A stretch of 64,000 nt of DNA, taken from an uncultured Gammaproteobacteria bacterium (GTDB lineage Bacteria > Patescibacteriota > Patescibacteriia > Magasanikbacterales > GWA2-37-8). The notes below the pieces were generated by a model that worked only from the letters and a program-made list of their open reading frames with translations, searched no databases and was not told the DNA's origin. The position numbers and the translations under genes were made by a program. Of this stretch, positions 1 through 64,000 are shown piece by piece; the stretch's first letter is position 1; every line of letters starts with the position of its first letter. The stretch lies in NCBI GenBank assembly GCA_964478235.1, contig CAYZGX010000002.1, positions 20,677 through 84,676 of the forward strand. The letters are read 5' to 3'.

Positions 1-1236
1 GGCTGGCTCAACAACAAGCGCTCGTCTGGCCCGATTGCCTTTTTAGAAGTGCGCGACGGCGCCGGCTTTATTCAGGCTGTCGTCAACAAAAATGACGTCT
101 CGGCCGAAGCCTGGACAGCGGTGGAAACAATCTCTCAAGAGTCGTCTTTGAGTGTTACCGGCACCGTCTCCAAACACCCTAAAAAAGACAATGTTTTTGA
201 GTTACAAGTCAAAGATCTAACCATTATTCAATTGTCGGTTGGTTATCCAATTGCCAAAAAAGAACACGGTCCAGATTTTTTGATGGACAACCGTCATCTG
301 TGGCTTCGCAGTAAAAATCAGTGGGCAATTTTGCGCGTCCGTGATGCGATTATTACCGCTATTAACGAATATTTACATCAAGAAAATTTTATCAGAGTAG
401 ATTCCCCAATTTTTACACCGAATGCGTGCGAAGGAACGACGACTTTGTTCCAAGTCCCATATTTTGACGAAGGTTCAGCCTACTTATCGCAATCCGGTCA
501 GCTCTATATCGAAGCAGCTATCGCTTCAGTTGGTCGTTGCTATGACTTCGGCCCGGTTTTCCGCGCTGAAAAAAGCAAAACCAAGCGCCACCTCACGGAG
601 TTTTGGATGATGGATGCTGAAGCAGCGTTTGTCGAACATGATCAAAACTTGGCGATTCAAGAAGGTTTAGTTCGTCATATTATCCGCTATTGTTTGGCGC
701 ACTGTCAGGCCGAACTTGCGCTTCTCGAGCGTGATGTGGAAAAGCTCAAAAAAGCTGACGCGCCATTTACCCGCTACACCTATGATCAAGCGATTGTAAA
801 ATTGCATGAGCTTGGTTCAGATATTAAACACGGTGAAGATTTGGGCAACGACGACGAAGGTCTCCTCACCAAAGATAGTGAGGTGCCAGTGTTTATTGAA
901 AAATGGCCGAAAGAAATTAAGCCGTTCTACATGAAGCTCGACCCAACTGACCCGCGTCGCGCCCTTAACGACGACTTGATTGCCACCGAAGGCGCTGGTG
1001 AATTAATTGGCGGATCTCAGCGTGAAGAAAATGTTGATATTCTCATTGAACGTATTAAACACGAAGGTTTAAACCAAGCCGACTACGAATGGTATTTGGA
1101 TTTGCGTCGTTTTGGCGCCGTGCCGCATTCTGGTTTTGGTATTGGTTTAGAGCGCGCTGTTCGCTGGATCACCGGTGTAGAGCATATCCGCGAGTGTATT
1201 CCGTTCCCACGCACCATTAGTCGTTTGAAGCCGTAA
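1..1236 (+). CDS. asnS: Asparaginyl-tRNA synthetase (class IIb), 5' end truncated by the window edge
   Basis: The reading frame is open from base 1. The class II motifs [21 protein letters not shown] and GGSQRE...GLERAV are present, and the length is typical for AsnRS. Confidence 0.85.
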
Positions 1237-1248
1237 ACTTAGAATATA

Positions 1249-1350
1249 AAAAACCGTCTGGTGTCGGGGTCTCACTGTGAGGCGGACGTACAGTCGCAAG
1301 GCTACTTTCGGGTAGAGCATGGGACGCACCAGTCGGTTTTTTTACTTTAT
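1249..1350 (+). terminator. Long compound hairpin structure ending in a U-run downstream of asnS, either an intrinsic terminator or a small structured RNA
   Basis: An outer stem ccgtctggtg/caccagtcgg encloses two inner hairpins (ggtctcac..gtgaggc and gctac..gtag) and is followed by ttttttt. Confidence 0.4.
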
Positions 1351-1414
1351 TTTTTCTTTATCTACGGCGTGCTAGGGTGATAGTTGACTAAGTCACTTAT
1401 TACCTTTAGAGTAT

Positions 1415-1747
1415 ATGAACGAAGAAAAAATGATTACCTTGGTTATGGAAACCAAAGAGCGGGTAGACCGCTTAGAACACAATGGATTTACTCCAGCCGA
1501 CCGCGAACAATTAACGCGGTTATTTACGATTGTTGAGGCCTTGGTGGTCGCTACGGCGCATATAAAAGAAGAGATTTTGCAAATCAATTATCACCTGCGT
1601 CGCATAGAAGATAAGTTTGACGCTAAGTTTGATATGCTCCAAGCAGAATTTGCTGAAATGAAAGTAGATGTTACTGTTATTAAGGAGGATGTGAGCATGC
1701 TCAAAGACGATATGGTCAAAGTCAAAACTAAGCTGGTCATTGCGTAA
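1415..1747 (+). CDS. Hypothetical small coiled-coil protein
   Basis: A 110-aa ORF with a charged heptad-like sequence (EDKFDAKFDMLQAEFAEMKVD). It is immediately followed by rsmF, 3 bp away. Confidence 0.5.
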   Translation: MNEEKMITLVMETKERVDRLEHNGFTPADREQLTRLFTIVEALVVATAHIKEEILQINYHLRRIEDKFDAKFDMLQAEFAEMKVDVTVIKEDVSMLKDDMVKVKTKLVIA

Positions 1748-1749
1748 TC

Positions 1750-2700
1750 ATGAAAAAACCCTCCCTCCCACAACCATTTCTAGATAGATTGGCCGAGATT
1801 TTCGGTCAATCTTTTATTGCAACACTAGAAAAAACTTTTGTGGAGCGACCGACCACTTTTCGGGTGAATACCCTTAAAGCCAAAAAAGAAGAGGTACTTG
1901 AAGTGCTTCAGCAAGAAGGCTTCAAAGTTCGTCGAGTGGCGTGGTACGGCGATGCTTTTATTTTGGAAAATAGAAAGTTAAGCGAGTTACAAAAATTACC
2001 ACTCTACCAAGAAGGAAAAATCTATGTCCAAAGCTTGGCGAGCATGGTTCCGCCAGTCGTCTTGGCCCCGGCTCCGGGGGATAGAGTGCTTGATCTCACC
2101 GCCGCGCCAGGTAGCAAGACCAGCCAGATGGCCGCTATGATGAAAAACCAAGGCGAGCTTGTGGCTAACGATAATAACGAGATTCGCATCTCACGCCTGA
2201 AGCACAACCTCAAGTTGTTGGGTGTAAGCGATGCTATTGCCTCGGTTATTGAAGCTGATGGCTGGAAGTTAATTGAAAAATACAAAGGTTATTTTGATAA
2301 AGTACTTTTGGATGCGCCGTGCACTGCCGAAGCTCGGTTTATCGCCGGATCACCGCGTACTTTTAGTTTTTGGAATGAAAAAAATATCAAAGAGCATGCC
2401 TTTATTCAGAAAAAATTATTGTTTGCTGGTTGGGAGATGCTCAAACCAGGTGGGGTGATGGTCTATTCCACCTGCACCTTCGCACCCGAAGAAAACGAGC
2501 GACAAATCTCTCGGTTTCTCGCTGAAGCCCCTCAAGCCAAATTAGAAAAAATTTCCCTTAACCAATTACCGCCTGGAAAATTAGTGGCCGAATGGCTCGG
2601 AGAAAAAATAGATAAACGAACGAAAGAAACGCTTCGTCTCACCCCGACCAAAGATATCGAAGGCTTCTATATCGCCAAAATTACAAAACAGCCCGCCTAG
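1750..2700 (+). CDS. 16S rRNA m5C methyltransferase, RsmB/RsmF (NOL1/NOP2/Sun) family
   Basis: SAM-binding motif LDLTAAPGSKT. Catalytic motifs DAPCT and YSTCT, the latter with the TC dipeptide. Confidence 0.8.
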   Translation: MKKPSLPQPFLDRLAEIFGQSFIATLEKTFVERPTTFRVNTLKAKKEEVLEVLQQEGFKVRRVAWYGDAFILENRKLSELQKLPLYQEGKIYVQSLASMVPPVVLAPAPGDRVLDLTAAPGSKTSQMAAMMKNQGELVANDNNEIRISRLKHNLKLLGVSDAIASVIEADGWKLIEKYKGYFDKVLLDAPCTAEARFIAGSPRTFSFWNEKNIKEHAFIQKKLLFAGWEMLKPGGVMVYSTCTFAPEENERQISRFLAEAPQAKLEKISLNQLPPGKLVAEWLGEKIDKRTKETLRLTPTKDIEGFYIAKITKQPA

Positions 2701-2718
2701 ATAAGCGAGCTGTTTTTG

Positions 2719-3684
2719 TTATGGGGTGAGAGTGATGATGGCGACTTCTGGTGGGGTAAAGAGGCGGAGTGAGCCGAGTGATTCACCGCTTCCAACAGTG
2801 GTGAAAATAGGAATGTTATTCCAATAATTTAGCCCGCGATAGTATTTTTTGCCTAAATCAACCCCAGCGTTTCCAAGCGGGCCAAAGAAGGGGAGGTAGA
2901 CCTGTCCACCATGAGTGTGGCCAGCTAAAAAGAGGTCTGGTTTTTTGATCGTTGTTGGCCACGAAAGGATAGCATCTGGGTTGTGGCTCAAGAGAATAAG
3001 TGGTTGGGCAGTGTCCCAGGCCGATAGACGGAAATAGTCAGCCTGACTACCCCAAATATCGTCAGTGCCAAAGATGCAGAGTGTCTGGTTGTTAAATGTT
3101 GGGCAGATAAGCTCATTGCGCAACAGTGGAACGCCAATAGCTTGCATGCGAGCCATGACGAGTTCGTGCTTGTCGCCGTTAATGGAATTGAAGGTGAGAC
3201 CTGGTTTGGTGGCGACTCCATAATCATGGTTGCCGAGCACATAATACACAGGAATAACGCCAACCAATTTTTTGAGCGGTTCTAAATAAACGCTTTCATC
3301 TTCGGTTGTGCCTTCATTGGCGACTAGATCGCCAGCAATCAGGATAATATCTGGTTTTTCGTCTAATGCTTTAGCGACAACTCTTTCCATCCACTCAGTT
3401 CGTTTGTGCATGCCAACCTGCATATCGGCAATCAGGCCAACACGAATGGGGGAGGAGACTGGAAACGAAACAGAAGCGCGGGTGGTAACTAGGCGATAGG
3501 GTTCGATCAGGTGGGCGTAGAGGGCGAGGATAATGCCAAGAGCGAGAATACTCGTTATGCTGGCGGTAAAAATAGGATGACGATGGAGAAAAGTTTCTGG
3601 ACGGCGACTGTCGCGAATGAAAAGAAAGATGAGAAGTAGGGCCACCAAACAATATCCGTAGATACTTACGGCAATAAAAAGCAT
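2719..3684 (-). CDS. Membrane-anchored calcineurin-like metallophosphoesterase
   Basis: N-terminal TM helices. Metal-binding motifs GDLV...GNHDYG and GHTHGGQ. Confidence 0.8.
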   Translation of the reverse strand: MLFIAVSIYGYCLVALLLIFLFIRDSRRPETFLHRHPIFTASITSILALGIILALYAHLIEPYRLVTTRASVSFPVSSPIRVGLIADMQVGMHKRTEWMERVVAKALDEKPDIILIAGDLVANEGTTEDESVYLEPLKKLVGVIPVYYVLGNHDYGVATKPGLTFNSINGDKHELVMARMQAIGVPLLRNELICPTFNNQTLCIFGTDDIWGSQADYFRLSAWDTAQPLILLSHNPDAILSWPTTIKKPDLFLAGHTHGGQVYLPFFGPLGNAGVDLGKKYYRGLNYWNNIPIFTTVGSGESLGSLRLFTPPEVAIITLTP

Positions 3685-3687
3685 AGA

Positions 3688-3915
3688 TCAAGCAATGAAA
3701 GTAAAGCGGGGTAGTGTTTTTCCGTCAACCGTTACCGTTTCGAGAAAAGAAGCGACCGGACGCACCCAAACTGCATCAGCTCCAAAATCGGGGGAGGTGT
3801 AGAGGGCCTTGTAGATCACCACTTCTTCGAGGGTGGCTTCAAGACGGCCCACAGCGATAACTTCGTAAAGATTGCCTTTGTAATGTTGGTATTTTCCGAG
3901 TTTGATAGTATCCAT
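3688..3915 (-). CDS. DUF1653-like small protein (true start is the internal Met)
   Basis: MDTIKLGKYQHYKGNLYEVIAVGRLEATLEEVVIYKALY matches the DUF1653 pattern. The longer ORF (to 4098) runs through the tRNA-Leu gene, so the ATG at 3915 is the likely start. Confidence 0.6.
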   Translation of the reverse strand: MDTIKLGKYQHYKGNLYEVIAVGRLEATLEEVVIYKALYTSPDFGADAVWVRPVASFLETVTVDGKTLPRFTFIA

Positions 3916-3981
3916 AGTAGAGCAAGTGTAACAAAAAGAGGGGTGGGTGTATAGGGTTCGATTCTCCTCTTTTGAATATAT

Positions 3982-4017
3982 ACAACAGGACACCCCTCTA
4001 AAGGAGTGTCCTGTTGT
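3982..4017 (-). terminator. Hairpin terminator downstream of tRNA-Leu
   Basis: Perfect stem caacaggacac/gtgtcctgttg with an AU-rich tail on the minus strand. Confidence 0.5.
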
Positions 4018-4022
4018 ATATG

Positions 4023-4104
4023 TGCCCAGAGAGAGAATCGAACTCTCATGACCGAAGTCGCGGGATTTTGAGTCCCGTGCGTCTACCAATTCCGCCATCT
4101 GGGC
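4023..4104 (-). tRNA. tRNA-Leu (anticodon CAA), type II with a long variable arm
   Basis: Manual fold: acceptor GCCCAGA/TCTGGGC, D-arm GCGGAATTGGTAGACGC, anticodon loop CTCAAAA, long variable arm, T-arm GAGAGTTCGATTCTCTC. CCA is not encoded. Confidence 0.85.
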
Positions 4105-4193
4105 AGGTTTTTAGTACCCTCATCTTACCCTAATCTTGGTTGTTTGTCAATTCTATGCTATCATAGAGATGTGTAAAATGATTAAGCCCTAGT

Positions 4194-4991
4194 ATGTCGG
4201 TGATTATTTCTGTTGTTAACCAAAAAGGTGGGGTGGGAAAGACGACAACGGCAGTCAATTTAGCCGCTGGTTTAGCGGAAGCTGGTAAGTTTGTCCTTCT
4301 CGTTGATCTGGATCCCCAAGGGAATGCTACGTCTGGTTTGGGGCTCAAATATCAAGAAATGGAGAAGGGGCTGTACCACGCCCTCATGTCACAACATAGG
4401 ATTCACGATGTCACCTATAACACCGGCCATGCCGGGCTACGCATTGTACCTTCATCGCCAGATTTAGCCGGGGCTAATGTTGAGCTTGTGAGTGTGGAAG
4501 GGCGCGAAAGTAAGCTATCTGACATTTTGAGCGAAGTACGCCACGCCTACGACTATATTATCATTGATTCGCCACCGTCGCTTGGTCTTTTGACCCTGAA
4601 CGGTTTGGTCGCCGCTGACAAAATTATGATTCCGGTGCAGGCCGAATACTACGCGCTCGAAGGGCTCGGACAATTGCTCAAAACAATTGAACTGGTGCGC
4701 GACAATATTAAGCCAGAAATTGAAGTTATGGGGGCAGTGGTCACCATGTACGATAGTCGCAACCGATTGTCTGAAGAAGTTATGCAAGAATTGGTGAAAT
4801 ATTTCCCAAATACTATTTTTGGATCGGTGATTCCACGCACCGTGCGCCTCGCTGAAGCTCCAAGTTTTGGAAAAAGTATTTTTCACTATGAGCCGGGTGG
4901 CAAAGCTGCTAAATCCTATGAGCGATTAGCCCAAGAGGTGATGGCGATGTTTGAAAAGCCAGCAACACCTGAAAACGAACAACAATCATAA
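4194..4991 (+). CDS. parA: Chromosome partitioning ATPase ParA/Soj
   Basis: Deviant Walker A motif KGGVGKTT and conserved ParA length. Confidence 0.9.
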   Translation: MSVIISVVNQKGGVGKTTTAVNLAAGLAEAGKFVLLVDLDPQGNATSGLGLKYQEMEKGLYHALMSQHRIHDVTYNTGHAGLRIVPSSPDLAGANVELVSVEGRESKLSDILSEVRHAYDYIIIDSPPSLGLLTLNGLVAADKIMIPVQAEYYALEGLGQLLKTIELVRDNIKPEIEVMGAVVTMYDSRNRLSEEVMQELVKYFPNTIFGSVIPRTVRLAEAPSFGKSIFHYEPGGKAAKSYERLAQEVMAMFEKPATPENEQQS

Positions 4992-5011
4992 TTTTTTATA
5001 CCACCAAGGAT

Positions 5012-5866
5012 ATGTCCATTGGACGAGGGCTTGGAGCCTTAATTACCACAACCAACAGTGCTAAAAAGCCAGCTATTCAGTCGCGCGGGCTCGAAAGCTC
5101 CGATCGTGTCTGGCACGTGCCAGTGTCGGAGATTAAACCTGACAGCGACCAACCTCGTCGTCATTTTAAACCAGAAGAATTGCAAGAATTGTCTGACTCT
5201 ATCAAAGAGCATGGTATTTTGCAGCCGTTATTGGTGAGCGAACTGCCTGATGGTGGCTACCAGCTGATTGCTGGGGAGCGTCGCTGGCGTGCAGCTCAGA
5301 TGGCGCATATTGCCACCGTACCAGTGATTGTTAAAAAGCTGGCCGACGAACAGCGTCTCGAGGTCGCCTTGATTGAAAACATTCAGCGCCAAGACTTAAA
5401 TGCTCTTGAAGAAGGTTTTGCTTATAAGCGTCTCATTGAGGAATTTGGTTTGACGCAAGAACAAGTAGCTGACAAGGTGGGCAAAAGTCGTCCCGCTATC
5501 GCCAACATGATTCGTCTACTCAATCTTCCTGAAGAAGTACAAAATGCCCTGGTCACCGGAAAGATTTCCACTGGCCAAGCCAGATCGCTTCTTACTTTGG
5601 ATGATAAAAAACAACAGCTCGACATGCTCGCTTCAATGCTTGGAGAAAAAATGACCGTCCGCGAGGTAGAGAAGCAAGTACAAAAAACAACCGCACCAAC
5701 CAAGCTAGCTCGACGCGATCCAAACATCTTGTATGTCGAAGAGCAGCTCCGCTCAGCGCTCGGCACCAAAGTCACGGTGAATGGCAAAGACGACAAAGGT
5801 GCAGTGGTGATAAACTACTACTCCAAAGATGAGCTCAAAGAACTTATTAAAAAAATTACCGGTTAA
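5012..5866 (+). CDS. parB: Chromosome partitioning protein ParB/Spo0J
   Basis: ParB box GERRWRAA, an HTH region and a C-terminal dimerisation region. It is adjacent to parA. Confidence 0.9.
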   Translation: MSIGRGLGALITTTNSAKKPAIQSRGLESSDRVWHVPVSEIKPDSDQPRRHFKPEELQELSDSIKEHGILQPLLVSELPDGGYQLIAGERRWRAAQMAHIATVPVIVKKLADEQRLEVALIENIQRQDLNALEEGFAYKRLIEEFGLTQEQVADKVGKSRPAIANMIRLLNLPEEVQNALVTGKISTGQARSLLTLDDKKQQLDMLASMLGEKMTVREVEKQVQKTTAPTKLARRDPNILYVEEQLRSALGTKVTVNGKDDKGAVVINYYSKDELKELIKKITG

Positions 5867-5882
5867 ACACCGGTATTTTTTT
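5858..5882 (+). terminator. Intrinsic terminator after parB
   Basis: accggt-taaac-accggt hairpin followed by tttttttt. Confidence 0.6.
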
Positions 5883-7380
5883 TGCGTTTGTATGGGATAA
5901 GATGGTTGATCCACTCTTTGATAGAGTTGGATTTTATACTATCTTTAATATGCGTTTTGGCTAAGTGTGTTTTGACTGATTTAAGCCAGTCAGGACTTGG
6001 CATTTTGCGGTTTTTATCGACGATAATTTCTACGACGTCGCCACTTTTGAGCGGGGTGTCGAGCTGGGCTAAACGATCGTTCACCTTGGCACCAGCGCAT
6101 TTATTGCCGATTTCTGAGTGAATATGATAAGCAAAATCCACTGGGGTAGCATCTTCAGGAAGATCGATAACATCACCTTTGGGAGTAAAGGTAAAAATAC
6201 GGTTTTGGAAAAAGTCGACTTTCAAATCTTCTAAATCAGCGATATTCATCAAAATATCTTTTTGAATTTCAGCGAGCTCTTTGGCCCAGCCGACTTCTTT
6301 GGCAGGAAGTTTAATACCACTCTCATCATAATGCCAATGAGCCGCCACACCGAACTCAGCTTCGTAGTGCATTTCTTGGGTGCGAATTTGAAACTCTACC
6401 GTTTTACCGTCATTACAAAAAACGGTGGTATGAAGTGATTTGTAGCCGTTTGGTTTTGGTTGAGAAGTGTAATCTTTGATGCGACCCTTTAGTGGCTTCC
6501 AGAGTTTGTGCACAATGCCAAGCGCAGCATAGCAATCGGCAATATCTGGCACGATAACGCGCAGAGCGATAACATCATAAATTTTACTTGTCTCCCAATG
6601 TTTCTTAAGTAATTTTTGATAAAAACTATACAATTGTTTTTTACGACCATGAATATCCAAATAGTGGATGCCGGCATCCTTTAATTCTTTTTTAATAACA
6701 TCAAGAATAGATTCAATATAGCCTTCGCCGTCGTGAATCAGCTGGTCACGCAGGGCAACGGTGCGAGTGTAATCTTCGGGATAGACATAGGGGAAAGCTA
6801 AGTCTTCAAGCATACCTTTGAACTCGCCCATACCAAGACGGTGGGCGATAGGAGCATAGATTTCTAAACTCTCAAGAGCGACTCGACGACGTTTTTCTTC
6901 AGGAAGATATTCGAGTGTGCTCAAGTTGTGGATGCGGTCAGCAAATTTGATAATCATCACGCGGACATCTTCGGCCATCGCTACGAACATCTTGCGGAGG
7001 TTTTCAATATAGCGCTCGACGCCGCGGTATTTGAGTTTGCCGAGTTTGGTGACGCCTTCAATCATCGAGGCGATATCCGGGCCAAAATCTTTAGCGATTT
7101 CTTCAATCGTGAGCGAAGTATCTTCGGGAGCGTCGTGCAGAAGGGCAGCTGCGATAATAGAAGCATCCATGCGCATGGTAGCGAGGATGTAGGCAGCGCC
7201 CAGCGGGTGGATAAGGTAGGGCTCACCCGATTTGCGCACCTGTCCCTCATGTGCCTTTTTTGCCACTTCAAACGCCAAAATAACCATCTCAATTTCAGAT
7301 GGTCTCGTATAGCGCTTGATCAGCTCAATAATGTGATCAATGCTTAAATTGGCAGGGAAGTCGACTTTGTACGAAGGCAT
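5863..7380 (-). CDS. Bifunctional (p)ppGpp synthetase/hydrolase, RelA/SpoT family (505 aa from the internal start)
   Basis: HD hydrolase motif (LLHDAPEDT), a RelA_SpoT synthetase region and a TGS-like C-terminus. The start is placed at MPSYKV (7380), because the longer ORF would overlap topA. Confidence 0.85.
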   Translation of the reverse strand: MPSYKVDFPANLSIDHIIELIKRYTRPSEIEMVILAFEVAKKAHEGQVRKSGEPYLIHPLGAAYILATMRMDASIIAAALLHDAPEDTSLTIEEIAKDFGPDIASMIEGVTKLGKLKYRGVERYIENLRKMFVAMAEDVRVMIIKFADRIHNLSTLEYLPEEKRRRVALESLEIYAPIAHRLGMGEFKGMLEDLAFPYVYPEDYTRTVALRDQLIHDGEGYIESILDVIKKELKDAGIHYLDIHGRKKQLYSFYQKLLKKHWETSKIYDVIALRVIVPDIADCYAALGIVHKLWKPLKGRIKDYTSQPKPNGYKSLHTTVFCNDGKTVEFQIRTQEMHYEAEFGVAAHWHYDESGIKLPAKEVGWAKELAEIQKDILMNIADLEDLKVDFFQNRIFTFTPKGDVIDLPEDATPVDFAYHIHSEIGNKCAGAKVNDRLAQLDTPLKSGDVVEIIVDKNRKMPSPDWLKSVKTHLAKTHIKDSIKSNSIKEWINHLIPYKRKKNTGV

Positions 7381-7427
7381 ACTACAGGTTAGACAAGTCT
7401 GTGCTGTAGTATAGAAGCTGGCGCGGT

Positions 7428-9665
7428 TTATGGCAAGGTGGTCTCTACGGCCGCCTCTTTGGTGAAGGAGCACTCTTTGTTGCTACATTTGATAGCGCCT
7501 TTGGCAGCAAACACGAGCGGTTGTGAGCAGGTTGGGCAGGCTTCGCCGGTTGGTTTTTCCCAAACAGCAAAATCACACTCTGGATAACGGTTACAACCGT
7601 AGAAAATCTTGCGACGCTTACTGCGTTTTTCTACAATGTCACCTTCTTTACACTTTGGACATTTGAGATTGAGTTTAACATCAATACTCTTAATATTTTT
7701 ACAGGTTGGATAGTTGGAGCAACCAAGAAATGGCCCAAAGCGACCCATACGGTGCATCATCGGGGAACCGCATTTTTCACAGATTTGATCAGTTGGTTCG
7801 GCAGCAGCCATCGCTTTTTCTTCGGTGCCAAAAGGTTTGGTACTCTTACATTCTGGATAGCCAGTACAAGCCAAGAATTTTCCAAAGCGACCGACTTTAA
7901 CAATCATTGGTTTGCCGCATTTAGCACACACTTCATCAGTGGCTTCTTCGGTGAGTGCTTTTTTCTCGAGCTCGGCATCTTTTTTATCCAAGTTTTCTTT
8001 GAATGGGGTATAAAATTCTTTAATAACCGGTTGCCATTCACGTTCGCCGCGAGCGATTTCATCAAAATGCTCTTCCATTTCAGCGGTAAATTGAAAATCG
8101 ACGACATGGGGAAAATGTTCTACCAACAAATCGTTGACGGTGTAGGCGATTTCTTTAGGGAATAATTTTTTCTTGTCATCACGCTCAACATAACCACGGT
8201 CTTCGATGGTAGCAATAGTTGGGGCGTAGGTACTTGGGCGACCGATACCAAATTCTTCAAGCGATTTAACCAATGTCGCGTCAGAATAGCGAGCTGGTGG
8301 TTCGGTGAAGTGTTGTTCTGGTTTGAGCTCATCACAGGTAACTTTTTCGCCAACCGTTAATTTTGGCAAAAGATTTTCTTTGGTTTTGTCAGGATAGAGT
8401 TTTAGGAAACCTTCGAATAACACTGTTTGACCAGTGGCGTGGAAGCTGTATTTATTGGTGCTTTCAAGATCAATAGTTGCTGAATTAATATCAGCAGCAG
8501 CCATTTGAGTGGCGACAGCACGGTTCCAGATAAGGGTGTAAAGACGAAGCTGATTTTTGTCGAGGTGCGACGCTATATCGTCAGGGGTACGGCTTGCTTC
8601 GGTTGGGCGAATAGCTTCGTGAGCTTCTTGAGCACCTTTGCTTTTGTTTTTAAAAGTGCGCGGTTCTTTGATTTGGTATTTAGCACCAAACGATTTACCG
8701 ATTAATTCGTGCGCATCAGCGACAAATTTTTCTGACAAGTTTACAGCGTCAGTACGCATGTAGGTGATAAGACCGACTGAACCTTCGCCGGCCAATTCCA
8801 CACCTTCATAGAGTTGTTGCGCCAAGCGCATGGTTTGCTTGGCAGAAAAGCCGAGCTGATGGTTGGCGTCCTGTTGGAGACTGGAAGTAGTATAAGGAGC
8901 AAGCGGGTTACGCTTAGTTTGTTTTTCCTCAACCTCAGTAATAGTGTAGGTGGTATTTTTGAGATCTTTTACAATCGCATCAACTGTGGCCTGGTCTTTG
9001 AGATCAAGCTTTTCAACTTTCTTGCCTTTGATAAGGTTGAGCTTGGCTTCAAAATTTTCTTTGGCATCAAGCGGACGGAACAAGCCTTCGATAGACCAGT
9101 ATTCTTCTGGTTTGAAAGCGGTAATTTCTCGCTCACGTTCAACGACAAGACGGACAGCGACAGATTGTACGCGACCAGCTGACAACCCTTTGGCAATTTT
9201 GCGCCACAAGAAAGGGGAGAGGTTATAACCAACCAAGCGGTCAAGCACACGACGAGCTTGTTGCGCATCAACCAAACTTAGATCAAGCGCTCGAGGATGT
9301 TCAATCGCTTCAAGGAGAGCAGTCTTGGTAATTTCATGAAAAACAATACGCTTAGCCTTGGATGGGGCGATATCAAGCAAATTGGCTAAATGAAAAGAAA
9401 TAGCCTCACCTTCACGGTCGCCGTCAGTTGCAAATAGGATTTCGTCAGCTTTTTTGGCAGCGTCTTTGAGCTCTTTAATAACCTTGGTTTTGTCGCGGCT
9501 ATTAATATAGTGAGGGGTAAAATTGTTCTCAACGTCAACGCCGATCTTGCTTTTTGGAAGATCGCGGACATGACCAAAAGACGACTTGACCACGTAGTCC
9601 TTACCAAGGAATTTGGTGATAGTTTTGGCTTTGGTTGGGGATTCTACGATGACGAGAGTGCGCAT
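7428..9665 (-). CDS. topA: DNA topoisomerase I
   Basis: TOPRIM N-terminus (MRTLVIVESPTKAKTI), an active-site Tyr region and C-terminal Cys4 zinc ribbons (CAKCGKPM..., CEKCGSPM..., CPKC). Confidence 0.9.
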   Translation of the reverse strand: MRTLVIVESPTKAKTITKFLGKDYVVKSSFGHVRDLPKSKIGVDVENNFTPHYINSRDKTKVIKELKDAAKKADEILFATDGDREGEAISFHLANLLDIAPSKAKRIVFHEITKTALLEAIEHPRALDLSLVDAQQARRVLDRLVGYNLSPFLWRKIAKGLSAGRVQSVAVRLVVEREREITAFKPEEYWSIEGLFRPLDAKENFEAKLNLIKGKKVEKLDLKDQATVDAIVKDLKNTTYTITEVEEKQTKRNPLAPYTTSSLQQDANHQLGFSAKQTMRLAQQLYEGVELAGEGSVGLITYMRTDAVNLSEKFVADAHELIGKSFGAKYQIKEPRTFKNKSKGAQEAHEAIRPTEASRTPDDIASHLDKNQLRLYTLIWNRAVATQMAAADINSATIDLESTNKYSFHATGQTVLFEGFLKLYPDKTKENLLPKLTVGEKVTCDELKPEQHFTEPPARYSDATLVKSLEEFGIGRPSTYAPTIATIEDRGYVERDDKKKLFPKEIAYTVNDLLVEHFPHVVDFQFTAEMEEHFDEIARGEREWQPVIKEFYTPFKENLDKKDAELEKKALTEEATDEVCAKCGKPMIVKVGRFGKFLACTGYPECKSTKPFGTEEKAMAAAEPTDQICEKCGSPMMHRMGRFGPFLGCSNYPTCKNIKSIDVKLNLKCPKCKEGDIVEKRSKRRKIFYGCNRYPECDFAVWEKPTGEACPTCSQPLVFAAKGAIKCSNKECSFTKEAAVETTLP

Positions 9666-9761
9666 AGGTAAGCGTTATAATGCCCATAGAATACCGGTTT
9701 TTGCCCGTTTTGTCAATTTTTGCTACTATAAAGGCACGCTTTTAGCCTTATCCTTCTACCT

Positions 9762-10208
9762 ATGGAAACTGAAAACCAGCAACCTGATCTCACCCGCCGG
9801 ATTGATCCCGTACTCGATGCGGCCGATGACCGCCTAAAGAAAAATGCCGGTAAAGAAAAACCGCTTCCTCGACAAGAGCAGGCTGTAGTGATAGACAGTG
9901 GTTATAAGGCTGAAGTGCTAGCAAAAAATGAGGCAAAAATGATGCAAGCTGAAGCCTTAAAGAAAGCTCGTGAGGATCGTTTTAAAGATTCAAACTATGT
10001 GCAAGAGTTACGAGGTGTTTTTCAAGCTCTTCAGCGTGGTGAATTGACGACTGATATTGACCGTCAAAAATTAGATGATATTGAAGCTTTAATTGATTTT
10101 AGCAAAAATGTTAAAGAGACAATGGATAAGGGGCATACTATGGTTTTTGATATGCACACCTCGGACGTCGCTGCGCAAGTGCTGACTAAACCAAAAAAAG
10201 TATCGTGA
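9762..10208 (+). CDS. Hypothetical charged protein
   Basis: 148-aa ORF with a downstream terminator. No recognisable motifs. Confidence 0.45.
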   Translation: METENQQPDLTRRIDPVLDAADDRLKKNAGKEKPLPRQEQAVVIDSGYKAEVLAKNEAKMMQAEALKKAREDRFKDSNYVQELRGVFQALQRGELTTDIDRQKLDDIEALIDFSKNVKETMDKGHTMVFDMHTSDVAAQVLTKPKKVS

Positions 10209-10333
10209 CCTAGAGCCGGTGAGCCTCGTGGGAGCACTAGAGGGCGCCAAGATATTTCCCCAGTCAAACCACCAACTCCGCCTGAAAAGAAGAAAGGTTT
10301 TCTCGCTCGATTATTTGGTTAAGCATTTGTATA

Positions 10334-10365
10334 AAACCGGCAAACATACTTTGTCGGTTTTTTTA
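10334..10365 (+). terminator. Intrinsic terminator between convergent genes
   Basis: aaccggcaaa...tttgtcggtt hairpin followed by ttttttt. Confidence 0.6.
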
Positions 10366-11247
10366 TTTGCGCTGTTTAGTTGGTGCGTAGTGAACGGCGT
10401 CAATTTTGATAATAAGACCGCTTAATTCCAAGGTAGTGAGCGTGCCAAGGAGGAGGGTATTAGACAAGTGGGTGAGCGTGGTAAGTTCATCGATTGTTCG
10501 GGGCATAATGGTGATTTCGGTCAGAACGATCTGCTCGGTTTCGGATAATGACAAGACCGGAGTGTTTACTTCTTGAATCACTGTGAGATGAAATAGTTCT
10601 AAAACATCTTCCACACTGGTAATAATAGAGGCTCCGCGTTTAATAAGGCTATTGCAACCTCGACCATAGAGCGAGGTAGTGGGGTGGGGCACAGCCATCA
10701 CTTCACGACCATATTCGAGAGCGTGGTAGGCGGTGATGAGTGCGCCGGATTTTTCGGGTGCTTCGACTACCAGCGTGCCGTGGGTAAGGCCAGCAATAAT
10801 TCGATTGCGAGCAGGGAAGGAGTATTGGGTGGGCCTAAAACCTTCTGGATATTCGCTCATAAGCGCTCCGCCAGAAGCAATAATTGTGTCAGCCAAGCCT
10901 CGGTGTGAGGCTGGATACACTGTGTGTTCATCAACTCCAGAGCCAAGAACAGCGAGCGTGGTTCCGCCGGCACGCAGGACCGCTTCGTGTACTTTACCAT
11001 CAATGCCGAGAGCCAGACCGCTCACGACCACCACTCCAATCCGAGCCAGTTCAAAAGACAACATTTCGGCCATATAGATACCATACGGGGTGGGGCGACG
11101 AGTGCCGACAATAGCAATATGCGGACGAGCGTCATCGGGCAGTGCTCCACGCACAAAAAGAGTATCCGGCGGACTGTGTATTTCGGCTAAACGGAGTGGG
11201 TAGTCGGTGTCGGAGCTCTGAATAGTGCGAATGTCTTCATGAGGCAT
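10363..11247 (-). CDS. dprA: DNA processing protein DprA/Smf
   Basis: Rossmann-like DprA motifs IAIVGTRRPTPYG and GLALGIDG, ending in EAPEKSGALITA. Confidence 0.85.
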   Translation of the reverse strand: MPHEDIRTIQSSDTDYPLRLAEIHSPPDTLFVRGALPDDARPHIAIVGTRRPTPYGIYMAEMLSFELARIGVVVVSGLALGIDGKVHEAVLRAGGTTLAVLGSGVDEHTVYPASHRGLADTIIASGGALMSEYPEGFRPTQYSFPARNRIIAGLTHGTLVVEAPEKSGALITAYHALEYGREVMAVPHPTTSLYGRGCNSLIKRGASIITSVEDVLELFHLTVIQEVNTPVLSLSETEQIVLTEITIMPRTIDELTTLTHLSNTLLLGTLTTLELSGLIIKIDAVHYAPTKQRK

Positions 11248-11300
11248 ATAAAAAAAGATAGACTATTGTCGTAGTCTATCAGGCGGGAGATAAAGAAAAG

Positions 11301-11831
11301 TTAAAGTAGTTGGCGAAGGTTATCAATAGCGTGATTGAAGATCTCGGATAGATGTTGCTGTTCTTCTTTGGTAAACTTCCCAAGAACAAAGTCAGCCGTG
11401 TCAGCAATAGGAGTTTCTTTGGGAGCAACACCAATGCGGAAACGAGTGAAATCGTTGGTACCAACTTTATCAATAATGGATTTCACACCATTATGACCAG
11501 CGGCGCCGCGAGCACTTTGAATGCGGATAGTGCCTAAAGGAATATCTTTATCGTCGTGAATAACAATGAGATCTTTTGGGGTGAGTTTGTAATAGGAGAG
11601 GAGGGCTTGAACAGCGTCACCAGAATTATTCATGAAAGTTTGCGGCTTCGCCAAGACAACGCGCTTGTCATAGAGTGCGGTTTTACAAATTTCGGCATGA
11701 TTTTTTCTATCCGGAGTGAACTGCTCTTCTTCGGTCATAGAGAGAATTCTGTCGAGCGTCAAAAAACCAACATTGTGACGGGTGAACATGTATTCTCTGC
11801 CAGGATTGCCAAGACCGACAATAAGTTTCAT
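11301..11831 (-). CDS. pth: Peptidyl-tRNA hydrolase
   Basis: MKLIVGLGNPG...TRHNVGF signature. Confidence 0.9.
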   Translation of the reverse strand: MKLIVGLGNPGREYMFTRHNVGFLTLDRILSMTEEEQFTPDRKNHAEICKTALYDKRVVLAKPQTFMNNSGDAVQALLSYYKLTPKDLIVIHDDKDIPLGTIRIQSARGAAGHNGVKSIIDKVGTNDFTRFRIGVAPKETPIADTADFVLGKFTKEEQQHLSEIFNHAIDNLRQLL

Positions 11832-11843
11832 ACAAATAAGACG

Positions 11844-13238
11844 TTAGTCTTTTGGGGCGTAGGTATGATGTTTGAGTTTGCTGAGCTTCATGACGATTGG
11901 AGCGGCAAAGAAGCCGAATTCAGCACGGAGACGATTAGCTACGAAGTGTACATAGGACATGTGCACCGAAGTGTTGGATTTGATAACCATTTCAAACATT
12001 GGCGGATTAAAACCAAGTTGATTGAGGGCGACCACGCGAGGGTGGCGAACACCGCGGTCTTTGGTTGGGAGTTTTTTGCGGAGAGTGCGTTTCAAGAAGT
12101 CTTTCAAAACCAATTCATCAACGACGATCTGACGACCTTCCCAGGCTTGTTTGATGAGTGGATAAATTTGGTGTACACGGTATTCGGTTTTGGCACTGAC
12201 AAATACCACTGGGGCATAGTCGAGGTGGGGGAACGAAACCAAAATATCTTTTTTAACATTATTGCGGAATTCATCACTATTGTCGTCGGCCTGATCCCAT
12301 TTGTTGACTACGATAATCACACTGCGAGTGTGCTCGCGGAGTAAGCCGGCTAATTGCTGGTCTTGATCGGAAATTGGTTCGGTAGCATCGAGTACGAGTA
12401 GAACGATGTCGGATTTGTTTACCGTCGCAATACTTTTGCTAATACCCATTTTTTCGAGTTCGCCGGATACTTTTGTTTTTCGGCGGATACCAGCGGTGTC
12501 AACGAAGAGAATGTGCTGACCGTCAACTTCAACGAGCGTATCGTGTGGTTCGCGAGTCGTATGTGGCATATCACTTACAATAACACGATCTTCACCGATG
12601 AGTTTGTTGAAGAGAGATGATTTACCAACATTTGGTTTGCCCATGATGGACACCTTGATAAGCGAGATATCATCTTTGATAGCCTTAGGTCGGCGTTTTG
12701 TTTTATTGAGTTGTTTGAAAACCAAATCAAGCACGTCGCCGATGTTGCTACCATTGGCTGCTGAAGTTGGGGTTGGAGCACCAAAACCAAGCTTCATCCA
12801 TTCCTTGTTATACACTTCAGTGTGCAAAGCGATGGTGTCGGCTTTGTTGGCTACCAAGAGAACCGGTTTTTTATCAACATTTTTCTTGAGGCGTCGAGCG
12901 AGCTCGCGTTCTTGAGGGAGAATACCTGAGGTGATATCAATCACAAACACAATCACATCAGCTTCTTTGAGAGCAATTTCTGTTTGTTTAATAATATCGT
13001 CTTCGAGCGGAACTTCTTCAGAAAAAGTGAGACCGCCGGTATCAATCATGCGGAATTGTTTACCGCGCCAGGTAGCAATCGCAACATTGCGAGTGCGGGT
13101 GGTACCAGGGATGTCGGAAACGAGGGCTAAATTTTGCTCAATAATTTTATTGAAAAGAGATGATTTACCAACATTAACACGGCCAACCAGAGCAACGGTA
13201 GGAAGGTTATTATCAATAATTGTAGCAGGTGTGGCCAT
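11844..13238 (-). CDS. der: Ribosome-associated GTPase Der/EngA
   Basis: Two tandem G domains (GRVNVGKSSLFN and GKPNVGKSSLFN) plus a KH-like C-terminus. Confidence 0.9.
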   Translation of the reverse strand: MATPATIIDNNLPTVALVGRVNVGKSSLFNKIIEQNLALVSDIPGTTRTRNVAIATWRGKQFRMIDTGGLTFSEEVPLEDDIIKQTEIALKEADVIVFVIDITSGILPQERELARRLKKNVDKKPVLLVANKADTIALHTEVYNKEWMKLGFGAPTPTSAANGSNIGDVLDLVFKQLNKTKRRPKAIKDDISLIKVSIMGKPNVGKSSLFNKLIGEDRVIVSDMPHTTREPHDTLVEVDGQHILFVDTAGIRRKTKVSGELEKMGISKSIATVNKSDIVLLVLDATEPISDQDQQLAGLLREHTRSVIIVVNKWDQADDNSDEFRNNVKKDILVSFPHLDYAPVVFVSAKTEYRVHQIYPLIKQAWEGRQIVVDELVLKDFLKRTLRKKLPTKDRGVRHPRVVALNQLGFNPPMFEMVIKSNTSVHMSYVHFVANRLRAEFGFFAAPIVMKLSKLKHHTYAPKD

Positions 13239-13247
13239 AATAGAGTT

Positions 13248-14705
13248 TTATTCTTTGGTGTCTGCGCCCAAGATAACAAGGACATCAGCTTCTTGGTTGT
13301 ATTTCATACCTGATTCGTCTTCGGTCGTCTCAGGGTTATTGTATCCAATGAGGAGCCAATCAGGCAAAACGGTGAGAACCGGCGCTTTGAGCTGATCGCT
13401 CAGAGCTTTGGTTGAAGCTCGAGAAACCGCTGGATTTAGCAAATAAATGGCTGTTTTCTCAATTGGGCGTTTTAAACTGTTCCCCACCGTTATAACAGAA
13501 AAACCCTTTTCTTGCAACCGTTCACGCATTCTAGCAGCCAAACCGACCCGCCAGGTGCCATTTTGAAGCTCCACCTTAAAGTTGGAATATACCACTGTCC
13601 CAGGGGTAGAAGTGGCTGGTTTTGGGTAGATTAAAGCTGGGGTGACCGCCAAAGAAGGGGTAGAAGTAGAGCTGAAAATACCAGCAATGGCAGTGTTGAC
13701 GTTGGTGTAGTCGCCAGTCTTTGGGAAGAGGAGAAATGCTCCACTCTCGCCGGTGGTGCTCACCAAAAAACCAGCTGGAGAGTTATCAAGCACGAGATTT
13801 TTTGGTGAAGAGCCAAACTCGCCGGCCATGCGTGCAAGAGAGGTCAACTCAGTGATACTTAGATTAGTGGTGACATGAGCTTTGAGCGAACTTAAAATTT
13901 GTTGGATGGTGAGTGGGTTAGTGTAAGTACCAGCGGACAGAAGCTTTTGTTTGAGCGACAGGATTACCAGCTGTTGGCGACGAGCGCGAGCAAAGTCACC
14001 GCCTTCACCGTTGTTGCCGTGGCGTGAGCGGGCAAAGGTGAGGGCTGTTTCGCCGTTCATCGTTTGCGGACCAGCTTCAAAACGAACAGTGCGGAAACTA
14101 AAATTTTCTCCAGGGAATTGTGTATCAGTAAAGGTGGTTGGCACGTTGACCTGCACTCCACCGACCGCATCAATCATATCGGTAAACGCTTTGAAATCCA
14201 CGCGAATATAATAGGGGATAGGTTGGTCAAAGGTTTTTTCAAATACTTGGCGAGCAAATTCACCGCCCTGACCTGGCGACTGTGCTTCGCCGTAGGCCCC
14301 AGCGTAGTTAATTTTTCGGACACCTTGGTTAGGAATAGTGACGCCCAAATCACGAGGGATAGAGATCATTGCCACTTCTTTGGTGGACGGTTTAATGCTG
14401 AGAATTAGGTTGGTATCGGTGAGATAGGGACCGTCATGACCAGCACCACCCATGCCAAGAAGTAGAATATTAATTCTATCTTCAGCTTGTCCTTGGAGAG
14501 ATGGTTCATCGGCAAAAATAAAGTTTTTGACCGTTTGAAGCAAGCCTTGTTCGCGAGGGTGCAAAGTGACGCCGGCAATAGTGAACGAAGATAAAGCTGA
14601 CCAAAAAAGAGCGCATAATAAAAAAAGACCAGCAAAGAGACTGATGAAAATAAGCGGTCGTTTGGAAGATTTTTTGGGAAGTAAATTAACTGGTTCGTTA
14701 GTCAT
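13248..14705 (-). CDS. LytR-CpsA-Psr (LCP) family cell-envelope phosphotransferase
   Basis: N-terminal TM segment. LCP core motifs INILLLGMG...DTNLILSI...ISIPRDL. The start is set at MTNEPVNLL. Confidence 0.75.
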   Translation of the reverse strand: MTNEPVNLLPKKSSKRPLIFISLFAGLFLLCALFWSALSSFTIAGVTLHPREQGLLQTVKNFIFADEPSLQGQAEDRINILLLGMGGAGHDGPYLTDTNLILSIKPSTKEVAMISIPRDLGVTIPNQGVRKINYAGAYGEAQSPGQGGEFARQVFEKTFDQPIPYYIRVDFKAFTDMIDAVGGVQVNVPTTFTDTQFPGENFSFRTVRFEAGPQTMNGETALTFARSRHGNNGEGGDFARARRQQLVILSLKQKLLSAGTYTNPLTIQQILSSLKAHVTTNLSITELTSLARMAGEFGSSPKNLVLDNSPAGFLVSTTGESGAFLLFPKTGDYTNVNTAIAGIFSSTSTPSLAVTPALIYPKPATSTPGTVVYSNFKVELQNGTWRVGLAARMRERLQEKGFSVITVGNSLKRPIEKTAIYLLNPAVSRASTKALSDQLKAPVLTVLPDWLLIGYNNPETTEDESGMKYNQEADVLVILGADTKE

Positions 14706-14835
14706 ACAGAAAAAAAGGACGTCGCAAGCATCGTTGTATAAGTATACCACAGTAAAGGTATAAATCAATCTTGGTTTTTTGTCGCCAGATATGCTATACT
14801 AAAGCCTAGTCTCTAGCTTTCTCAAAAAGAATAGT

Positions 14836-15339
14836 ATGCCAAAAGATCTTCTCAAAGAAAATGTGGCCACCGGACGGGTTGTCTATGAATGGTGGGTCAA
14901 AGAATACGAAAAAAGAGAGCGCTCCAAGCGCTGGTATATGATTGCTGCTATTAGTGTAGTGGGGCTTTTGGCGTACAGTCTTATTTCTCAAAATTATTTG
15001 TTTTCACTCATCGTCGTGTTATTTGGCATTATTGTCTATCTGCATGATATGCAGAATCCAATCGATGTTTATTTTGCTATCACCGAAGTAGGGGTTATTC
15101 TGGGTAAGAAATTTTATCGCTACAACGAACTTTCTACGTTTTGGATTATTTACAATCCGCCAGAGGTAAAAAATTTGTACTTTACCCTTAATAATATGGT
15201 AAAACATCGTTTACAAGTGCCTCTCCTTGATTATGATCCACGTCCGGTTCGTGACTATCTTAAAAAATTCCTCAAAGAAGATTTAGATCAAGAAGAAGAG
15301 CCGATGAGTGATCGCCTCGCTCGCACCTTTAAACTCTAG
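14836..15339 (+). CDS. Hypothetical membrane protein
   Basis: 167 aa with two hydrophobic helices. No recognisable motifs. Confidence 0.45.
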   Translation: MPKDLLKENVATGRVVYEWWVKEYEKRERSKRWYMIAAISVVGLLAYSLISQNYLFSLIVVLFGIIVYLHDMQNPIDVYFAITEVGVILGKKFYRYNELSTFWIIYNPPEVKNLYFTLNNMVKHRLQVPLLDYDPRPVRDYLKKFLKEDLDQEEEPMSDRLARTFKL

Positions 15340-15348
15340 AAGCCTACA

Positions 15349-15430
15349 GTAACAAACGCCATTGTAAGCGCAAAATCGTACCTACTGGACTTGACAAAAA
15401 CGGTACGAACGCTTACAATGGCGTTTGTTA
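15349..15430. repeat. Perfect 21-bp inverted repeat enclosing the tRNA-Arg promoter
   Basis: aacaaacgccattgtaagcg ... cgcttacaatggcgtttgtt. The right arm overlaps the -10 hexamer. Confidence 0.6.
15391..15419 (+). promoter_or_regulatory. Sigma70-type promoter of tRNA-Arg
   Basis: TTGACA, a 17-bp spacer, then TACAAT, about 21 nt upstream of the mature tRNA 5' end. Confidence 0.6.
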
Positions 15431-15440
15431 TCTAGCCCCT

Positions 15441-15512
15441 GCACTCATCGTTCAATGGATAGGACATTGGCCTGCGAAGCCGAAAATTTAGGTTCGACTC
15501 CTAATGAGTGCA
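15441..15512 (+). tRNA. tRNA-Arg, anticodon GCG by manual fold
   Basis: Acceptor GCACTCA/TGAGTGC, D-arm GTTC-AATGGATA-GGAC with A20, anticodon stem TTGGC/GCCGA, loop CTGCGAA, T-arm TTAGG-TTCGACT-CCTAA, discriminator A. Confidence 0.7.
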
Positions 15513-15594
15513 CAAACTCCGAGCCTGTTGAACAGGCTCAGCTCATCGAAAAACGGCGCTAACCTGCGCTGTTTTTCGTTTCACGAGCGTCGTT

Positions 15595-17052
15595 CTAGGC
15601 GGACGTGGTCCCGTCCCGAAGAGATTTCGAACCTTCGAGCAGTCCGCGAATCACGGGAGTGAGTCGAAGTGTCGGCTTCAGGCTCGACAGGTCGACGCGC
15701 TCAACCACGGTGGCGATCACCTCTCGGCGTTCGACCGGGTCAGTCGAGTTCTTGAGGGTGGTATCGAGACGCTCGAGTACCTGCTGCAGGCGGAGGTCGC
15801 CATCGCCAGGCTCTCGCTCGCGGCCGACCGCGAGTAGCCACTCGGTCGCGCGGATCTCGTCGCGGAGTTGCCGGCGGCGCTCCTCGTACTCGGATTCCTG
15901 CAGGTTCTGGTGGACGTAGGTCAGGGCGAGCGTCTTCAGTTCGCCATCGAGCCGTCGGCGTGCCGCTCGAAGCGCTCGGGTCCGTTCAGCCGAGTCCGCC
16001 CGTGCTGCCCGTCGAGCCGCTCGAATGCGGCGTTTCAGCACCGGCAGCAGGCGTGAGGGGAGGGCGGTGGCGAGTAGTTCGGCGGCGACTTCGTCCTCGA
16101 CGTCACCAGCTCGGCGCGAGTTCCGGCAGGCCTTCTGGTGGCACCGGTAGTACCGGTGCACCCGGCCCGACTTCTTCTTGTGCTCCTCGCCGACGAGGAG
16201 CGATCCGCACTGCGGACAGGCAACCAGCCGCGACAGCGTGAACGAGAGGGTCTGTCGAGCGCGGGCAGAATTGCCCCGTTTCGCTCGAAACACTGCCTGG
16301 CACCGTTCGAACAGATCTCGCGACACGAGCGGCGCGTGGGTTCCGGCGTACGTCCCGCCGCCGGCGACCATCGTGCCAACGTAGAACGGATTCTGGAGGA
16401 TCCGGCACAGCTCGGTGTTCCGGACGCGGTTGTTGTGGGTCGAGACGAGCCCTGCTCTCCAGAGTTCCTCGGCGAGCTGCTCGGACGTGAGGGTGCCGGT
16501 CGCCCAGCGGTCGAAGGCCAGCTGGATGAACCGCGCTCGTGCTGGATCAGGTACCGCTCGACGTCGCTCCATCCGGTACCCGATCGGAGGCAGTGAAGCC
16601 CAGACGCCGCGTCGTAGACGCTCGTCGAGGCCTTTTTTGACTTCAGCCGCCAGGTTGGCGGAGTAGAATTCTGCTTGTGCAGCCATAATGTGTTCAATGA
16701 ACTCGCCCATGGGGGAGGCCTCGATGGTCTCGACGACCGAGAGAACGCGGACGCCGACGGACCGGAGGCGTCCCTTGAGGACGAGATAGTTAAAGGTGTC
16801 GCGTGAAAGCCGGTCGAGCTTGTGGACGAGGAGTCCGTCGATCGACCGGTCACCGGTGGCCGCCTGGACGGCGGCCATGAGCCCCGGCCGATCCCTGAGG
16901 GAGCGCGCCGAGGCGATGTCTTGGAACCGACCTGCGACCGTGAGGTCGTGGTCCTTGGCGTAGTGTTCCATGAGGTGGAACTGCGCCGACAGCGAGAGCT
17001 CGCGGTCCGCCTGACGGGCGGTCGAGACGCGAGCGTAGAGGAGGATAGCCAT
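15595..17052 (-). CDS. Large serine recombinase (resolvase/integrase family)
   Basis: N-terminal catalytic domain (LYARVSTARQ with the catalytic Ser), a recombinase domain, a Cys4 zinc ribbon (CPQC...CHQKAC) and a C-terminal coiled coil. The gene is about 64% GC. Confidence 0.85.
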   Translation of the reverse strand: MAILLYARVSTARQADRELSLSAQFHLMEHYAKDHDLTVAGRFQDIASARSLRDRPGLMAAVQAATGDRSIDGLLVHKLDRLSRDTFNYLVLKGRLRSVGVRVLSVVETIEASPMGEFIEHIMAAQAEFYSANLAAEVKKGLDERLRRGVWASLPPIGYRMERRRAVPDPARARFIQLAFDRWATGTLTSEQLAEELWRAGLVSTHNNRVRNTELCRILQNPFYVGTMVAGGGTYAGTHAPLVSRDLFERCQAVFRAKRGNSARARQTLSFTLSRLVACPQCGSLLVGEEHKKKSGRVHRYYRCHQKACRNSRRAGDVEDEVAAELLATALPSRLLPVLKRRIRAARRAARADSAERTRALRAARRRLDGELKTLALTYVHQNLQESEYEERRRQLRDEIRATEWLLAVGREREPGDGDLRLQQVLERLDTTLKNSTDPVERREVIATVVERVDLSSLKPTLRLTPVIRGLLEGSKSLRDGTTSA

Positions 17053-17108
17053 ACGCGTTGGTTAGTGAGTGACGTAGGTATCCTGACAGAGTAGGGTAGC
17101 AGGTGACG

Positions 17109-17146
17109 AGAGTCCCGTCGCCGGTGCAAACCGGCACGTTTGTGCC
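17109..17146. repeat. Direct repeat DR1 (38 bp) upstream of the cargo gene, in the divergent promoter region
   Basis: gagtcccgtcgccggtgcaaaccggcacgtttgtgcc; 33 of 37 positions are identical to DR2. Confidence 0.7.
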
Positions 17147-17210
17147 TCTTTGCGCCATTGTCGGCTTCGGGGTGTCATGGTACGCTACGAGAATCCAGAA
17201 GGGGACCTAT

Positions 17211-18713
17211 ATGCCAAAAAAACAGAAAAAATTACTCATCTACTTCTCAGACTATTTCGACGTGGATCCGAAGACGATCCTCGAGTTTGGCGCGTTCAAC
17301 GTCTCCCTCATCAATGACCTCCCTCTATTTATCGATCCGTTTCTCCTGTTTAGCAGCGAGTCGGAGGAATACCGGACCCTGCACGCTGACATCATTCGCT
17401 ACGTCTCCTTTCTGCGAGACAAGGCAGCAACCGGGACGCTGCCGCCGGGCAACCTGAAGGCATGGTTCATGTTTCCCGAGGTCAAGCAGACGTGGCTTGG
17501 CTTCTCTCGGGTCGGCAACTCGGGCTCGGGGCTCGGAATGAACTTCGCCCAGGCTCTCTGCCGGAATCTTCACGCACTCTTTCAGGACTTCGGCGCAGAG
17601 AGTGTCACGAAGAGTAGCCACCTCGAAAAGCTCTGTCTGATCGACGATGGTGTTGGCCGCGACAATATCAGCGACTTCACAACTAACCTGATCAAGAAGT
17701 TCCTGCTCACCTACACGCAGGAGTTCGCGCAGACAAAGCTCAAGCCACACCAAAGGAAGGCGTTTCGAGTCCCCAAGGTCGAGTTCGACTATGACACGGA
17801 GACCTGGAGCCCCCGCACGTTTGTGCTCCCGTGCGTCGAAAACGACTTCGTCGTCCTGACGCCGCGTGACCTCCTCACGAAGGATGAAACTTGGATCAAC
17901 CGGACGGACCTCTACGAACAGTTCGACGACATCGTGCAGGCGGTGCCGGACGATCAGCTTCGCGCGCAGATCAACAACTATCTTGTGTCGAAGTTGCCAA
18001 AGCGAGGGCGAAAGGACAAGGAGCCGACCCAAAAGGAACGCCGTCTCGCTGTCGCGCTCGTCCTTCAGAAATATCCCACGCTGCTCGATTACTACCTTCG
18101 CCACAAAGAGGACAGCGGCGATGAGGCCGAGGCAATCTCTGAGCGTCGAGTCGACGAATCCGAGACTGTTTTCATCAAGGGAGTGCTGAGATTCGTGGAG
18201 CAATTGTCTCAGGAAACGCAGTTCTATGAGACGAGCGATAGCTCGCATGCTGAGGCGAGGAAGCGCGTCTTGTTTCTGAAGGACGTCATCGAGAACATGG
18301 ATGGCTACCGCCTCTTCTACGGGGCCAACAGGAAGCCAGTGCGTCGAGAGGCCGATGTCCATCTCCTGTTTCGACTCACCTGGTACGCGACTTTGCAGGA
18401 TGTAAATCGAGAGGTGAACAATGGGCGTGGGCCAGTCGACTTCAAGGTCTCGCGCGGCGCTCGAAACGCCAGTCTCGTTGAGTTCAAACTAGCGTCGAAC
18501 AGTAAGCTCGAGTCCAACCTGGCGAATCAGGTCGAGATCTACAAGCGCGCTAGTGGAGCCGAGCATGCGCTTAAAGTCATCGTGTACTTCACGCGATCTG
18601 AGCTCGCCAGGGTGAATCGGATTTTGAAGAAGCTCGAACTGCGCGAAGATCCAAACGTGATTCTGATTGATGCGCGTGGCGACAACAAACCGTCCGCATC
18701 CAAGGTTCGCTAA
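17211..18713 (+). CDS. Hypothetical 500-aa cargo protein with a C-terminal RecB-like PD-(D/E)xK nuclease motif set
   Basis: The start is at MPKKQKK (17211). The C-terminus carries GPVDFKV (D), LVEFKL (ExK) and QVEIY (QxxxY). The N-terminal 350 aa has no recognisable family. About 62% GC. Confidence 0.65.
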   Translation: MPKKQKKLLIYFSDYFDVDPKTILEFGAFNVSLINDLPLFIDPFLLFSSESEEYRTLHADIIRYVSFLRDKAATGTLPPGNLKAWFMFPEVKQTWLGFSRVGNSGSGLGMNFAQALCRNLHALFQDFGAESVTKSSHLEKLCLIDDGVGRDNISDFTTNLIKKFLLTYTQEFAQTKLKPHQRKAFRVPKVEFDYDTETWSPRTFVLPCVENDFVVLTPRDLLTKDETWINRTDLYEQFDDIVQAVPDDQLRAQINNYLVSKLPKRGRKDKEPTQKERRLAVALVLQKYPTLLDYYLRHKEDSGDEAEAISERRVDESETVFIKGVLRFVEQLSQETQFYETSDSSHAEARKRVLFLKDVIENMDGYRLFYGANRKPVRREADVHLLFRLTWYATLQDVNREVNNGRGPVDFKVSRGARNASLVEFKLASNSKLESNLANQVEIYKRASGAEHALKVIVYFTRSELARVNRILKKLELREDPNVILIDARGDNKPSASKVR

Positions 18714-18766
18714 TTCTGATGGATGAGTCGTGCCGCCTCGTCCGAACCACTTCTTAGCGAACGATA

Positions 18767-18804
18767 AGAGTCTCTTCGCCGGTGCAAAACGGCACGTTCG
18801 TGCC
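18767..18804. repeat. Direct repeat DR2 (38 bp) downstream of the cargo gene
   Basis: gagtctcttcgccggtgcaaaacggcacgttcgtgcc. Confidence 0.7.
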
Positions 18805-18867
18805 GGTGCCAACGTCGATTTCCGCTGAGGTTTGCGAAAGTGCAGTTCTAAGATAGTCCTCTCTTGT

Positions 18868-18912
18868 GCACGAAATAAAATACCCCCATTTATGGGGGTA
18901 TTTTATTTCGTG
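18868..18912. repeat. Perfect 20-bp-stem palindrome
   Basis: cacgaaataaaataccccca-ttta-tgggggtattttatttcgtg. Confidence 0.8.
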
Positions 18913-19056
18913 TTCTCTTTAAGAGGAGTCGAACGGGGAAGGGAGAAACCGGAAGGTTTCTCATGCGGAGGAAAGGTATCGGAAAACCCGAAGGTTTTTC
19001 CGAAGAGGTCCCGACTTGGTCGGGACCGAGTTCGACTCCGGTGTAAACAGTAGCAG

Positions 19057-19150
19057 ATAAAACATAGGGCCGATATGCTTTTTCTCCTGATGCCCCGGCA
19101 TATGTCAAAAAAGCATATCGGCCCTATGTTTTTGTTTTTCTCACCCCCTT
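19057..19150 (+). terminator. Very long perfect hairpin plus U-run immediately upstream of recG
   Basis: aaaacatagggccgatatgcttttt ... aaaaagcatatcggccctatgtttt, a 22-24-bp stem with a nested palindromic loop, followed by tttttgttttt. Confidence 0.6.
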
Positions 19151-19170
19151 GGTGCTATACTACCGCCACT

Positions 19171-21225
19171 ATGGAATTGACCACTCGCTTGGCCCAGCTA
19201 CCTCGTGTAGGAAAATCAACAGTTGCCCGCTTAGAACGCCTCGGCCTCAGGACCGTCTATGATTTGTTATATTATTTCCCATTTCGTTACGAAGATTTCC
19301 GCCAGTGTCTGCCGATTAAACAACTAATTGAAGGCCAGGCGGTGACGGTCAAAGGCCGGATTGAGCTTATCGCCAATCGGCGTAGTTTTAAAACGAGAAA
19401 AACAATTACCGAAGCGCTGGTCTCTGATGAATCGGGGAGTCTCCGGGTGATTTGGTTTAACCAGCCGTTTATTACCAACAACCTGGCTTCTGGGGACGCG
19501 GTGTATCTGTCGGGAGTGGTGAAATCAGATATGCTCGGGCCACAGCTTGTTGGTCCAACTTATGAAAAGGTGGTTGGCGAAGCCGTGCATACCGCTCGGT
19601 TGGTTCCGGTGTATGGCATTACCGAAGGTTTGCCTCAAAAACAAATCAGACAAATGGTAAAATATTGTGTAGACTCGCTTAAAGAAGTTCCCGATTGGGT
19701 ACCAGACATTATCAAAGAGCGCTTTGATCTTCCGCCGCTGATTGGTGCAATTCACGGCATTCATTTTCCAAGCGACGATGCGCACCTCGCTGAGAGCACT
19801 CGTCGACTTAAATTTGATGAGTTATTTTTGTTGCAACTTCAAGCCGAAATTGCTCGGCGTGACCGGGTGGCATCGTCTGCTCCAGCTTTGGTATTTCAAG
19901 AAACCAACATCAAAGAGTTTGTAGCCAAGCTGCCATTTACTCTCACTAAAACACAAAAAATAGCGACCTGGGAAATTTTAAAAGATATTGCTGAGCCTCG
20001 GCCGATGAATCGCCTGCTCTCGGGTGATGTTGGCTCGGGGAAGACGGTGGTGGCCGCTATCGCCCTCTACAACACTGCGCTCAATGGCTTCCAAGGTGTT
20101 CTTATGGCGCCAACCGAGATTTTGGCCAGCCAACATTTCGAAGGTGTTTCTAAACTACTTTCTACCCTGCCGGTCGCTTTAGTAACTCGTACGCAAAGAT
20201 ATGTGAGTGACAACGGAGTGGTGACTAAGGTCACCAAAAAAGCTCTCCACACTATGCTTGCCGAAGGAAAAATAGCGGTAAGCATCGGAACGCACGCGCT
20301 CCTCACTGAAGCGGTGCATTTTAAACAGCTCGGCCTCGTGATCGTCGATGAACAGCACCGTTTTGGGGTAATGCAGCGAAAAATTATGAAAGACAAAGGC
20401 GCTGGTGCGCATTTTTTGAGTATGACTGCTACCCCGATTCCACGCTCGCTCGCGCTCATGCTCTATGGCGATTTGGAAGTTTCTATTATTAGCGAACTGC
20501 CTCCAGGGCGAAAGAAGATTATCACCAAAGTAGTTGAGCCGGCCAAACGTGAGAAAGCCTATGGCTTTATTCGCGACCAAGTCAAAGCTGGGCGACAAGT
20601 ATTTGTGGTCTGCCCGCTGATTGAAGGGGTGGGGCAGGGGACAGTGGAGAAAAAATCCGTGATGATGGAGTATGAAAAACTATCGACGATTATTTTTCCA
20701 GATTTGAAAGTTGGTTTTTTACATGGAAAATTAAAACCAGAAGAAAAAGAAGCGGTGATGGAGCAATTTGAAAAAAATGAAATACATATTCTCGTCTCAA
20801 CCTCAGTTATTGAGGTGGGGGTGAATATTCCGAACGCCAGTATTATGATGATTGAAGGTGCCGACCGTTTTGGTCTCGCCCAGCTTCACCAATTTCGCGG
20901 GCGGGTGGGGCGATCGAGTTATCAGTCGTATTGTTTACTTTTTACTGACAACACCGCCAAAGCAGTTGTAGAGCGGTTGGGATATTTTGAAGCCCACCAT
21001 GATGGCTTTGCCTTGGCTGAAAAAGATTTAGAAATTCGCGGACCTGGGCAAATGTACGGGGTGGAGCAGAGTGGGTCAATGCGTTTGCGCCTCGCCACAC
21101 TATCAGACAGTGAAATTGTAAAACAAGCTCGGGAAGCTGCCCGGGGTATCGCGCCCAATCTGGCCAACTACCCTCCACTACAAAAAATGCTCCACGAGGT
21201 GGAGCAAAGTTTGCACTTGGAATAG
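19171..21225 (+). CDS. recG: ATP-dependent DNA helicase RecG
   Basis: Wedge-domain N-terminus, helicase motifs GDVGSGKT, DEQHRFG and QLHQFRGRVGR. The start is at MELTTRL; the upstream extension lies inside the palindrome. Confidence 0.9.
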   Translation: MELTTRLAQLPRVGKSTVARLERLGLRTVYDLLYYFPFRYEDFRQCLPIKQLIEGQAVTVKGRIELIANRRSFKTRKTITEALVSDESGSLRVIWFNQPFITNNLASGDAVYLSGVVKSDMLGPQLVGPTYEKVVGEAVHTARLVPVYGITEGLPQKQIRQMVKYCVDSLKEVPDWVPDIIKERFDLPPLIGAIHGIHFPSDDAHLAESTRRLKFDELFLLQLQAEIARRDRVASSAPALVFQETNIKEFVAKLPFTLTKTQKIATWEILKDIAEPRPMNRLLSGDVGSGKTVVAAIALYNTALNGFQGVLMAPTEILASQHFEGVSKLLSTLPVALVTRTQRYVSDNGVVTKVTKKALHTMLAEGKIAVSIGTHALLTEAVHFKQLGLVIVDEQHRFGVMQRKIMKDKGAGAHFLSMTATPIPRSLALMLYGDLEVSIISELPPGRKKIITKVVEPAKREKAYGFIRDQVKAGRQVFVVCPLIEGVGQGTVEKKSVMMEYEKLSTIIFPDLKVGFLHGKLKPEEKEAVMEQFEKNEIHILVSTSVIEVGVNIPNASIMMIEGADRFGLAQLHQFRGRVGRSSYQSYCLLFTDNTAKAVVERLGYFEAHHDGFALAEKDLEIRGPGQMYGVEQSGSMRLRLATLSDSEIVKQAREAARGIAPNLANYPPLQKMLHEVEQSLHLE

Positions 21226-21228
21226 TGT

Positions 21229-22572
21229 TTACGATTGCAAAATCTTCTGAATAATCTCCTGAACATTTTTGAGCGGGGCGACTTTGAGCCCGACAACTTT
21301 GGCTTCGGTACCTTCGGGGATAACCGCTGTTTCAAAACCCATTTTTTTAATTTCCTCTAATCGTTTTTTAGCCGATCCAACGGGGCGAACTTCACCGCTT
21401 AAACCAACTTCGCCAAAGGCGACAATCGTGTGGGGGATAGCCTTGTTTTGGGTCGCTGACGCAATAGCGAGAAGCACGGCTAAGTCGGCGGCCGGCTCTT
21501 CTGCTTGAATACCGCCAATAACGTTTACAAAGACGTCATAGGACTCAAGCGGGAGACCGCTACGCTTGCTGAGGACAGCCAGAAGCACCTGGAGACGATT
21601 CAGATCAAAGCCTGACGCTCGGCGTTGAGGAAAGCCAAAGGTTGTTTTGGTAACGAGCGCTTGGATTTCAATAAGAAGTGGTCGCGAACCTTCCATGAGA
21701 CAGGTGATAGCTGTACCGGGAATTTTGTCATGACGACGAGACAAAAAAGCAACCGACGGATTGGTCACTTCGACTAACCCACTTTCTTCCATACTAAAAA
21801 TACCGACTTCGTCCGTTGAGCCAAAGCGGTTTTTCACGGCGCGTAAAATACGGAAGTTGTGAAATCTGTCACCTTCGAGATAGAGAACAGTATCCACTAA
21901 GTGTTCTAAGGTTTTTGGACCAGCGACAGCGCCATCTTTGGTAACTTGGCCAATGAGAATGATCGGCGTACCGGTGCGTTTGGCATAGGCCATCAGCGTG
22001 GCGGTCACCGCGCGAACCTGAGTGACGCTACCAGCGGTACCGTCGACCTCGTCAAACGTAATTGTTTGAATGGAATCAATAATTACGAGAGCTGGTTTGA
22101 GCTCATCAATAGTTGCTTCAATAACGCCGACATTTGTTTCGGCAAGAAGTTTGAGCTCTGGTGCAGTCACTTTGAGACGCTCGGCTCGAAGTTTAATTTG
22201 CTCCACCGATTCTTCACCCGAGACGTAAAGCGTCTTCGGGAGGGTGGTTGCAAGCTGAAGAGAAAGAGTGGATTTGCCAATACCCGGCTCACCGCCAAGC
22301 AAAATAAGACTGCCAGGGACAATTCCGCCGCCGAGCACAGTATCAAGCTCGCGCACGCCGGTAGACAAGCGACCGGCTGAGCTGGAAGTAACGTCCTGAA
22401 GAGCGATTGGTTTTCCAGCTGGGTAGACAGCTTTTTGTTCGGCTTTGGCTACGGTAGGCGCATTAATTTCGGTGAGTGTACCCCATTTGCCGCATTCGAG
22501 ACACCGACCACTCCATTTGGAATATTGGGCGTCACAGACAGTGCAAGAAAAAAGAGTGGTAGATTTTGACAT
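21229..22572 (-). CDS. radA: DNA repair protein RadA/Sms
   Basis: N-terminal C4 zinc finger (CTVCDAQYSKWSGRCLECGKWG), RecA-like Walker A GEPGIGKST, and a Lon-protease-like C-terminal domain. Confidence 0.9.
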   Translation of the reverse strand: MSKSTTLFSCTVCDAQYSKWSGRCLECGKWGTLTEINAPTVAKAEQKAVYPAGKPIALQDVTSSSAGRLSTGVRELDTVLGGGIVPGSLILLGGEPGIGKSTLSLQLATTLPKTLYVSGEESVEQIKLRAERLKVTAPELKLLAETNVGVIEATIDELKPALVIIDSIQTITFDEVDGTAGSVTQVRAVTATLMAYAKRTGTPIILIGQVTKDGAVAGPKTLEHLVDTVLYLEGDRFHNFRILRAVKNRFGSTDEVGIFSMEESGLVEVTNPSVAFLSRRHDKIPGTAITCLMEGSRPLLIEIQALVTKTTFGFPQRRASGFDLNRLQVLLAVLSKRSGLPLESYDVFVNVIGGIQAEEPAADLAVLLAIASATQNKAIPHTIVAFGEVGLSGEVRPVGSAKKRLEEIKKMGFETAVIPEGTEAKVVGLKVAPLKNVQEIIQKILQS

Positions 22573-22578
22573 AGGCAG

Positions 22579-23877
22579 TTACGGAGTAGCTTTTTTTATA
22601 AAGGTAAATTTATCGTGGTAACTTTTCTTACTTAAACTATCAAGTTTAACAATGCGGGGGTTGGCGTTGGGAGCACGACCGCTTAGGCCACCGTACGATT
22701 CAGCGATGAAGCCGTCGCCAATATACATGATGACATGTCCAACCCACCCAAGCAGGTCGCCGGAAGCGAGTTTGGCGCCATTAACCGTCTCTGTTGAGTA
22801 ATCGGTGTTAGCTGGATCAATTGGGTCGGCGTTGCTAGACATAGCTGAGGTGCCACCACCTGGTGAGGCGATGCCAGCACATTTGTAAACATAGTTTACA
22901 AAACCAGAACAGTCAAGACAAATATTGTTTTCGGGACAGAAGCTTTTGAAGGCTTCATACTTTGCATCTTTTTCTGGATAAGGCGCGGCCCCACCCTTGC
23001 CACCCCAACGGTAGGCTACTTTTTCTTTCATGCTTTCCACAATAGCTTTAACCTCAGAAGCGCCACCGGTGCTTGGACAGTACACACCCTGAGCGTTTAA
23101 GGTGGAAGTGCTCACTGTGCCTGTTGGTACACCAGCAACTGTTGTTGGACGCGAAGGTGGAGCGGCGTTTTCATCGAGAGCATCGTCGCTTTCACCATCA
23201 AGTACATATTCAACAGGTTCAATATATTTAACACGCAACGCCTGAAACTTGGTGAGTTTTGGATTGATGGTGTTAAGGACAAAATATGATCCCCACATAA
23301 TCATGAGTCCGATAACTACTTGGCCAATTTGGTGGTAGCCTTCCATTTTACCTTCACCACCGGCTGACAAGATAATTGTCACACCACTTTTAATAATCAT
23401 GAGGACAGCGAGGATGCTGCCGATTACTAAAGCATAATTATACAAAGCAGATAAAAATTCGCCGACATAGGGAACGTGGATATAGCCATCTTTGTCCAGA
23501 GTTTGTTTGGCATCGCTAAAATTCAGCCCCGGGATATTGATTTCAAGGGCTGGTTTTTTAAGCTCAACAATTTCATTTTGTACGCCAACACCAAAAACAG
23601 TAGTAGTGCTTCTTTGATATTCGTTCATGCGAATTGGATCAAAATAGCAGTAGCCATTTTGACAAGCTGACCCACCAAGCGCATCGGGTAAATTACTGTT
23701 GGATACACAGTCGCTTTGAGAGGAGCATTCTTTGTCGCTCAAAGTACATTTAAGATCTTGATTTGGTCCACAAACAATTAATTCCCCCTGAGCGAGTGCG
23801 ACAGCAGGAGAGATTAAAAACGGAAAGCTCAAAAGTAGTGCGCTAACAGTGGACAAAAAACGCTTAAATACACGCAT
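22579..23877 (-). CDS. Secreted/membrane protein with a Cys-rich N-domain, central hydrophobic hairpin and C-terminal NlpC/P60-like peptidase domain
   Basis: Signal peptide, multiple Cys, two TM-like segments, then DCSGF...GHVIMYIGDG (Cys/His of the NlpC/P60 fold). Confidence 0.55.
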   Translation of the reverse strand: MRVFKRFLSTVSALLLSFPFLISPAVALAQGELIVCGPNQDLKCTLSDKECSSQSDCVSNSNLPDALGGSACQNGYCYFDPIRMNEYQRSTTTVFGVGVQNEIVELKKPALEINIPGLNFSDAKQTLDKDGYIHVPYVGEFLSALYNYALVIGSILAVLMIIKSGVTIILSAGGEGKMEGYHQIGQVVIGLMIMWGSYFVLNTINPKLTKFQALRVKYIEPVEYVLDGESDDALDENAAPPSRPTTVAGVPTGTVSTSTLNAQGVYCPSTGGASEVKAIVESMKEKVAYRWGGKGGAAPYPEKDAKYEAFKSFCPENNICLDCSGFVNYVYKCAGIASPGGGTSAMSSNADPIDPANTDYSTETVNGAKLASGDLLGWVGHVIMYIGDGFIAESYGGLSGRAPNANPRIVKLDSLSKKSYHDKFTFIKKATP

Positions 23878-23881
23878 ACAA

Positions 23882-24538
23882 TTATTGAGCGATAAATGAG
23901 GTCAAAAGCTGCTCCAAATCCACCTCTTCATTAGGATTGAGCATCTTGTTATTGATAAAAACGACTGGGGCAGATGGGAGGCCGAGCTGTTCGGCGAGAA
24001 TAATATCTTCGCCAAGTAGTTGGGTGGTGGCCGAATCAGATACACAAAAATCCCATTGAGGAAGATTGAGGTAGAGTGTCGTGGCAATTTCACGTAAAGC
24101 TTTGGCACTTAATCGTCCTTTGTGAGCGAAGGAAGCGTTTACAAAATCCCAGAAATGATTTTGTGCTCCGGCGCAGACCGCCGCGGTATGAGCTGTGACC
24201 GGCTGGGTGAAAATGCCAGATCCTGGATGATCTTTCCAGATAAAACGAATTTTAAGTGGATTTTTAGCGACCACACGCTCAATAGCTTGATAATAGTTTT
24301 TGGATTGTTTGTCAGTGAGGTCGAAAAATCCAATCACGGTCATCGGAGCGCCGGGGTTACCAAGCATCTGATCTTTTTCGGTGGTTGGTACGTTAATCAG
24401 ATTAGGGCTGAGAAGAGGAAGAGTCTCAGCAGTAGTAGTGATAGAGAACGCTTGGCGGATTTGTTGGAATAGAATAAGACCAGTTAGCGCGATAACTAGA
24501 ACAAGTGCTAGAAGAAGTTTTTTAAAGGTGCTCTTCAT
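23882..24538 (-). CDS. DsbA/thioredoxin-fold protein lacking the CxxC active site
   Basis: DsbA-like block GNPGAPMTVIGFFDLTDKQSKNYY, in which the usual CPxC is replaced by TDKQ. Confidence 0.5.
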   Translation of the reverse strand: MKSTFKKLLLALVLVIALTGLILFQQIRQAFSITTTAETLPLLSPNLINVPTTEKDQMLGNPGAPMTVIGFFDLTDKQSKNYYQAIERVVAKNPLKIRFIWKDHPGSGIFTQPVTAHTAAVCAGAQNHFWDFVNASFAHKGRLSAKALREIATTLYLNLPQWDFCVSDSATTQLLGEDIILAEQLGLPSAPVVFINNKMLNPNEEVDLEQLLTSFIAQ

Positions 24539-24541
24539 AGC

Positions 24542-25780
24542 TTAGAGATTAACCTGAAAGGCACCAACCTGCTGAGTGTCGGTGAAAATAACTTTTTTGC
24601 GAGTAGCGTCGTAGGAAACGGTGTCAAAAGTGTAATTTTTATCAAGAGCAATTGGAGTTTTGAGGCCAGTTTTTAAATCAATCTTGTATAAATCGTCAGG
24701 GGTAGTGCGAGCAATTTCTGGCACCATACCAGCGCCTTCAGGGAGTTCGCGAGGGGCAGCGCAATAGACCGTATTATCGTCGGCAAAGGTACATTTTTCA
24801 GCCCAGGTATTCAGTTGGAGGGATAATCGGCCGCTACCAATTTGGTCGCCGTAGGCGTTGGTGATCCAGAGCTCTGGTTTGTAGCCACTGCGAGCGCTAT
24901 CAACGCTATAGAGCAATTTTTGGCCAGTAGTCGACCATTGTGATTGAAAATCTAAACCTTCTACAATGATAGATTTAAAATTTTCTCCACCTAAGCCGAG
25001 GAGAAAGATCTCGCTTCGGTCGGCACCCTGTGGAGCACCGGTTTTGGAGAAGGCTGCCACTTGGCGACTTGGCGACCAGTCAACAATAACTTTTTCGGCG
25101 TTGTTGCCGAGCGGCTCAATCAGCTTGGTGCCGGTGCCATCATCTTTGGTGGTGACAAGCCAGCGATTTTCAGGAGAGAGACCAATGCTTTTGGCAGCAA
25201 TTTCGCTCGAATCAGGGGAGAAAGAAAAATCTTCCCAATGTTTTGGGAGGGTAACTTGTTTATTTTTGGCAAAATCGTAGACTATTTTTGAACCATCTGG
25301 ATAGCTGAGTACTGCTTTGTCTTGTGTTTTTGCCCAGGTGACATCTTGAACATTGAAAAAAACTTGGTCAGAAAGTGAAGATAGCGATCCGTCGGCATTT
25401 GTTTTGTAAAACTTACCATCACTGGCGTTGTGATAGCGAAGTGAGCCATTGTTGGAGGCAACCGATGGGTAGACCGCTAAATCTTTAGTAAGCTGGGTCA
25501 CTGCTTGGGGGCGATAAAAGTTTTGGTTATCTGGTTGGCGAGTAATTCCCGCTGTTGGCAGGCCACCGGCGCCTACTCCGCCGTCACCTACGCCAGCAGT
25601 GGTGGTGCGAGTTTGTGACCCCGGGAGAGCTCCTGAGCCCGTTGGAGCGCCCGCTACTGGTGGGCGAGTGGCAGTTGGCGCTTGTGAGCGAGTAAACATG
25701 TAATACAGGCCAAAACCAATGAGCCCGACAAGAACGAGAAAGCCCAGGATAAGGAGTGCGCGTTTAACAGTTGGTGACAT
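24542..25780 (-). CDS. Membrane-anchored protein with a Pro/Gly-rich linker and a beta-propeller-like (TolB-like) domain
   Basis: N-terminal TM helix, low-complexity PVAGAPTGSGALPG, then repeated W/D-rich beta-strand motifs. Confidence 0.45.
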   Translation of the reverse strand: MSPTVKRALLILGFLVLVGLIGFGLYYMFTRSQAPTATRPPVAGAPTGSGALPGSQTRTTTAGVGDGGVGAGGLPTAGITRQPDNQNFYRPQAVTQLTKDLAVYPSVASNNGSLRYHNASDGKFYKTNADGSLSSLSDQVFFNVQDVTWAKTQDKAVLSYPDGSKIVYDFAKNKQVTLPKHWEDFSFSPDSSEIAAKSIGLSPENRWLVTTKDDGTGTKLIEPLGNNAEKVIVDWSPSRQVAAFSKTGAPQGADRSEIFLLGLGGENFKSIIVEGLDFQSQWSTTGQKLLYSVDSARSGYKPELWITNAYGDQIGSGRLSLQLNTWAEKCTFADDNTVYCAAPRELPEGAGMVPEIARTTPDDLYKIDLKTGLKTPIALDKNYTFDTVSYDATRKKVIFTDTQQVGAFQVNL

Positions 25781-25803
25781 ACGAAAAAAATTACTAAACT
25801 AAA

Positions 25804-27006
25804 TTAAGCAGCCTGCCGAGGCTGTTGTATCTCTGGGCTTTGGCTGGTGGCTGCGTCGAGCTGGTTGGCGCGAGCTTGGGCTCTCGCCAAGTTAATAGAT
25901 TTTACCTGCTGTGATTGATTATAATATTTTTTGAGATCTTTGTTAAAGGCCTCAAGTTTTTTAATAAATTCATCCATCGCTTTCGCATTCTTGCTAAAGG
26001 CTTTTGGGAAAATTACTGCAAACACCAGAGCAAGCGGTAGAACTAAGATTAAAAGAATTGGAATGATAATGGTTTCTAAGGTGGCTATAAAAGCTTCGAG
26101 CCACTTACTAAAAAAGTCTACCACAGCTACGCCACGCTCAGCATTTTTGAGGAGACGAATAAGACGGTTGGTCACTTTAATCGCTTCGCGAATACTTCGT
26201 CGACCGGCAGTTTCAATTTTATTAAATAAATAACCAACTCCCGGAATACGTTTGACGATCATCCAGGCCCAGCCTTTGCCAAATTGCGGACGAAAAGCGC
26301 CAAGCTCAGATTCGGAGCTCTCAGCTGAAGTGTTTTGGGCGCCCTGCATGCGCCCTGCCCGTGAAGAAGACCGCTCCTCGGCAACTGTTTGGGCTTCGTC
26401 TGGTGAAATTGCTGGCGGTTCGCCTCCGCCAACCTCTTCATCGTCGTTGGCAGCACTAATACCACGACTGGTGGCGTATTCATTGCCTTGACCAATATCG
26501 CCTTTAAGAAGGCTTGTATCTTCAACGTCGTCGTTCGCCGTAGCCTTTTTGGAGTAAGGGCTCAATGGTGCTATGCCACTTTCAAAAGCACTCGGCGACC
26601 CTGGATCGCTCGGGAGTGTTTGGCGGTCGCGTGCTATTTCGCCGGCGGCCTGGTTAGCGCCAGCTGGTGCTAAACGTGGGGGAGTGGCTGTTTTTTCATC
26701 AGATAAAATATCAGCAGCAATACTCGAGCTCGGTTCGTCCATACCTTCGGCAAAAAAATCGCTAGCTGGTGATTCGTTCACTCCAAGATCGCCAGCACCG
26801 CCGTTTTGTCCTGAACGGCGAGTGGTGCGACGTATGGTGGCTGTCTGATCAGGAAGTTTGAGGTCAACAACAAGATTATTGCCGTTTTTTTGCGCAGCAA
26901 TAGTGCCCGATGTAGCATCTATCGAGATGGAAGCGTTGGTAGGTTGTGCCCCTCCAGAAGTTTCGGTAGCCTCGGGGTTGTTGACGACAAGCTTATCATC
27001 AGCCAT
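25804..27006 (-). CDS. Hypothetical protein with a disordered N-terminus and a C-terminal TM helix
   Basis: Low-complexity acidic/Ser-rich N-terminal half. Hydrophobic stretch IIPILLILVLPLALVFAVIF. Confidence 0.4.
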   Translation of the reverse strand: MADDKLVVNNPEATETSGGAQPTNASISIDATSGTIAAQKNGNNLVVDLKLPDQTATIRRTTRRSGQNGGAGDLGVNESPASDFFAEGMDEPSSSIAADILSDEKTATPPRLAPAGANQAAGEIARDRQTLPSDPGSPSAFESGIAPLSPYSKKATANDDVEDTSLLKGDIGQGNEYATSRGISAANDDEEVGGGEPPAISPDEAQTVAEERSSSRAGRMQGAQNTSAESSESELGAFRPQFGKGWAWMIVKRIPGVGYLFNKIETAGRRSIREAIKVTNRLIRLLKNAERGVAVVDFFSKWLEAFIATLETIIIPILLILVLPLALVFAVIFPKAFSKNAKAMDEFIKKLEAFNKDLKKYYNQSQQVKSINLARAQARANQLDAATSQSPEIQQPRQAA

Positions 27007-27018
27007 AAGGCACTAGTG

Positions 27019-29523
27019 TTATTTGAGAGCGAGGTGTTCGCGCTCGACGACAAGTGAATAACGCGGTTTTATCTTTTTTCTAATAATCGTTTCAGACATT
27101 AGCTGCTCAACCCGGCTTCGGAAAATACGACGGACATCGCGAGCGCCCTTTTGTGCTGCTGGCAACTCAGCGATGAGCCATTCGAGAACGGCGTCGTTGC
27201 TGGTGAGCTGTGTTTTGTAGCGGACTAAACGTTCGTTAAATCGTTCGAGCTCAAGGGCGGCAATGGAACGAAGCTTATCGGCGCCAAGAGGTTCAAAAGC
27301 ACAGACCGCATCAAGACGATTGATAACTTCGGGAGTGAAAAATTCTTTAAGACGCTCGAGTAAAATATGATTGCCGATTAATGATGGTGACACTCCGCCG
27401 CTAAAACCAATGGTGCCGCGTTTTACGTCGTCAGCGCCGTAGGAGGTGGTCAAAATAATAATAGTATGGCGCAAAGAAATTTTGCGACCAGTCGCATCAG
27501 TGATCTCGCCATTTTCTAAAATTTGAAGCAGTAATTTCATGACATCGCGATGAGCTTTGTCTATTTCATCAAACAAGAGTACTGAATACGGATTCATTTT
27601 AATTTTGTCAGTAAATTGGTTGTGTTCTTTGTAACCAACATAGCCAGCCGGAGAGCCGAGCAGTTTGCTCACCCCAAAGCTTTCGTTGAATTCGCTCATA
27701 TCGAGCTTAATCAAAGCGTCGGAGTGATTGTAGAGTACTTGAGCGAGTGTTTTAGCGAGCTCAGTTTTGCCAACACCACTTTCGCCAACAAACAAAAATG
27801 AGGCGAGTGGGCGATTAGGGTTGGACAGACCGAGTTGAGCTTGGCGGATATGGTCAGCGACAGCTTTGATAACGGCATCTTGCCCAACAATATGCTCTTT
27901 GATTTTAGTTTCTAAACTAAGAAGTGGAGCGGTATCGTCGATAATCAACTCACTTGGTTTGGTACCAATAATTTTGGCGACCTGTTCAGCTACATCTCGA
28001 GCATTAATCGAACCAAGCATAGTAACTTTTTTGGTCTTTAATCCTTCGGTAGCTTTTTTAATCTCAGCGCGAAGACGGCTCTCTTCTTTTTTGAGAACCA
28101 CCGCTTGATCAAAAGCATCGTTTTGCGCCGCTGACTCTTTGGCAATAATAATTTTTTCTAGTTTTTGTTCAAGCTTGGCTAGCTTAGTTTCGCTAGCTGG
28201 TGTTTTGATAGTCAGACGACGAGCGGCAGCTGTTTCATCAATCAGGTCGATCGCTTTGTCTGGTAAGAATTTATTGGTGATATAGCGCAAAGACAGGGTG
28301 ACAGCAGCCTGAATGGCTTCTGGAGTAATGGTAATTTTGTGAAACGCTTCGTAGTGTGGGGCGACGCCAGACAAAATAGCCACGGTATCTTCGGCACTCG
28401 GCTCTTTGACAGTGATTGGCTGGAAGCGACGCTCCAAAGCTGGATCATTTTCAATATATTTTTTGAATTCTGGGGGAGTGGTGGCGCCAATACAGCGGAG
28501 TTGTCCGCGAGCGAGCGCTGGCTTCAAGATGTTGGCTGCGTCCATAGCGCCTTGGTTGGCTCCGGCGCCAACGATATTATGAAGTTCATCAATAAACAAA
28601 ATAATCGAAGGATTACTCGTTGCTTCTTCGATGACTTGGCGAAGGCGGGCTTCAAATTCACCACGATAAATCGTACCAGCAATCAACATGCCCATATCAA
28701 GAGCGTAGATTTTTTTGTTGCGGAGCATCTCGGGCACATCGCCTTCGATAATTCGCTTGGCCAGGCCTTCAACGATGGCAGTTTTGCCAACACCTGGCTC
28801 GCCGAGAAGCAGGGGGTTGTTTTTGGTGCGACGACTGAGCACCTGGATAGCACGTTCAATTTCAACATCGCGACCAATAACTGGATCAATTTGTTTTTGC
28901 TCAGCTTTTTTGGTGAGATTCACGGCAAAAAATTCTAGAGCTGATTCTTTTTTCTTATTTTTCTTCGGCATCATATCAACTTCAAGTGGGTCAGCACCTT
29001 CTTCTAAAAGTTCGTCGACTTTGTGGGTGTTGTCGGCCACTTCGGTGAGGTGGGGGAGGTGTGTTGCGTTCGCAAGCACGACGTCTAATTGTTTTTGGAG
29101 CTCACCTGCATGGACTTTGGCAGTGGTAAGTACGCTTTGAACGGTGGAATCACCAAGTGATAACAAAGCCGAGAGCAAATGCTCTGATCCAATATAATTA
29201 TGACTGTTTTGCTCGGCGATAGACATAGCCTTCTCGAGCACAGCTTTGGCGCCAGGCGAGAGCGGGGTGAGGGTTTGCTGATCAGTAGAGGTGGTTAAAA
29301 AACCTTCTTTTTTGGTCGGCAACGTCAAAACAGCCTGTTCAATCATCTTTTCGGAGATTTTGAAGCGGTTCATGATTTCGGTGGCGACAGAGCCTGTTTC
29401 GTGGGCAGTGGCAAAAAAAAGATGCACCGGCTCAACTGCTGGATTTTTGAGTTCGGTCGCTAAATGGATACTTTTGGCTAAAATATCTTTGAGATGTGAT
29501 GAAAATCGGTCGAGAAGTTGCAT
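27019..29523 (-). CDS. Clp/Hsp100 AAA+ chaperone (ClpC/ClpB family)
   Basis: Clp_N repeats and two AAA+ modules ([15 protein letters not shown] and [15 protein letters not shown]). The start is set at MQLLDRF. Confidence 0.85.
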
Positions 29524-29618
29524 AGAGTGGATACTTTCTGACAAGCGGATTGTTGCGTAAAAGATAGGCGTAGTATAGAATATTTTCACGCTTTAGTCAA
29601 AATAAAAAACCTGTTTGT

Positions 29619-30989
29619 ATGGCCTTTCCTCAACACATTTTTAAAGCTTACGATATTCGAGGGTTAGTTGAAGGGGAATTAAGTACTGATTTAGCCTATG
29701 GAATTGGGCGAGCTTTTACTGTTTTCCTCAAGAATAAGGGGTTTTTGCAGGGGGGACGCTCGGTGGTGGTGGGGCAAGATATGCGCGCCACGAGCCCAAG
29801 CTTTGCCGAAGCGGTAATCCGAGGTATTACCGATGAAGGTGCTTCAGTGGTAACTATTGGGCAGGCGACAACTCCTCTCTTTAATTTTGCCTGCGCCCAC
29901 TACCCTGAGCATGCTGGGGGCATTATGGTAACCGCTAGTCACAACCCAGCGGAGTATAATGGCTTTAAGATGACCTTGGACAACGGCTTGCCGGTTGGAA
30001 AAGGGAGTGGTATGGCTGAGATTCGGGATATGGTGGAAAAGAATGTATTCGCTGATGCGCCCGTTAAAGGTTCGGTGAGTACAAAAAGTGTTCTTGAAGA
30101 TTATTACACTCGAGTTTTTAGTTTGGTGCCTCCAAAAGCTGTTCGCCCACTTAAGCTTGTTCTTGATGCTGGTAACGGTATGGGCAAAGTGACGTTTGTG
30201 GAACTTTTGAAGTGTTTGCCGGTGACTGTCGAATATCTTTTCTTAGAACCAGACGGCACGTTTCCGAATCACGAAGCTAACCCGCTCAAAACCTCAACTT
30301 TACGAGATTTGCAAGCAAAAGTGCGAGAAACTGGGGCAGATTTTGGCTTTGCGCTTGACGGCGATGCTGATCGTATTGGCTTAGTAGATGAGCATGGTGA
30401 AGTTGTTGATGCGTCGTTTGTTGGTGCGCTCGTGGGGCTCGAAGTGCTCAAAGTGCATCCGGGCGCTACGATGTTTTTTGATCTCCGCTCGAGTATGATT
30501 ATCCCTGAAGTCTGGTCGGCAGCTGGCGGAAAGCCGGAAATGTGCCAAGTTGGTCATGCCCTCATTAAAAAACAGATGAAAGAAGTCGGTGCTGCCTACG
30601 CGAGTGAGTTGTCGCAACACCTCTATTACAAAGATACCTATGATGTGGAATCGACCGACTTGTCGCTCTTGTTGGTCTTACAGATGCTGTCGCGAGAAAA
30701 TAAACCACTCAGCGAGCTTGTCCGGCCACTCAAAAAATACCACCATTCTGGAGAAATTAATTTTGAAGTACACGATAAAGAAAAAATCATTCGCGCACTT
30801 GAAGAAAAATATGCTCCTACAGCTCTAGAAAAATCTCATCTCGACGGTTTGTACCTCAAGTTTAATTGGGGTTGGTTTAATGTCCGGGCAAGCAATACCG
30901 AGCCAGTCCTTCGCCTCAATGCTGAAGCCAAAGAAGCAGGTGTGCTCCAAGAAAAACTAGCCGAAATTACCGCAGTCATTACCGCTTAA
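29619..30989 (+). CDS. Phosphoglucomutase/phosphomannomutase family protein
   Basis: Active-site TASHNPAEYNGFK and metal-binding FALDGDADR. Confidence 0.8.
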   Translation: MAFPQHIFKAYDIRGLVEGELSTDLAYGIGRAFTVFLKNKGFLQGGRSVVVGQDMRATSPSFAEAVIRGITDEGASVVTIGQATTPLFNFACAHYPEHAGGIMVTASHNPAEYNGFKMTLDNGLPVGKGSGMAEIRDMVEKNVFADAPVKGSVSTKSVLEDYYTRVFSLVPPKAVRPLKLVLDAGNGMGKVTFVELLKCLPVTVEYLFLEPDGTFPNHEANPLKTSTLRDLQAKVRETGADFGFALDGDADRIGLVDEHGEVVDASFVGALVGLEVLKVHPGATMFFDLRSSMIIPEVWSAAGGKPEMCQVGHALIKKQMKEVGAAYASELSQHLYYKDTYDVESTDLSLLLVLQMLSRENKPLSELVRPLKKYHHSGEINFEVHDKEKIIRALEEKYAPTALEKSHLDGLYLKFNWGWFNVRASNTEPVLRLNAEAKEAGVLQEKLAEITAVITA

Positions 30990-30996
30990 TATATAC

Positions 30997-31028
30997 AAAA
31001 AAACCAGCCAAACAGGCTGGTTTTTTTG
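30997..31028. terminator. Bidirectional intrinsic terminator
   Basis: aaaaaaaccagcc-aaaca-ggctggttttttt. Confidence 0.7.
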
Positions 31029-31036
31029 TTGTGGGA

Positions 31037-31924
31037 CTAAGCCATTTCGCGAAGTTTTTTGATGCGATCTTCGAGTGGCGGATGAGTGGAGAGAAGGCTT
31101 AGGAATGATTTACCAGCAAATGGATTACTCAAAAACATATGAGCAGTGGCGCGAGACGCTTGAGGCATTGGTTCGTTTTGCGCTTTAATTTTTTCGAGTG
31201 CGCGAGCAAGTCCTTCTGGGTAGCGGGTGAGGAGACTACCTGAGGCGTCAGCTAAATATTCACGACGACGAGAGATGGCAAGCTTAATCATCTCAGCGAC
31301 AATCGGGGAGAGGATGGCCAAGACAATACCAACGAGCATAAAAATCATAGCAAGCTGTCCGCCGCCACTATCGCTGTCGCGTTTGCCGAAAATAAAGCGA
31401 CTACGTAAAAAGAGGTGGGCAAGAATAGAGATGGAGCCCACCATAACTGCGACAAGCGTCATAAAACGAATGTCGTAGTTTTGGATATGGGACAGTTCAT
31501 GGGCAATAACACCTTCTAATTCTTCATTTTCCAACTGTTGAATAGCGCCGGTGGTGATAGCGATAGATGCTAGCTCAGGTTTCCGGCCAGTGGCAAAAGC
31601 GTTAATGGCTGTGGAATCAATCAAGTATACTTTTGGAACCGGTAGGCCAGAGGTGATAGCCAAATTTTCTACCATGCGATAGACGTAGGCATTATCAGCT
31701 TGGGTGATTGGCCGGGCTCCACTTGTCCAAAGAGCGATTTTGTCGCCTTGAAAATAGGACACAGCAGTGCTTCCGAGTGAGATAAGAATAGCTATCCAAA
31801 CAACACTGTAGGTTTCGTCACCGATCGCCATACTATAGATATAGCCAAGACCGATAATGAAAGCGATAAAAACAGTCATAAGAATGACTGAGCGACGCTT
31901 GTTGGAATCAATTTGTGAATACAT
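31037..31924 (-). CDS. htpX: HtpX-like M48 zinc metalloprotease
   Basis: TM segments and HELSHIQNYD (HExxH). Confidence 0.85.
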   Translation of the reverse strand: MYSQIDSNKRRSVILMTVFIAFIIGLGYIYSMAIGDETYSVVWIAILISLGSTAVSYFQGDKIALWTSGARPITQADNAYVYRMVENLAITSGLPVPKVYLIDSTAINAFATGRKPELASIAITTGAIQQLENEELEGVIAHELSHIQNYDIRFMTLVAVMVGSISILAHLFLRSRFIFGKRDSDSGGGQLAMIFMLVGIVLAILSPIVAEMIKLAISRRREYLADASGSLLTRYPEGLARALEKIKAQNEPMPQASRATAHMFLSNPFAGKSFLSLLSTHPPLEDRIKKLREMA

Positions 31925-31947
31925 AAAAGATAAGAAAAGTATGTAGT

Positions 31948-31976
31948 GAGTATAGAAGACACCATCCGCGCTGTCA
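31948..31976 (-). promoter_or_regulatory. Sigma70-type promoter of htpX
   Basis: Minus strand: TTGACA, a 17-bp spacer, then TATACT, placed right after the upp terminator. Confidence 0.55.
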
Positions 31977-31985
31977 ATTAAAAAG

Positions 31986-32020
31986 GTTTCGCCCGCTCCA
32001 GTGATATGCTGAAGCGGGCG
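31986..32020 (-). terminator. Terminator of upp
   Basis: cgcccgc...gcgggcg hairpin followed by a T-run on the minus strand. Confidence 0.55.
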
Positions 32021-32061
32021 GGGTAAACCTCCTTGTGAATTGTGGGGTGTTGCGGCGCTGC

Positions 32062-32760
32062 CTAGGCGAGGCCAGTCAACCGCTCGCCGACGTCTCCGGC
32101 GCCGGGCACGATATAGCTCTTGTCAGTCAGCCGTCGGTCCACCGAGTAGGTATAGATATGGAGCGGGAGACCGAGACTGTTCAGCTTTTCAGCGAACAAG
32201 CTCGTGATGATGAGATTGAGACAAAGGATCTTCTTCGGCATACCGTGGCCGTCATCAACGTACTGTTTGAGCGCTTGCGCGATCGTCGAGCCGGTTGCTC
32301 CCATGCAGTCGGGGATGAGGAGGATCTGGCCCTCGAGATCGCCGAGCTTCTTATAGCTCACCTCGGCTCCTCGCACCCGGCCCTCGCTGTCGCTCACCCG
32401 GCTGATGCCGAGAAAATCAATGCGGTGGTGATCGAGATACTGGTCGAGCACTTCCGAGCAAACATTCGACGGAATGTCTCCGCCTCTGAGGAGATTCAGG
32501 ATGACGACCTGAGACGAAGGATCGATGATGGTGCTCGTCGCAACTGCGTCATCAACATAGGTTGACATCGGAGTGATTACCGACGCCTGCTTGATCGGAA
32601 GCTCGCGCGATGCAACTTCTTGAATAAGCTTGAAGTACAAACCGCGGGTCAAACGACGAAAATCGCTGGCCTTGGTATCCTTATCGCGCCAGCGAGACAT
32701 TTCTGTCTGGGCGCAACGATCAGGAATGACCGTCGTACAGTTATATGTGCGCATTGGCAC
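32062..32760 (-). CDS. upp: Uracil phosphoribosyltransferase
   Basis: PRPP-binding motif LLIPDCMGATGST and C-terminal YIVPGAGDVGER. GC is about 58%, higher than its neighbours. Confidence 0.85.
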   Translation of the reverse strand: MPMRTYNCTTVIPDRCAQTEMSRWRDKDTKASDFRRLTRGLYFKLIQEVASRELPIKQASVITPMSTYVDDAVATSTIIDPSSQVVILNLLRGGDIPSNVCSEVLDQYLDHHRIDFLGISRVSDSEGRVRGAEVSYKKLGDLEGQILLIPDCMGATGSTIAQALKQYVDDGHGMPKKILCLNLIITSLFAEKLNSLGLPLHIYTYSVDRRLTDKSYIVPGAGDVGERLTGLA

Positions 32761-32834
32761 ACCTCACATCTCGTACCGGTAGGGGGGAAGACCTGCCCAA
32801 ACGACCGGATAGCGTTCGGCAGTAAATTTGGGCT

Positions 32835-32863
32835 AGTGTAGCGATTATTTGATGCGTTGTCAA
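32835..32863 (-). promoter_or_regulatory. Sigma70-type promoter of upp
   Basis: Minus strand: TTGACA, a 17-bp spacer, then TACACT, directly after the lemA terminator. Confidence 0.5.
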
Positions 32864-32869
32864 TTAAAA

Positions 32870-32900
32870 AACCCCGACCATAACGATCGGGGTTTGAACT
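32870..32900 (-). terminator. Terminator of lemA
   Basis: ccccga-tcgttatgg-tcgggg hairpin followed by tttttt on the minus strand. Confidence 0.65.
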
Positions 32901-32910
32901 AGATTGCTGA

Positions 32911-33525
32911 CTAGAATTGTACTTTTACGTTAGCGCGTTCGCCTTCAGCAGCAGAAAAGAATTCATATTTGGTGAAGCGAAGCATTCCAGCGATAAGGTT
33001 CGTTGGGAAAACCTGGATCTTGGTGTTGAAGTCGCGGACATTACCATTATAAAATCGGCGAGAAGCTTGGATTTTATTTTCAGTGTCAGCGATTTCATCC
33101 TGCAATTGGAGGAAGTTCTGGCTTGCTTTCAAATCTGGATAGGCTTCGGATACTGCAAACAAACTCTTAAGAGTATTCGAGAGTTGGTTTTCAGCTGCTT
33201 CACGTTGTGCCAAAGTAGCATTTTTATCATCATGAGTTTTCATAGCTGCCGAGCGAGCTTCGGTCAATTTGACCAAGGTTTCGCGCTCATGAGTCATATA
33301 ACCTTTAACTGTCTCTACCAAATTAGGGATAAGGTCGTAGCGACGTTTGAGCTGAACATCGATATCACTCGTTGCTTCGTCAACGCGATTTTTGAGACGG
33401 ATTAAACCATTGAAGGTGAGAATAAGCCAAAGTGCTAAGACACCTAACACGATGAGAGCTATAGTAAGTGGTGACATAAATACGCTAGTATTAAATAGGG
33501 TATCGCACATTAAAGTAGGCGACAA
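32911..33525 (-). CDS. lemA: LemA family membrane protein
   Basis: N-terminal TM helix and the LemA block LKNRVDEA...QLKRRYDLIPNLV. An alternative start is the Met at 33477. Confidence 0.8.
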   Translation of the reverse strand: MSPTLMCDTLFNTSVFMSPLTIALIVLGVLALWLILTFNGLIRLKNRVDEATSDIDVQLKRRYDLIPNLVETVKGYMTHERETLVKLTEARSAAMKTHDDKNATLAQREAAENQLSNTLKSLFAVSEAYPDLKASQNFLQLQDEIADTENKIQASRRFYNGNVRDFNTKIQVFPTNLIAGMLRFTKYEFFSAAEGERANVKVQF

Positions 33526-33590
33526 CCCTTTATTTTTATCTGTCCGTAGTATATACTACGAAAATTAAGTTAGCAAGTTGTTTTATCGGT

Positions 33591-34763
33591 ATGTTCACCT
33601 TATTTGTCTTTCTCGCTGTCCTCGGTATTCTCGTTATTTCACACGAATTTGGCCATTTTATTATGGCTCGTCGAGCTGGTATTCGGGTGGAAGAATTCGG
33701 CTTTGGTTTTCCTCCACGCCTATTTGGGGTTCGCCGATTGGTGGAAAATGGACGAGTGCGTTGGCAATGGGTGGTGGGTCGCGAATCCACCCAACAAGAA
33801 GATAGAACTTTGCCGACACTCTATTCTTTCAACCTCATTCCGCTGGGTGGTTTTGTACGCATCAAAGGTGAAAATGCAGCTGAAATTGGCGCCAGTGACA
33901 CCGATAGTTTTGCGCGAAAAAGTACTTGGATTAAAACCAAAGTCTTGTTGGCGGGTGTAGCTATGAATGTCTTCGTGGCATATGTTCTACTCTCTGTTGG
34001 TTTTATGATTGGTCAACCAACAGTGGCTAACGGCACTGTTTCGCTGGCCGATAGACATCTTCATATTGTGGAGGTATTGTCAGACACACCGGCTCAAAGG
34101 GCTGGGCTTCAGCCGGGGGATGTGGTCTTAAAAATGGGGGAGACGAGCGCGCCGACGTTGAGTGAATTTCAAGCTTATATTGCTGGTCACGAAGGGGCGC
34201 CAGTTGCTATCACTATCACTCGCGGAGCAGAAACATTAGAAAAAACGATCACACCAGCACTCCTCAAAGAAACTGGTCGGGCAGCCATTGGGGTGGCGCT
34301 CGCCGACGTTGGAGTGGAGAAATATGTCTGGTACAAAGCTTTCTACAAAGGCATTTTTGCCACCGGCGTCTATATTCGAGAAATCCTCGTTGCTTTCGGT
34401 CTCTTGTTTAAAGGACTCTTCACTGGTCAGGGAGTCGATGGGAATATCTCTGGTCCAGTTGGTGTCGCTGTAATGACTGGTGAGGTTGCTCGCCTCGGTA
34501 TTAGCTATCTTCTGCAGTTCACCGCCATGCTATCGCTCAATCTAGCTGTCTTGAACGCTCTGCCGATTCCAGCGCTTGATGGTGGTCGTTGGTTGTTTGT
34601 GCTTATCGGCGCTATTCGTCGTCGCCCGGTCACTCCACGCTTGGAGCAAACGATTCACGCTGTTGGTTTTATGGCTTTGATGTTTTTGGTGGTGGTCGTA
34701 ACAGCCAAAGATCTGGGAGCATTTAAAGATGTATTTATTGGTTGGTTTCAAGCTATTTTATAA
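33591..34763 (+). CDS. rseP: Site-2 protease RseP (M50 zinc metalloprotease with PDZ domain)
   Basis: HEFGHF (HExxH) in TM1, a PDZ-like middle region and multiple TM helices. Confidence 0.85.
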   Translation: MFTLFVFLAVLGILVISHEFGHFIMARRAGIRVEEFGFGFPPRLFGVRRLVENGRVRWQWVVGRESTQQEDRTLPTLYSFNLIPLGGFVRIKGENAAEIGASDTDSFARKSTWIKTKVLLAGVAMNVFVAYVLLSVGFMIGQPTVANGTVSLADRHLHIVEVLSDTPAQRAGLQPGDVVLKMGETSAPTLSEFQAYIAGHEGAPVAITITRGAETLEKTITPALLKETGRAAIGVALADVGVEKYVWYKAFYKGIFATGVYIREILVAFGLLFKGLFTGQGVDGNISGPVGVAVMTGEVARLGISYLLQFTAMLSLNLAVLNALPIPALDGGRWLFVLIGAIRRRPVTPRLEQTIHAVGFMALMFLVVVVTAKDLGAFKDVFIGWFQAIL

Positions 34764-34822
34764 GCACTAGAGTATACGGCATTTTTCTGCTAGTATAGGT
34801 ATCAAACAACCTTAATGAATGT

Positions 34823-35854
34823 ATGCAATCTAAACTTGAACAATTAAAAAACGAAGCCTTGCTCGCGATTAAGGCAGTAAAAGACAAGGCGCATCTGGAA
34901 GAGCTGGAAAACAAAGTGCTTGGCCGTAAAGCCGGGGAGCTCACCCAACTGCTCAAAGAGCTTAAAGATTTAACCGGGGAAGCTCGGGCTGCCGCTGGGC
35001 AAATGGCCAACGAAGTAAAGCAATTGATTGAAAGCGAGTTCAAAGCTCGTCGTGATATTTTTGAAGCTGAAGAATGGATGACCAAGGCTGAAGAAGAGCG
35101 AATCGATATCTCTGAGCCATCACTCGGAGCTTCGCGTCGCGGATCGCTTCACCCAAACACACTGGTACAGCAAGATCTGGAAGATTTGTTTACTTCCATG
35201 GGTTTTGCAGTGCTCGACGGACCTGAGCTCGAAAGTGATTATTATAATTTTTCAGCGCTCAATATTCCTGAAAACCATCCAGCTCGGGACATGCAAGATA
35301 CGTTTTATGTTAAAGAGCATAGTAACTGGGTGATGCGCACTCACACTTCGCCTATGCAGGTGAGAGCGCTCCAAAAATATGGTGCTCCACTGCGCGCGAT
35401 TGTGCCAGGAAAATGTTTCCGTAATGAAGCGACCGATGTTCGCCATGAGCACACCTTTTATCAGATGGAAGGGTTAGTTGTTGATAAAAATATTACTTTT
35501 AGTCATCTGAAAGGCGTGCTTGAAGCTGTCGCTAAGCATCTGTATGGGGAAGAAACAAAAGTGCGTCTTCGCCCTAAGTTTTATCCATTTGTGGAGCCAG
35601 GTGTCAACGGCGAAGTGTCATGCTTTATGTGTAAAGGCGTTGGTTGTCGTTTGTGTAAACACACCGGTTGGTTGGAAGTCTTTGGTGCCGGTATGGTGCA
35701 TCCAAACGTACTCAAAGAAGGTGGAGTAGATAGTTCGGTCTACCAAGGTTTTGCTTTTGGTTTTGGTCTGACCCGCTTGGTAATGCTTAAATATGGCATC
35801 GACGATATTCGCTTGCTCCAAAACGGCCAGATTTCTTTCTTAGAACAGTTCTAG
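34823..35854 (+). CDS. pheS: Phenylalanyl-tRNA synthetase alpha subunit
   Basis: Class II core with HPARDMQDTFY. Confidence 0.9.
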   Translation: MQSKLEQLKNEALLAIKAVKDKAHLEELENKVLGRKAGELTQLLKELKDLTGEARAAAGQMANEVKQLIESEFKARRDIFEAEEWMTKAEEERIDISEPSLGASRRGSLHPNTLVQQDLEDLFTSMGFAVLDGPELESDYYNFSALNIPENHPARDMQDTFYVKEHSNWVMRTHTSPMQVRALQKYGAPLRAIVPGKCFRNEATDVRHEHTFYQMEGLVVDKNITFSHLKGVLEAVAKHLYGEETKVRLRPKFYPFVEPGVNGEVSCFMCKGVGCRLCKHTGWLEVFGAGMVHPNVLKEGGVDSSVYQGFAFGFGLTRLVMLKYGIDDIRLLQNGQISFLEQF

Positions 35855-35860
35855 ACTCCT

Positions 35861-38290
35861 ATGCGTATCTCATTTTCATGGCTCAAAAAACACGTCGCGA
35901 TTCCAGAGTCGCTGACTCCAGCTGAGCTTGCCGAAAAATTAAAATTAAGCACCGTAGAAGTTGAAGGTGTTGACTATGCTGGCGCTCATCTCGACAAAAT
36001 TGTCGTTGGTAAAGTGCTTTCGGCTGAAAAGCATCCGAACGCTGACAGTCTGCAGGTGTGCCAAGTAGATACTGGCGCCGAGACCGCTACGATTGTTTGT
36101 GGCGGGAGCAATGTAGTGCCAAATATGTATGTCGCTGTCGCTCAAACTGGCGCCAAAGTGCGCTGGCACGGCGAAGGGGAGTTGATTGAGTTGAAGCCGG
36201 CCAAAATCCGTGGTGTAGAATCCAACGGTATGATTTGCGGGGCTGACGAAATCGGTTTGGCTGAACGTTTTCCAAAAAAATCTGAAAAAGAAATTGTTGA
36301 CCTAAGCAGTCTCAAGGTGCGCGCAGGCGAACCGCTTGCCAAAGCGCTCGGCCTGAGTGATGCTGTTTTTGAAATAGATAATAAATCGCTGTCCAACCGC
36401 CCAGATTTGTGGGGGCATTATGGTTTGGCGCGAGAAGTTGCCGCGCTTGTTGGTCGACCTGTTCAACCATATAAAACAACTGAAATTAAAAAAGGCAAAG
36501 GCATTGATTTAAAAATAAAAAACAACGACACTAAAGCGTGTCCACGGTATATGGCTGTTGCTTTGAGTGGCGTAGCTGTTGCTCCATCGCCTCGTTGGCT
36601 GGAAGAGAGTCTTTTGGCTGTTGGGGTGCGCCCAATTAACAATATCGTTGATGCGACTAATTTTGTCATGCTTGATCTTGGTCAACCACTTCATGCTTTT
36701 GATGCGAACGCCGTTTCTGGTGGAGAGGTAATTATCAGATCAGCGAAACATGGTGAAAAAATTATCACACTTGATGATAAAGAACGCGAACTCGAAGAGG
36801 GGATGCTCTTGATCGCAAACAAAGAAAAACCACTGGCCATCGCCGGGGTGATGGGTGGAAAAGAGAGTGCGATTACGGCTGGAACCACAACGGTGATTAT
36901 TGAGTCAGCAAATTTTTCGGCGGACAGTATTCGTAAAACTTCAACTAAACTCGGACTTCGCACCGACGCCTCAGCTCGTTTTGAAAAAAGTCTAGACGTC
37001 ACCTTGCCAAAAATTGCTTTGGAACGAGTTGTTGCTCTGATTCAAGAAGTTGCGCCTGGAGCGAAAGTGTCGAGTATTGTCGTCGATGAGGGGGTAAAAA
37101 ATGCCCCAAAGGTGGTGTTAGAAATACCAGCAGATTTTTGTGAAAAAAGAATTGGTCTTTCGGTACCAGGCAAAACTGTTGTTGCTATTTTAGCTCGCTT
37201 AGGTTTTGAAGTAAAAGAAAAAAAAGGCAGTATCACCGTGACAGTGCCGAGTTGGCGCGCCAAAGATGTTTCTCGAGCTGAAGATGTTGTTGAAGAGGTT
37301 TTGAGAGTGCTCGGTTATTCGGCTGTTCAGGCTAGTTTGCCAACATTTCCAGTCACCCCGCCACTAGTAAACAAGCTCGGCTCGCTTAGTCGGGTTGTTC
37401 GCCGGGTTCTCGCTTTTGAATTGGGGTATAACGAAACGTATAACTACTCGTTTGTGAGTGCATCTCAGGTGGCCAAGCTTGGCGAAGACGCTAAGTTGTC
37501 TTTGGAATTAGACAACCCGCTGTCCAAAGAAAAACCATTGATTCGCCGCTCACTGTTACCAAATCTTTTAGAAAATGTAGTCAATAATGCCACTCGTGGA
37601 AGTGTGCGGTTGTTTGAAATCGGACAGGTCTACACCAAAGAAAATCCTGGCCTGCGCGCTCTGCCACAAGGTGATGAGCTGCTACCACGCCAAGATACCT
37701 GGCTCGGAGCTGTTGTTATGGAAAAAAAGAATACTAATCCGTTTAGTGAAGCTCGCCGGGTGGTGGAGGCGCTGCAAAAACAGGTGCCAATCACTATTGC
37801 CGAAGCTCGAGAGCTTTTGCCATCACAACATCCGACACGCACGGCAGTTATTCGTTTACGCGGTGAAACAGTTGGTAGTATTTTTGAAGTACATCCTCGG
37901 GTGAGATCGGCTTATGGCCTAGAGGAACGAGTGGCTGTGGTAGAAATTAATATGAGTGCGCTTGTTCTCTCGGATGCAATGGTTGTAACAAAGTTTAGCC
38001 CACTGTCAGCCTATCCAACCGTCAAACGTGATATCGCTATGGTGGTGAAAAAAGATATTACCCACGAAATGGTGCAAAAAGCGTTAAAAAATTGCGACCC
38101 GCTTCTTCTTGGGGTGGAGTTGTTTGATGTTTATCGCGGTGCGACTATTGGCGCGGAGTACAAGAGTATGGCCTATCATCTTACTTATGGAAGCGACAGT
38201 AAAACACTTACCACTGAAGAAGTTGACGCTGCTCACGCCAAAATTATTGCTCAATTAGTTAAAAAATGCGGCGCGGAAATGCGTGCCTAA
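35861..38290 (+). CDS. pheT: Phenylalanyl-tRNA synthetase beta subunit
   Basis: Domain order tRNA-binding OB, B3/B4, B5, then FDX-ACB. Directly downstream of pheS. Confidence 0.9.
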   Translation: MRISFSWLKKHVAIPESLTPAELAEKLKLSTVEVEGVDYAGAHLDKIVVGKVLSAEKHPNADSLQVCQVDTGAETATIVCGGSNVVPNMYVAVAQTGAKVRWHGEGELIELKPAKIRGVESNGMICGADEIGLAERFPKKSEKEIVDLSSLKVRAGEPLAKALGLSDAVFEIDNKSLSNRPDLWGHYGLAREVAALVGRPVQPYKTTEIKKGKGIDLKIKNNDTKACPRYMAVALSGVAVAPSPRWLEESLLAVGVRPINNIVDATNFVMLDLGQPLHAFDANAVSGGEVIIRSAKHGEKIITLDDKERELEEGMLLIANKEKPLAIAGVMGGKESAITAGTTTVIIESANFSADSIRKTSTKLGLRTDASARFEKSLDVTLPKIALERVVALIQEVAPGAKVSSIVVDEGVKNAPKVVLEIPADFCEKRIGLSVPGKTVVAILARLGFEVKEKKGSITVTVPSWRAKDVSRAEDVVEEVLRVLGYSAVQASLPTFPVTPPLVNKLGSLSRVVRRVLAFELGYNETYNYSFVSASQVAKLGEDAKLSLELDNPLSKEKPLIRRSLLPNLLENVVNNATRGSVRLFEIGQVYTKENPGLRALPQGDELLPRQDTWLGAVVMEKKNTNPFSEARRVVEALQKQVPITIAEARELLPSQHPTRTAVIRLRGETVGSIFEVHPRVRSAYGLEERVAVVEINMSALVLSDAMVVTKFSPLSAYPTVKRDIAMVVKKDITHEMVQKALKNCDPLLLGVELFDVYRGATIGAEYKSMAYHLTYGSDSKTLTTEEVDAAHAKIIAQLVKKCGAEMRA

Positions 38291-38367
38291 AGGCAGAGTA
38301 GTTGGTGGGCTTACTAAAAGTATGTTATACTATCTGTAAGTCTAAAATTATATAATCAAGGAAGGGT

Positions 38368-38754
38368 ATGTTTGCAACCACTCAAGATTTCTTCTATCTC
38401 ATCGTCTCGTTCTGTATTATTTGTGTCACCGTTTTTGTTTGCTGGGCCTTCTATTATGTTATGCGCCTGCTCCGGAATGCTAACATGATCGTAGAAGAGT
38501 TCCGCATGCGCCTTCAAACACTCACCGACACCATTAATTATATCCGTGGTAAGGTGGAGCACATCTCTGGTATTATGACACTCGCGAGTGGTGGGGTCTC
38601 GGGGTTGGTCAAAAAAATGGTTACCAAAAAAGCCCACGACTGGCTTGATGACACCTCTGAGGAATTTGATACTGCAGCCAAAGAAGCAGTTGATAAAGCA
38701 GTGGCAATGACGGCCAAAAAAATGAAAAAAGTAACGGCTAAAATGAAACGATAA
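38368..38754 (+). CDS. Hypothetical small membrane protein
   Basis: One N-terminal TM helix. A terminator (ccctccc...gggaggg plus a T-run) follows. Confidence 0.5.
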   Translation: MFATTQDFFYLIVSFCIICVTVFVCWAFYYVMRLLRNANMIVEEFRMRLQTLTDTINYIRGKVEHISGIMTLASGGVSGLVKKMVTKKAHDWLDDTSEEFDTAAKEAVDKAVAMTAKKMKKVTAKMKR

Positions 38755-38850
38755 TTTCTTCAAAACCCTCCCGAGTGGAGGGTTTTTTAATCATTGATTT
38801 TTAGGGGTGGTTAGGGTAGTATTGAGGGCGAAGGGGCAACCCCTTTTTTT

Positions 38851-41800
38851 ATGTCATTTGTTCACCTTCATACCCACAGCCACTATTCGCTACTCGACGC
38901 CTTAACCCAGGTGGGTGATTTGGTTTCCGCTGCCAAAAAACGAGGGTTTTCTGCTATTGCACTCACTGATCATGCCAACTTGTATGGCGCTATTGAGTTT
39001 TATGAAGCGTGTCAAAAAGAAGGTATCAAACCGATTATCGGGGTTGAGCTTCACGTTACACCTCATGACATTGATGATAAAACTGTTGAGCATAAATACT
39101 ACCACCTTGTTTTGTTGGCCAAAGACTACGCTGGCTACCGCAATTTAGTGGAGTTAGTCTCCATTGGTGCGCTTCGGCCAGATATGCCTAAGCCGTTGAT
39201 TGATAAAACTACCCTAAAAAAATATAGCACAGGAATTATTGCCCTATCAGGTTGTCTTGAGGGGGAAATACCAGCTATTTTACAAAAAGAACACAACTAC
39301 GAAAAAGCCAAAAAGGTGGCGCTAGAATTTCACGAGATATTTGGCGCTGACAATTTTTATCTAGAACTCAATGATCTGCCAGATTTGGAGGGGCAAATTG
39401 AGGTGAACACCGAACTTATTCAACTCAGTAAAGACACTGGTATTCCGCTGGTTGTCACTCGTGATTCGCATTATCTGAGTCAGGGAGATGCTGAAGCGCA
39501 AGATATTTTGACCTGTATTCGCGATGGGCGCACGGTGGACGAGCCAAATCGACCGAGTAGTGCGGCGATTGATTATTCGCTTGCTTCAGAAAAAGAAATT
39601 GCTGGGCGGTTTAAGCATATTCCCGAAGCTCTCGAAAACACCCAAAAGATTGCTGATGCTACCAACCTGCAGCTCGCTCTTAATAAATGGCATTTTCCGC
39701 AGATTGATTTACCGCCCAATAAAACAGCTGACGAACATCTCAAAGACGAGGTCTATCGTCGTCTCGCTATCCTCACCGCTGTTGATGAAAAAGTTGCTGA
39801 GCGCGTGGAATATGAGCTTGGGATTATTAGCAAAAAAGGATATTCGCCCTACTTTTTAGTCGTATCAGATTACGTTGGTTTTGCTCGTAAAAACGGGATT
39901 ATTGAAACCACTCGTGGCTCGGGCGCCGGGTCAATCGTGGCCTATGCTATGGGGATTACCACGGTAAATCCGCTACTCTTCAAATTGCCATTTGAACGTT
40001 TTTTGAATCCATTTCGTCCAAGCCCGCCAGATATTGATGCCGACTTTGCCGACGACCGCCGCGACGATATGATCGCCTACGTCACCAAAAAATACGGGGC
40101 TGACAAAGTGGCGCAGATTATTACCTTCGGTACTATGGCTGCTCGTGGGAGTATTCGCGATGTTGGCCGTGCGCTTGGTTATAGCTATTCGTTTTGTGAT
40201 CAGGTGTCCAAGCTGATTCCGTTTGGGGCGCAAGGATTCAACATGACGATTGAAAAAGCGCTTGATTTGGAGCCAGACTTGAAAGAGCTCTACAACAAAA
40301 ACGCTCAAGTAAAACGCTTGATTGATTTAGCTCAAAAAATTGAAGGTTGTGCGCGTCATACTTCTATCCATGCGGCCGGGGTGGTTATCTCGCCATCGTC
40401 ACTCACTGATTTTACTCCAATTCAACACGAAGTCGGTGGAACGCGTACGGTGACACAATATGAAATGCATGCGGTGGAAGCGGCAGGCCTGCTTAAAATG
40501 GACTTTTTGGGTATTCGCAACTTGTCTATCTTGGGGCATGCTGTTGTTTTGACCGAGCAAACTACTGGTCAGAAAATTGATATCTATAATCTCCAACCGT
40601 GGGACGATAAAAAAACCTACGATATGTTGGCGCGTGGAGAAACTATGGGGGTGTTTCAGCTGTCAGGCTCTGGTATGACTCGCTATTTGAAGGAGTTGCG
40701 GCCGGCTAGTATTTTTGACATCATGGCGATGGTGGCTTTGTTCCGCCCTGGTCCGATGGAATCTATCCCGGAATATATTAAACGAAAAAACAGCCCTGAT
40801 TTGGTGGAATATCTTGATCCGCGCATGAAAGACTTCCTTGACCAGTCGCTTGGTATCATCGTCTATCAAGATGACGTGCTTTTGACGGCGATCAATCTTG
40901 CTGGCTACAACTGGGAAGAAGCTGACAAATTTCGCAAAGCGATGGGTAAAAAAATTCCAGAAGAAATGATGAAGCAGAAAGAAAAGTTTTTCAAAGGTGC
41001 TAAAGAAATCGGTAAGCTGTCTGATTCGACGATTAATAAGTTGTGGGAATATATTGAACCTTTTGCAGCTTACGGTTTCAACAAAGCGCATGCGGCGAGT
41101 TATGCCGTGGTGGCCTACCAAACTGCCTTCATGAAGGCTAATTTCCCGCTCCAATACATGACGGCCGTTTTGATTGCGGAAAGTGGTGATATTGATAAAG
41201 TGCCAGCGATTATCCACGAGTGTAGTCGCATGGGGATTAAAGTATTACCACCAGATATTAACGCTAGCCAAAAAACGTTTGCTATGATTGAACCAAAAGA
41301 TGGTTCTCCTGCGCATATTCGTTTTGGGTTGAGTGGTATTAAAAATCTTGGCGAGCATATTGCTGAAGTTATCTATACCGAGCGCCAAGCCAATGGACCC
41401 TACACTGATTTGGAAAACATGTTGTCGCGGGTGCAAGATAAAGATCTTAACAAAAAATCATTAGAAGCGCTCATTAAATGTGGGGCGATGGATAGCTTTG
41501 GTTACGACCGCGGACTTTTGGTTGCCAATGTTGAGGGGATGCTTCATTTTGTTCACGATCGTCAAACAAAATCCACCACCAAACAAAACACTCTTTTTAG
41601 CGGAAGTGCGATTGATGTCTTAAGCCATGTAAAACTATCGCCAGCCAAGAATGCCACCCCCGACGAAAAGCTCACCTGGGAAAAAGAATTGCTTGGTCTA
41701 TACGTCACCTCACATCCGTTTGCATATTACCAGAAAGCGATGGAGCGGGTGTTGACTCCGATTACCGAATTAGCTGGCCAAGCCCGCAAACAGTGGGTGG

Positions 41801-42342
41801 TGGTGGGCGGGGTGATTGATAGCACTAAAAAGAAAATTACTCGTAGTGGTTCGGCGATGATGTTCGTGACTATCCAGGATATCTCGAGCAGTCTCGAGTT
41901 GTTGGTCTTTCCAAAAACCTACGAAACCACCAAAGATGTCTGGGTGGAAGGGCGCACAGTCTGTGTTATTGGTCGCACCGGGGACGAAGAAGGCGACGAT
42001 AAGCTCTTTGTAGAAAAAGCGTATGTACTGACCAAAGACAACGTTCAAGGTTTGGTGGCGCAAATGGCTGCCAGCGGCTCAACGAGACGTTCGAGCGCCC
42101 GAGCGCCCGAAGCACCAGCTTCGACAGCGCCTGAGCCAAGCGAAAGAGCAATGCCAACCTTTGATCTCGCTCTGGCACCCGAGATGCTCCAAGCCAAAGC
42201 TAGCGAGCTCAAAGCGGTCTTTGAAGAGTTTAAGGGGGATGTTACTGTTCAGCTTGTCGTTGGGTCAAAAAAAATCAAAACCGCTTTTCAGGTTAGAGAG
42301 TGCGCCGAGCTTCAAGAAGCTATAAAAAAAGTACTGAGTTAA
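38851..42342 (+). CDS. dnaE: DNA polymerase III alpha subunit
   Basis: PHP domain (HLHTHSHYSLLDA), polymerase core, and an OB-fold C-terminus. 1163 aa. Confidence 0.9.
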   Translation: MSFVHLHTHSHYSLLDALTQVGDLVSAAKKRGFSAIALTDHANLYGAIEFYEACQKEGIKPIIGVELHVTPHDIDDKTVEHKYYHLVLLAKDYAGYRNLVELVSIGALRPDMPKPLIDKTTLKKYSTGIIALSGCLEGEIPAILQKEHNYEKAKKVALEFHEIFGADNFYLELNDLPDLEGQIEVNTELIQLSKDTGIPLVVTRDSHYLSQGDAEAQDILTCIRDGRTVDEPNRPSSAAIDYSLASEKEIAGRFKHIPEALENTQKIADATNLQLALNKWHFPQIDLPPNKTADEHLKDEVYRRLAILTAVDEKVAERVEYELGIISKKGYSPYFLVVSDYVGFARKNGIIETTRGSGAGSIVAYAMGITTVNPLLFKLPFERFLNPFRPSPPDIDADFADDRRDDMIAYVTKKYGADKVAQIITFGTMAARGSIRDVGRALGYSYSFCDQVSKLIPFGAQGFNMTIEKALDLEPDLKELYNKNAQVKRLIDLAQKIEGCARHTSIHAAGVVISPSSLTDFTPIQHEVGGTRTVTQYEMHAVEAAGLLKMDFLGIRNLSILGHAVVLTEQTTGQKIDIYNLQPWDDKKTYDMLARGETMGVFQLSGSGMTRYLKELRPASIFDIMAMVALFRPGPMESIPEYIKRKNSPDLVEYLDPRMKDFLDQSLGIIVYQDDVLLTAINLAGYNWEEADKFRKAMGKKIPEEMMKQKEKFFKGAKEIGKLSDSTINKLWEYIEPFAAYGFNKAHAASYAVVAYQTAFMKANFPLQYMTAVLIAESGDIDKVPAIIHECSRMGIKVLPPDINASQKTFAMIEPKDGSPAHIRFGLSGIKNLGEHIAEVIYTERQANGPYTDLENMLSRVQDKDLNKKSLEALIKCGAMDSFGYDRGLLVANVEGMLHFVHDRQTKSTTKQNTLFSGSAIDVLSHVKLSPAKNATPDEKLTWEKELLGLYVTSHPFAYYQKAMERVLTPITELAGQARKQWVVVGGVIDSTKKKITRSGSAMMFVTIQDISSSLELLVFPKTYETTKDVWVEGRTVCVIGRTGDEEGDDKLFVEKAYVLTKDNVQGLVAQMAASGSTRRSSARAPEAPASTAPEPSERAMPTFDLALAPEMLQAKASELKAVFEEFKGDVTVQLVVGSKKIKTAFQVRECAELQEAIKKVLS

Positions 42343-43380
42343 TCAGTACTTTTTTTGATCAATTTTCCAGTTTGGATCGACATTCACTGCTCGCCAATCG
42401 GTGTAATGTTGTTTTTTGGCTTGGTAATAACCAGCAGCTGCAATCATCGCGCCGTTGTCCATACAATAATGGGGGAGAGCCATGAGAAAACGTGTTTCGC
42501 TCGAATGTTTTTTGACTGCTTCTTCAAGCGAGAAACGAAGTTTTTTGTTGGCTGACACGCCGCCGGCTAAAATAATACTTTTTGGTGAGAACTCTCGAGC
42601 TGCACGAATGGTTTTGGTGACGAGGACGTCAACGATTGCCTGCTCAAGACTGGCTGCAAAGTCATTGACGGTAATTTCTGAAGAAAGAGTGTTGTCGCGA
42701 AGCCAATAGAGCGCCGAAGTTTTGAGACCCGAAAAACTAAAAGCGTACGAAGGATCCTGCATCATCGGACGAGGAAAAGCAATTGCATCGGTGCGTCCGG
42801 TGAGAGCGAGTTTAGAAATTTGTGGACCACCTGGATAGGGGAGTTGTAGTAGCTTGGCGACTTTATCAAAACATTCACCGGCAGCGTCATCTTTGGTAGC
42901 GCCCAAAATTCGGCAATCATTGTTGTCGGTCATGAGTACCAGCTCGGTGTGTCCGCCACTGACCACCAATGCTAACGCTGGAAAGGTGATAGCTTCGCGC
43001 GGGACACCTCGTTCGGTCGAGATTTCCACTGAGTGGATATGGCCAAGGAGGTGGTTGGTGGGAATGAGCGGTATATTCTTGCTGTAGGACAACGTTTTGG
43101 CTGCTGTAGTGCCCACCAGAAGGCCGGTAATGAGCCCAGGGCCACTTGTGACAGCGATAGCGTCAGGCGTGGGGTGTCCGGCTAATACGGCTTCAATGAG
43201 TGGGGTAATTTTTTCAGCGTGGAGACGCCCAGCCACTTCAGGTACGACGCCACCGTATTGTTTATGAACATCAATTTGCGAAGCAGTTTTTTCAGAAACA
43301 ACAAATTGCCCTGCTTCAGATGAATGAAGAAGAGCTACTGAAGTATCGTCACATGAACTTTCAATACCTAAAATGTACAT
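42343..43380 (-). CDS. tsaD: tRNA N6-adenosine threonylcarbamoyltransferase TsaD (Kae1/Gcp)
   Basis: MYILGIESSCDDTSVAL N-terminus and metal-binding HxxGH. Confidence 0.9.
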   Translation of the reverse strand: MYILGIESSCDDTSVALLHSSEAGQFVVSEKTASQIDVHKQYGGVVPEVAGRLHAEKITPLIEAVLAGHPTPDAIAVTSGPGLITGLLVGTTAAKTLSYSKNIPLIPTNHLLGHIHSVEISTERGVPREAITFPALALVVSGGHTELVLMTDNNDCRILGATKDDAAGECFDKVAKLLQLPYPGGPQISKLALTGRTDAIAFPRPMMQDPSYAFSFSGLKTSALYWLRDNTLSSEITVNDFAASLEQAIVDVLVTKTIRAAREFSPKSIILAGGVSANKKLRFSLEEAVKKHSSETRFLMALPHYCMDNGAMIAAAGYYQAKKQHYTDWRAVNVDPNWKIDQKKY

Positions 43381-43383
43381 ACC

Positions 43384-44247
43384 TTAGCGAGCGAGAGTCC
43401 AAACACCATTGACTGGGGCGGCTAAAATTTCAATCTCACCAAAGCTGCTTTCTGGGCCAAGCTTGATTGGGGAGTAGCCATTTTTATCAGTCACTTTAAT
43501 CAAACGTTTGTTGGCAACAAGTTCAAAACGCAACGTTGAAGTCGGCAAACGGTGGCGAGGGTTTTCAAAGAGTGGTGGAAAAACAATTTGTTTAAATTCG
43601 TTTTCAGTGTAGACCTGAGCAAAATTGTAGTTATTTATTTCGTTAAATTGATAGCGAAAAGCTTTGAACATTGTCTCTGGATTTTTTGAGCCAATCGCTA
43701 GCCATGTTTTGAAGATAAGCATTGAGACCTGTCCTTTGGTGTAGGTGGTAATAGTGAGTGGTTTGGCTGAAGTCCAAAAGGTGCTTGGCGGCACTGGTGT
43801 TGCTCGGAAAGTTTTGGTGATGGTTGTTGATTTGGCAGTAAGCGTGTCAGCTTTAATATTCACGACCGCTAATTTTTCACCTTCATTAGTTTTTTGGCCG
43901 TCGCGTACGCGAGAGATTTCAATATAGATAATTTCTCCAGGGGCAGTGGTGGTGGAAGTGTCTTTCTGTAAAGTGACCGTCAGTGTATTAGAAACTCCTG
44001 GAATCCAGGCGTTCACGTTGGCATAGCCTTTGACGAGCTGTTTGTTGGTGCCGGTCTGCAGACTCTTCACAATAGCGGTGTCGTTAAGCTTGAGTGTGGC
44101 CAAAACACCCACTGGTTTGTAGTAGTTGATAAGATAAAAATAGGGTGTCGGCTGGTTGGCTGGAGTTGTGGTTGCAGCTTGTGACAGAGATGGAAAAACA
44201 AGCGATACCACCAAGAGAAAACCAAGGAAAGTTCGTGTCATAAACAT
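43384..44247 (-). CDS. Hypothetical secreted protein
   Basis: A signal peptide then a Thr-rich beta-rich sequence. No motif recognised. Confidence 0.45.
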   Translation of the reverse strand: MFMTRTFLGFLLVVSLVFPSLSQAATTTPANQPTPYFYLINYYKPVGVLATLKLNDTAIVKSLQTGTNKQLVKGYANVNAWIPGVSNTLTVTLQKDTSTTTAPGEIIYIEISRVRDGQKTNEGEKLAVVNIKADTLTAKSTTITKTFRATPVPPSTFWTSAKPLTITTYTKGQVSMLIFKTWLAIGSKNPETMFKAFRYQFNEINNYNFAQVYTENEFKQIVFPPLFENPRHRLPTSTLRFELVANKRLIKVTDKNGYSPIKLGPESSFGEIEILAAPVNGVWTLAR

Positions 44248-44273
44248 AGATATAAGAAGTAGACAAAACGGTG

Positions 44274-44347
44274 TGTCAAGGGCGGGGATCGAACCCGCGA
44301 CCTTAGCGTTATGAATGCTACGCTCTAACCAACTGAGCTACCCTGAC
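44274..44347 (-). tRNA. tRNA-Met (anticodon CAT; elongator Met or the lysidine-modified tRNA-Ile type)
   Basis: Acceptor GTCAGGG/CCTTGAC, D-arm GCTC-AGTTGGTTA-GAGC, anticodon loop TTCATAA, T-arm GCGGG-TTCGATC-CCCGC. The 1:72 pair is intact, so it is not an initiator. Confidence 0.8.
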
Positions 44348-44413
44348 ATGGCGCGCGTAGTATAGTAAAAAAATCATGGTTAGTCAAGCTATACCAGGCG
44401 GCTAAATAGGCTT

Positions 44414-46243
44414 CTACCAGCTTCCGCCCCCACCTCCGCCAAACCCACCACCAGAGGAGCCGCTGCTAAGCCCGCTGCCACCAGAGGAGCCGCTGCTTTT
44501 GCTCGGGCGCGAAGTTAGCATCGTGTTAGCTGCCCGGGAGCTAAAGGTGCTGAGGCCGTTGGTAATAGCCAATGCGGAGAAAGTTTTCATCGTTGGGTCG
44601 CTATACCACTCTGGCGACTCAGTCTGCATGTCGGCAAAGTGTTTGGCCCACGCTTCTTCTACCCCAAGCACCATCGCATAAGGGAGGAGAGCTTCAAAAT
44701 GCTTTGGGTCAGCTGTTGGAGCATTGTGAAATGCCAAGCGATCTTTTTCAGCCACTGAGAGGTAGAGTTTAAGCCCGAGCGCATGTTCGCGGGTGGTTGA
44801 GCCAAGTACGGTACGCACCGGCATGAGAAAACCGATAAAAATAACAATAAAGGCTGACATAAGACCAGCGACAATCCACATCCAGCCGAGGAGTGCCCCC
44901 GGAAGGCTGATTAGCATGCCAACACCAGCGCCTTTGAGGTAGTAGGCGAACTTTACTTGCCATGGATCTTTTTCGTAATACTTTTTCTCAACAAATGTTT
45001 CGGAAATATCGCTCATAAAATCCATAGCAATCGTGGAGAGGGCATAGCGAAGCTCGGACACTTTTATCTCAATTTTCTTTTTGGTAAAAATTTCTTCAAA
45101 GAGTGTTTTTTGCCATGATCGCAAGCCGTCGGCACCTTTCTTTTTGGTAAAAATAAAATCATCAGACCCGAGTAGGCCGGTTTTGGGAATGCGGGTGATG
45201 GTTAAATATCCTTGGACTGCCAAATGAATAATTTCAGCTGAAACGTCAATTGGTCGGGTTTTACCTTTCACGAGCAAACCAACTTGCGCGGGGGATAATT
45301 TGTCTGGTGCGGTAAACTCAGCGACAATCACGCCATGACCAGCTTTGTCGCGACCGTGTGACCACCAGTGGGCGAGCATGTAGATAAAAACGAGTAGTGG
45401 TAGAAAGAAAATAAGAGGGTTATTGGCGCCAGAGCTCGCTTCATTCAAGGTGTAGCGCAAGCGAGCAAAAAAGCCGTTCGGTACAATTTCAGCTGGGGCG
45501 TATGGCTCAAGCCGAGGGGTGACCACCGGAATATGCCCGGCCGGGAAACCGACGACAACGGTGAGACCATCATAGGTCTCCACATTGTTAGCTGTAAAGC
45601 TAGCCGTGGTAATAAGTTGAGACGACGAGGTGTTAAAAGTTGAGCTGTCACAAGAAGTGATGCTCCCAGTGTAGCCTTGGTAGCATTTTTTGCTGAGAGC
45701 CGACAGTGGAAAAGCCTTTGGCAGAGTAACTGTCGCCGTTATTTTTTTCATTGGCACTGGCCAATCGTTGCCGGTGACATTCCAATAGACTTCATCGTGA
45801 TCTTCAAAATGGGGGACAACGCCGCGAGCCACGTAGGTGATATGGTAGGTGTGCTGGCCTGTCACTGTTGTATCAGGGTCGCCAATCCGCACTCGGAGGC
45901 TGTAGCCGAAATCCTCAAGTTCATAGGGGATAGGTTGGTTATCTTGATTGGTCACCGCGGTAATAGTAACTGCGGTGTAGAGTGTTCCGCTCGGGCTCGA
46001 ATAGCTTGTCGGCAAGTCTCTAAAAATACCATGTCGCTCTAGGTCTCCAAAGTTGTAAACAATTGTTTCTTTTACCAAAAGTGAAGCGTCAGATCGGACA
46101 GTGAGATCGGCGTGAAATGATTCGATAAATTCAGCACTGTCGGCAAAGGGGTTGTAGTCATCTTCGGCTCGGACAAAAGCGGTGGGGGTGAGAGCTAAGC
46201 CAGCAAAGAAAAAGAGACTAATAAAAACAAAGATTTTTCTCAT
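44414..46243 (-). CDS. DUF2207-like membrane protein with a Gly/Ser-rich C-terminal tail
   Basis: Signal peptide, a large extracytoplasmic N-domain, TM helices, and a C-terminus of SGSSGGSGLSSGSSGGGFGGGGGGSW. Confidence 0.5.
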   Translation of the reverse strand: MRKIFVFISLFFFAGLALTPTAFVRAEDDYNPFADSAEFIESFHADLTVRSDASLLVKETIVYNFGDLERHGIFRDLPTSYSSPSGTLYTAVTITAVTNQDNQPIPYELEDFGYSLRVRIGDPDTTVTGQHTYHITYVARGVVPHFEDHDEVYWNVTGNDWPVPMKKITATVTLPKAFPLSALSKKCYQGYTGSITSCDSSTFNTSSSQLITTASFTANNVETYDGLTVVVGFPAGHIPVVTPRLEPYAPAEIVPNGFFARLRYTLNEASSGANNPLIFFLPLLVFIYMLAHWWSHGRDKAGHGVIVAEFTAPDKLSPAQVGLLVKGKTRPIDVSAEIIHLAVQGYLTITRIPKTGLLGSDDFIFTKKKGADGLRSWQKTLFEEIFTKKKIEIKVSELRYALSTIAMDFMSDISETFVEKKYYEKDPWQVKFAYYLKGAGVGMLISLPGALLGWMWIVAGLMSAFIVIFIGFLMPVRTVLGSTTREHALGLKLYLSVAEKDRLAFHNAPTADPKHFEALLPYAMVLGVEEAWAKHFADMQTESPEWYSDPTMKTFSALAITNGLSTFSSRAANTMLTSRPSKSSGSSGGSGLSSGSSGGGFGGGGGGSW

Positions 46244-46340
46244 AAAAATGAAGAAGAATAGTCCTAATAGTGTAGCACAGTGAGCTATTTTTGACTAAAA
46301 CAAAACCAACTACCGGAAAGTAGTTGGTTTTTGAAAGGTC

Positions 46341-46377
46341 GCTCTCCCTATTACAGCATAGCTATGTTGTAATAGGG
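46341..46377. repeat. Perfect 12-bp-stem palindrome with a palindromic loop, acting as a bidirectional terminator
   Basis: ctccctattaca-gcatagctatgt-tgtaatagggag. It is preceded by a second hairpin (ccaactacc..ggtagttgg) and a T-run. Confidence 0.7.
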
Positions 46378-46431
46378 AGTTGGAGCGATCTTTACAAGCT
46401 TCGCCACAACCCGTTCTGCGAACAGTTCGCC

Positions 46432-47166
46432 TTAGTTGTTGGCGAGTGTCCCGGCGCCTTCGAATGTCACGTTCGCCGACCGATTTTTGTAGCGGAAGGT
46501 GTAGGCCGTGCCGCTCTGGCGCTCGAGCGCAGTCGGCAGTCCGACCAGGCGGGTCTTGTGGTGCCGGCGCATCTCCGCGGGGGTGATGGGCAGGTAGCGC
46601 CACTCCGAGCCTTGGTAGGCGACGATGCCGGCAGGGGCACCTTGCTGGGTGTCAAAGACGACGAACGCCGAGGTGTCCTCAGTCGAGATGTCGGTGATGA
46701 CTGCCGTCAGGTTCTTCCCGAACGCGTGCACGAGCTCGAAGCTGGTGAGACCCTCATCTTCACCGCGCTTGATCTTGCCATAGCGATAGATCTGTCGCTG
46801 CGCCACCAGATAGACGATATCGTCGTGCTTTACAAATGTGACCGCCCGACAGTCGTAGCTCGACGCGCAGGCGAGGCCACGAGGCGCGCCGAGAATCTGG
46901 CCACCCGTTGGGGTGACAATGATTTCGGTCGACACCTGCCCTTGAGGGCGGTGCCGATAGACCTTGAAGCCATAGCCGACGGTAGCGACTGTGCCTTCGG
47001 GTGGGGGAAGAAGAAAACTGTCATCCACCTGGGGCGTCAGTCGGGGGGCCGGCTGCTTGGTCGGCGGGGTGGTTGCGACCACCGTCGCCTGGTTCTGGGT
47101 GGGGGTCGTGTACATACTGCAAGCGACCAGAAAAAATACACTGACAAAACCGAACAGTTTTTTCAC
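46432..47166 (-). CDS. GC-rich (~62%) lipoprotein of unknown function
   Basis: A GTG start sits 5 nt after GGAGG. The signal VKKLFGFVSVFFLVAC ends in the LVAC lipobox. The overlapping plus-strand ORF is judged to be a GC artefact. Confidence 0.6.
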   Translation of the reverse strand: MKKLFGFVSVFFLVACSMYTTPTQNQATVVATTPPTKQPAPRLTPQVDDSFLLPPPEGTVATVGYGFKVYRHRPQGQVSTEIIVTPTGGQILGAPRGLACASSYDCRAVTFVKHDDIVYLVAQRQIYRYGKIKRGEDEGLTSFELVHAFGKNLTAVITDISTEDTSAFVVFDTQQGAPAGIVAYQGSEWRYLPITPAEMRRHHKTRLVGLPTALERQSGTAYTFRYKNRSANVTFEGAGTLANN

Positions 47167-47376
47167 GGCGTCCTCCGGGGACAGGGGTTGGTGCAATGGG
47201 GTTATTCCCACGCGCACAGCAGTCATTGTGAGAGCGGTGCGACTGGGAATAACACTGTAAAAGAACGAGTTTATAGAGCAGGAGTATACTTGAAAACAGG
47301 GGTTTTGTCAAGGTTTTTTAGTATAAAAACAAAACCGGCCACCTGAGGTGGCCGGCTGTAGTTTTGAGAAAAAAGC

Positions 47377-47658
47377 TTATAAAACAGCTTCTTTGGCAAC
47401 TTTAGCGAGGCGGAATTTTGCTACAGTTTTAGCAGCAATTTTGATTTGTTCGCCGGTTGCTGGGTTGCGACCCATGCGAGCTGCGCGGTGTACTTTTACC
47501 ATTTTGCCAAAACCTGGCAAAACAAATTGACCGGATTTCTTAACTTCCTTGTACGCTGTTTCAGCGAGGGTGTCGAGGAAAGCTGCGACATCTTTTTTAC
47601 TAAGACCTGACTTCTCTGCCAAGAGGGAGAGTAAAGCCGACTTTGTCATACCTGCCAT
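47377..47658 (-). CDS. hupB: HU family DNA-binding protein
   Basis: GFGKF/RNPxTGE arm motif. TTGTCA-N17-TATACT lies upstream and a terminator hairpin downstream. Confidence 0.9.
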   Translation of the reverse strand: MAGMTKSALLSLLAEKSGLSKKDVAAFLDTLAETAYKEVKKSGQFVLPGFGKMVKVHRAARMGRNPATGEQIKIAAKTVAKFRLAKVAKEAVL

Positions 47659-48042
47659 ATAAAATATGGTTAAGAATAAATGGTATATGGCCTAGTATAT
47701 AGGGGATTCCTAATTCTGACAAGTGATATCAGCCATATTTGTCAAGGGTATGATGTGTATTTAGTTTTTCACTCTAGACGCAGATCAGAAAAAACGACTA
47801 GTCTGTAGGGGTAGCTTTTTTCCAGATCGTCCCAATCACCTTGGCAGGTGATGAGATTGAGATGGGCTTGGCCGTCATCGGAAATAAAGACTTCGGAAGG
47901 CGGGGGATCGTTGGTGTTAAAGAGTTTTAATTTTCTAATTAGGCTTTTTAGTCAATAGTGAGCAGGGTAGAAAAAAACTTACCAACAAATTTGGTAAGTT
48001 TTTATATACAGCAGTGAAAGTGAAGCGGAGACACGTTAATTG

Positions 48043-49743
48043 CTATGAGGCTCCGCCGTTTTCAAAATCTTTAAGCTGCTGCATGACCTCTTTGAGATCT
48101 TCAAGAGCTAGGCGTTCTTGAGGTGTTAGGCCATGGATTCGTTCAGCATTTTCAAGCACAGCAATCTGGCGTTGGGCGCGTGACATGAGCAGGCTAAAAA
48201 TTTGATGAGAGCGCTGTTCCACCTTGTGATAACGGCGTTTGAGGGCAAAGTATCGAGCCCAGCCAAGAATGCTAAGTAATAGCAAGATTGCTGCGCCAAT
48301 AGGAGAGTAGCGTTTATAGATCGCCAGCATGTTCGCCGCTAAAGATGGTGGTGGCAAAATGTTAATGGTCACAGCTGTTGACGGTTGTCCTTTGATGCCG
48401 GTAGTGCTCAAGACATAGGCAGTTACTTGAGCAGTTTCATCGGCGGAGGTTAGAACGGTGGACAGACTGAATGAGCCTTCGGAATTAGCAGCAGTCTCAA
48501 AGGTAATTAAGCCGGCTTGTCGGGATTGCACCTCGACAGCTATACGGGCACCAGGGTAGCGGGTTGAACCACGCACCACAATGTTGTCGCCGCGGTTAAT
48601 AAGCGAAGTGTAGTCGGTGATGGTTGGTGCGCCCAGTAGCTGTGTATCAACAGTAGTAGTGTAGAGCGACTGGTTGCCAGCTCGGTCATAAGCTGCCACC
48701 TTTAGAGCGTGTTGACCAGGTGTGAGATTTGGAAATAGTTTTGAGACTAAAACAGTGGTTGGCCCAGTCGCTTCAGGAGTAATGCGCACAACATCGTAAC
48801 TATCAAGGTGGACATCGTAGTGATCAACCCCAGACATTGCATCGGTCGCTTGTAAAACCAAGGTTTGTTGGAGGGAGTTGTTGAGAGTAAGAGCAGCTGA
48901 AACGTTGGATGGGTCAGTCGTATCAACACGTATCATGGTGCGGCTAGTTTTTGACCAACCACTAACAGTTTGGTAGCGCAAAGCAAAATAGTAAGTGCCG
49001 TCTTCCAGGTTAGCAAAAGATTTTTCATTAATCGATCGAGCTATGCGCTGGTCTGGTTCGGCAGTAGCAGACTTTCCGAAATAGGTTTCAAATACCCGTG
49101 TACCAGCCGGTATGTTCCAATTAAGTTCCGCTTCAGTTTTTGCATACCAAGACGTTTGGTCTGGGTGGGTTGGCGAAGTTGGCACTAAAGCAGTCAGCGT
49201 CGGTGCTGGTTTTGGAGAATCTGGTTGTTTAGTTGTATCTGCTGGGGCTGCCGCAGCAATTTCCACAGTTGTTCCGTTTTGGCCGGTAAAGACGTTTGTT
49301 CCCAAGCCGTCATTTTCGCGAATGGCAGCGCCGCTGAAGGTGAAGTTGGCAGTACCATCTTTTTTAGCTCGAAAAGTCGCTGAAACAACTCGGCCGCCCG
49401 ATCCAGTATATCCAGGGTTAGGGACACCGCCGTTGAATGAAACAACTCCATTAGAGGCTGTAGGCTGTTCTACCCATAACGAAAAAACCGATGGCTGACT
49501 AGCGACTGAAACTACCTCAACCAAATCAGCTGGGTAGACGATACTCGCTTCAGCATTATTAATAGTTTTAGTTTGGGTATTAATATAGGCGCTAATGGTA
49601 AAAGTATTTCCCACTGCAACATTTTTAGTTGAGGCGCTAAGCGACAAAGTCGCCGCTTGAACGGTATAAAAAGGAAATGTTAAACCAGCCAGTAGGTTTG
49701 TGGCTATAAATCCAGTTAGTAACTTTTGGTGGTACGGGCGCAT
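48043..49743 (-). CDS. Cell-surface protein with an N-terminal cohesin-like domain, an Ig-like domain and a C-terminal TM anchor
   Basis: Signal peptide, ATLSLSASTKNVAVGNTFTISAYIN...IVYPADLVEV (cohesin-like), SGVDHYDV...AYDRAGN (Ig-like), then a TM helix and a coiled-coil tail. Confidence 0.5.
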   Translation of the reverse strand: MRPYHQKLLTGFIATNLLAGLTFPFYTVQAATLSLSASTKNVAVGNTFTISAYINTQTKTINNAEASIVYPADLVEVVSVASQPSVFSLWVEQPTASNGVVSFNGGVPNPGYTGSGGRVVSATFRAKKDGTANFTFSGAAIRENDGLGTNVFTGQNGTTVEIAAAAPADTTKQPDSPKPAPTLTALVPTSPTHPDQTSWYAKTEAELNWNIPAGTRVFETYFGKSATAEPDQRIARSINEKSFANLEDGTYYFALRYQTVSGWSKTSRTMIRVDTTDPSNVSAALTLNNSLQQTLVLQATDAMSGVDHYDVHLDSYDVVRITPEATGPTTVLVSKLFPNLTPGQHALKVAAYDRAGNQSLYTTTVDTQLLGAPTITDYTSLINRGDNIVVRGSTRYPGARIAVEVQSRQAGLITFETAANSEGSFSLSTVLTSADETAQVTAYVLSTTGIKGQPSTAVTINILPPPSLAANMLAIYKRYSPIGAAILLLLSILGWARYFALKRRYHKVEQRSHQIFSLLMSRAQRQIAVLENAERIHGLTPQERLALEDLKEVMQQLKDFENGGAS

Positions 49744-49746
49744 GGA

Positions 49747-50553
49747 TTATTTTTTAGCTCGACGTTTTAAAAGCAGACCAAGACCAACCGCTACGATGAT
49801 GCTAATGACAATATAAACAAAAGAGAGAGAGGCTTTTGCTATGACGGTTGGCGGAAGGGTAGTGCTCGCCGCGTTGCCAGCTTTGTCATAGGCTACAACG
49901 GTAACAGGCAAGCTTCGATCTTGAGCGCGCAAAACATAGGTGTTACCAATACGTATTGCCGGGGAACTGCCCTCGGTAACTTCATAATGATCAATGCCAG
50001 ATTGAGCGTCAGTTGCAAATACTGATAAAAAAACTTTACCATTAAATAAGCTTGGATCTTGGCCAATATCGGCTGTAGTGAAAACTGGCGGTGTATTATC
50101 TTGGGCAACAATATCACGCTCAGCATTATGTGGTTCGGCGGTGGCACGACCAATTGAAAAAGATGTCGCCATTTCCTTTACCGGCACCGGCGTGCCTTTG
50201 CCGTCGTGAGCATAGGCGGAAAGTGTTGGTTTGAAGGTGAGTGTACCGGCATTGTTAACTTTAAAAAACATGGTAAACAATAAGCCGTTCGGACCACTAA
50301 AGCCAGTCGGCGCCCCACCGGTAAATGTAATGGTTTTAGCGGTTGGCGACCATGATGGTTTGCGAACCCAATATGATAATGCAGAACCAGCCACGCTCAC
50401 CTCGCGCATGTCAACAAGTGTACCACCAACAGGTATCGAAAGCGTCCCTTCCACTACATTAATATCCTTCCCCTCGGTATTGAGATATACTCCAACAGAC
50501 ACAATGTCATTTTTGTGGATAGTGGGTGTTGATGGTGTGAGTGTGATGTACAT
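49747..50553 (-). CDS. Paralogous cohesin-like and Ig-like protein, C-terminally anchored
   Basis: ITLTPSTPTIHKNDIVSVGVYLN...; SGIDHYEV...AYDKAGN; C-terminal TM helix plus KRRAKK. Confidence 0.5.
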   Translation of the reverse strand: MYITLTPSTPTIHKNDIVSVGVYLNTEGKDINVVEGTLSIPVGGTLVDMREVSVAGSALSYWVRKPSWSPTAKTITFTGGAPTGFSGPNGLLFTMFFKVNNAGTLTFKPTLSAYAHDGKGTPVPVKEMATSFSIGRATAEPHNAERDIVAQDNTPPVFTTADIGQDPSLFNGKVFLSVFATDAQSGIDHYEVTEGSSPAIRIGNTYVLRAQDRSLPVTVVAYDKAGNAASTTLPPTVIAKASLSFVYIVISIIVAVGLGLLLKRRAKK

Positions 50554-50556
50554 AGA

Positions 50557-53094
50557 TTATTTTTTCTTATCCCATTGGTAGAGCAAGATGGAAAAATCTA
50601 CTGAGTTAACCTGGGCATCTTTATTGATATCAACACAAGGGTTGCGGAACGGTGGAGTCAACTTCCAGAAAGCTAATAAGATAGAAAAATCAATCGAATT
50701 TACACGAGTGTCATGGTTGAAGTCAGCCCCAGAGCAGGTTTGTGCACCAACAGGCTGTGTAGAGGTAGTTTCTGGTGCAAGAGAGCTAGGGCCTCCACCA
50801 CCACCTCCGCCGCCTCCTCCTCCTCCACCACCTCCGCCGCCACCGCCACCGTCAGTTTCTCCGCTAGGAATGGTAAACATGCGGGAAGAGCCGGATTGTT
50901 CGGTGCCAAAGTATACTACTAATCTAAAATAGTGAACCCCTACCGATGTAACGGTGGTAGAGAGGTCAGTGTTAAAATCTTCACCGGGGTTGATAAATTT
51001 TGCAGCCGAAGCGTAGTAGACATCGTTACTCCCACCGCATGGATTGGTAAGATCTTGCACGACACACCACTCATAGTGGTATTCATAACCACTGGTACCT
51101 TCGTTGGTAATAGTGACGTTGGCAGAAACATCAGGGGCGGTGCTTGAAGTTACACTGTTAATAATAACTTGAGCGGGGGAGGTGGCCACAAGCCAGTAGT
51201 CGTTAGTTGTAATTGTTTTTCCACTCTCAACTTGGGTGGAAACCGACGATTCCCACAAGCCGCCGGTGGCCGCGCTTGAAATCGAATAGGTGTATTCATA
51301 GACACCGGTAGCGATACTAGTCATACTGGCGCCAGAAATAATCACGTTACGATCAGCGTCATAGATAGTGATTGCGGGTACGGTAAATGAGGCGGTTGGG
51401 ACAGAATTGCTGTTAAGCACGTATATTTTGGCGCGGTAGGTGTTACCAGCTGCTACACTGTCAATATTTGACATGGTAACCAAAAAACCAGCGGTCTGGT
51501 TAGACAGTGAAGCGCGGGTGGAGGCGGCTACGTCAATATTAGCAGTCAAGAAGTTGCCGATTGTGCTAGCAGTGGTCAGGGTGCTAGTTAAAACTGACCA
51601 TACATCAGCAGCAGTAATATTGTTTCCGTAGTTGGTCAGAGTACGAGCGGCATTGCTCCAGACAGCGAGTGCAAGCGAGGTGGTAGAGTAATCGGTCAAG
51701 GTTCGAACAGAGGTGTTCCACACGTCAGCAGCACTGAGTGTGCTCGTGCCGCGAGAAGAAACCTGGGCATCGAGGTTGGTAGCAAGAAGTCGTCCAACTG
51801 AGCCAAGACTGGTGAGAGTGGTTGTCGGAACCTGCCAAATTGCTGTAGCAATAGTGGAGGTACTGTAATCGGTGAGGGTGCGGCTACCAGCTGCCCACAC
51901 ATCGTTAGCGCTAATGTTATTAAGCGCGTTTATGAGCGATCGGTTAGTTAGAACCTCGGTGCGGATTGTAGACGCGGCAATATCTGTGTTAGCTGCCAGC
52001 TGTTGCCCGATAGTGCCAGCAACGGAAAGTGTCGATGTTAAAATGCTCCAAACTTCAGCAGCAGTAATATCGTTACCGTAGTTAGTTAGAGTACGAGCGG
52101 CATTGCTCCAGACAGCCAGTGATAATGAAGTAGTTGAATAGTCGGTCAGAGTACGAGCGGCACTATTCCACACGTCAGCAGCGCTGAGTGTGCTCGTGCC
52201 ACGAGAAGAAACCTGGGCGTCGAGGTTGGTGGCAAGGAGTCGCCCAACTGAACCAAGGCTGGTGAGAGTGGTTGTTGGAATTTCCCAGATGGCAGAAGCA
52301 ATACTGGAAGTGCCATAGTTGGTAAGTGAGCGGGTCGACGCAGCCCAGACATCGCTCGCGCTAATATTATTGAGAGCATTAATGAGTGAGCGGTTGGCAA
52401 GGACTTCGGTAATAATACTTGAGGTAGCAGTATTCAGAGCGGTGGCAATGTATGATTCGGTAGCAATTGTTCCGCCTCCTGTTAATGTGCTGTCGGTCAA
52501 GCGACGAGTTGGGGCGGTAATATCGCTCCAGATATCGGTAACGAGTGTGCCAAAGCCAGTCAAAGTGCGGGTTCCGGCGCTCCAGACATCGGTAGCGATA
52601 GTCGCCCCCGAAGTGAGTGTTCGCGCAGCTGAGCTCCAGACTGAAGTAGCAATCGACGAAGTCGAGGCGCCAGAAGAGGTAATGGTAAAAGTTTTATCAA
52701 TTTTGGCCAGATCACCACCAACGAGTGTTCCGCAGGTTATAGCTGCTGGGTACACACCCTCGGTAGAAGTGGGGGCAAATGAATAACTCTGCCAGCCGTT
52801 GTCACTGGTTGTAGTTAGAGCAACATTATTAACCAATAAAAGGTTGGAAGGGCTGTAAATAGAGATAGAGCAACTGGTCGTTGCAGCTACAAAATCATCA
52901 TTGTAAATAAATTCACCAATAGTGTTGGTAGTATTGAGTGGGTATTGCGTAATACCAGCGGCTAAGGCTGCTTGTGGCGCGGAAAAAAAGCTGCACAAGG
53001 CGAGAAGTGAAAAAAAAGAAAGAAAGCCCCCGGATGATTTTTTGGGCGCTATCTTTAAAAGTCGTGCGCTAAATTCACGATTAAAAAAAATCAC
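50557..53094 (-). CDS. Large secreted repeat protein with a poly-Gly linker and a C-terminal tandem dockerin-like module
   Basis: Signal peptide. Repeated VWS(N)AARTLT(D/N)Y units, including two ~150-aa near-identical repeats. A run of 22 Gly. C-terminal DFNHDTRVNSIDFSILL and DINKDAQVNSVDFSILL, matching the D-x-N-x-D-x-x-VNS-x-D pattern. Confidence 0.6.
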   Translation of the reverse strand: MIFFNREFSARLLKIAPKKSSGGFLSFFSLLALCSFFSAPQAALAAGITQYPLNTTNTIGEFIYNDDFVAATTSCSISIYSPSNLLLVNNVALTTTSDNGWQSYSFAPTSTEGVYPAAITCGTLVGGDLAKIDKTFTITSSGASTSSIATSVWSSAARTLTSGATIATDVWSAGTRTLTGFGTLVTDIWSDITAPTRRLTDSTLTGGGTIATESYIATALNTATSSIITEVLANRSLINALNNISASDVWAASTRSLTNYGTSSIASAIWEIPTTTLTSLGSVGRLLATNLDAQVSSRGTSTLSAADVWNSAARTLTDYSTTSLSLAVWSNAARTLTNYGNDITAAEVWSILTSTLSVAGTIGQQLAANTDIAASTIRTEVLTNRSLINALNNISANDVWAAGSRTLTDYSTSTIATAIWQVPTTTLTSLGSVGRLLATNLDAQVSSRGTSTLSAADVWNTSVRTLTDYSTTSLALAVWSNAARTLTNYGNNITAADVWSVLTSTLTTASTIGNFLTANIDVAASTRASLSNQTAGFLVTMSNIDSVAAGNTYRAKIYVLNSNSVPTASFTVPAITIYDADRNVIISGASMTSIATGVYEYTYSISSAATGGLWESSVSTQVESGKTITTNDYWLVATSPAQVIINSVTSSTAPDVSANVTITNEGTSGYEYHYEWCVVQDLTNPCGGSNDVYYASAAKFINPGEDFNTDLSTTVTSVGVHYFRLVVYFGTEQSGSSRMFTIPSGETDGGGGGGGGGGGGGGGGGGGGPSSLAPETTSTQPVGAQTCSGADFNHDTRVNSIDFSILLAFWKLTPPFRNPCVDINKDAQVNSVDFSILLYQWDKKK
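51520..52440. repeat. Intragenic tandem duplication (~450-bp unit, two copies, ~90% identity)
   Basis: gcagcagtaatat...gagtacgagcggcattgctccagacag recurs at about 51607 and about 52058. Confidence 0.75.
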
Positions 53095-53121
53095 AAACCT
53101 CCATGATATAAAATACGAAGA

Positions 53122-53301
53122 CTATTTTTTCTTGGATTGAGAATCTTCGGTTGGGGCTGCTTCACCATCTTTAAAAGCGCTTCGCAAATGACGAATAGCT
53201 TCAGTAATACTCTTAGCTAATTCTGGGATTTTTTTAGTCCCAAACAAGAGAATTACCACAATGGCTAAAATGACGATTTCTTTTGTTCCAATATTAAACA
53301 T
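53122..53301 (-). CDS. tatA: Twin-arginine translocase subunit TatA/E (59 aa; too short for the supplied ORF track)
   Basis: MFNIGTKEIVILAIVVILLFGTKKIPELAKSITEAIRHLRSAFKDG is a TatA-type TM helix plus amphipathic helix with the conserved FG hinge. Confidence 0.75.
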   Translation of the reverse strand: MFNIGTKEIVILAIVVILLFGTKKIPELAKSITEAIRHLRSAFKDGEAAPTEDSQSKKK

Positions 53302-53306
53302 AGTGG

Positions 53307-54032
53307 TTAGTTAGTTTCTTGAATAGCTTTATTAGCATTCATTAAAATAGTAATTTCGTATAAAACCAGCAAAGGTAGAACCATTATCAATAATGATACA
53401 CCATCAGTTGGTGGAAGTAAAGTCACAAAAATAAAAATAGTAAGCACAGCATGACGGCGTTTTCCGCGTAATTGCGGAGCGCTCAACAAACCGAGTTTTA
53501 CCAGAAAACTAAGAACAATTGGGAATTCAAAGGTGAGCCCAAGGAAGGTGGAGGTGATAAAAATTTGCTCTAAAAATTGGCCGATATCCCAGTAATTTTT
53601 GATGCCAAGGCTAGTGTTGATATCAGCAATGGCGCCAAAAGTGGAATGCATGGTAAAAAAACCGTAGGCAAAACCAGAGGCAAAGAGAATGATGGTTCCA
53701 GGGATCGTAGCAAAAAAACGACGTTTTTCTCGCTTGTTTAAGCCAGTTTTTAAAAAAGAAAATATCTGAAAAGCAATGTAGGGTAGGGTAAAAATGAGAG
53801 CAAAGAAAAGCCCGGTATTCATAGAAAGATCTAAGAATTGAAAGGGTGAAGTTGCCACCATTAAGACCCCGTCAAATTCCATTAACGTCTTAAATACTCG
53901 AAAAAAAGGAATTGTACAAAGGAATCCGACAGCAAAAAAGAATAAAAAAACAATCGCAATGCGGTAGATGCGCCGGCGAATTTCATCTATGTAGATGGCG
54001 TACGGGGCAAATTTTTTCCAAAAAGTAGTCAT
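53307..54032 (-). CDS. tatC: Twin-arginine translocase subunit TatC
   Basis: Six-TM topology with a TatC-like N-terminus. Adjacent to tatA. Confidence 0.75.
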   Translation of the reverse strand: MTTFWKKFAPYAIYIDEIRRRIYRIAIVFLFFFAVGFLCTIPFFRVFKTLMEFDGVLMVATSPFQFLDLSMNTGLFFALIFTLPYIAFQIFSFLKTGLNKREKRRFFATIPGTIILFASGFAYGFFTMHSTFGAIADINTSLGIKNYWDIGQFLEQIFITSTFLGLTFEFPIVLSFLVKLGLLSAPQLRGKRRHAVLTIFIFVTLLPPTDGVSLLIMVLPLLVLYEITILMNANKAIQETN

Positions 54033-54067
54033 AGAGCGTATTTGCCCTCCTTTGGCTGAAGATCTGC

Positions 54068-55099
54068 TTATTCAGTTGGAATAGTGTCGTTTGGTTCAGA
54101 AACTGCTACGCTTTCGGTTGGTGCTGGGCTAGCATCTTGGGGAGGGGCCGTAACTGGTTCGATTATCGGGAGTTCAGCTGGGGCGACAACAGGCGCTTCA
54201 ACTGCTGGCAGTTCGATCGGGGCTGTAGAGGCTGTTTCTGTAGGTGGGACAACTGGTTCGGTAGATGTTGGGAACTCTACAGGGAGAGGTGGGTTGGGTG
54301 TAGAGGTGCTTGGAGTTGGAACCTCGGAGATTGGCGCAAAAAACGGTGAGGTTGTAGCAATGGTACTACTGGCAGTTGAGGTAAGAATTGGAGCATTCGG
54401 AATATCGATAGTCAGGGGAACAATGGCAACCGTGCTTGTAGGGACAACTGTTGGAAGAGCTGTTGCGGTGCGGTGTTTATTTAGCCATTGGGCAACAGCA
54501 GCCACACCCTCTTCCCATGAAGCATATGTGTGGGTAGAAGAACCAGTGTTGCCAACATTGCCAGGGTTGTTGGTGGTGGCGCCAATGCCAAGGGTACCAA
54601 AAAATGAATCAAGCTGAATAATCGCGGTTACCAGGCGCATATCCACTGAGTATTGGTGGGCGCTAAACCAAACCATCTCACCAGTTATCGGACTAGCTGG
54701 AGCCGCTGCGATAATATAGTCGGTGATGTCTTTTGAAGAAACAAAAACCGGCATTTTTGATAAAATAGTGTCGATTTTTTGCTGATGTAGCGGGTCGGTG
54801 GCGTAGAGTGAGATGTCATAGCCAAGCATGGTGGTGGCTGGAGCTGGTCGTGGAGTAGTATCAAGAACGACTTCTAGGCCACTCGCCACAATTTCGGCCG
54901 GGGAAGAATTGGCTGCTTGCGCGCCCATCTCTACGGTGGCTAGTAATAAAATTTGGCTTAGGGTGACTTGAGTTTGTCGGTAGTCAGTATCGGCTGCTTG
55001 GTAATTTTCTAAATCACCATTTTGCAAATGCAAACCACGCATCGAATTGAGAGTGATGAGTCGTTTCTCGAGGATTGTTTTCAGGAAATCAAGATCCAT
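54068..55099 (-). CDS. Hypothetical protein with a Pro/Thr-rich C-terminal half
   Basis: A structured N-domain followed by about 150 aa of P/T/S/A-rich low-complexity sequence. Confidence 0.45.
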   Translation of the reverse strand: MDLDFLKTILEKRLITLNSMRGLHLQNGDLENYQAADTDYRQTQVTLSQILLLATVEMGAQAANSSPAEIVASGLEVVLDTTPRPAPATTMLGYDISLYATDPLHQQKIDTILSKMPVFVSSKDITDYIIAAAPASPITGEMVWFSAHQYSVDMRLVTAIIQLDSFFGTLGIGATTNNPGNVGNTGSSTHTYASWEEGVAAVAQWLNKHRTATALPTVVPTSTVAIVPLTIDIPNAPILTSTASSTIATTSPFFAPISEVPTPSTSTPNPPLPVEFPTSTEPVVPPTETASTAPIELPAVEAPVVAPAELPIIEPVTAPPQDASPAPTESVAVSEPNDTIPTE

Positions 55100-55102
55100 A
55101 AC

Positions 55103-57772
55103 CTAGGTAAAGAGTAGTGCTTTAAAGCTTTCCAAGTTACTTGGGCGATTAATCCACAACCACTTTAATCCATCAACAGTGGTAAATATTTCCATTTTAT
55201 TACCCACGATGGCAGTACCGGCAGTATAAGGGTACTGTCCAGCCGCCTCTAAGGTATTTTCGACAACATCTAAATAATATATTCTTTGTGTAGTGGCGGA
55301 TACGTTGAGATATAAGCGGTCACCGCCATCATAAGCGTATTGTGCACCGGTGGTAAGCGTTTCAATCTGCGGAGTGATACTCATCGGCTCCCAGCGATTG
55401 GTGGTGATATTGAAACGATCAAAGCCGAGCGCTGCACTACCTTTGGCGGAGAAAATAAATTTACCTTTCATGTTAGCGTCGGAGGTGCCAAAACCCCACT
55501 TCATACAGGTTGCCAAACCGCGCGTTACTTCGTCGTAGACAGTGTAGGATGTTGAAGCTGCCACCGGTAGTGTGCCAGCAACAGTAATAGTCAAGACTGT
55601 AGAAGTATTTGAAGAAACGATACCTTCGATATCAGATTGGCCAGCGCCGGCGGTTTTTTTGACGCGCTTACCAGTAAAGATGTTGGTGGCCCAGGTTTGA
55701 CTACTATCGGCAATAGCGGTAGTAGTTTGGCCGGCGCCGGTGGCAATACCAGAGGTGCTCGCACCATATCCAGCACGCTCACAAATAACATACCGACCAG
55801 TACCGTTTACCGGCAATGTAGTGGCAGTTTTTAGGGTAAGCGTCGTGGCAGTATTGGAAGAGATTTCCATACCAACCGAGATGAGCGAGCCGGTGGCGGC
55901 TACTGGGTTGGCGGCGGCATAGTAAACGATATAGTTGGCCCAAGCGTTCACCGTCCAATTTTGTGAAGCGTCGGTCAGAGTGGATGTAGAAAAACCGGTA
56001 AAGGTAGCATTGCCCGATGGAGTGCCCCCCATAGTGTAGGTAAATACTGTTGCGCTGGTCACCGATACAACGGTAGTAGTGATGTTGTAGGTGGCCGCAT
56101 CGCCACCGGTGGCGCCTTGTATTTTTATATAGTCGCCAACTTTGAGACGGTGTGCGTTGACGGTGGTTACTGTTGCGGTGGTAGTAGAAAAGGTAATAGT
56201 GGAAATAGCTTGATCGCGGCGGGACAAGACGCCGGAAGAGTTGCACAAAGTAACGGTGCCTTGTGCCGGTGATCCTGAGGCAAAATTGCGTCCCAAGAAA
56301 CACATATCAGAAGGAATGCTGTACCCGATGATGGCCGATTGCACGCCCATGGCAAAGAAAATTTTGTCGTAGTCGCCAACAATAATATAGCCACTCGTGG
56401 TATCAGGAGTCGTTGTCCAAGCATTCTCCGCATACAAGGTAAGGGCGGTGGCAGTATTACTCGCAATACGTCGGCGCTGGCCAATACCGGTGCCGGAAAT
56501 AATTTCTACCATATAATTGGCCCAGCGATTGGTGGTCCAGCTAGCGGCTGGGGCGTTTGTATCAGTAAGTGTGGTACTGGTAGCAGCTGTTGCCACACCG
56601 CCTCCAAATCCTTCAATACGGTACAAAGTGGTTGTATCAGCTGGGGTGGTAATACTGCCTGCCCACGTGAGCACAGTGGCAGTATTTGAGACGATAAGAC
56701 GAATTTGATCAGCGCCCGAGGATGGTTTGGTACCAGAATAAAAACGGACATAATAGCCAGCCCATTCGTTGGTAGTCCAGTTTTTTGTGCTGTCGGTGAG
56801 GGTGGTGATAGTGCCAGAAGTCGCAGTACCCTTTTCCCACAAAGTCGCATTCAGATTTGGTTTTTCGATAGCTCCGTCGGTGGCGGCAACGTTGAGTAGG
56901 GCTGAGGTAGCTGAGCGGATATACCAGGTATCAGCAGCTACGTCGTAAAACTGAACAGTATAAAAAGGAATTGAAGCACTAGAGGAGAATAAAAAGATGC
57001 CGCCTGATTCCACAATAAAGCGTGATGAAGAATCTGGGGTGACATCCCAAGCAGTATCAACGGTGATAACAGAGCTTTCTATTTGATAGATAGAGCCAAC
57101 GCCGGCAGCTTGAGCAACAAAAGCGGTAGCCGGTGCAGCTGGGTTGGTGTTGTAGTCGATTTCGTAACCACCAGTATCAGCGTAGGTAAACACCGTGGCA
57201 GTATGGTGTAAAATTTTACGCACTGCCCCGATACCAGCGCCGTAGATAACGCGAAATTGATAACCAGCATACTGGTTGATAGCTGCGGTAGAAGTAGAAT
57301 CAGTGAAAGTTAAACCAGCACTGATGGCTGTCATGATGCCGGTTTGGGCGACCACTGGGTCAGCTACAGCAGTAATTTTGCGGCGTTGCCCCGCCCCGGT
57401 GCCCGAAACAATTTTAATATCATACCCTTTGAGCACCTGGCCGTTGTAGGCAGCAGCTGTAATGGTGGTAGCGGTAGCAGACAAAACAGCCCCTTCATAG
57501 CCATAATCACTCGAAAATTTCATGGATGCCCAAGTGGTTGGGGCAATAGTTGGGATACTTAGCTGAATGTAGGTATCATTCCAGGTGTCGTATTTGTAAA
57601 AGAGTGCCGCAGTAATGAGGTAGTAGATGTAGCGGCCGTGAGATTCGTGTGAGATGCTATTTTCAGCAGTAGTAGAACAGCTAAATGCTGCTGATACAGC
57701 TGGTGCAAAACGACACCACTTCCAGACGGGTGTATCAACTTGTCTAATGAGTTTATTAGTAGTAAGTGCCAT
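55103..57772 (-). CDS. Large (889 aa) Thr/Ala/Gly-rich secreted repeat protein
   Basis: Recurrent WxxNxW/AGxG motifs throughout. No TM helix after the N-terminus. Confidence 0.45.
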   Translation of the reverse strand: MALTTNKLIRQVDTPVWKWCRFAPAVSAAFSCSTTAENSISHESHGRYIYYLITAALFYKYDTWNDTYIQLSIPTIAPTTWASMKFSSDYGYEGAVLSATATTITAAAYNGQVLKGYDIKIVSGTGAGQRRKITAVADPVVAQTGIMTAISAGLTFTDSTSTAAINQYAGYQFRVIYGAGIGAVRKILHHTATVFTYADTGGYEIDYNTNPAAPATAFVAQAAGVGSIYQIESSVITVDTAWDVTPDSSSRFIVESGGIFLFSSSASIPFYTVQFYDVAADTWYIRSATSALLNVAATDGAIEKPNLNATLWEKGTATSGTITTLTDSTKNWTTNEWAGYYVRFYSGTKPSSGADQIRLIVSNTATVLTWAGSITTPADTTTLYRIEGFGGGVATAATSTTLTDTNAPAASWTTNRWANYMVEIISGTGIGQRRRIASNTATALTLYAENAWTTTPDTTSGYIIVGDYDKIFFAMGVQSAIIGYSIPSDMCFLGRNFASGSPAQGTVTLCNSSGVLSRRDQAISTITFSTTTATVTTVNAHRLKVGDYIKIQGATGGDAATYNITTTVVSVTSATVFTYTMGGTPSGNATFTGFSTSTLTDASQNWTVNAWANYIVYYAAANPVAATGSLISVGMEISSNTATTLTLKTATTLPVNGTGRYVICERAGYGASTSGIATGAGQTTTAIADSSQTWATNIFTGKRVKKTAGAGQSDIEGIVSSNTSTVLTITVAGTLPVAASTSYTVYDEVTRGLATCMKWGFGTSDANMKGKFIFSAKGSAALGFDRFNITTNRWEPMSITPQIETLTTGAQYAYDGGDRLYLNVSATTQRIYYLDVVENTLEAAGQYPYTAGTAIVGNKMEIFTTVDGLKWLWINRPSNLESFKALLFT

Positions 57773-57781
57773 ACAACGATG

Positions 57782-58480
57782 CTAAATTGAGCTGGTAAAA
57801 TCAAGCCCGCGACGAATAGAATTCGCGTAGGCATTATCAGCTGGATCTTGGAACATCTGGTGAGTCCAACCAGCAAGTGAAACCATGTTGGTTACCGAGG
57901 TGACGGTGGAGCAGGTAGTAACAGTAGTGACCGTACCGACAGTGGTGATTGTAGACAAGGTGAGTGAAGTGGTAATCGAATCAAGTGTCACACGTAGGCG
58001 CCGCTGAGCATCAACCGTCCCAACACCTTCAAGCAATTCAGCAATACGACGCAAGAAAAACAAGCTATCGGCCGAATCGGTCACCATGGCCGACGAAGTG
58101 TCGAAACTAGCGGTAACTGTACCAGAAATAGGTAAGGTTGTTTGGTTGCTCGCGATAACCACCGGAGTGGACGAAGCCATAACGGCCTGACCCTGCGAAG
58201 GAATTTTATTGGTGTTGGTAACAATTGTTGCCAGGTTTCCGTCTTCGGTAGCTGGGTTAACACGGGCGTTAGAGCTATTTTTTACCCCAACAACACTGGT
58301 AGACGGAGTGCTACCAAATACATAAGCTTCGGCTTTTTTGGGAGCGAGAAGCGAGCCAAAAAAACCCAAACCAGCCACCCCTAACAATTTAAAGAAGAGG
58401 CGCTTTCGTTTATCAATACGATCGTTTGTGGCAACCGGAGCAGGAGCTTTAGTTTTAGTGGGCTGTTTTTTACGTTTCAT
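57782..58480 (-). CDS. Secreted Thr-rich protein with a Tat-like (KR) signal peptide
   Basis: N-terminus KRKRLFFKLLGVAGLGFFGSLLAPKKAEA resembles (S/T)RRxFLK with a KR pair. Confidence 0.45.
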   Translation of the reverse strand: MKRKKQPTKTKAPAPVATNDRIDKRKRLFFKLLGVAGLGFFGSLLAPKKAEAYVFGSTPSTSVVGVKNSSNARVNPATEDGNLATIVTNTNKIPSQGQAVMASSTPVVIASNQTTLPISGTVTASFDTSSAMVTDSADSLFFLRRIAELLEGVGTVDAQRRLRVTLDSITTSLTLSTITTVGTVTTVTTCSTVTSVTNMVSLAGWTHQMFQDPADNAYANSIRRGLDFTSSI

Positions 58481-58663
58481 AGTACTAAATTAAAGTACGT
58501 ATACATAAAAAATAATATATAAAACTAATTATAGCACAAAATGGATAGAAGTAACAATTGAGATAGTGGGTGTAGTATATAAAACAAAAACAGCCTATCT
58601 TTAAGCTGTTTTTGAAGGGTCGCGATTTTTGCTGACACCCTTTCTGTGCGTCGCGAGAGCGCC

Positions 58664-58879
58664 TCAGCGGGTGGTGCGGGTGGCTGGTTTCGATGACGCA
58701 GTGAGCAGTGTGTGCTTTTTGGCGCGACGCAGGGCGGTGTAGGTAATCCACATGGGAGACAGAACTACACCTCCAGGAGCGATGACAAAAATGAGGGCGC
58801 CAACTACGACATTGAAATAACCGACTTTCTGGGTTAAAAGAGCGACCTTCTTGCCAACACGTCGAGCCTCTTGTAGCAC
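58664..58879 (-). CDS. Small hypothetical membrane protein in a GC-rich block
   Basis: A 71-aa ORF with one TM helix and local GC of about 55%. Weak call. Confidence 0.3.
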   Translation of the reverse strand: MLQEARRVGKKVALLTQKVGYFNVVVGALIFVIAPGGVVLSPMWITYTALRRAKKHTLLTASSKPATRTTR

Positions 58880-58949
58880 GGTTGCCTCCGGAAGAAAAAG
58901 GTTGTTTAAGAGGTCAACATGATACCACGATGTGGGGCAAAAGTCAACA

Positions 58950-59339
58950 TTATGGGGTATTCACGAACCCGACGGGGTTGCGGCGGGAGACGCGTAGTGT
59001 GAGCGCGGACCAGGGTAGTGGCAGAATACTTTTGTAATCCTGCAGCATACGGTCGAGGTCGAGCAGAGCCTTGCGCAGCAGGTTGTCATTATCTCGATCG
59101 GCTCGGTTCGCGGGGAGCGAGCCGCGCGCCACGAGCATGCCGGCTACCTGAGAAATAGTGTACGTTTCGTCAGCTTCGTACCCCTCAATGAGAATCTGCG
59201 TGAGTTCAATTTTGTTCACACATTCTGTCTCAAGCTTTTTTCTTTTCCGGTGCGATGTGCGTACCTGCCTCGGCAGGTACTTATTCAGAAAAAGATCAAG
59301 AAAACTGTGGATGACTTCTTCGGCGTTTGCATTGTTCAT
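58950..59339 (-). CDS. Hypothetical protein in a GC-rich block
   Basis: 129-aa ORF with no recognisable motif. GC is elevated. Confidence 0.4.
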   Translation of the reverse strand: MNNANAEEVIHSFLDLFLNKYLPRQVRTSHRKRKKLETECVNKIELTQILIEGYEADETYTISQVAGMLVARGSLPANRADRDNDNLLRKALLDLDRMLQDYKSILPLPWSALTLRVSRRNPVGFVNTP

Positions 59340-59610
59340 GATGCCCCTTTCCGATGGACGAGGTGGAGGTGTTCAGCTTGGTGAGACGCGGATAGTTGAG
59401 CTTCGTGTAGGATAGTACTTGTTTTGTGGATTTTGTCAATATAAAAACACCCCAATTGCTTGAAGTGTTTTAAATATTTTTTTGAGCAAAACCGTCTCAT
59501 TTTAGGTACAATGATTTGTAGCCAAAATGAGTGGACGGTTTTACTTCTAATGTTCGCCTGCCTCCCTGCACGATGCAAGGAGGGGTTGAGTGTTTCTTGT
59601 AGCTTTTACA

Positions 59611-59982
59611 CTATTCCCCGGCGCTGGGTTGGCGCACGATGTTGGTCTTGTGCCCATTGGGGTACAGGTAGACCATGATCAGCTCTTTGTTCATGATACT
59701 CGAAACGGAAAGAACTCCATTGGTCAATGCGATTTTCTTGACCGGCAGCTTGACGATATCTGGACCATCGAACTCCCAGCGGTCATCGGTCTCATCTTTG
59801 TCGTCCCTCGTAGCTACGAACAGACGACCCACCCAGGAGCAGTGAATGGTAATTTTTTCTTTTTTCTGTACGATCTTGGCGATTTCCGACCGATGCCACA
59901 CCCGGTGGCTAGTACGACCAGTTGACCAGACGCTATAGAAGACCTGCCCTCCAATGTAATGTTGCAAATCGATCTCAGCCAT
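59611..59982 (-). CDS. Hypothetical protein in a GC-rich block
   Basis: ATG at 59982 preceded by GGAGAG. 123 aa with no recognisable motif. Confidence 0.45.
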   Translation of the reverse strand: MAEIDLQHYIGGQVFYSVWSTGRTSHRVWHRSEIAKIVQKKEKITIHCSWVGRLFVATRDDKDETDDRWEFDGPDIVKLPVKKIALTNGVLSVSSIMNKELIMVYLYPNGHKTNIVRQPSAGE

Positions 59983-60350
59983 GGGCTTCTCTCCTCTTGG
60001 CAAACCGGACGTCTGTCCGTGCCAGATTGCGCGAAATGCGCAGTTTGTATTGCTTGTTTGCTCCCTGCTCTGACTAGTGATGTAACTAAAATCAGAACGG
60101 CTAATTATACAATACAATCACCTATTTGTCAATACTGCCATACCGAGTGGGACACCTCAGTATTTTTTGATATGTAGGGCAGTAGACAAAATATAAGGCA
60201 GTTTATTAAGGATAAAATGGGTATGAGGATAAAATAAAAATACCCCAGATAAACTGGAGTATTTTTATTGGTAGACCCAATGATTGAGAATTGGAACTCT
60301 TTGGTACAGGAAATAGGTAGGTGGAAGGTGGTTTTACAAGCTATATAAAC

Positions 60351-61166
60351 CTAATTGTCCAAACACTTTATGTATTCAGAATTATAGTTGCTATCGTAGT
60401 TAGCTGGATGTTCTGGTTTACGACTTAACTCATAATAAAACTGTGCAGTTTGCGTGTCACCTGCTTCTTGGGCTTTTTCAAAGGCTAGCAGATAGTCTCT
60501 CCTAGCTACACCGTCTGCATAATTCTTTGCTTGAGTTTTACACTTTTCTATTTTTATCGCTGGGTCAATGGTCTTGCGTACTTGGGTTACAGGCTTTACT
60601 TGTGTACTTGTTGTTGGTTGTAAATTTAGTGAGTCTAATAACTGTTTAATTTCTGAATATTGAGCCTCGCTTCCTGTAACATCGAAAATTGCTTTTTTCA
60701 TGTCTGAAATCTGTTTTTCTTTAATCGGGTCACCTGCAATATAAGCCTCAACGAATGCCTTCGCCTCATTCTCTCTTTGAGAAATTTCGGCAGTAGCAAT
60801 CACATAATAAATTACAGCGTCTTCACCAGCACAATTTTTCTGCCCAGATATCAACCAAGAATTAAAAGATACTGTTACCTGTGTTTTTTTCTGGGCTAAT
60901 TCTTCAAGTTTTGAATATACCTTTGGGTCAACAACACAATACTCATCTTCTTGAGAAGATTGTGGGTCGGTTTTAACGTAAGCCCTAAATGTCTTGAAAT
61001 ACAACCCTCTTCTTTCAACCGCAGTAACATAACCAGTATGTTCACCCACCGTAGTTTCATGGTGAATGCCGCTAATTAATGCGTATAACGCACCTATGAA
61101 TAGAACAACTATAACCAAAGTACCATTAATGAATTTCATATGATTGTTATTCTTTTTTTCTACCAA
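60351..61166 (-). CDS. Hypothetical membrane-anchored protein in an AT-rich block
   Basis: N-terminal TM helix. About 37% GC. Confidence 0.45.
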   Translation of the reverse strand: MVEKKNNNHMKFINGTLVIVVLFIGALYALISGIHHETTVGEHTGYVTAVERRGLYFKTFRAYVKTDPQSSQEDEYCVVDPKVYSKLEELAQKKTQVTVSFNSWLISGQKNCAGEDAVIYYVIATAEISQRENEAKAFVEAYIAGDPIKEKQISDMKKAIFDVTGSEAQYSEIKQLLDSLNLQPTTSTQVKPVTQVRKTIDPAIKIEKCKTQAKNYADGVARRDYLLAFEKAQEAGDTQTAQFYYELSRKPEHPANYDSNYNSEYIKCLDN

Positions 61167-61797
61167 AAATAATGTATAAGAAGCCTTTAAAATATAATAC
61201 TAGGCACAAAGTAATCCAACAGAACCAGATAAGAATTGAGAACAATGCGACATGAAGAAAAAAAGCATTGCTTCTTTCATACTTAACTATGTTTTCATAG
61301 GCACATTTGTCACGTTTATCTTCATGTATTAAGCAAACTCGGTTTTTTTCATGAACTAAATTAAGGATGCTTTCTTTTATCGTTGTTTTCATTTTTTCAG
61401 ATTCCTTCTTGTAATCAGAAGACACAAGTGGTAAAGCGGTATCAAGTGAATTTTCTAAATTTCTATTACAATAACTCTGTTCTTTGAGTTTGTATTCGTA
61501 TAACCAAGTATACTCATCTTCCAGTACGTTAAGACAGCCGAACTCGCCATTCAAAGCTAAAAAATCTGGTACGACATTGCCTGTTTTGTAAGACTTTCTA
61601 GTAAAATCCTCAATGGAATATATTATTTTTGTGTTTGATGGTTTTAGTTCGATACCGTGATACAACCCAATAGGTGTAACTATTATTAGGAAAGTAGTCG
61701 TGACAACAAAGACTACTTTTAATAATCTATGCCACCATCTTGAAGTTAGATTCAAATCTGGGCGGAAAAAGGACTTTATTTTATTACTCATATTCAT
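61147..61797 (-). CDS. Hypothetical two-TM protein in an AT-rich block
   Basis: TM helices near the N- and C-termini. Overlaps the downstream gene by 20 bp. Confidence 0.45.
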   Translation of the reverse strand: MNMSNKIKSFFRPDLNLTSRWWHRLLKVVFVVTTTFLIIVTPIGLYHGIELKPSNTKIIYSIEDFTRKSYKTGNVVPDFLALNGEFGCLNVLEDEYTWLYEYKLKEQSYCNRNLENSLDTALPLVSSDYKKESEKMKTTIKESILNLVHEKNRVCLIHEDKRDKCAYENIVKYERSNAFFLHVALFSILIWFCWITLCLVLYFKGFLYIIFGRKKE

Positions 61798-61859
61798 AAA
61801 TAATGGGTATTTCTACCCATAGTTAAAGCTAACTAGATTGTATCTCTAAGATTGCTTTT

Positions 61860-62468
61860 TTACAAGTTTTCGCTAAGTAAAGGCAATAATTTTCTCTGTT
61901 TTTCCATCTCCTGTTCAAGGGTATAATGTGCAGAATAGTAAACATTATTAGTTAACCGAAGCAAAATGGGCGCTTTTACCTCTACCATAAATCTGCGATT
62001 CTCCTCAGTTAAGCCGCCCGACTGCTTAAGGTTATCAGTTAAGTCAGCTAATTTGATACGCCACGCATCTTCGTTTTTGGCTTCCGTGAGTCTCGCAATC
62101 ATGAGTAGCCATCGTTCAGTGTGGTCTGTAACGTCCATAGGGTGAGTGCAAAGCCTGATAAGCTCAATGGTACGCTCTGTAAAACCCATATTCTTTAGTT
62201 CTTCGAATGATATGCCACCATCTTCAACAATGTCATGTAGCAAGGCTGCGGTAAACAAATCATAATCAGGGTCATCCCAGTGATGACAAGTGCTTACCAA
62301 ATCTCGAACACGAAAAGAATGCGTGTAATTTTGTTCGTCTGGAAGACCTTTGCGAGTTCCTTTAATATGTTTTTTTACGAGCGTTTCAGCCTTTTTAGTA
62401 AGTTCATCGCATTTTGCATAGTAATCTGATAAAGAATGTGTTGACTCAGTATTTTTTATATTTTTCAT
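61860..62468 (-). CDS. Standalone HD-domain phosphohydrolase (SpoT-hydrolase-like)
   Basis: H...HD...D pattern: YTHSFRV, LLHDIVEDGG, KLADLTDN. Confidence 0.65.
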   Translation of the reverse strand: MKNIKNTESTHSLSDYYAKCDELTKKAETLVKKHIKGTRKGLPDEQNYTHSFRVRDLVSTCHHWDDPDYDLFTAALLHDIVEDGGISFEELKNMGFTERTIELIRLCTHPMDVTDHTERWLLMIARLTEAKNEDAWRIKLADLTDNLKQSGGLTEENRRFMVEVKAPILLRLTNNVYYSAHYTLEQEMEKQRKLLPLLSENL

Positions 62469-62764
62469 ATGTTTATTGTTAGGTGAATTAAATTAGTGCT
62501 TGATGTTTTCTGCTTTAAAAGCGAACGACCTTTAAAAACAAAAAAGCGGCTAAGAGATTAAATCCAGTCTATGACTGAATGAAATCTCCCAACCGCTTAG
62601 GTTAGTCATATATTACATTGGTTTCCAGCAGATTTCCCTGGTTACCTATCTCAACTAAGTTGAGAAGTACTACATGGCCTGATTAGTGACAGGCTGACAG
62701 TTTAAATTGTGAAGAGTACATGTATATTTTACCACGATTTCAAGGTTTTGTCAACGAAGCATAA

Positions 62765-64000
62765 CTAGCCGCCGAGAACTTTTAAAGTCCGAATAACATA
62801 GCTTTTTAATTCACCTTCGCTAATTGACACTCCATCTGCCGCAGGGTGGTGATACTTTTTTGAGTAATCGTTAATACTACTCAGTTCAGCTTCAAGACCA
62901 TGTAGCGATTTAGGTAAATCTGCTTGGTTTACGGCTGCCATTTTCGACAGCAGGTCTCCCAGCCATTCAGCAGGCAAAAATAATTTTGGTAACTTAAAAC
63001 GAAGATAACCTTCAAGAACTGGCCTGATACATCTTGCGACGCCAATCAAGCTTGAATACTCACCTGTGTCAGCAAATTTATTGAGAGTTTCAATGTCTCG
63101 AAGATATGTGTTTAGGGCATGATGAGCTACGTCCCACTCCACAATAGTACTGCTGTTTGCAACTCGTTTAACTTCTAAGCATTTAAGGTCGAGAGCTTTG
63201 GCTTCGTTCCAAACAGAAATTAAAAATTGTAAATCATGAGACATTACGATTGTTTGTTTTGCTTTTGCCGCCATAAGCATTATTTCTTGCTGAGTGGAGG
63301 TCTTTCGGTGAATGTCGAGACTAGTAATCGGGTCGTCAAAAATAACTACTTTATCGCATATGTTTGCGTCCTGGTCTAGGCGTGCCAAGAAGAAGGCAAA
63401 AGCCAAGGTGCTCTTATCACCATCACTCAATATGGACTTAAATGAGGGTTCTCCAATAGCGCCATCAAGGTTGATTGGAGCACCATTAATTTCAATGCAG
63501 TAACTTGAGCTTGGTGTGCCACCGCTATATCCTTTTCTAGTCTGTGCAATTCTGAATGATACCCCAAACTTTTCCAGGTAGGCATTTATACTTGTTTCAA
63601 ACCTTTCCAGCAGCGTCTTATCAAAGGAATCGAGGTCATCTTTTGCAACCCTTTTTTTCTCTTCAAGTTCTGTTTTTTCATTTCTTAATTTTTTCCAGGC
63701 GTTACATAATTCGGTAGCTAAAGGTGTATGTCGATTCTTTAGGCAGTTGAGTGTGCTAAGTTTATTTTGCTCAGTAAGTAAGTTTCCAGAACCCGCAGAT
63801 GTTTTTTTGGTTGCTAAAATAGCGTTAATGTCGGCAACTTCTTTGTTGTATGCAGTCACTAATTTTTCGATTTCACCAAACTCCAGTAGTGCTGCCGCCA
63901 AATTTGGCTCAACGTTGATAATTTCAAGCGGAGCATCAGTTTTGCGTTTAAGATGTTCGGTGATTTCAGTTTGAAGCTTGTCCCAGGCCTCTTTCAAATC
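62765..64000 (-). CDS. AAA_13-type ABC ATPase (PrrC/RloC-like), N-terminus outside the window
   Basis: Coiled-coil segment, ABC signature-like LSDGDKSTLAFAFFLA, Walker B VVIFDDPITSLD and H-loop MSHD. The C-terminal ~170-aa domain has R-x3-E plus His. Walker A is absent from the window, so the gene continues past 64000. Confidence 0.55.
   Translation of the reverse strand, partial: DLKEAWDKLQTEITEHLKRKTDAPLEIINVEPNLAAALLEFGEIEKLVTAYNKEVADINAILATKKTSAGSGNLLTEQNKLSTLNCLKNRHTPLATELCNAWKKLRNEKTELEEKKRVAKDDLDSFDKTLLERFETSINAYLEKFGVSFRIAQTRKGYSGGTPSSSYCIEINGAPINLDGAIGEPSFKSILSDGDKSTLAFAFFLARLDQDANICDKVVIFDDPITSLDIHRKTSTQQEIMLMAAKAKQTIVMSHDLQFLISVWNEAKALDLKCLEVKRVANSSTIVEWDVAHHALNTYLRDIETLNKFADTGEYSSLIGVARCIRPVLEGYLRFKLPKLFLPAEWLGDLLSKMAAVNQADLPKSLHGLEAELSSINDYSKKYHHPAADGVSISEGELKSYVIRTLKVLGG

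What the first reader, a model, noticed from the sequence alone, without database searches (positions are those of the whole stretch)
48043..53094. Cellulosome-like cohesin and dockerin modules in a surface-protein operon next to tatA-tatC
The 845-aa repeat protein ends with two tandem 20-residue segments, DFNHDTRVNSIDFSILLAFW and DINKDAQVNSVDFSILLYQW. Both fit the calcium-binding type-I dockerin pattern D-x-N-x-D-x-x-V-N-S-x-D...LL. The two genes immediately downstream in the same operon each open with a roughly 140-aa beta-rich domain resembling cohesins (...FTISAYIN...IVYPADLVEV and ...VSVGVYLN...). Each is tethered by a C-terminal TM anchor. A dockerin cargo protein encoded beside two membrane-anchored cohesin candidates suggests a self-contained surface display or adhesion complex. 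That would be unusual in a small-genome organism with otherwise only housekeeping genes. The shared SG(V/I)DHY(D/E)V...AYD(R/K)AGN domain in both anchors is a further uncharacterised paralogous module.
Basis: inference. Interest (0 to 1): 0.7.

Follow-up and report, generated by a model that had tools for sequence, protein, structure and literature searches.

The report
Cohesin–dockerin surface anchor in CPR bacteria
A large secreted repeat protein ends in a genuine calcium-type dockerin and is followed by two membrane-anchored proteins whose outermost domain is a cohesin; the trio is conserved across hundreds of ultra-small (CPR/Patescibacteria) bacteria and most likely pins a non-enzymatic fibre or adhesin to the cell surface.

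The parts
50557..53094 (-). P1: 845-aa secreted cargo protein. Order of parts: Sec-type signal peptide, N-terminal beta domain, VW..RTLT repeat region, two macroglobulin/Ig-like domains, poly-Gly linker, C-terminal dockerin.
50560..50736 (-). Dockerin module (P1 residues ~787-845). The two Ca-loop + helix segments have loops at 50689-50724 (DFNHDTRVNSID) and 50596-50631 (DINKDAQVNSVD).
   Evidence: Pfam PF00404, 26.4/32.2 bits against cutoff 22.9. The profile of orthologous tails hits 19 PDB sequences, nearly all named dockerins or dockerin-bearing cellulosomal enzymes; best is 2mte, E 5.2e-12. Ca positions 1, 3, 5, 9, 12 are 87-100% conserved in 71 sequences. Two helices modelled at pLDDT ~76-87.
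50798..50850 (-). Core of the poly-Gly linker (23 Gly) that tethers the dockerin to the body of P1.
   Evidence: Translation; TRF period-9 array. Gly-rich linkers precede the dockerin in relatives.
51493..52671 (-). P1 repeat region (residues ~142-534), with the 450-nt duplication (copies at 51518-51817 and 51968-52267).
   Evidence: Direct repeat. Low-confidence helical segments in the monomer model. Inference: this part may need oligomerisation to fold.
49747..50553 (-). P2: 268-aa short anchor. Cohesin-like domain (residues 2-140, nt 50134-50550), Big_13-like Ig domain (153-234, nt 49852-50097), TM (243-262, nt 49768-49827), then KRRAKK. No signal peptide in this genome.
   Evidence: ORF; family alignment A2; hhalign against the P3 domains, 99.9% and 99.4%; family HMM hits.
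48043..49743 (-). P3: 566-aa long anchor. Signal peptide (1-30), cohesin (31-163, nt 49255-49653), Pro/Thr linker, FN3/Ig-like domain, Big_13-like domain (272-369, nt 48637-48930), Ig-like domain (374-463), then TM plus a long cytoplasmic helix (466-565).
53122..53301 (-). TatA (59 aa), conserved neighbour directly upstream of P1.
   Evidence: Translation; annotated PF02416 in the same-strain contig L003; conserved position in relatives.
53307..54032 (-). TatC (241 aa), conserved neighbour.
   Evidence: Pfam TatC, E 2.4e-39. Upstream of P1 in many loci; in L006 it reads in frame into P1.
54068..55099 (-). G343: 343-aa protein with weak glucosaminidase (peptidoglycan hydrolase) similarity. A frequent upstream member of the cluster.
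   Evidence: Pfam PF01832, E 0.0023, below cutoff. Homologues sit in the same position in L005, L006, L030, L033, L043, L049, L056, L059, L084.
55103..57772 (-). B889: 889-aa repeat protein with no recognisable signal peptide. A frequent first gene of the conserved cluster.
   Evidence: No Pfam hit; PHROG tail-fiber family phrog_529, E 1e-7, over residues 523-592; conserved position in relatives.

Best explanation
This is a non-cellulosomal cohesin-dockerin cell-surface anchoring system of a CPR/Patescibacteria bacterium.

Shown or supported by tool results: P1 has a Sec-type signal peptide. Its body has no recognisable catalytic domain and consists of an N-terminal beta domain, about 390 residues of repeats and two macroglobulin/Ig-like domains. 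A flexible poly-Gly linker leads to a C-terminal type-I-like dockerin whose two Ca-binding loops are intact. P3, and P2 in most relatives, are single-pass type-I membrane proteins. Their membrane-distal N-terminal domain is a cohesin held on a stalk of Ig-like domains.

Inferred: the Ca-loaded dockerin of P1 plugs into the cohesin of P3 and/or P2. This tethers the P1 fibre or adhesin non-covalently to the cell envelope, tens of nanometres from the membrane. The two dockerin segments are nearly identical. P1 could therefore bind in either orientation (a dual binding mode), or bridge P2 and P3 at once.

More speculative: P1 serves attachment to a host cell or substrate, or forms a surface coat. 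This would fit the episymbiotic lifestyle of CPR bacteria.
For: Dockerin: Pfam score above cutoff. The family profile hits solved type-I dockerins across both segments. Ca ligand positions and DFSILL are conserved in 71 species. The module is at the extreme C-terminus in 105 of 106 homologues.

Partnership: the order dockerin gene, P2, P3 on one strand, with gaps of -65 to +91 nt, occurs in 70 of 83 genome loci by an automatic rule, plus L004, L007 and L059 on inspection. Starting from the dockerin side, 68 of 75 metagenome loci have a cohesin domain within 400 nt downstream, and 51 of 53 longer ones have two cohesin ORFs. The 64-kb window has exactly one dockerin and two cohesins. P1-like relatives without a dockerin end in a TM-like segment or another motif, and lack P2-P3 directly downstream in the two cases examined.

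Topology: signal peptides, C-terminal TM helices and positive-inside tails. Non-enzymatic cargo.
Against: No binding was tested or modelled; no multimer prediction was available. P2 and P3 of this window do not reach any Pfam Cohesin score themselves. P2 here lacks a signal peptide, so its cohesin may not reach the surface in this organism. The stoichiometry of one dockerin to two cohesins is unexplained. The conserved TatC-TatA neighbourhood has no place in the model, because P1, P2 and P3 have Sec-type signals without twin arginines. The P1 repeat region is not confidently modelled, so its function as adhesin, fibre or coat is a guess.
Confidence: 0.7

Rival explanations
1. The modules are real but are not partners. 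The dockerin is a Ca-stabilised terminal module that binds something else, such as a host or wall component, or nothing. The cohesin-fold domains of P2/P3 would then be ligand-binding or spacer beta-sandwiches. Gene adjacency would reflect a shared envelope function, not direct docking.
For: No interaction data exist. The window's P2/P3 miss the Pfam Cohesin model. From my own background knowledge, dockerin-like and cohesin-like modules often occur without an identified partner in non-cellulosomal organisms. P2 here has no export signal. Lone P3 paralogues occur without a dockerin gene in L057, L063, L075, L078 and L079.
Against: The linkage is almost obligate from both directions, with tiny or overlapping intergenic gaps. 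The dockerin is always C-terminal on a flexible linker, and the cohesin is always the membrane-distal domain. Conserved cohesin residues fall mainly on strands 3, 5, 6 and around strand 8. By my reading, this corresponds to the classical dockerin-binding sheet; that is an inference.
Confidence: 0.15
2. The same docking mechanism applies, but the cargo is an S-layer-like coat protein. P1 would form the regular outer protein layer of the cell, and P2/P3 would be its membrane pedestals, rather than P1 being a discrete adhesin or fibre.
Against: P1 length varies from about 540 to over 5000 aa among relatives through repeat expansion. That pattern is more typical of fibres or adhesins than of lattice proteins. 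There is no lattice-forming evidence. The S-layer structural hits are weak and generic for Ig folds.
Confidence: 0.12
3. It is a true (mini-)cellulosome that assembles polysaccharide-degrading enzymes on the surface.
For: The presence of cohesin and type-I-like dockerin modules.
Against: P1 has no glycoside hydrolase, CBM or other CAZyme domain. Each anchor has a single cohesin. The window holds only one dockerin. The cargo family is the same non-enzymatic protein in all relatives.
Confidence: 0.02
4. The cluster is a domesticated or integrated phage tail-fibre module rather than a cellular surface system.
For: B889 has a weak match to a phage tail-fibre family (phrog_529, E 1e-7). Peptidase_S74 fibre-like proteins occur near some relatives.
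Against: P1, P2 and P3 have no significant PHROG matches. The cluster sits between housekeeping genes (TatAC, HU, TsaD, DNA polymerase III) in the same order across distant species. No phage structural or replication genes are adjacent.
Confidence: 0.03

Closest known systems
Non-cellulosomal cohesin-dockerin pairs, such as the Clostridium perfringens glycoside-hydrolase toxin complexes (cohesins 2vo8, 2w1n, 2o4e) and the Archaeoglobus fulgidus cohesin (2xdh)
   Different: In C. perfringens both partners are secreted enzymes. Here the cohesin carriers are TM-anchored stalk proteins and the dockerin carrier has no catalytic domain. Sequence identity to these cohesins is only 14-18%.
Cellulosome anchoring scaffoldins of Clostridia and Ruminococcus (for example C. 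thermocellum OlpA/OlpC/SdbA with type-I or type-II cohesins, and R. flavefaciens ScaE)
   Different: From background knowledge, those anchors use SLH domains or sortase/LPXTG attachment; here the anchor is a C-terminal TM helix. The cargo is a multi-cohesin scaffoldin or an enzyme there, and a repeat/Ig protein here. Here two paralogous one-cohesin anchors are encoded directly after their single cargo.
Big_13 / BIg-type bacterial Ig-like domains of giant adhesins (SiiE 2yn3; OmpL47-type domain)
   Same: The shared SG(V/I)DHY...AYD(K/R)AGN module of P2 and P3 matches Pfam Big_13 (25.6 bits in P3; 56 of 60 orthologues, best E 1.6e-15), NCBIfam OmpL47-type domain and SiiE.
   Different: It occurs as a single copy in a short stalk rather than in long tandem arrays. 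The window proteins score just below the Pfam cutoff of 27 bits.
Essential dockerin-domain surface protein SEML1_0315 of the Saccharibacterium Southlakia epibionticum (Wang et al. 2023, PMC10633639)
   Same: It is a CPR bacterium. The protein is a large envelope protein with Ig/FN3-type domains that the authors describe as carrying a dockerin domain. It was essential in Tn-seq.
   Different: Its neighbours are an alpha/beta hydrolase gene and a tRNA. No P2/P3-like or Tat genes are adjacent. I could not compare sequences, so orthology is not established.

Membership tests
Dockerin (Pfam PF00404, type I) | Sequence match to the family model at or above the curated cutoff | tested here: met
   26.4 bits in the whole protein and 32.2 bits for the isolated tail, against cutoff 22.9. 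The relative in L002 scores 29.0 bits.
Dockerin (Pfam PF00404, type I) | Two tandem ~22-residue segments, each an EF-hand-like Ca loop (ligands at positions 1, 3, 5, 9, 12) followed by a helix | tested here: met
   Loops DFNHDTRVNSID and DINKDAQVNSVD. Ligand positions are 87-100% conserved in 71 sequences. Two helices are modelled at residues 800-808 and 831-843. The profile aligns over both segments of the CelS dockerin.
Dockerin (Pfam PF00404, type I) | Ca-dependent binding to a cognate cohesin | not testable with these tools
   Supported only indirectly, by conserved gene adjacency.
Cohesin (Pfam PF00963) | Sequence match to the family model at or above the curated cutoff | tested here: not met
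   No hit for P2 or P3 of the window, even up to E = 10 on the isolated domains. Orthologues do pass, at 26-34 bits against 24.1, on the equivalent N-terminal domain. Membership is therefore by transitive homology.
Cohesin (Pfam PF00963) | Nine-stranded beta-sandwich (jelly-roll) cohesin fold of about 140 residues | tested here: met
Cohesin (Pfam PF00963) | Binds a dockerin through the 8-3-6-5 sheet | not testable with these tools
   Conserved residues concentrate on strands 3, 5, 6 and the loop after strand 8. This is an inference only.
Cellulosome | Scaffoldin with multiple cohesins that integrates several dockerin-bearing enzymes | tested here: not met
   There is one cohesin per anchor protein and one dockerin in 64 kb.
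Cellulosome | Dockerin-bearing subunits are carbohydrate-active enzymes; a CBM targets the substrate | tested here: not met
   P1 and its homologues carry only MG2/Ig-like domains and repeats. I found no CBM.
Tat substrate (twin-arginine exported protein) | N-terminal S/T-R-R-x-F-L-K motif before the hydrophobic core | tested here: not met
   None of the genuine P1 N-termini has RR within its signal peptide; the RR hits listed come from over-extended ORF starts or the TatC part of the L006 fusion. The window's P1, P2 and P3 lack it as well.
Big_13 bacterial Ig-like domain (PF19077) | Sequence match to the family model | tested here: inconclusive
   P3 scores 25.6 bits, just below the cutoff of 27. 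56 of 60 orthologues match at E <= 0.01, best 1.6e-15. A profile hit to the SiiE BIg domain gives E 1.9e-5.

The most novel reading that the evidence does not exclude
The seven- to eight-gene block B889, G343 (glucosaminidase-like), TatC, TatA, P1, P2, P3 encodes a lineage-defining envelope apparatus of Paceibacteria-type CPR bacteria. In it a cohesin-dockerin joint is the universal coupling between the membrane and the main surface fibre used for host or substrate attachment. The linked Tat genes and the wall hydrolase would take part in its assembly. Variants such as the signal-peptide-less, in-frame P2 seen here would reflect alternative assembly routes, for example a read-through P1-P2 fusion or pre-assembly before export.
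Probability: 0.2. Interest if true: 0.8.

Novelty: new variant of a known kind. Interest (0 to 1): 0.55.

Why it matters
CPR/Patescibacteria are a large share of bacterial diversity. Most are thought to live attached to other cells, yet the molecules that build their surface and mediate attachment are largely unknown. This work identifies a compact three-gene module that is nearly always linked and is present in hundreds of species. It gives a clear mechanistic hypothesis that is easy to test: Ca-dependent docking of one conserved fibre or adhesin onto two membrane stalks. That offers a concrete handle for biochemistry, cryo-ET labelling and genetics. It also extends the cohesin-dockerin principle from enzyme assembly to general envelope architecture in minimal cells. 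The CPR pairs could also supply new orthogonal cohesin-dockerin pairs for protein engineering.

Tried and rejected
- Pfam on the isolated N-domains at E <= 10 found nothing.
- phmmer of P3 against PDB sequences gave 0 hits. The full-length P3 family profile against PDB found only the SiiE BIg domain, not cohesins. Sequence methods alone therefore do not reach solved cohesins.
- The protein comparison profile-profile call failed, so I ran hhalign locally.
- A Tat-substrate explanation for the TatAC neighbourhood found no twin-arginine motif in P1, P2 or P3, or in the genuine P1 N-termini examined.
- I looked for natural P1-P2 fusions that might explain the in-frame, signal-peptide-less P2. There were none among 120 homologues, and no hidden signal peptide in the other frames.
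- PHROGs gave nothing significant for P1, P2 or P3. TRF found only the poly-Gly array.
- Five literature searches found no description of this CPR triad.
- The Southlakia dockerin protein SEML1_0315 does not share the gene neighbourhood, so I do not equate the two.
- I considered predicting a fused dockerin-cohesin chain.
Full report
OBSERVATION. The three minus-strand ORFs are exactly as described: P1 at 50557-53094 (845 aa), P2 at 49747-50553 (268 aa) and P3 at 48043-49743 (566 aa). P1 ends with a run of 23 Gly, a short linker, and the two quoted segments. The relaxed motif D-x-[NDS]-x-[DNS]-x-x-[VIL]-[NDS]-x-x-D occurs nowhere else in the six-frame translation of the 64-kb window. P1 is a repeat protein. 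It has a 450-nt internal duplication, with two copies 78% identical over 300 nt, plus many short VW..RTLT sub-repeats visible in the translation. TatA (53122-53301) and TatC (53307-54032) lie directly upstream. All source names given for homologues are CPR/Patescibacteria lineages: Magasanikbacteria, Paceibacteria, Nomurabacteria, Doudnabacteria and others. An independent assembly of a ~99%-identical strain (L003) has the same gene order and the same junctions.

DOCKERIN. Pfam Dockerin_1 scores 26.4 bits in the whole protein and 32.2 bits on the isolated tail, against a cutoff of 22.9. I aligned 23 orthologous tails (A4). The resulting profile hits 19 distinct PDB sequences. Nearly all are named dockerins or dockerin-bearing cellulosomal enzymes. 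The best is the C. thermocellum Cel48S type-I dockerin (2mte, E 5.2e-12), aligned over both segments. In 71 tails from different species, Ca-ligand positions 1, 3, 5, 9 and 12 of both loops are 87-100% conserved, and DFSI(L/M)L is essentially invariant. Among 120 P1 homologues, 106 carry the module, and 105 of those have it within 12 residues of the C-terminus. The AlphaFold model places two helices there at pLDDT ~76-87.

COHESINS. Neither P2 nor P3 of the window reaches any Pfam Cohesin score, even as isolated domains at E <= 10. phmmer and profile searches against PDB sequences find no cohesin either. Three other lines of evidence do support a cohesin.

(i) P3 has hundreds of full-length orthologues. 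Of the 60 I aligned, 25 match PF00963 (best E 3.4e-9). That set was enriched for such hits, so 25/60 is not an unbiased rate. In seven relatives checked individually, the hit is above cutoff (26-34 bits against 24.1) and maps to the N-terminal domain, residues ~12-156. NCBI already names some relatives "cohesin domain-containing protein".

(iii) P2's N-domain is homologous to P3's over 133 columns (hhalign probability 99.9%, E 1.3e-31). The N-domain against mid-domain control gives 0.6%.

THE SHARED MODULE. The SG(V/I)DHY...AYD(K/R)AGN module is also homologous between P2 and P3 (99.4%). It is a Big_13-type bacterial Ig-like domain: 25.6 bits in P3, 56 of 60 orthologues matching, and a profile hit to the SiiE BIg domain.

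ARCHITECTURE.
- P3 has a signal peptide ending VQA|A, then the cohesin, a Pro/Thr-rich linker, three Ig/FN3-like domains (the middle one Big_13), a TM helix and a ~75-residue cytoplasmic helix.
- P2 has the cohesin, a Big_13 domain, a TM helix and a KRRAKK tail.
- I found no catalytic or carbohydrate-binding domain in P1 or its homologues.

CONSERVATION OF THE TRIAD. A scan of one genome per species found 394 genomes encoding a P3 relative. I analysed 83 loci with local HMMs. By an automatic rule, 70 have a dockerin-tailed ORF, then P2, then P3 on one strand, with P1-P2 gaps of -65 to +91 nt. L004, L007 and L059 also have the triad on inspection. Of the remaining ten, four are cut off by contig ends, five are lone P3 paralogues and one (L023) has P2-P3 with no dockerin gene upstream.

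I then tested the link from the other direction with a metagenome scan using the dockerin-tail profile. It found at least 487 relatives. Of the 80 loci kept, 75 have usable downstream sequence. In 68 of them a cohesin domain starts within 400 nt downstream, and in five more at about 450-550 nt. Of the 53 with at least 1.7 kb downstream, 51 show two successive cohesin ORFs.

Upstream, TatC-TatA (often with a second TatA) precedes P1 in many loci. B889 and G343 homologues precede those. In L006 the TatC ORF runs without a stop into P1's own Met and signal peptide.

P1-like proteins without a dockerin end in a hydrophobic TM-like segment (P0244, P0252) or in a ...IKLET motif. In the two cases with context, they lack P2-P3 directly downstream. 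This fits the dockerin being one of several interchangeable anchoring devices.

MECHANISM. Best supported, at about 0.7 confidence: P1 is exported by Sec. Its Ca-bound dockerin, held on a flexible poly-Gly tether, docks into the membrane-distal cohesin of P3 and/or P2, so P1 is displayed on the cell surface. The modules, the topology signals and the linkage are shown by the results above. The binding itself is inferred, as is the role of P1 as adhesin, fibre or coat. The near-perfect internal symmetry of the dockerin allows either a dual binding mode or simultaneous bridging of the two anchors.

UNEXPLAINED.
(1) P2 of this genome has no signal peptide, although about 67 of 70 orthologues do. 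P1's TAA stop is followed by one codon and then P2's ATG in the same frame. The same layout arose independently in L029 (in frame) and L070 (out of frame). Possible explanations are read-through fusion, loss of function, or another export route; none is tested.
(2) The tight Tat linkage has no explanation, because P1, P2 and P3 lack twin-arginine motifs.

COMPARISON AND NOVELTY. The system works like the anchoring end of a cellulosome, and like the non-cellulosomal cohesin-dockerin pairs of C. perfringens and A. fulgidus. It is not a cellulosome, since it has no multi-cohesin scaffoldin, no CAZyme and no CBM. Public annotation pipelines already label relatives as cohesin-domain or dockerin-domain proteins. 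Five full-text searches found no paper describing the conserved CPR triad or its Tat-linked cluster. An essential dockerin-domain protein reported in a cultivated Saccharibacterium has a different gene neighbourhood. I therefore rate this a new variant of a known kind, of moderate to good interest for CPR cell biology.

Noticed in passing
window 49744-50559 (P1/P2 and P2/P3 junctions): P1, P2 and P3 are all in the same reading frame, each separated by a stop codon plus exactly 3 nt. P2 starts at the mature N-terminus with no signal peptide. The same signal-peptide-less layout occurs in L029 (in frame) and L070 (out of frame).
   Followed up: partly
L006 7282-9993: TatC and the dockerin protein form one continuous 903-aa ORF. 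TatC residues 7-239 are followed, without a stop, by P1's own Met and signal peptide. In L059 and L062 TatC abuts P1 with no TatA in between.
   Followed up: partly
proteins P0244, P0252, P0237, P0242, P0247, P0249, P0253 (P1 relatives); loci L087-L089: P1-like repeat proteins without a dockerin end either in a hydrophobic TM-like segment or in a recurrent C-terminal ...(N/K)IKLET motif of unknown function. P0237 lies next to a 1469-aa Peptidase_S74 (tail-fibre chaperone domain) protein.
   Followed up: partly
window 15441-18713: A 485-aa serine-recombinase-like ORF (15595-17052, minus strand; begins MAILLYARVSTARQ) has GC of about 0.61 against a background of about 0.46. It sits directly beside a tRNA gene (15441-15512) and is followed by a 536-aa ORF of unknown function. 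This is probably a small integrated mobile element.
   Followed up: no
window 55103-57772 and 54068-55099: B889 (no signal peptide, SNTAT(V/A)LT-type repeats, weak phage tail-fibre PHROG hit) and G343 (weak glucosaminidase similarity, Pro/Thr-rich C-terminus) are conserved upstream partners of TatCA and the triad in many relatives. Their roles are unknown.
   Followed up: partly
L004 2-2620; L056 7572-9800; L067 8395-10437; L084 6511-9946; L057, L063, L075, L078, L079: Some genomes carry extra P2-P3 pairs, additional P3-like paralogues next to the triad, or lone P3 copies elsewhere. The cohesin-anchor family has therefore diversified beyond one pair per genome.
   Followed up: no
L007 1-9992; L009, L026, L058, L060 upstream ORFs: In several relatives the dockerin-tailed protein is giant, at more than 3000-5000 aa and cut by the locus end. 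This implies large repeat expansion of the cargo while the C-terminal dockerin stays unchanged.
   Followed up: no
window 50588-50932 (+): A 114-aa plus-strand ORF with a poly-Pro run is simply the antisense reading of the poly-Gly linker region of P1. It is not a gene.
   Followed up: yes
Genome contigs record titles: Many loci with this CPR-specific cluster come from TPA assemblies titled 'uncultured Gammaproteobacteria bacterium' or 'uncultured Candidatus Saccharibacteria bacterium'. These titles look like unreliable placeholder taxonomy.
   Followed up: no

What the first reader, a model, noticed from the sequence alone, without database searches (positions are those of the whole stretch)
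60351..64000. AT-rich block with a standalone HD hydrolase and a PrrC/RloC-like AAA_13 ABC ATPase: a candidate defence island
From about 60.3 kb the GC drops to about 37%, and the genes are two membrane proteins, an HD-domain phosphohydrolase and a partial ABC-type ATPase. The ATPase has a coiled-coil insert, the LSDGDKSTLAFAFFLA signature, and a distinct ~170-aa C-terminal domain bearing an R-x3-E...H triad. That triad is reminiscent of the PrrC/RloC anticodon-nuclease active site. AAA_13 and PrrC-like ATPases are typically found in restriction or abortive-infection neighbourhoods. The change in composition and the membrane partners point to a horizontally acquired stress or defence module. 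The genome also encodes a separate bifunctional Rel/SpoT, so the HD protein is not the housekeeping alarmone hydrolase.
Basis: inference. Interest (0 to 1): 0.6.

Follow-up and report, generated by a model that had tools for sequence, protein, structure and literature searches.

The report
Mobile defence island in tRNA-Glu
The AT-rich block is the start of a 10-kb mobile island inserted into a tRNA gene of a Patescibacteria bacterium. It carries an RloC-type tRNA-cutting defence enzyme and a separate alarmone-hydrolase gene that sits behind a conserved, apparently undescribed structured RNA leader.

Summary
GC falls from about 0.47 to 0.33-0.40 at 60.3 kb, and the four genes are as described. 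A public contig identical to window 60245-64000 extends the sequence by 6.6 kb. The block is a 10.3-kb island with a large serine recombinase, inserted in the 3' end of a tRNA-Glu(UUC) gene. A 12-bp repeat flanks it. Seven contigs from near-identical strains carry the intact tRNA and no island.

The full ATPase is 760 aa and has the RloC architecture. It has a Rad50/SMC-like ABC head, a coiled-coil insert with an invariant CPFC zinc hook, and a C-terminal HEPN-fold domain with invariant R675, E679 and H733/H734. Its relatives are patchily spread over many phyla, often beside restriction genes.

The HD protein is a Mesh1-like small alarmone hydrolase. Neither it nor the membrane proteins accompany the ATPase in 80 other genomes, so this is mixed cargo rather than one multi-gene system.

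Unexpectedly, the 297-bp gap before the HD gene holds a 185-nt structured RNA with its own promoter, covarying helices and competing terminator and antiterminator stems. It recurs in 86 metagenome contigs and matches no Rfam family, so it is a candidate new riboswitch.

The parts
60270..60281 (-). attL: a 12-bp remnant of the tRNA-Glu 3' end (TGGTAGACCCAA, 1 mismatch to the tRNA). This is the left boundary of the island.
   Evidence: Seven island-free contigs read TGGTAGTCCCAA|CGGGGATCGAACC... here, continuing into an intact tRNA-Glu(TTC). The same 12-mer ends the tRNA fragment at the far end of the island, at L001 1-29.
60282..64000 (.). The part of the 10.3-kb AT-rich integrative island that lies in the window. 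It continues to about 70548 in extended coordinates (L001 positions 10295 down to 30).
   Evidence: 100% identity over 3756 bp to Logan contig L001. GC is 0.31-0.44 throughout. Island proteins are seen on one contig only, whereas flanking core proteins are seen on 6-9 contigs.
60351..61166 (-). Membrane-anchored protein of unknown function: 271 aa from TTG, or 262 aa from ATG at 61139.
   Evidence: ORF; gene call. No Pfam, NCBIfam, PADLOC or PHROG family. One weak homologue next to another leader-bearing locus, L103.
61147..61797 (-). Two-helix membrane protein of unknown function, 216 aa.
   Evidence: ORF. No family hit. Not found beside ATPase or HD homologues.
61860..62468 (-). Small alarmone hydrolase-like HD protein (Mesh1/SAH type), 202 aa, with H50, H78-D79, E82-D83, D142 and N146.
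   Evidence: Best solved relative is Mesh1 3nqw (E 9.5e-6), followed by other SAH, Rel and (p)ppApp hydrolase entries. TIGR00691 spoT_relA gives a local hit at 3.9e-8. phrog_990 scores 1.3e-17. 78 homologues at 44-69% identity, several carrying HD_4 or named '(p)ppGpp synthase/HD superfamily hydrolase'.
62532..62716 (-). Conserved structured RNA leader of the HD gene. It has helices P1, P1a and P2, then an antiterminator/terminator pair. The terminator hairpin and U tract lie at about 62598-62538.
   Evidence: Covariance model R1 scores 138 bits, E 2.5e-28, with a single copy in the window. MFE is -63 kcal/mol, z = -5.86. Covariation is shown. No Rfam family matches.
62726..62754 (-). Sigma-70-like promoter of the leader/HD unit: TTGACA, 17 nt, TAAAAT, with an extended TG.
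   Evidence: 11 of 12 consensus matches at L001 7823-7851. Equivalent promoters scoring 9/12 or better lie just upstream of the RNA in 61 of 70 other copies.
62765..64000 (-). C-terminal 411 residues of the 760-aa RloC-like ABC-ATPase/HEPN protein. The gene continues to 65047 in extended coordinates.
   Evidence: Full ORF at L001 5530-7812. AAA_13 8e-47. PADLOC PDC-S06 1.8e-82. Invariant residues. Structure models. Fold searches.

Best explanation
Window 60282-64000 is the left third of a 10.3-kb integrative genomic island in a Patescibacteria genome related to Magasanikbacteria. A large serine recombinase, encoded at the far end, inserted the island into the last 12 nt of a tRNA-Glu(UUC) gene. 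The insertion regenerated the tRNA and left a 12-bp remnant at window 60270-60281.

The island carries unrelated cargo units.

(1) A single-protein RloC-type defence enzyme. By analogy with Geobacillus RloC, the Rad50-like ABC head with its zinc-hook coiled coil keeps the C-terminal HEPN ribonuclease silent. A phage-associated cue then triggers it; for Geobacillus RloC that cue is DNA ends plus ATP hydrolysis. Once active, it cuts tRNA anticodon loops and stops translation, aborting the infection.

(2) An independently transcribed Mesh1-like small alarmone hydrolase gene. A 185-nt structured leader with competing terminator and antiterminator hairpins sits in front of it. This is most simply a transcription-attenuating riboswitch or other ligand- or factor-sensing leader.

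(3) A lipoprotein and two membrane proteins of unknown role.

Shown: the island boundaries, its absence from sister strains, the domain architecture, the folds, the conserved residues, the RNA covariation, and the lack of co-occurrence among the cargo genes. Inferred: anticodon-nuclease activity and its trigger, alarmone hydrolysis, and ligand sensing by the leader.
For: Island:
- L001 is identical to the window over 3756 bp and extends it.
- A Resolvase + Recombinase + Zn_ribbon_recom protein (phrog_95 integrase, 7e-85) abuts a tRNA 3' end.
- Seven contigs at 99.97% identity from other samples carry an intact tRNA-Glu at the junction.
- Island proteins occur on a single contig in a 15-billion-protein collection.

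ATPase:
- More than 400 full-length homologues at 36-46% identity across many bacterial and archaeal phyla. Some are named 'wobble nucleotide-excising tRNase' by JGI.
- Invariant G38-K39, C271-P-F-C274, S541/G543-D544, D571-D572, H604, R675, E679 and H733-H734.
- AF2 model with pLDDT 84 and a long helical insert. It matches SMC/Rad50/LmuB heads.
- Large neighbours of the homologues include ResIII (10 of 66), HSDR_N, N6_Mtase, Eco57I, GmrSD and Schlafen domains.
- The RloC definition and mechanism come from PMC2610378 and PMC3458546. The HEPN assignment of RloC/PrrC comes from PMC3710099.

HD protein.

Leader:
- Conserved upstream DNA in unrelated contexts, and 86 metagenome loci.
- 96.8% of cells paired against 41-49% for slid controls, and 217 compensatory cells against 62 +/- 9 in shuffles.
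- The same helices appear on an independent MAFFT alignment.
- Antiterminator helix: 97.4% paired against 15-59% for slid controls. Column 212 covaries both with 192 and with its terminator partner 322.
- Own promoter.
- No hits in 1.18 Mb of control loci.
Against: - No enzymatic test exists for this clade.
- The Glu-to-His spacing is 53 residues, one more than the 36-52 range published for RloC.
- I could not align the protein directly to Geobacillus RloC, because no reference sequence was available.
- The far junction of the island lies beyond the data held. Only 29 nt of the tRNA are seen there.
- The Pfam scores of the HD protein are below the curated cut-offs (HD 21.5 vs 22; HD_4 16.3 vs 27.2).
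- For the leader, the two most conserved stretches were fixed by the search pattern, so their invariance carries no information.
- The covariance-model alignment leans towards the structure it was given.
- No ligand is known, and a protein-dependent attenuator or a stand-alone small RNA would fit equally well.
Confidence: 0.8

Rival explanations
1. The ATPase, the HD hydrolase and the membrane proteins form one multi-gene defence system. In this reading the ATPase senses, the HD protein and the membrane proteins act as effectors, and the genes are co-transcribed.
For: All five genes from the lipoprotein to the last membrane protein share one orientation on the island. HD domains and membrane effectors are common in defence systems (general knowledge).
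Against: No homologue of the HD protein, either membrane protein or the lipoprotein lies within 8 kb of the ATPase homologue in any of 80 genomes. HD homologues lie in three unrelated contexts without an AAA_13 gene. A 297-bp gap with a near-consensus promoter and a terminator-containing leader separates the ATPase gene from the HD gene. The ATPase carries its own effector domain, and PADLOC files its relatives as a single-gene candidate, PDC-S06.
Confidence: 0.07
2. The ATPase is a housekeeping SMC/RecN/SbcC-type DNA-repair protein. The low GC is only local compositional noise.
For: The head domain and coiled coil resemble SMC and Rad50. There is a weak SMC_N hit.
Against: The gene is absent from seven strains that are 99.97% identical in the flanking DNA. 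It lies on a recombinase-bearing island bounded by att repeats. It has a HEPN-fold C-domain that Rad50 and SbcC lack (PMC2610378). Its phyletic distribution is patchy, and no Mre11/SbcD partner is present.
Confidence: 0.02
3. The AT-rich block is an assembly or binning chimera that joins DNA of another organism to this contig.
For: There is a sharp compositional break. In the one sequencing run that carries the island, two contigs end at the junction (L001 at window 60245, L009 at 60274). Island proteins are seen only once.
Against: The break falls exactly inside a tRNA gene, with a 12-bp direct repeat at one end and the matching tRNA 3' end beside a recombinase at the other. That is the signature of site-specific integration. 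The two contigs from the run overlap by 30 nt, which is what an assembly-graph branch at a repeat would produce. The NCBI contig of 91 kb spans the junction. HD and ATPase relatives and the leader RNA are typical of Patescibacteria.
Confidence: 0.04
4. The conserved RNA is not a metabolite riboswitch. It is a protein- or tRNA-dependent attenuator, or an independent small RNA that happens to precede variable cargo genes on mobile elements.
For: The downstream genes are heterogeneous: HD family in 36 of 70, a Cys-rich family in 13, a 168-aa family in 7, and several other small ORFs with no known domain. The RNA has its own promoter and a strong terminator. Several copies lie near serine recombinases and island backbone genes.
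Against: The RNA is always in the same orientation as a closely following ORF. The start codon usually lies within about 10-30 nt of the U tract. It has a covarying multi-helix 5' domain. It also has a mutually exclusive terminator/antiterminator. Together these are the usual anatomy of a cis-acting switch.
Confidence: 0.4

Closest known systems
RloC (Geobacillus kaustophilus RloC; COG4694 'wobble nucleotide-excising tRNase')
   Same: The size is 760 aa, within the published range of 658-897. The ABC ATPase motifs are present. A coiled-coil insert carries a CxxC zinc hook. The C-terminal Arg-x3-Glu...His motif lies in a HEPN-fold domain. The gene is usually not linked in cis to a type I restriction system. 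It is laterally mobile and patchily distributed.
   Different: The Glu-His spacing is 53, against the published 36-52. Only about 30-46% identity exists within its own clade, and it was not directly aligned to the characterised enzyme. The host is a Patescibacteria bacterium, and the gene rides on a serine-recombinase island. Activity, substrate and trigger are untested.
PrrC anticodon nuclease (E. coli)
   Same: ABC ATPase N-domain plus a C-terminal HEPN-type RNase with an Arg/Glu/His triad. Abortive-infection logic.
   Different: PrrC is about 400 aa, lacks the coiled-coil/zinc-hook insert, and is always embedded in a type Ic hsd locus (PMC3458546). Here there is no hsd gene on the island. 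The PADLOC PrrC model matches only the ABC core, at 24.5 bits, residues 539-630.
Rad50 / SMC / Lamassu LmuB ATPases
   Same: Head domain split by an antiparallel coiled coil. These are the best structural matches of the full model. There is a weak LmuB HMM hit at 8e-15.
   Different: Those proteins have no C-terminal HEPN domain and work with separate nuclease partners (Mre11/SbcD, LmuA). No such partner is present here.
Mesh1 / bacterial small alarmone hydrolases (SAH)
   Same: A single-domain RSH-type hydrolase of about 200 aa, with the His...His-Asp...Glu-Asp...Asp set aligned to Mesh1. There is no synthetase domain.
   Different: About 25-30% identity only. Substrate unknown. No toxic alarmone synthetase lies next to it. 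It is preceded by a structured leader that has not been reported for SAH genes.
ppGpp / PRPP riboswitches (ykkC subtype 2) and other terminator-type riboswitches
   Same: A promoter-proximal structured aptamer-like domain followed by competing antiterminator and terminator hairpins, in front of a gene of nucleotide-signal metabolism.
   Different: No similarity detectable by any of 4227 Rfam 15 covariance models at E up to 1. The helix layout differs (P1 enclosing P1a and P2). The ligand is unknown. So far it has been found only in metagenome contigs, apparently from Patescibacteria.

Membership tests
RloC (ABC-ATPase/HEPN wobble-nucleotide-excising anticodon nuclease) | ABC ATPase motifs: Walker A, signature, Walker B/D-loop and switch His | tested here: met
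   G38-K39-T, LSDGDK (S541, G543, D544), FDDP (D571, D572) and H604 are invariant in 40 homologues. Pfam AAA_13 scores 8e-47.
RloC (ABC-ATPase/HEPN wobble-nucleotide-excising anticodon nuclease) | Coiled-coil insert with a CxxC zinc hook that splits the ATPase head (Rad50-like) | tested here: met
   C271-P-F-C274 is invariant. The AF2 model shows long helices over residues 118-494 between the head halves. Best fold matches are SMC/Rad50 heads with a coiled coil.
RloC (ABC-ATPase/HEPN wobble-nucleotide-excising anticodon nuclease) | C-terminal Arg-X3-Glu-X36-52-His catalytic motif (PMC2610378) | tested here: inconclusive
   R675-x3-E679 and H733-H734 are invariant. The spacing is X53, one residue beyond the published range. 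A nearer His (H716, X36) is not conserved.
RloC (ABC-ATPase/HEPN wobble-nucleotide-excising anticodon nuclease) | C-domain belongs to the HEPN fold (PMC3710099) | tested here: met
RloC (ABC-ATPase/HEPN wobble-nucleotide-excising anticodon nuclease) | Sequence relationship to a characterised RloC (G. kaustophilus, A. baylyi) | not tested
   No reference sequence could be obtained with the tools. The only evidence is indirect: JGI names many homologues 'wobble nucleotide-excising tRNase'.
RloC (ABC-ATPase/HEPN wobble-nucleotide-excising anticodon nuclease) | tRNA anticodon cleavage with excision of the wobble nucleotide, activated by DNA ends and ATP | not testable with these tools
   Needs biochemistry.
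PrrC | Embedded in a type Ic hsdMSR locus. About 400 aa, without a coiled-coil insert. | tested here: not met
   No hsd or other restriction gene among the 11 island genes. The protein is 760 aa with an insert. The PrrC HMM matches the ABC core only.
PADLOC candidate system PDC-S06 (single-gene AAA_13 proteins) | Match to a PDC-S06 profile | tested here: met
   PDLC04895 scores 1.8e-82 over residues 1-664, and 12 further PDC-S06 profiles also match. The C-terminal 95 residues are not covered.
tRNA-integrated genomic island with a large serine recombinase | Recombinase gene at one end, duplicated att core, intact tRNA regenerated, and an empty site in relatives | tested here: met
   The far flank beyond the tRNA was not available.
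Small alarmone hydrolase (Mesh1/SAH, hydrolase-only RSH) | HD_4-type hydrolase domain with a conserved metal and catalytic set, and no synthetase domain | tested here: met
   Aligned to Mesh1 3nqw with H50, H78-D79, E82-D83, D142 and N146. Local spoT_relA hit. Homologues carry PF13328. The protein's own Pfam scores are just below the cut-offs.
Small alarmone hydrolase (Mesh1/SAH, hydrolase-only RSH) | Hydrolysis of (p)ppGpp, (p)ppApp or NADPH | not testable with these tools
   Needs enzymology.
Riboswitch / cis-regulatory leader | Conserved secondary structure supported by covariation | tested here: met
   14 of 30 pairs show changes on both sides. There are 217 compensatory cells against 62 +/- 9 in shuffles and 23-56 in slid controls. 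The result was also seen on the MAFFT alignment.
Riboswitch / cis-regulatory leader | Located 5' of genes on the same strand, with an expression platform (terminator and alternative pairing) | tested here: met
Riboswitch / cis-regulatory leader | Direct ligand binding | not testable with these tools
   Needs in-line probing or ITC.
Any Rfam 15 family | Covariance-model match | tested here: not met
   No hit at E up to 1 in L001, L012, L015 or L018. No hit at gathering threshold in the window.

The most novel reading that the evidence does not exclude
The 185-nt leader in front of the HD gene (window 62532-62716, minus strand) is a new riboswitch class of Patescibacteria. It would sense a nucleotide signal, most plausibly an alarmone such as (p)ppGpp, pGpp or (p)ppApp, or another substrate of the Mesh1-like hydrolase. 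By antitermination it would switch on the hydrolase and a set of small uncharacterised proteins. These units often travel as cargo of serine-recombinase islands.
Probability: 0.3. Interest if true: 0.8.

Novelty: new member of a known kind. Interest (0 to 1): 0.6.

Why it matters
Patescibacteria (the candidate phyla radiation) have tiny genomes, and their mobile elements and immune systems are little documented.

This case has exact boundaries and an empty site: a serine-recombinase island in tRNA-Glu that delivers an RloC-type abortive-infection nuclease.

The by-product may matter more. A widespread, covariation-supported RNA leader with a terminator/antiterminator switch sits in front of a small alarmone hydrolase and several orphan genes, and it is absent from Rfam. 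If it binds a ligand, it would be a new riboswitch class. It would also offer a way into stress or alarmone signalling in organisms that cannot yet be cultured alone.

Tried and rejected
- Looking up the full ATPase (P0001) returned only the 10.3-kb Logan contig, not the 91-kb NCBI contig, so the far flank of the island stays unseen.
- The scan of representative genomes did not include the source genome.
- The AlphaFold-database fold library was unavailable.
- Sequence searches of the PDB with the whole ATPase and with the C-domain profile gave nothing useful.
- Pfam, NCBIfam, PADLOC and PHROGs gave no assignment for the two membrane proteins, the lipoprotein or most small island ORFs. The only hits were weak SpoVG-like and DUF5659-like ones.
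- Rfam found nothing in the leader.
- The leader pattern is absent from viral contigs.
- Literature searches for a riboswitch linked to small alarmone hydrolases or to candidate phyla radiation bacteria, and for RloC in Patescibacteria, gave nothing relevant.
- I considered arguing orthology from a constant residue offset to Geobacillus RloC and dropped it. The offsets differ: K44/K39, C291/C274, D572/D572, R692/R675.
- A possible pseudoknot between the P2 loop (GAAAUCU) and the 5' half of the terminator (AGAUUUC) cannot be tested, because both segments are invariant and partly fixed by the search pattern.

Full report
**Observation.**
GC in 1-kb bins is 0.43-0.50 over most of the window. It drops to 0.377, 0.327, 0.393 and 0.404 from 60 to 64 kb. 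All genes in the block are on the minus strand:
- 60351-61166: a 271-aa protein with one N-terminal hydrophobic helix.
- 61147-61797: a 216-aa protein with hydrophobic helices at both ends.
- 61860-62468: a 202-aa HD protein.
- 62765-64000: the last 411 residues of an ATPase that runs off the window.

Pfam assigns the fragment to AAA_13, and the HD protein weakly to HD/HD_4. A long Rel/SpoT (HD_4 + RelA_SpoT + TGS) is encoded at 5863-7473.

**Extending the sequence.**
An exact-sequence look-up of the HD protein returned a 10,332-bp Logan contig, L001. It is 100% identical to window 60245-64000 over 3756 bp and continues 6.6 kb beyond the window end. Window position equals 70577 minus L001 position. 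The whole contig is AT-rich, with GC 0.31-0.44. Its genes, running in L001 coordinates from beyond the window end towards window 60245, are:
- a large serine recombinase (Resolvase + Recombinase + Zn_ribbon_recom; phrog_95 integrase, 7e-85);
- five small ORFs on the same strand, with only weak SpoVG-like and DUF5659-like hits;
- then, on the other strand, a 325-aa lipoprotein-like protein;
- the complete 760-aa AAA_13 protein;
- the HD protein;
- the two membrane proteins.

No hsd or other restriction genes are present.

**Island boundaries.**
The recombinase ORF ends in ...VVPTGIEPV, which is the antisense translation of a tRNA T-arm. L001 1-29 reads TACGGGTTCGATCCCCGTTGGGACTACCA, a tRNA 3' end.

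The 129-aa core protein just outside the block (window 58950-59339) occurs on 16 contigs from other samples. Seven of them are 99.97% identical to the window from 48950 up to 60280 and then diverge. At the junction they read TGGTAGTCCCAA|CGGGGATCGAACCCGTA... and continue into an intact tRNA-Glu(TTC) gene. The window reads TGGTAGACCCAA|TGATTGAG... at the same place.

The island is therefore inserted 12 nt from the 3' end of tRNA-Glu. A 12-bp direct repeat with one mismatch lies at window 60270-60281, and the regenerated tRNA lies beside the recombinase.

Island proteins are each known from one contig only, whereas the flanking core proteins occur on 6-9 contigs.

The host is a Patescibacteria bacterium. 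Its PheT is closest to Magasanikbacteria and 'Patescibacteria group' entries at 52-60% identity.

An assembly chimera is unlikely. The break sits inside a tRNA with matching att halves, and the two contigs from the same run overlap by 30 nt at the repeat.

**The ATPase.**
The full protein (P0001) matches AAA_13 at 8e-47 and the PADLOC single-gene candidate PDC-S06 at 1.8e-82. The PrrC model matches only the ABC core.

It has more than 400 full-length homologues of 758-771 aa at 36-46% identity. JGI names many of them 'wobble nucleotide-excising tRNase'. At least 488 are found in species-representative genomes from many bacterial phyla and several archaea.

In an alignment of 40 homologues the following residues are invariant:
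- the Walker A G38-K39;
- C271-P-F-C274;
- the signature S541/G543-D544;
- Walker B D571-D572;
- H604;
- R675, E679 and H733-H734.

An AlphaFold model (pLDDT 84) shows an ABC head interrupted by long helices over residues 118-494. It matches SMC, Rad50 and Lamassu LmuB heads with coiled coils.

These are the defining features of RloC as set out by Davidov and Kaufmann: ABC motifs, a coiled-coil/CxxC zinc-hook insert, Arg-X3-Glu-X36-52-His, and 658-897 aa (PMC2610378). They also fit the HEPN assignment of the RloC/PrrC nuclease domain (PMC3710099). The only departure is a Glu-His spacing of 53.

For Geobacillus RloC, the nuclease is silenced by the zinc hook and activated by a DNA-end-dependent ATPase. 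It then excises the wobble nucleotide of tRNAs (PMC3458546). I infer the same logic here, but did not test it.

**Are the neighbours partners?**
- In 80 genomic loci of ATPase homologues, no relative of the HD protein, the lipoprotein or either membrane protein was found. Serine recombinases occur near about 7-13 of them.
- The large neighbours are enriched in restriction and defence domains: ResIII in 10 of 66, plus HSDR_N, N6_Mtase, Eco57I, GmrSD, DUF6079 and Schlafen.
- Conversely, HD homologues sit in three unrelated contexts without an AAA_13 gene.

The island therefore carries independent cargo, not one multi-gene system.

**The HD protein.**
Its best solved relatives are Mesh1 (3nqw, E 9.5e-6), human MESH1, bacterial HD/SAH entries, a (p)ppApp hydrolase and Rel hydrolase domains. 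H50, H78-D79, E82-D83, D142 and N146 align to the Mesh1 active-site pattern. It gives a local hit to the spoT_relA model and to phrog_990. It has 78 homologues of about 190-210 aa at 44-69% identity, named from Uhrbacteria and Taylorbacteria, several with HD_4. It is a hydrolase-only RSH, that is, a small alarmone hydrolase-like enzyme. Its substrate is unknown.

**An unexpected RNA.**
A near-consensus promoter (TTGACA-17-TAAAAT) follows the ATPase stop codon directly, 257 nt before the HD start. The upstream regions of the HD genes in the island and in three unrelated loci align strongly at the DNA level.

A pattern drawn from two conserved blocks found 86 metagenome contigs and none in viral contigs. 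Of the 70 copies for which a downstream ORF could be called:
- 36 have a downstream gene of the HD family;
- 13 have a Cys-rich 130-170-aa family;
- 7 have a 168-aa family;
- the rest have other small ORFs with no known domain.

*Structure support.* RNAalifold on a MAFFT alignment of 66 distinct copies predicts two hairpins and a long terminator stem with compensatory changes. After adding a long-range P1 helix, I built a covariance model. It finds one copy in the window (62532-62716, minus strand, 138 bits) and none in 1.18 Mb of control loci.

On 71 distinct copies, the counts are as follows:

| Measure | Observed | Slid controls | Shuffles |
|---|---|---|---|
| Cells forming pairs | 96.8% | 41-49% | - |
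| Cells with changes on both sides | 217 | 23-56 | 62 +/- 9 |

All four pairs of P1 covary, as do all four of P1a and four of the seven in P2.

*Expression platform.* A 7-bp alternative helix joins the segment after P1 to the 5' half of the terminator. It is paired in 97.4% of cells against 15-59% for slid controls. Its closing pair covaries with the same column that also covaries in the terminator. This is the signature of mutually exclusive antiterminator and terminator structures.

The window copy folds on its own into the same helices, with MFE -63 kcal/mol and z = -5.86. Sigma-70-like promoters scoring 9/12 or better lie just upstream in 61 of 70 copies. No Rfam 15 family matches at E up to 1, and I found no description in the searchable literature.

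*Caveats.* The two pattern blocks were fixed by the search. The model-based alignment leans towards the structure it was given. No ligand is known.

**Island family.**
Relatives of the recombinase and of three small island ORFs, plus one membrane protein, occur on other contigs that carry the leader. This suggests a family of Patescibacteria islands with variable cargo.

**Verdict.**
The finding is real and the defence-island reading is largely right. It is a tRNA-Glu-integrated serine-recombinase island carrying an RloC-type ABC/HEPN nuclease, which makes it a new member of a known kind. The proposed functional link to the HD and membrane proteins is not supported. The most novel element is the structured leader of the HD gene, a candidate new riboswitch.

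Noticed in passing
window 62532-62716 (-), with promoter at 62726-62754 (-): A conserved 185-nt structured RNA leader lies between the ATPase and HD genes. It has covarying helices and a terminator/antiterminator pair. It recurs in 86 metagenome contigs upstream of HD and other small genes, and is absent from Rfam 15.
   Followed up: yes
window 15441-19000: tRNA-Arg(GCG) at 15441-15513 (+) is followed directly by a second large serine recombinase (15595-17052, minus strand). A high-GC block follows, at 0.54-0.66 against a background of 0.43-0.50. This looks like a second tRNA-adjacent integrated element, with the opposite compositional shift.
   Followed up: no
L002-L010, upstream of the tRNA-Glu (beyond window-equivalent 60400): Beyond the intact tRNA-Glu, the island-free strains differ again. 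L002, L004, L007, L008 and L010 carry a glycoside hydrolase family 1 gene there. L003 has pilin-like (N_methyl) genes, and L005 has another ORF. The tRNA-Glu neighbourhood is a hotspot of variation.
   Followed up: no
L001 1-1536 (-), about 69041-70576 in extended window coordinates: The serine recombinase ORF reads through the att core into the tRNA gene in antisense (...HLVVPTGIEPV). In the excised circular form it would instead end 26 codons after the core. Integration therefore changes the C-terminus of the recombinase.
   Followed up: partly
L103, L108, L119, L120, L126, L130, L131, L142, L151, L164, L174, L176: Other contigs that carry the leader RNA also encode relatives of the island's serine recombinase, of its 206-, 89- and 320-aa ORFs, and of the 271-aa membrane protein. 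This suggests a family of related Patescibacteria islands.
   Followed up: partly
island attachment site, window 60270-60281 / L002 8997-9071: The island sits in a tRNA-Glu(UUC) gene. Yeast tRNA-Glu(UUC) (sc-tRNA-Glu(UUC)) is one of the substrates that Geobacillus RloC cuts in vitro (PMC3458546). This is probably a coincidence.
   Followed up: no
window 51553-52395, inside the 845-aa ORF at 50557-53094 (-): There is an internal tandem duplication of about 395 bp at 80% identity, inside a large dockerin-containing surface protein.
   Followed up: no
L015 800-921: A LOOT RNA (RF03000, 91.5 bits) lies in an unrelated Patescibacteria contig that was fetched for the HD homologue.
   Followed up: no
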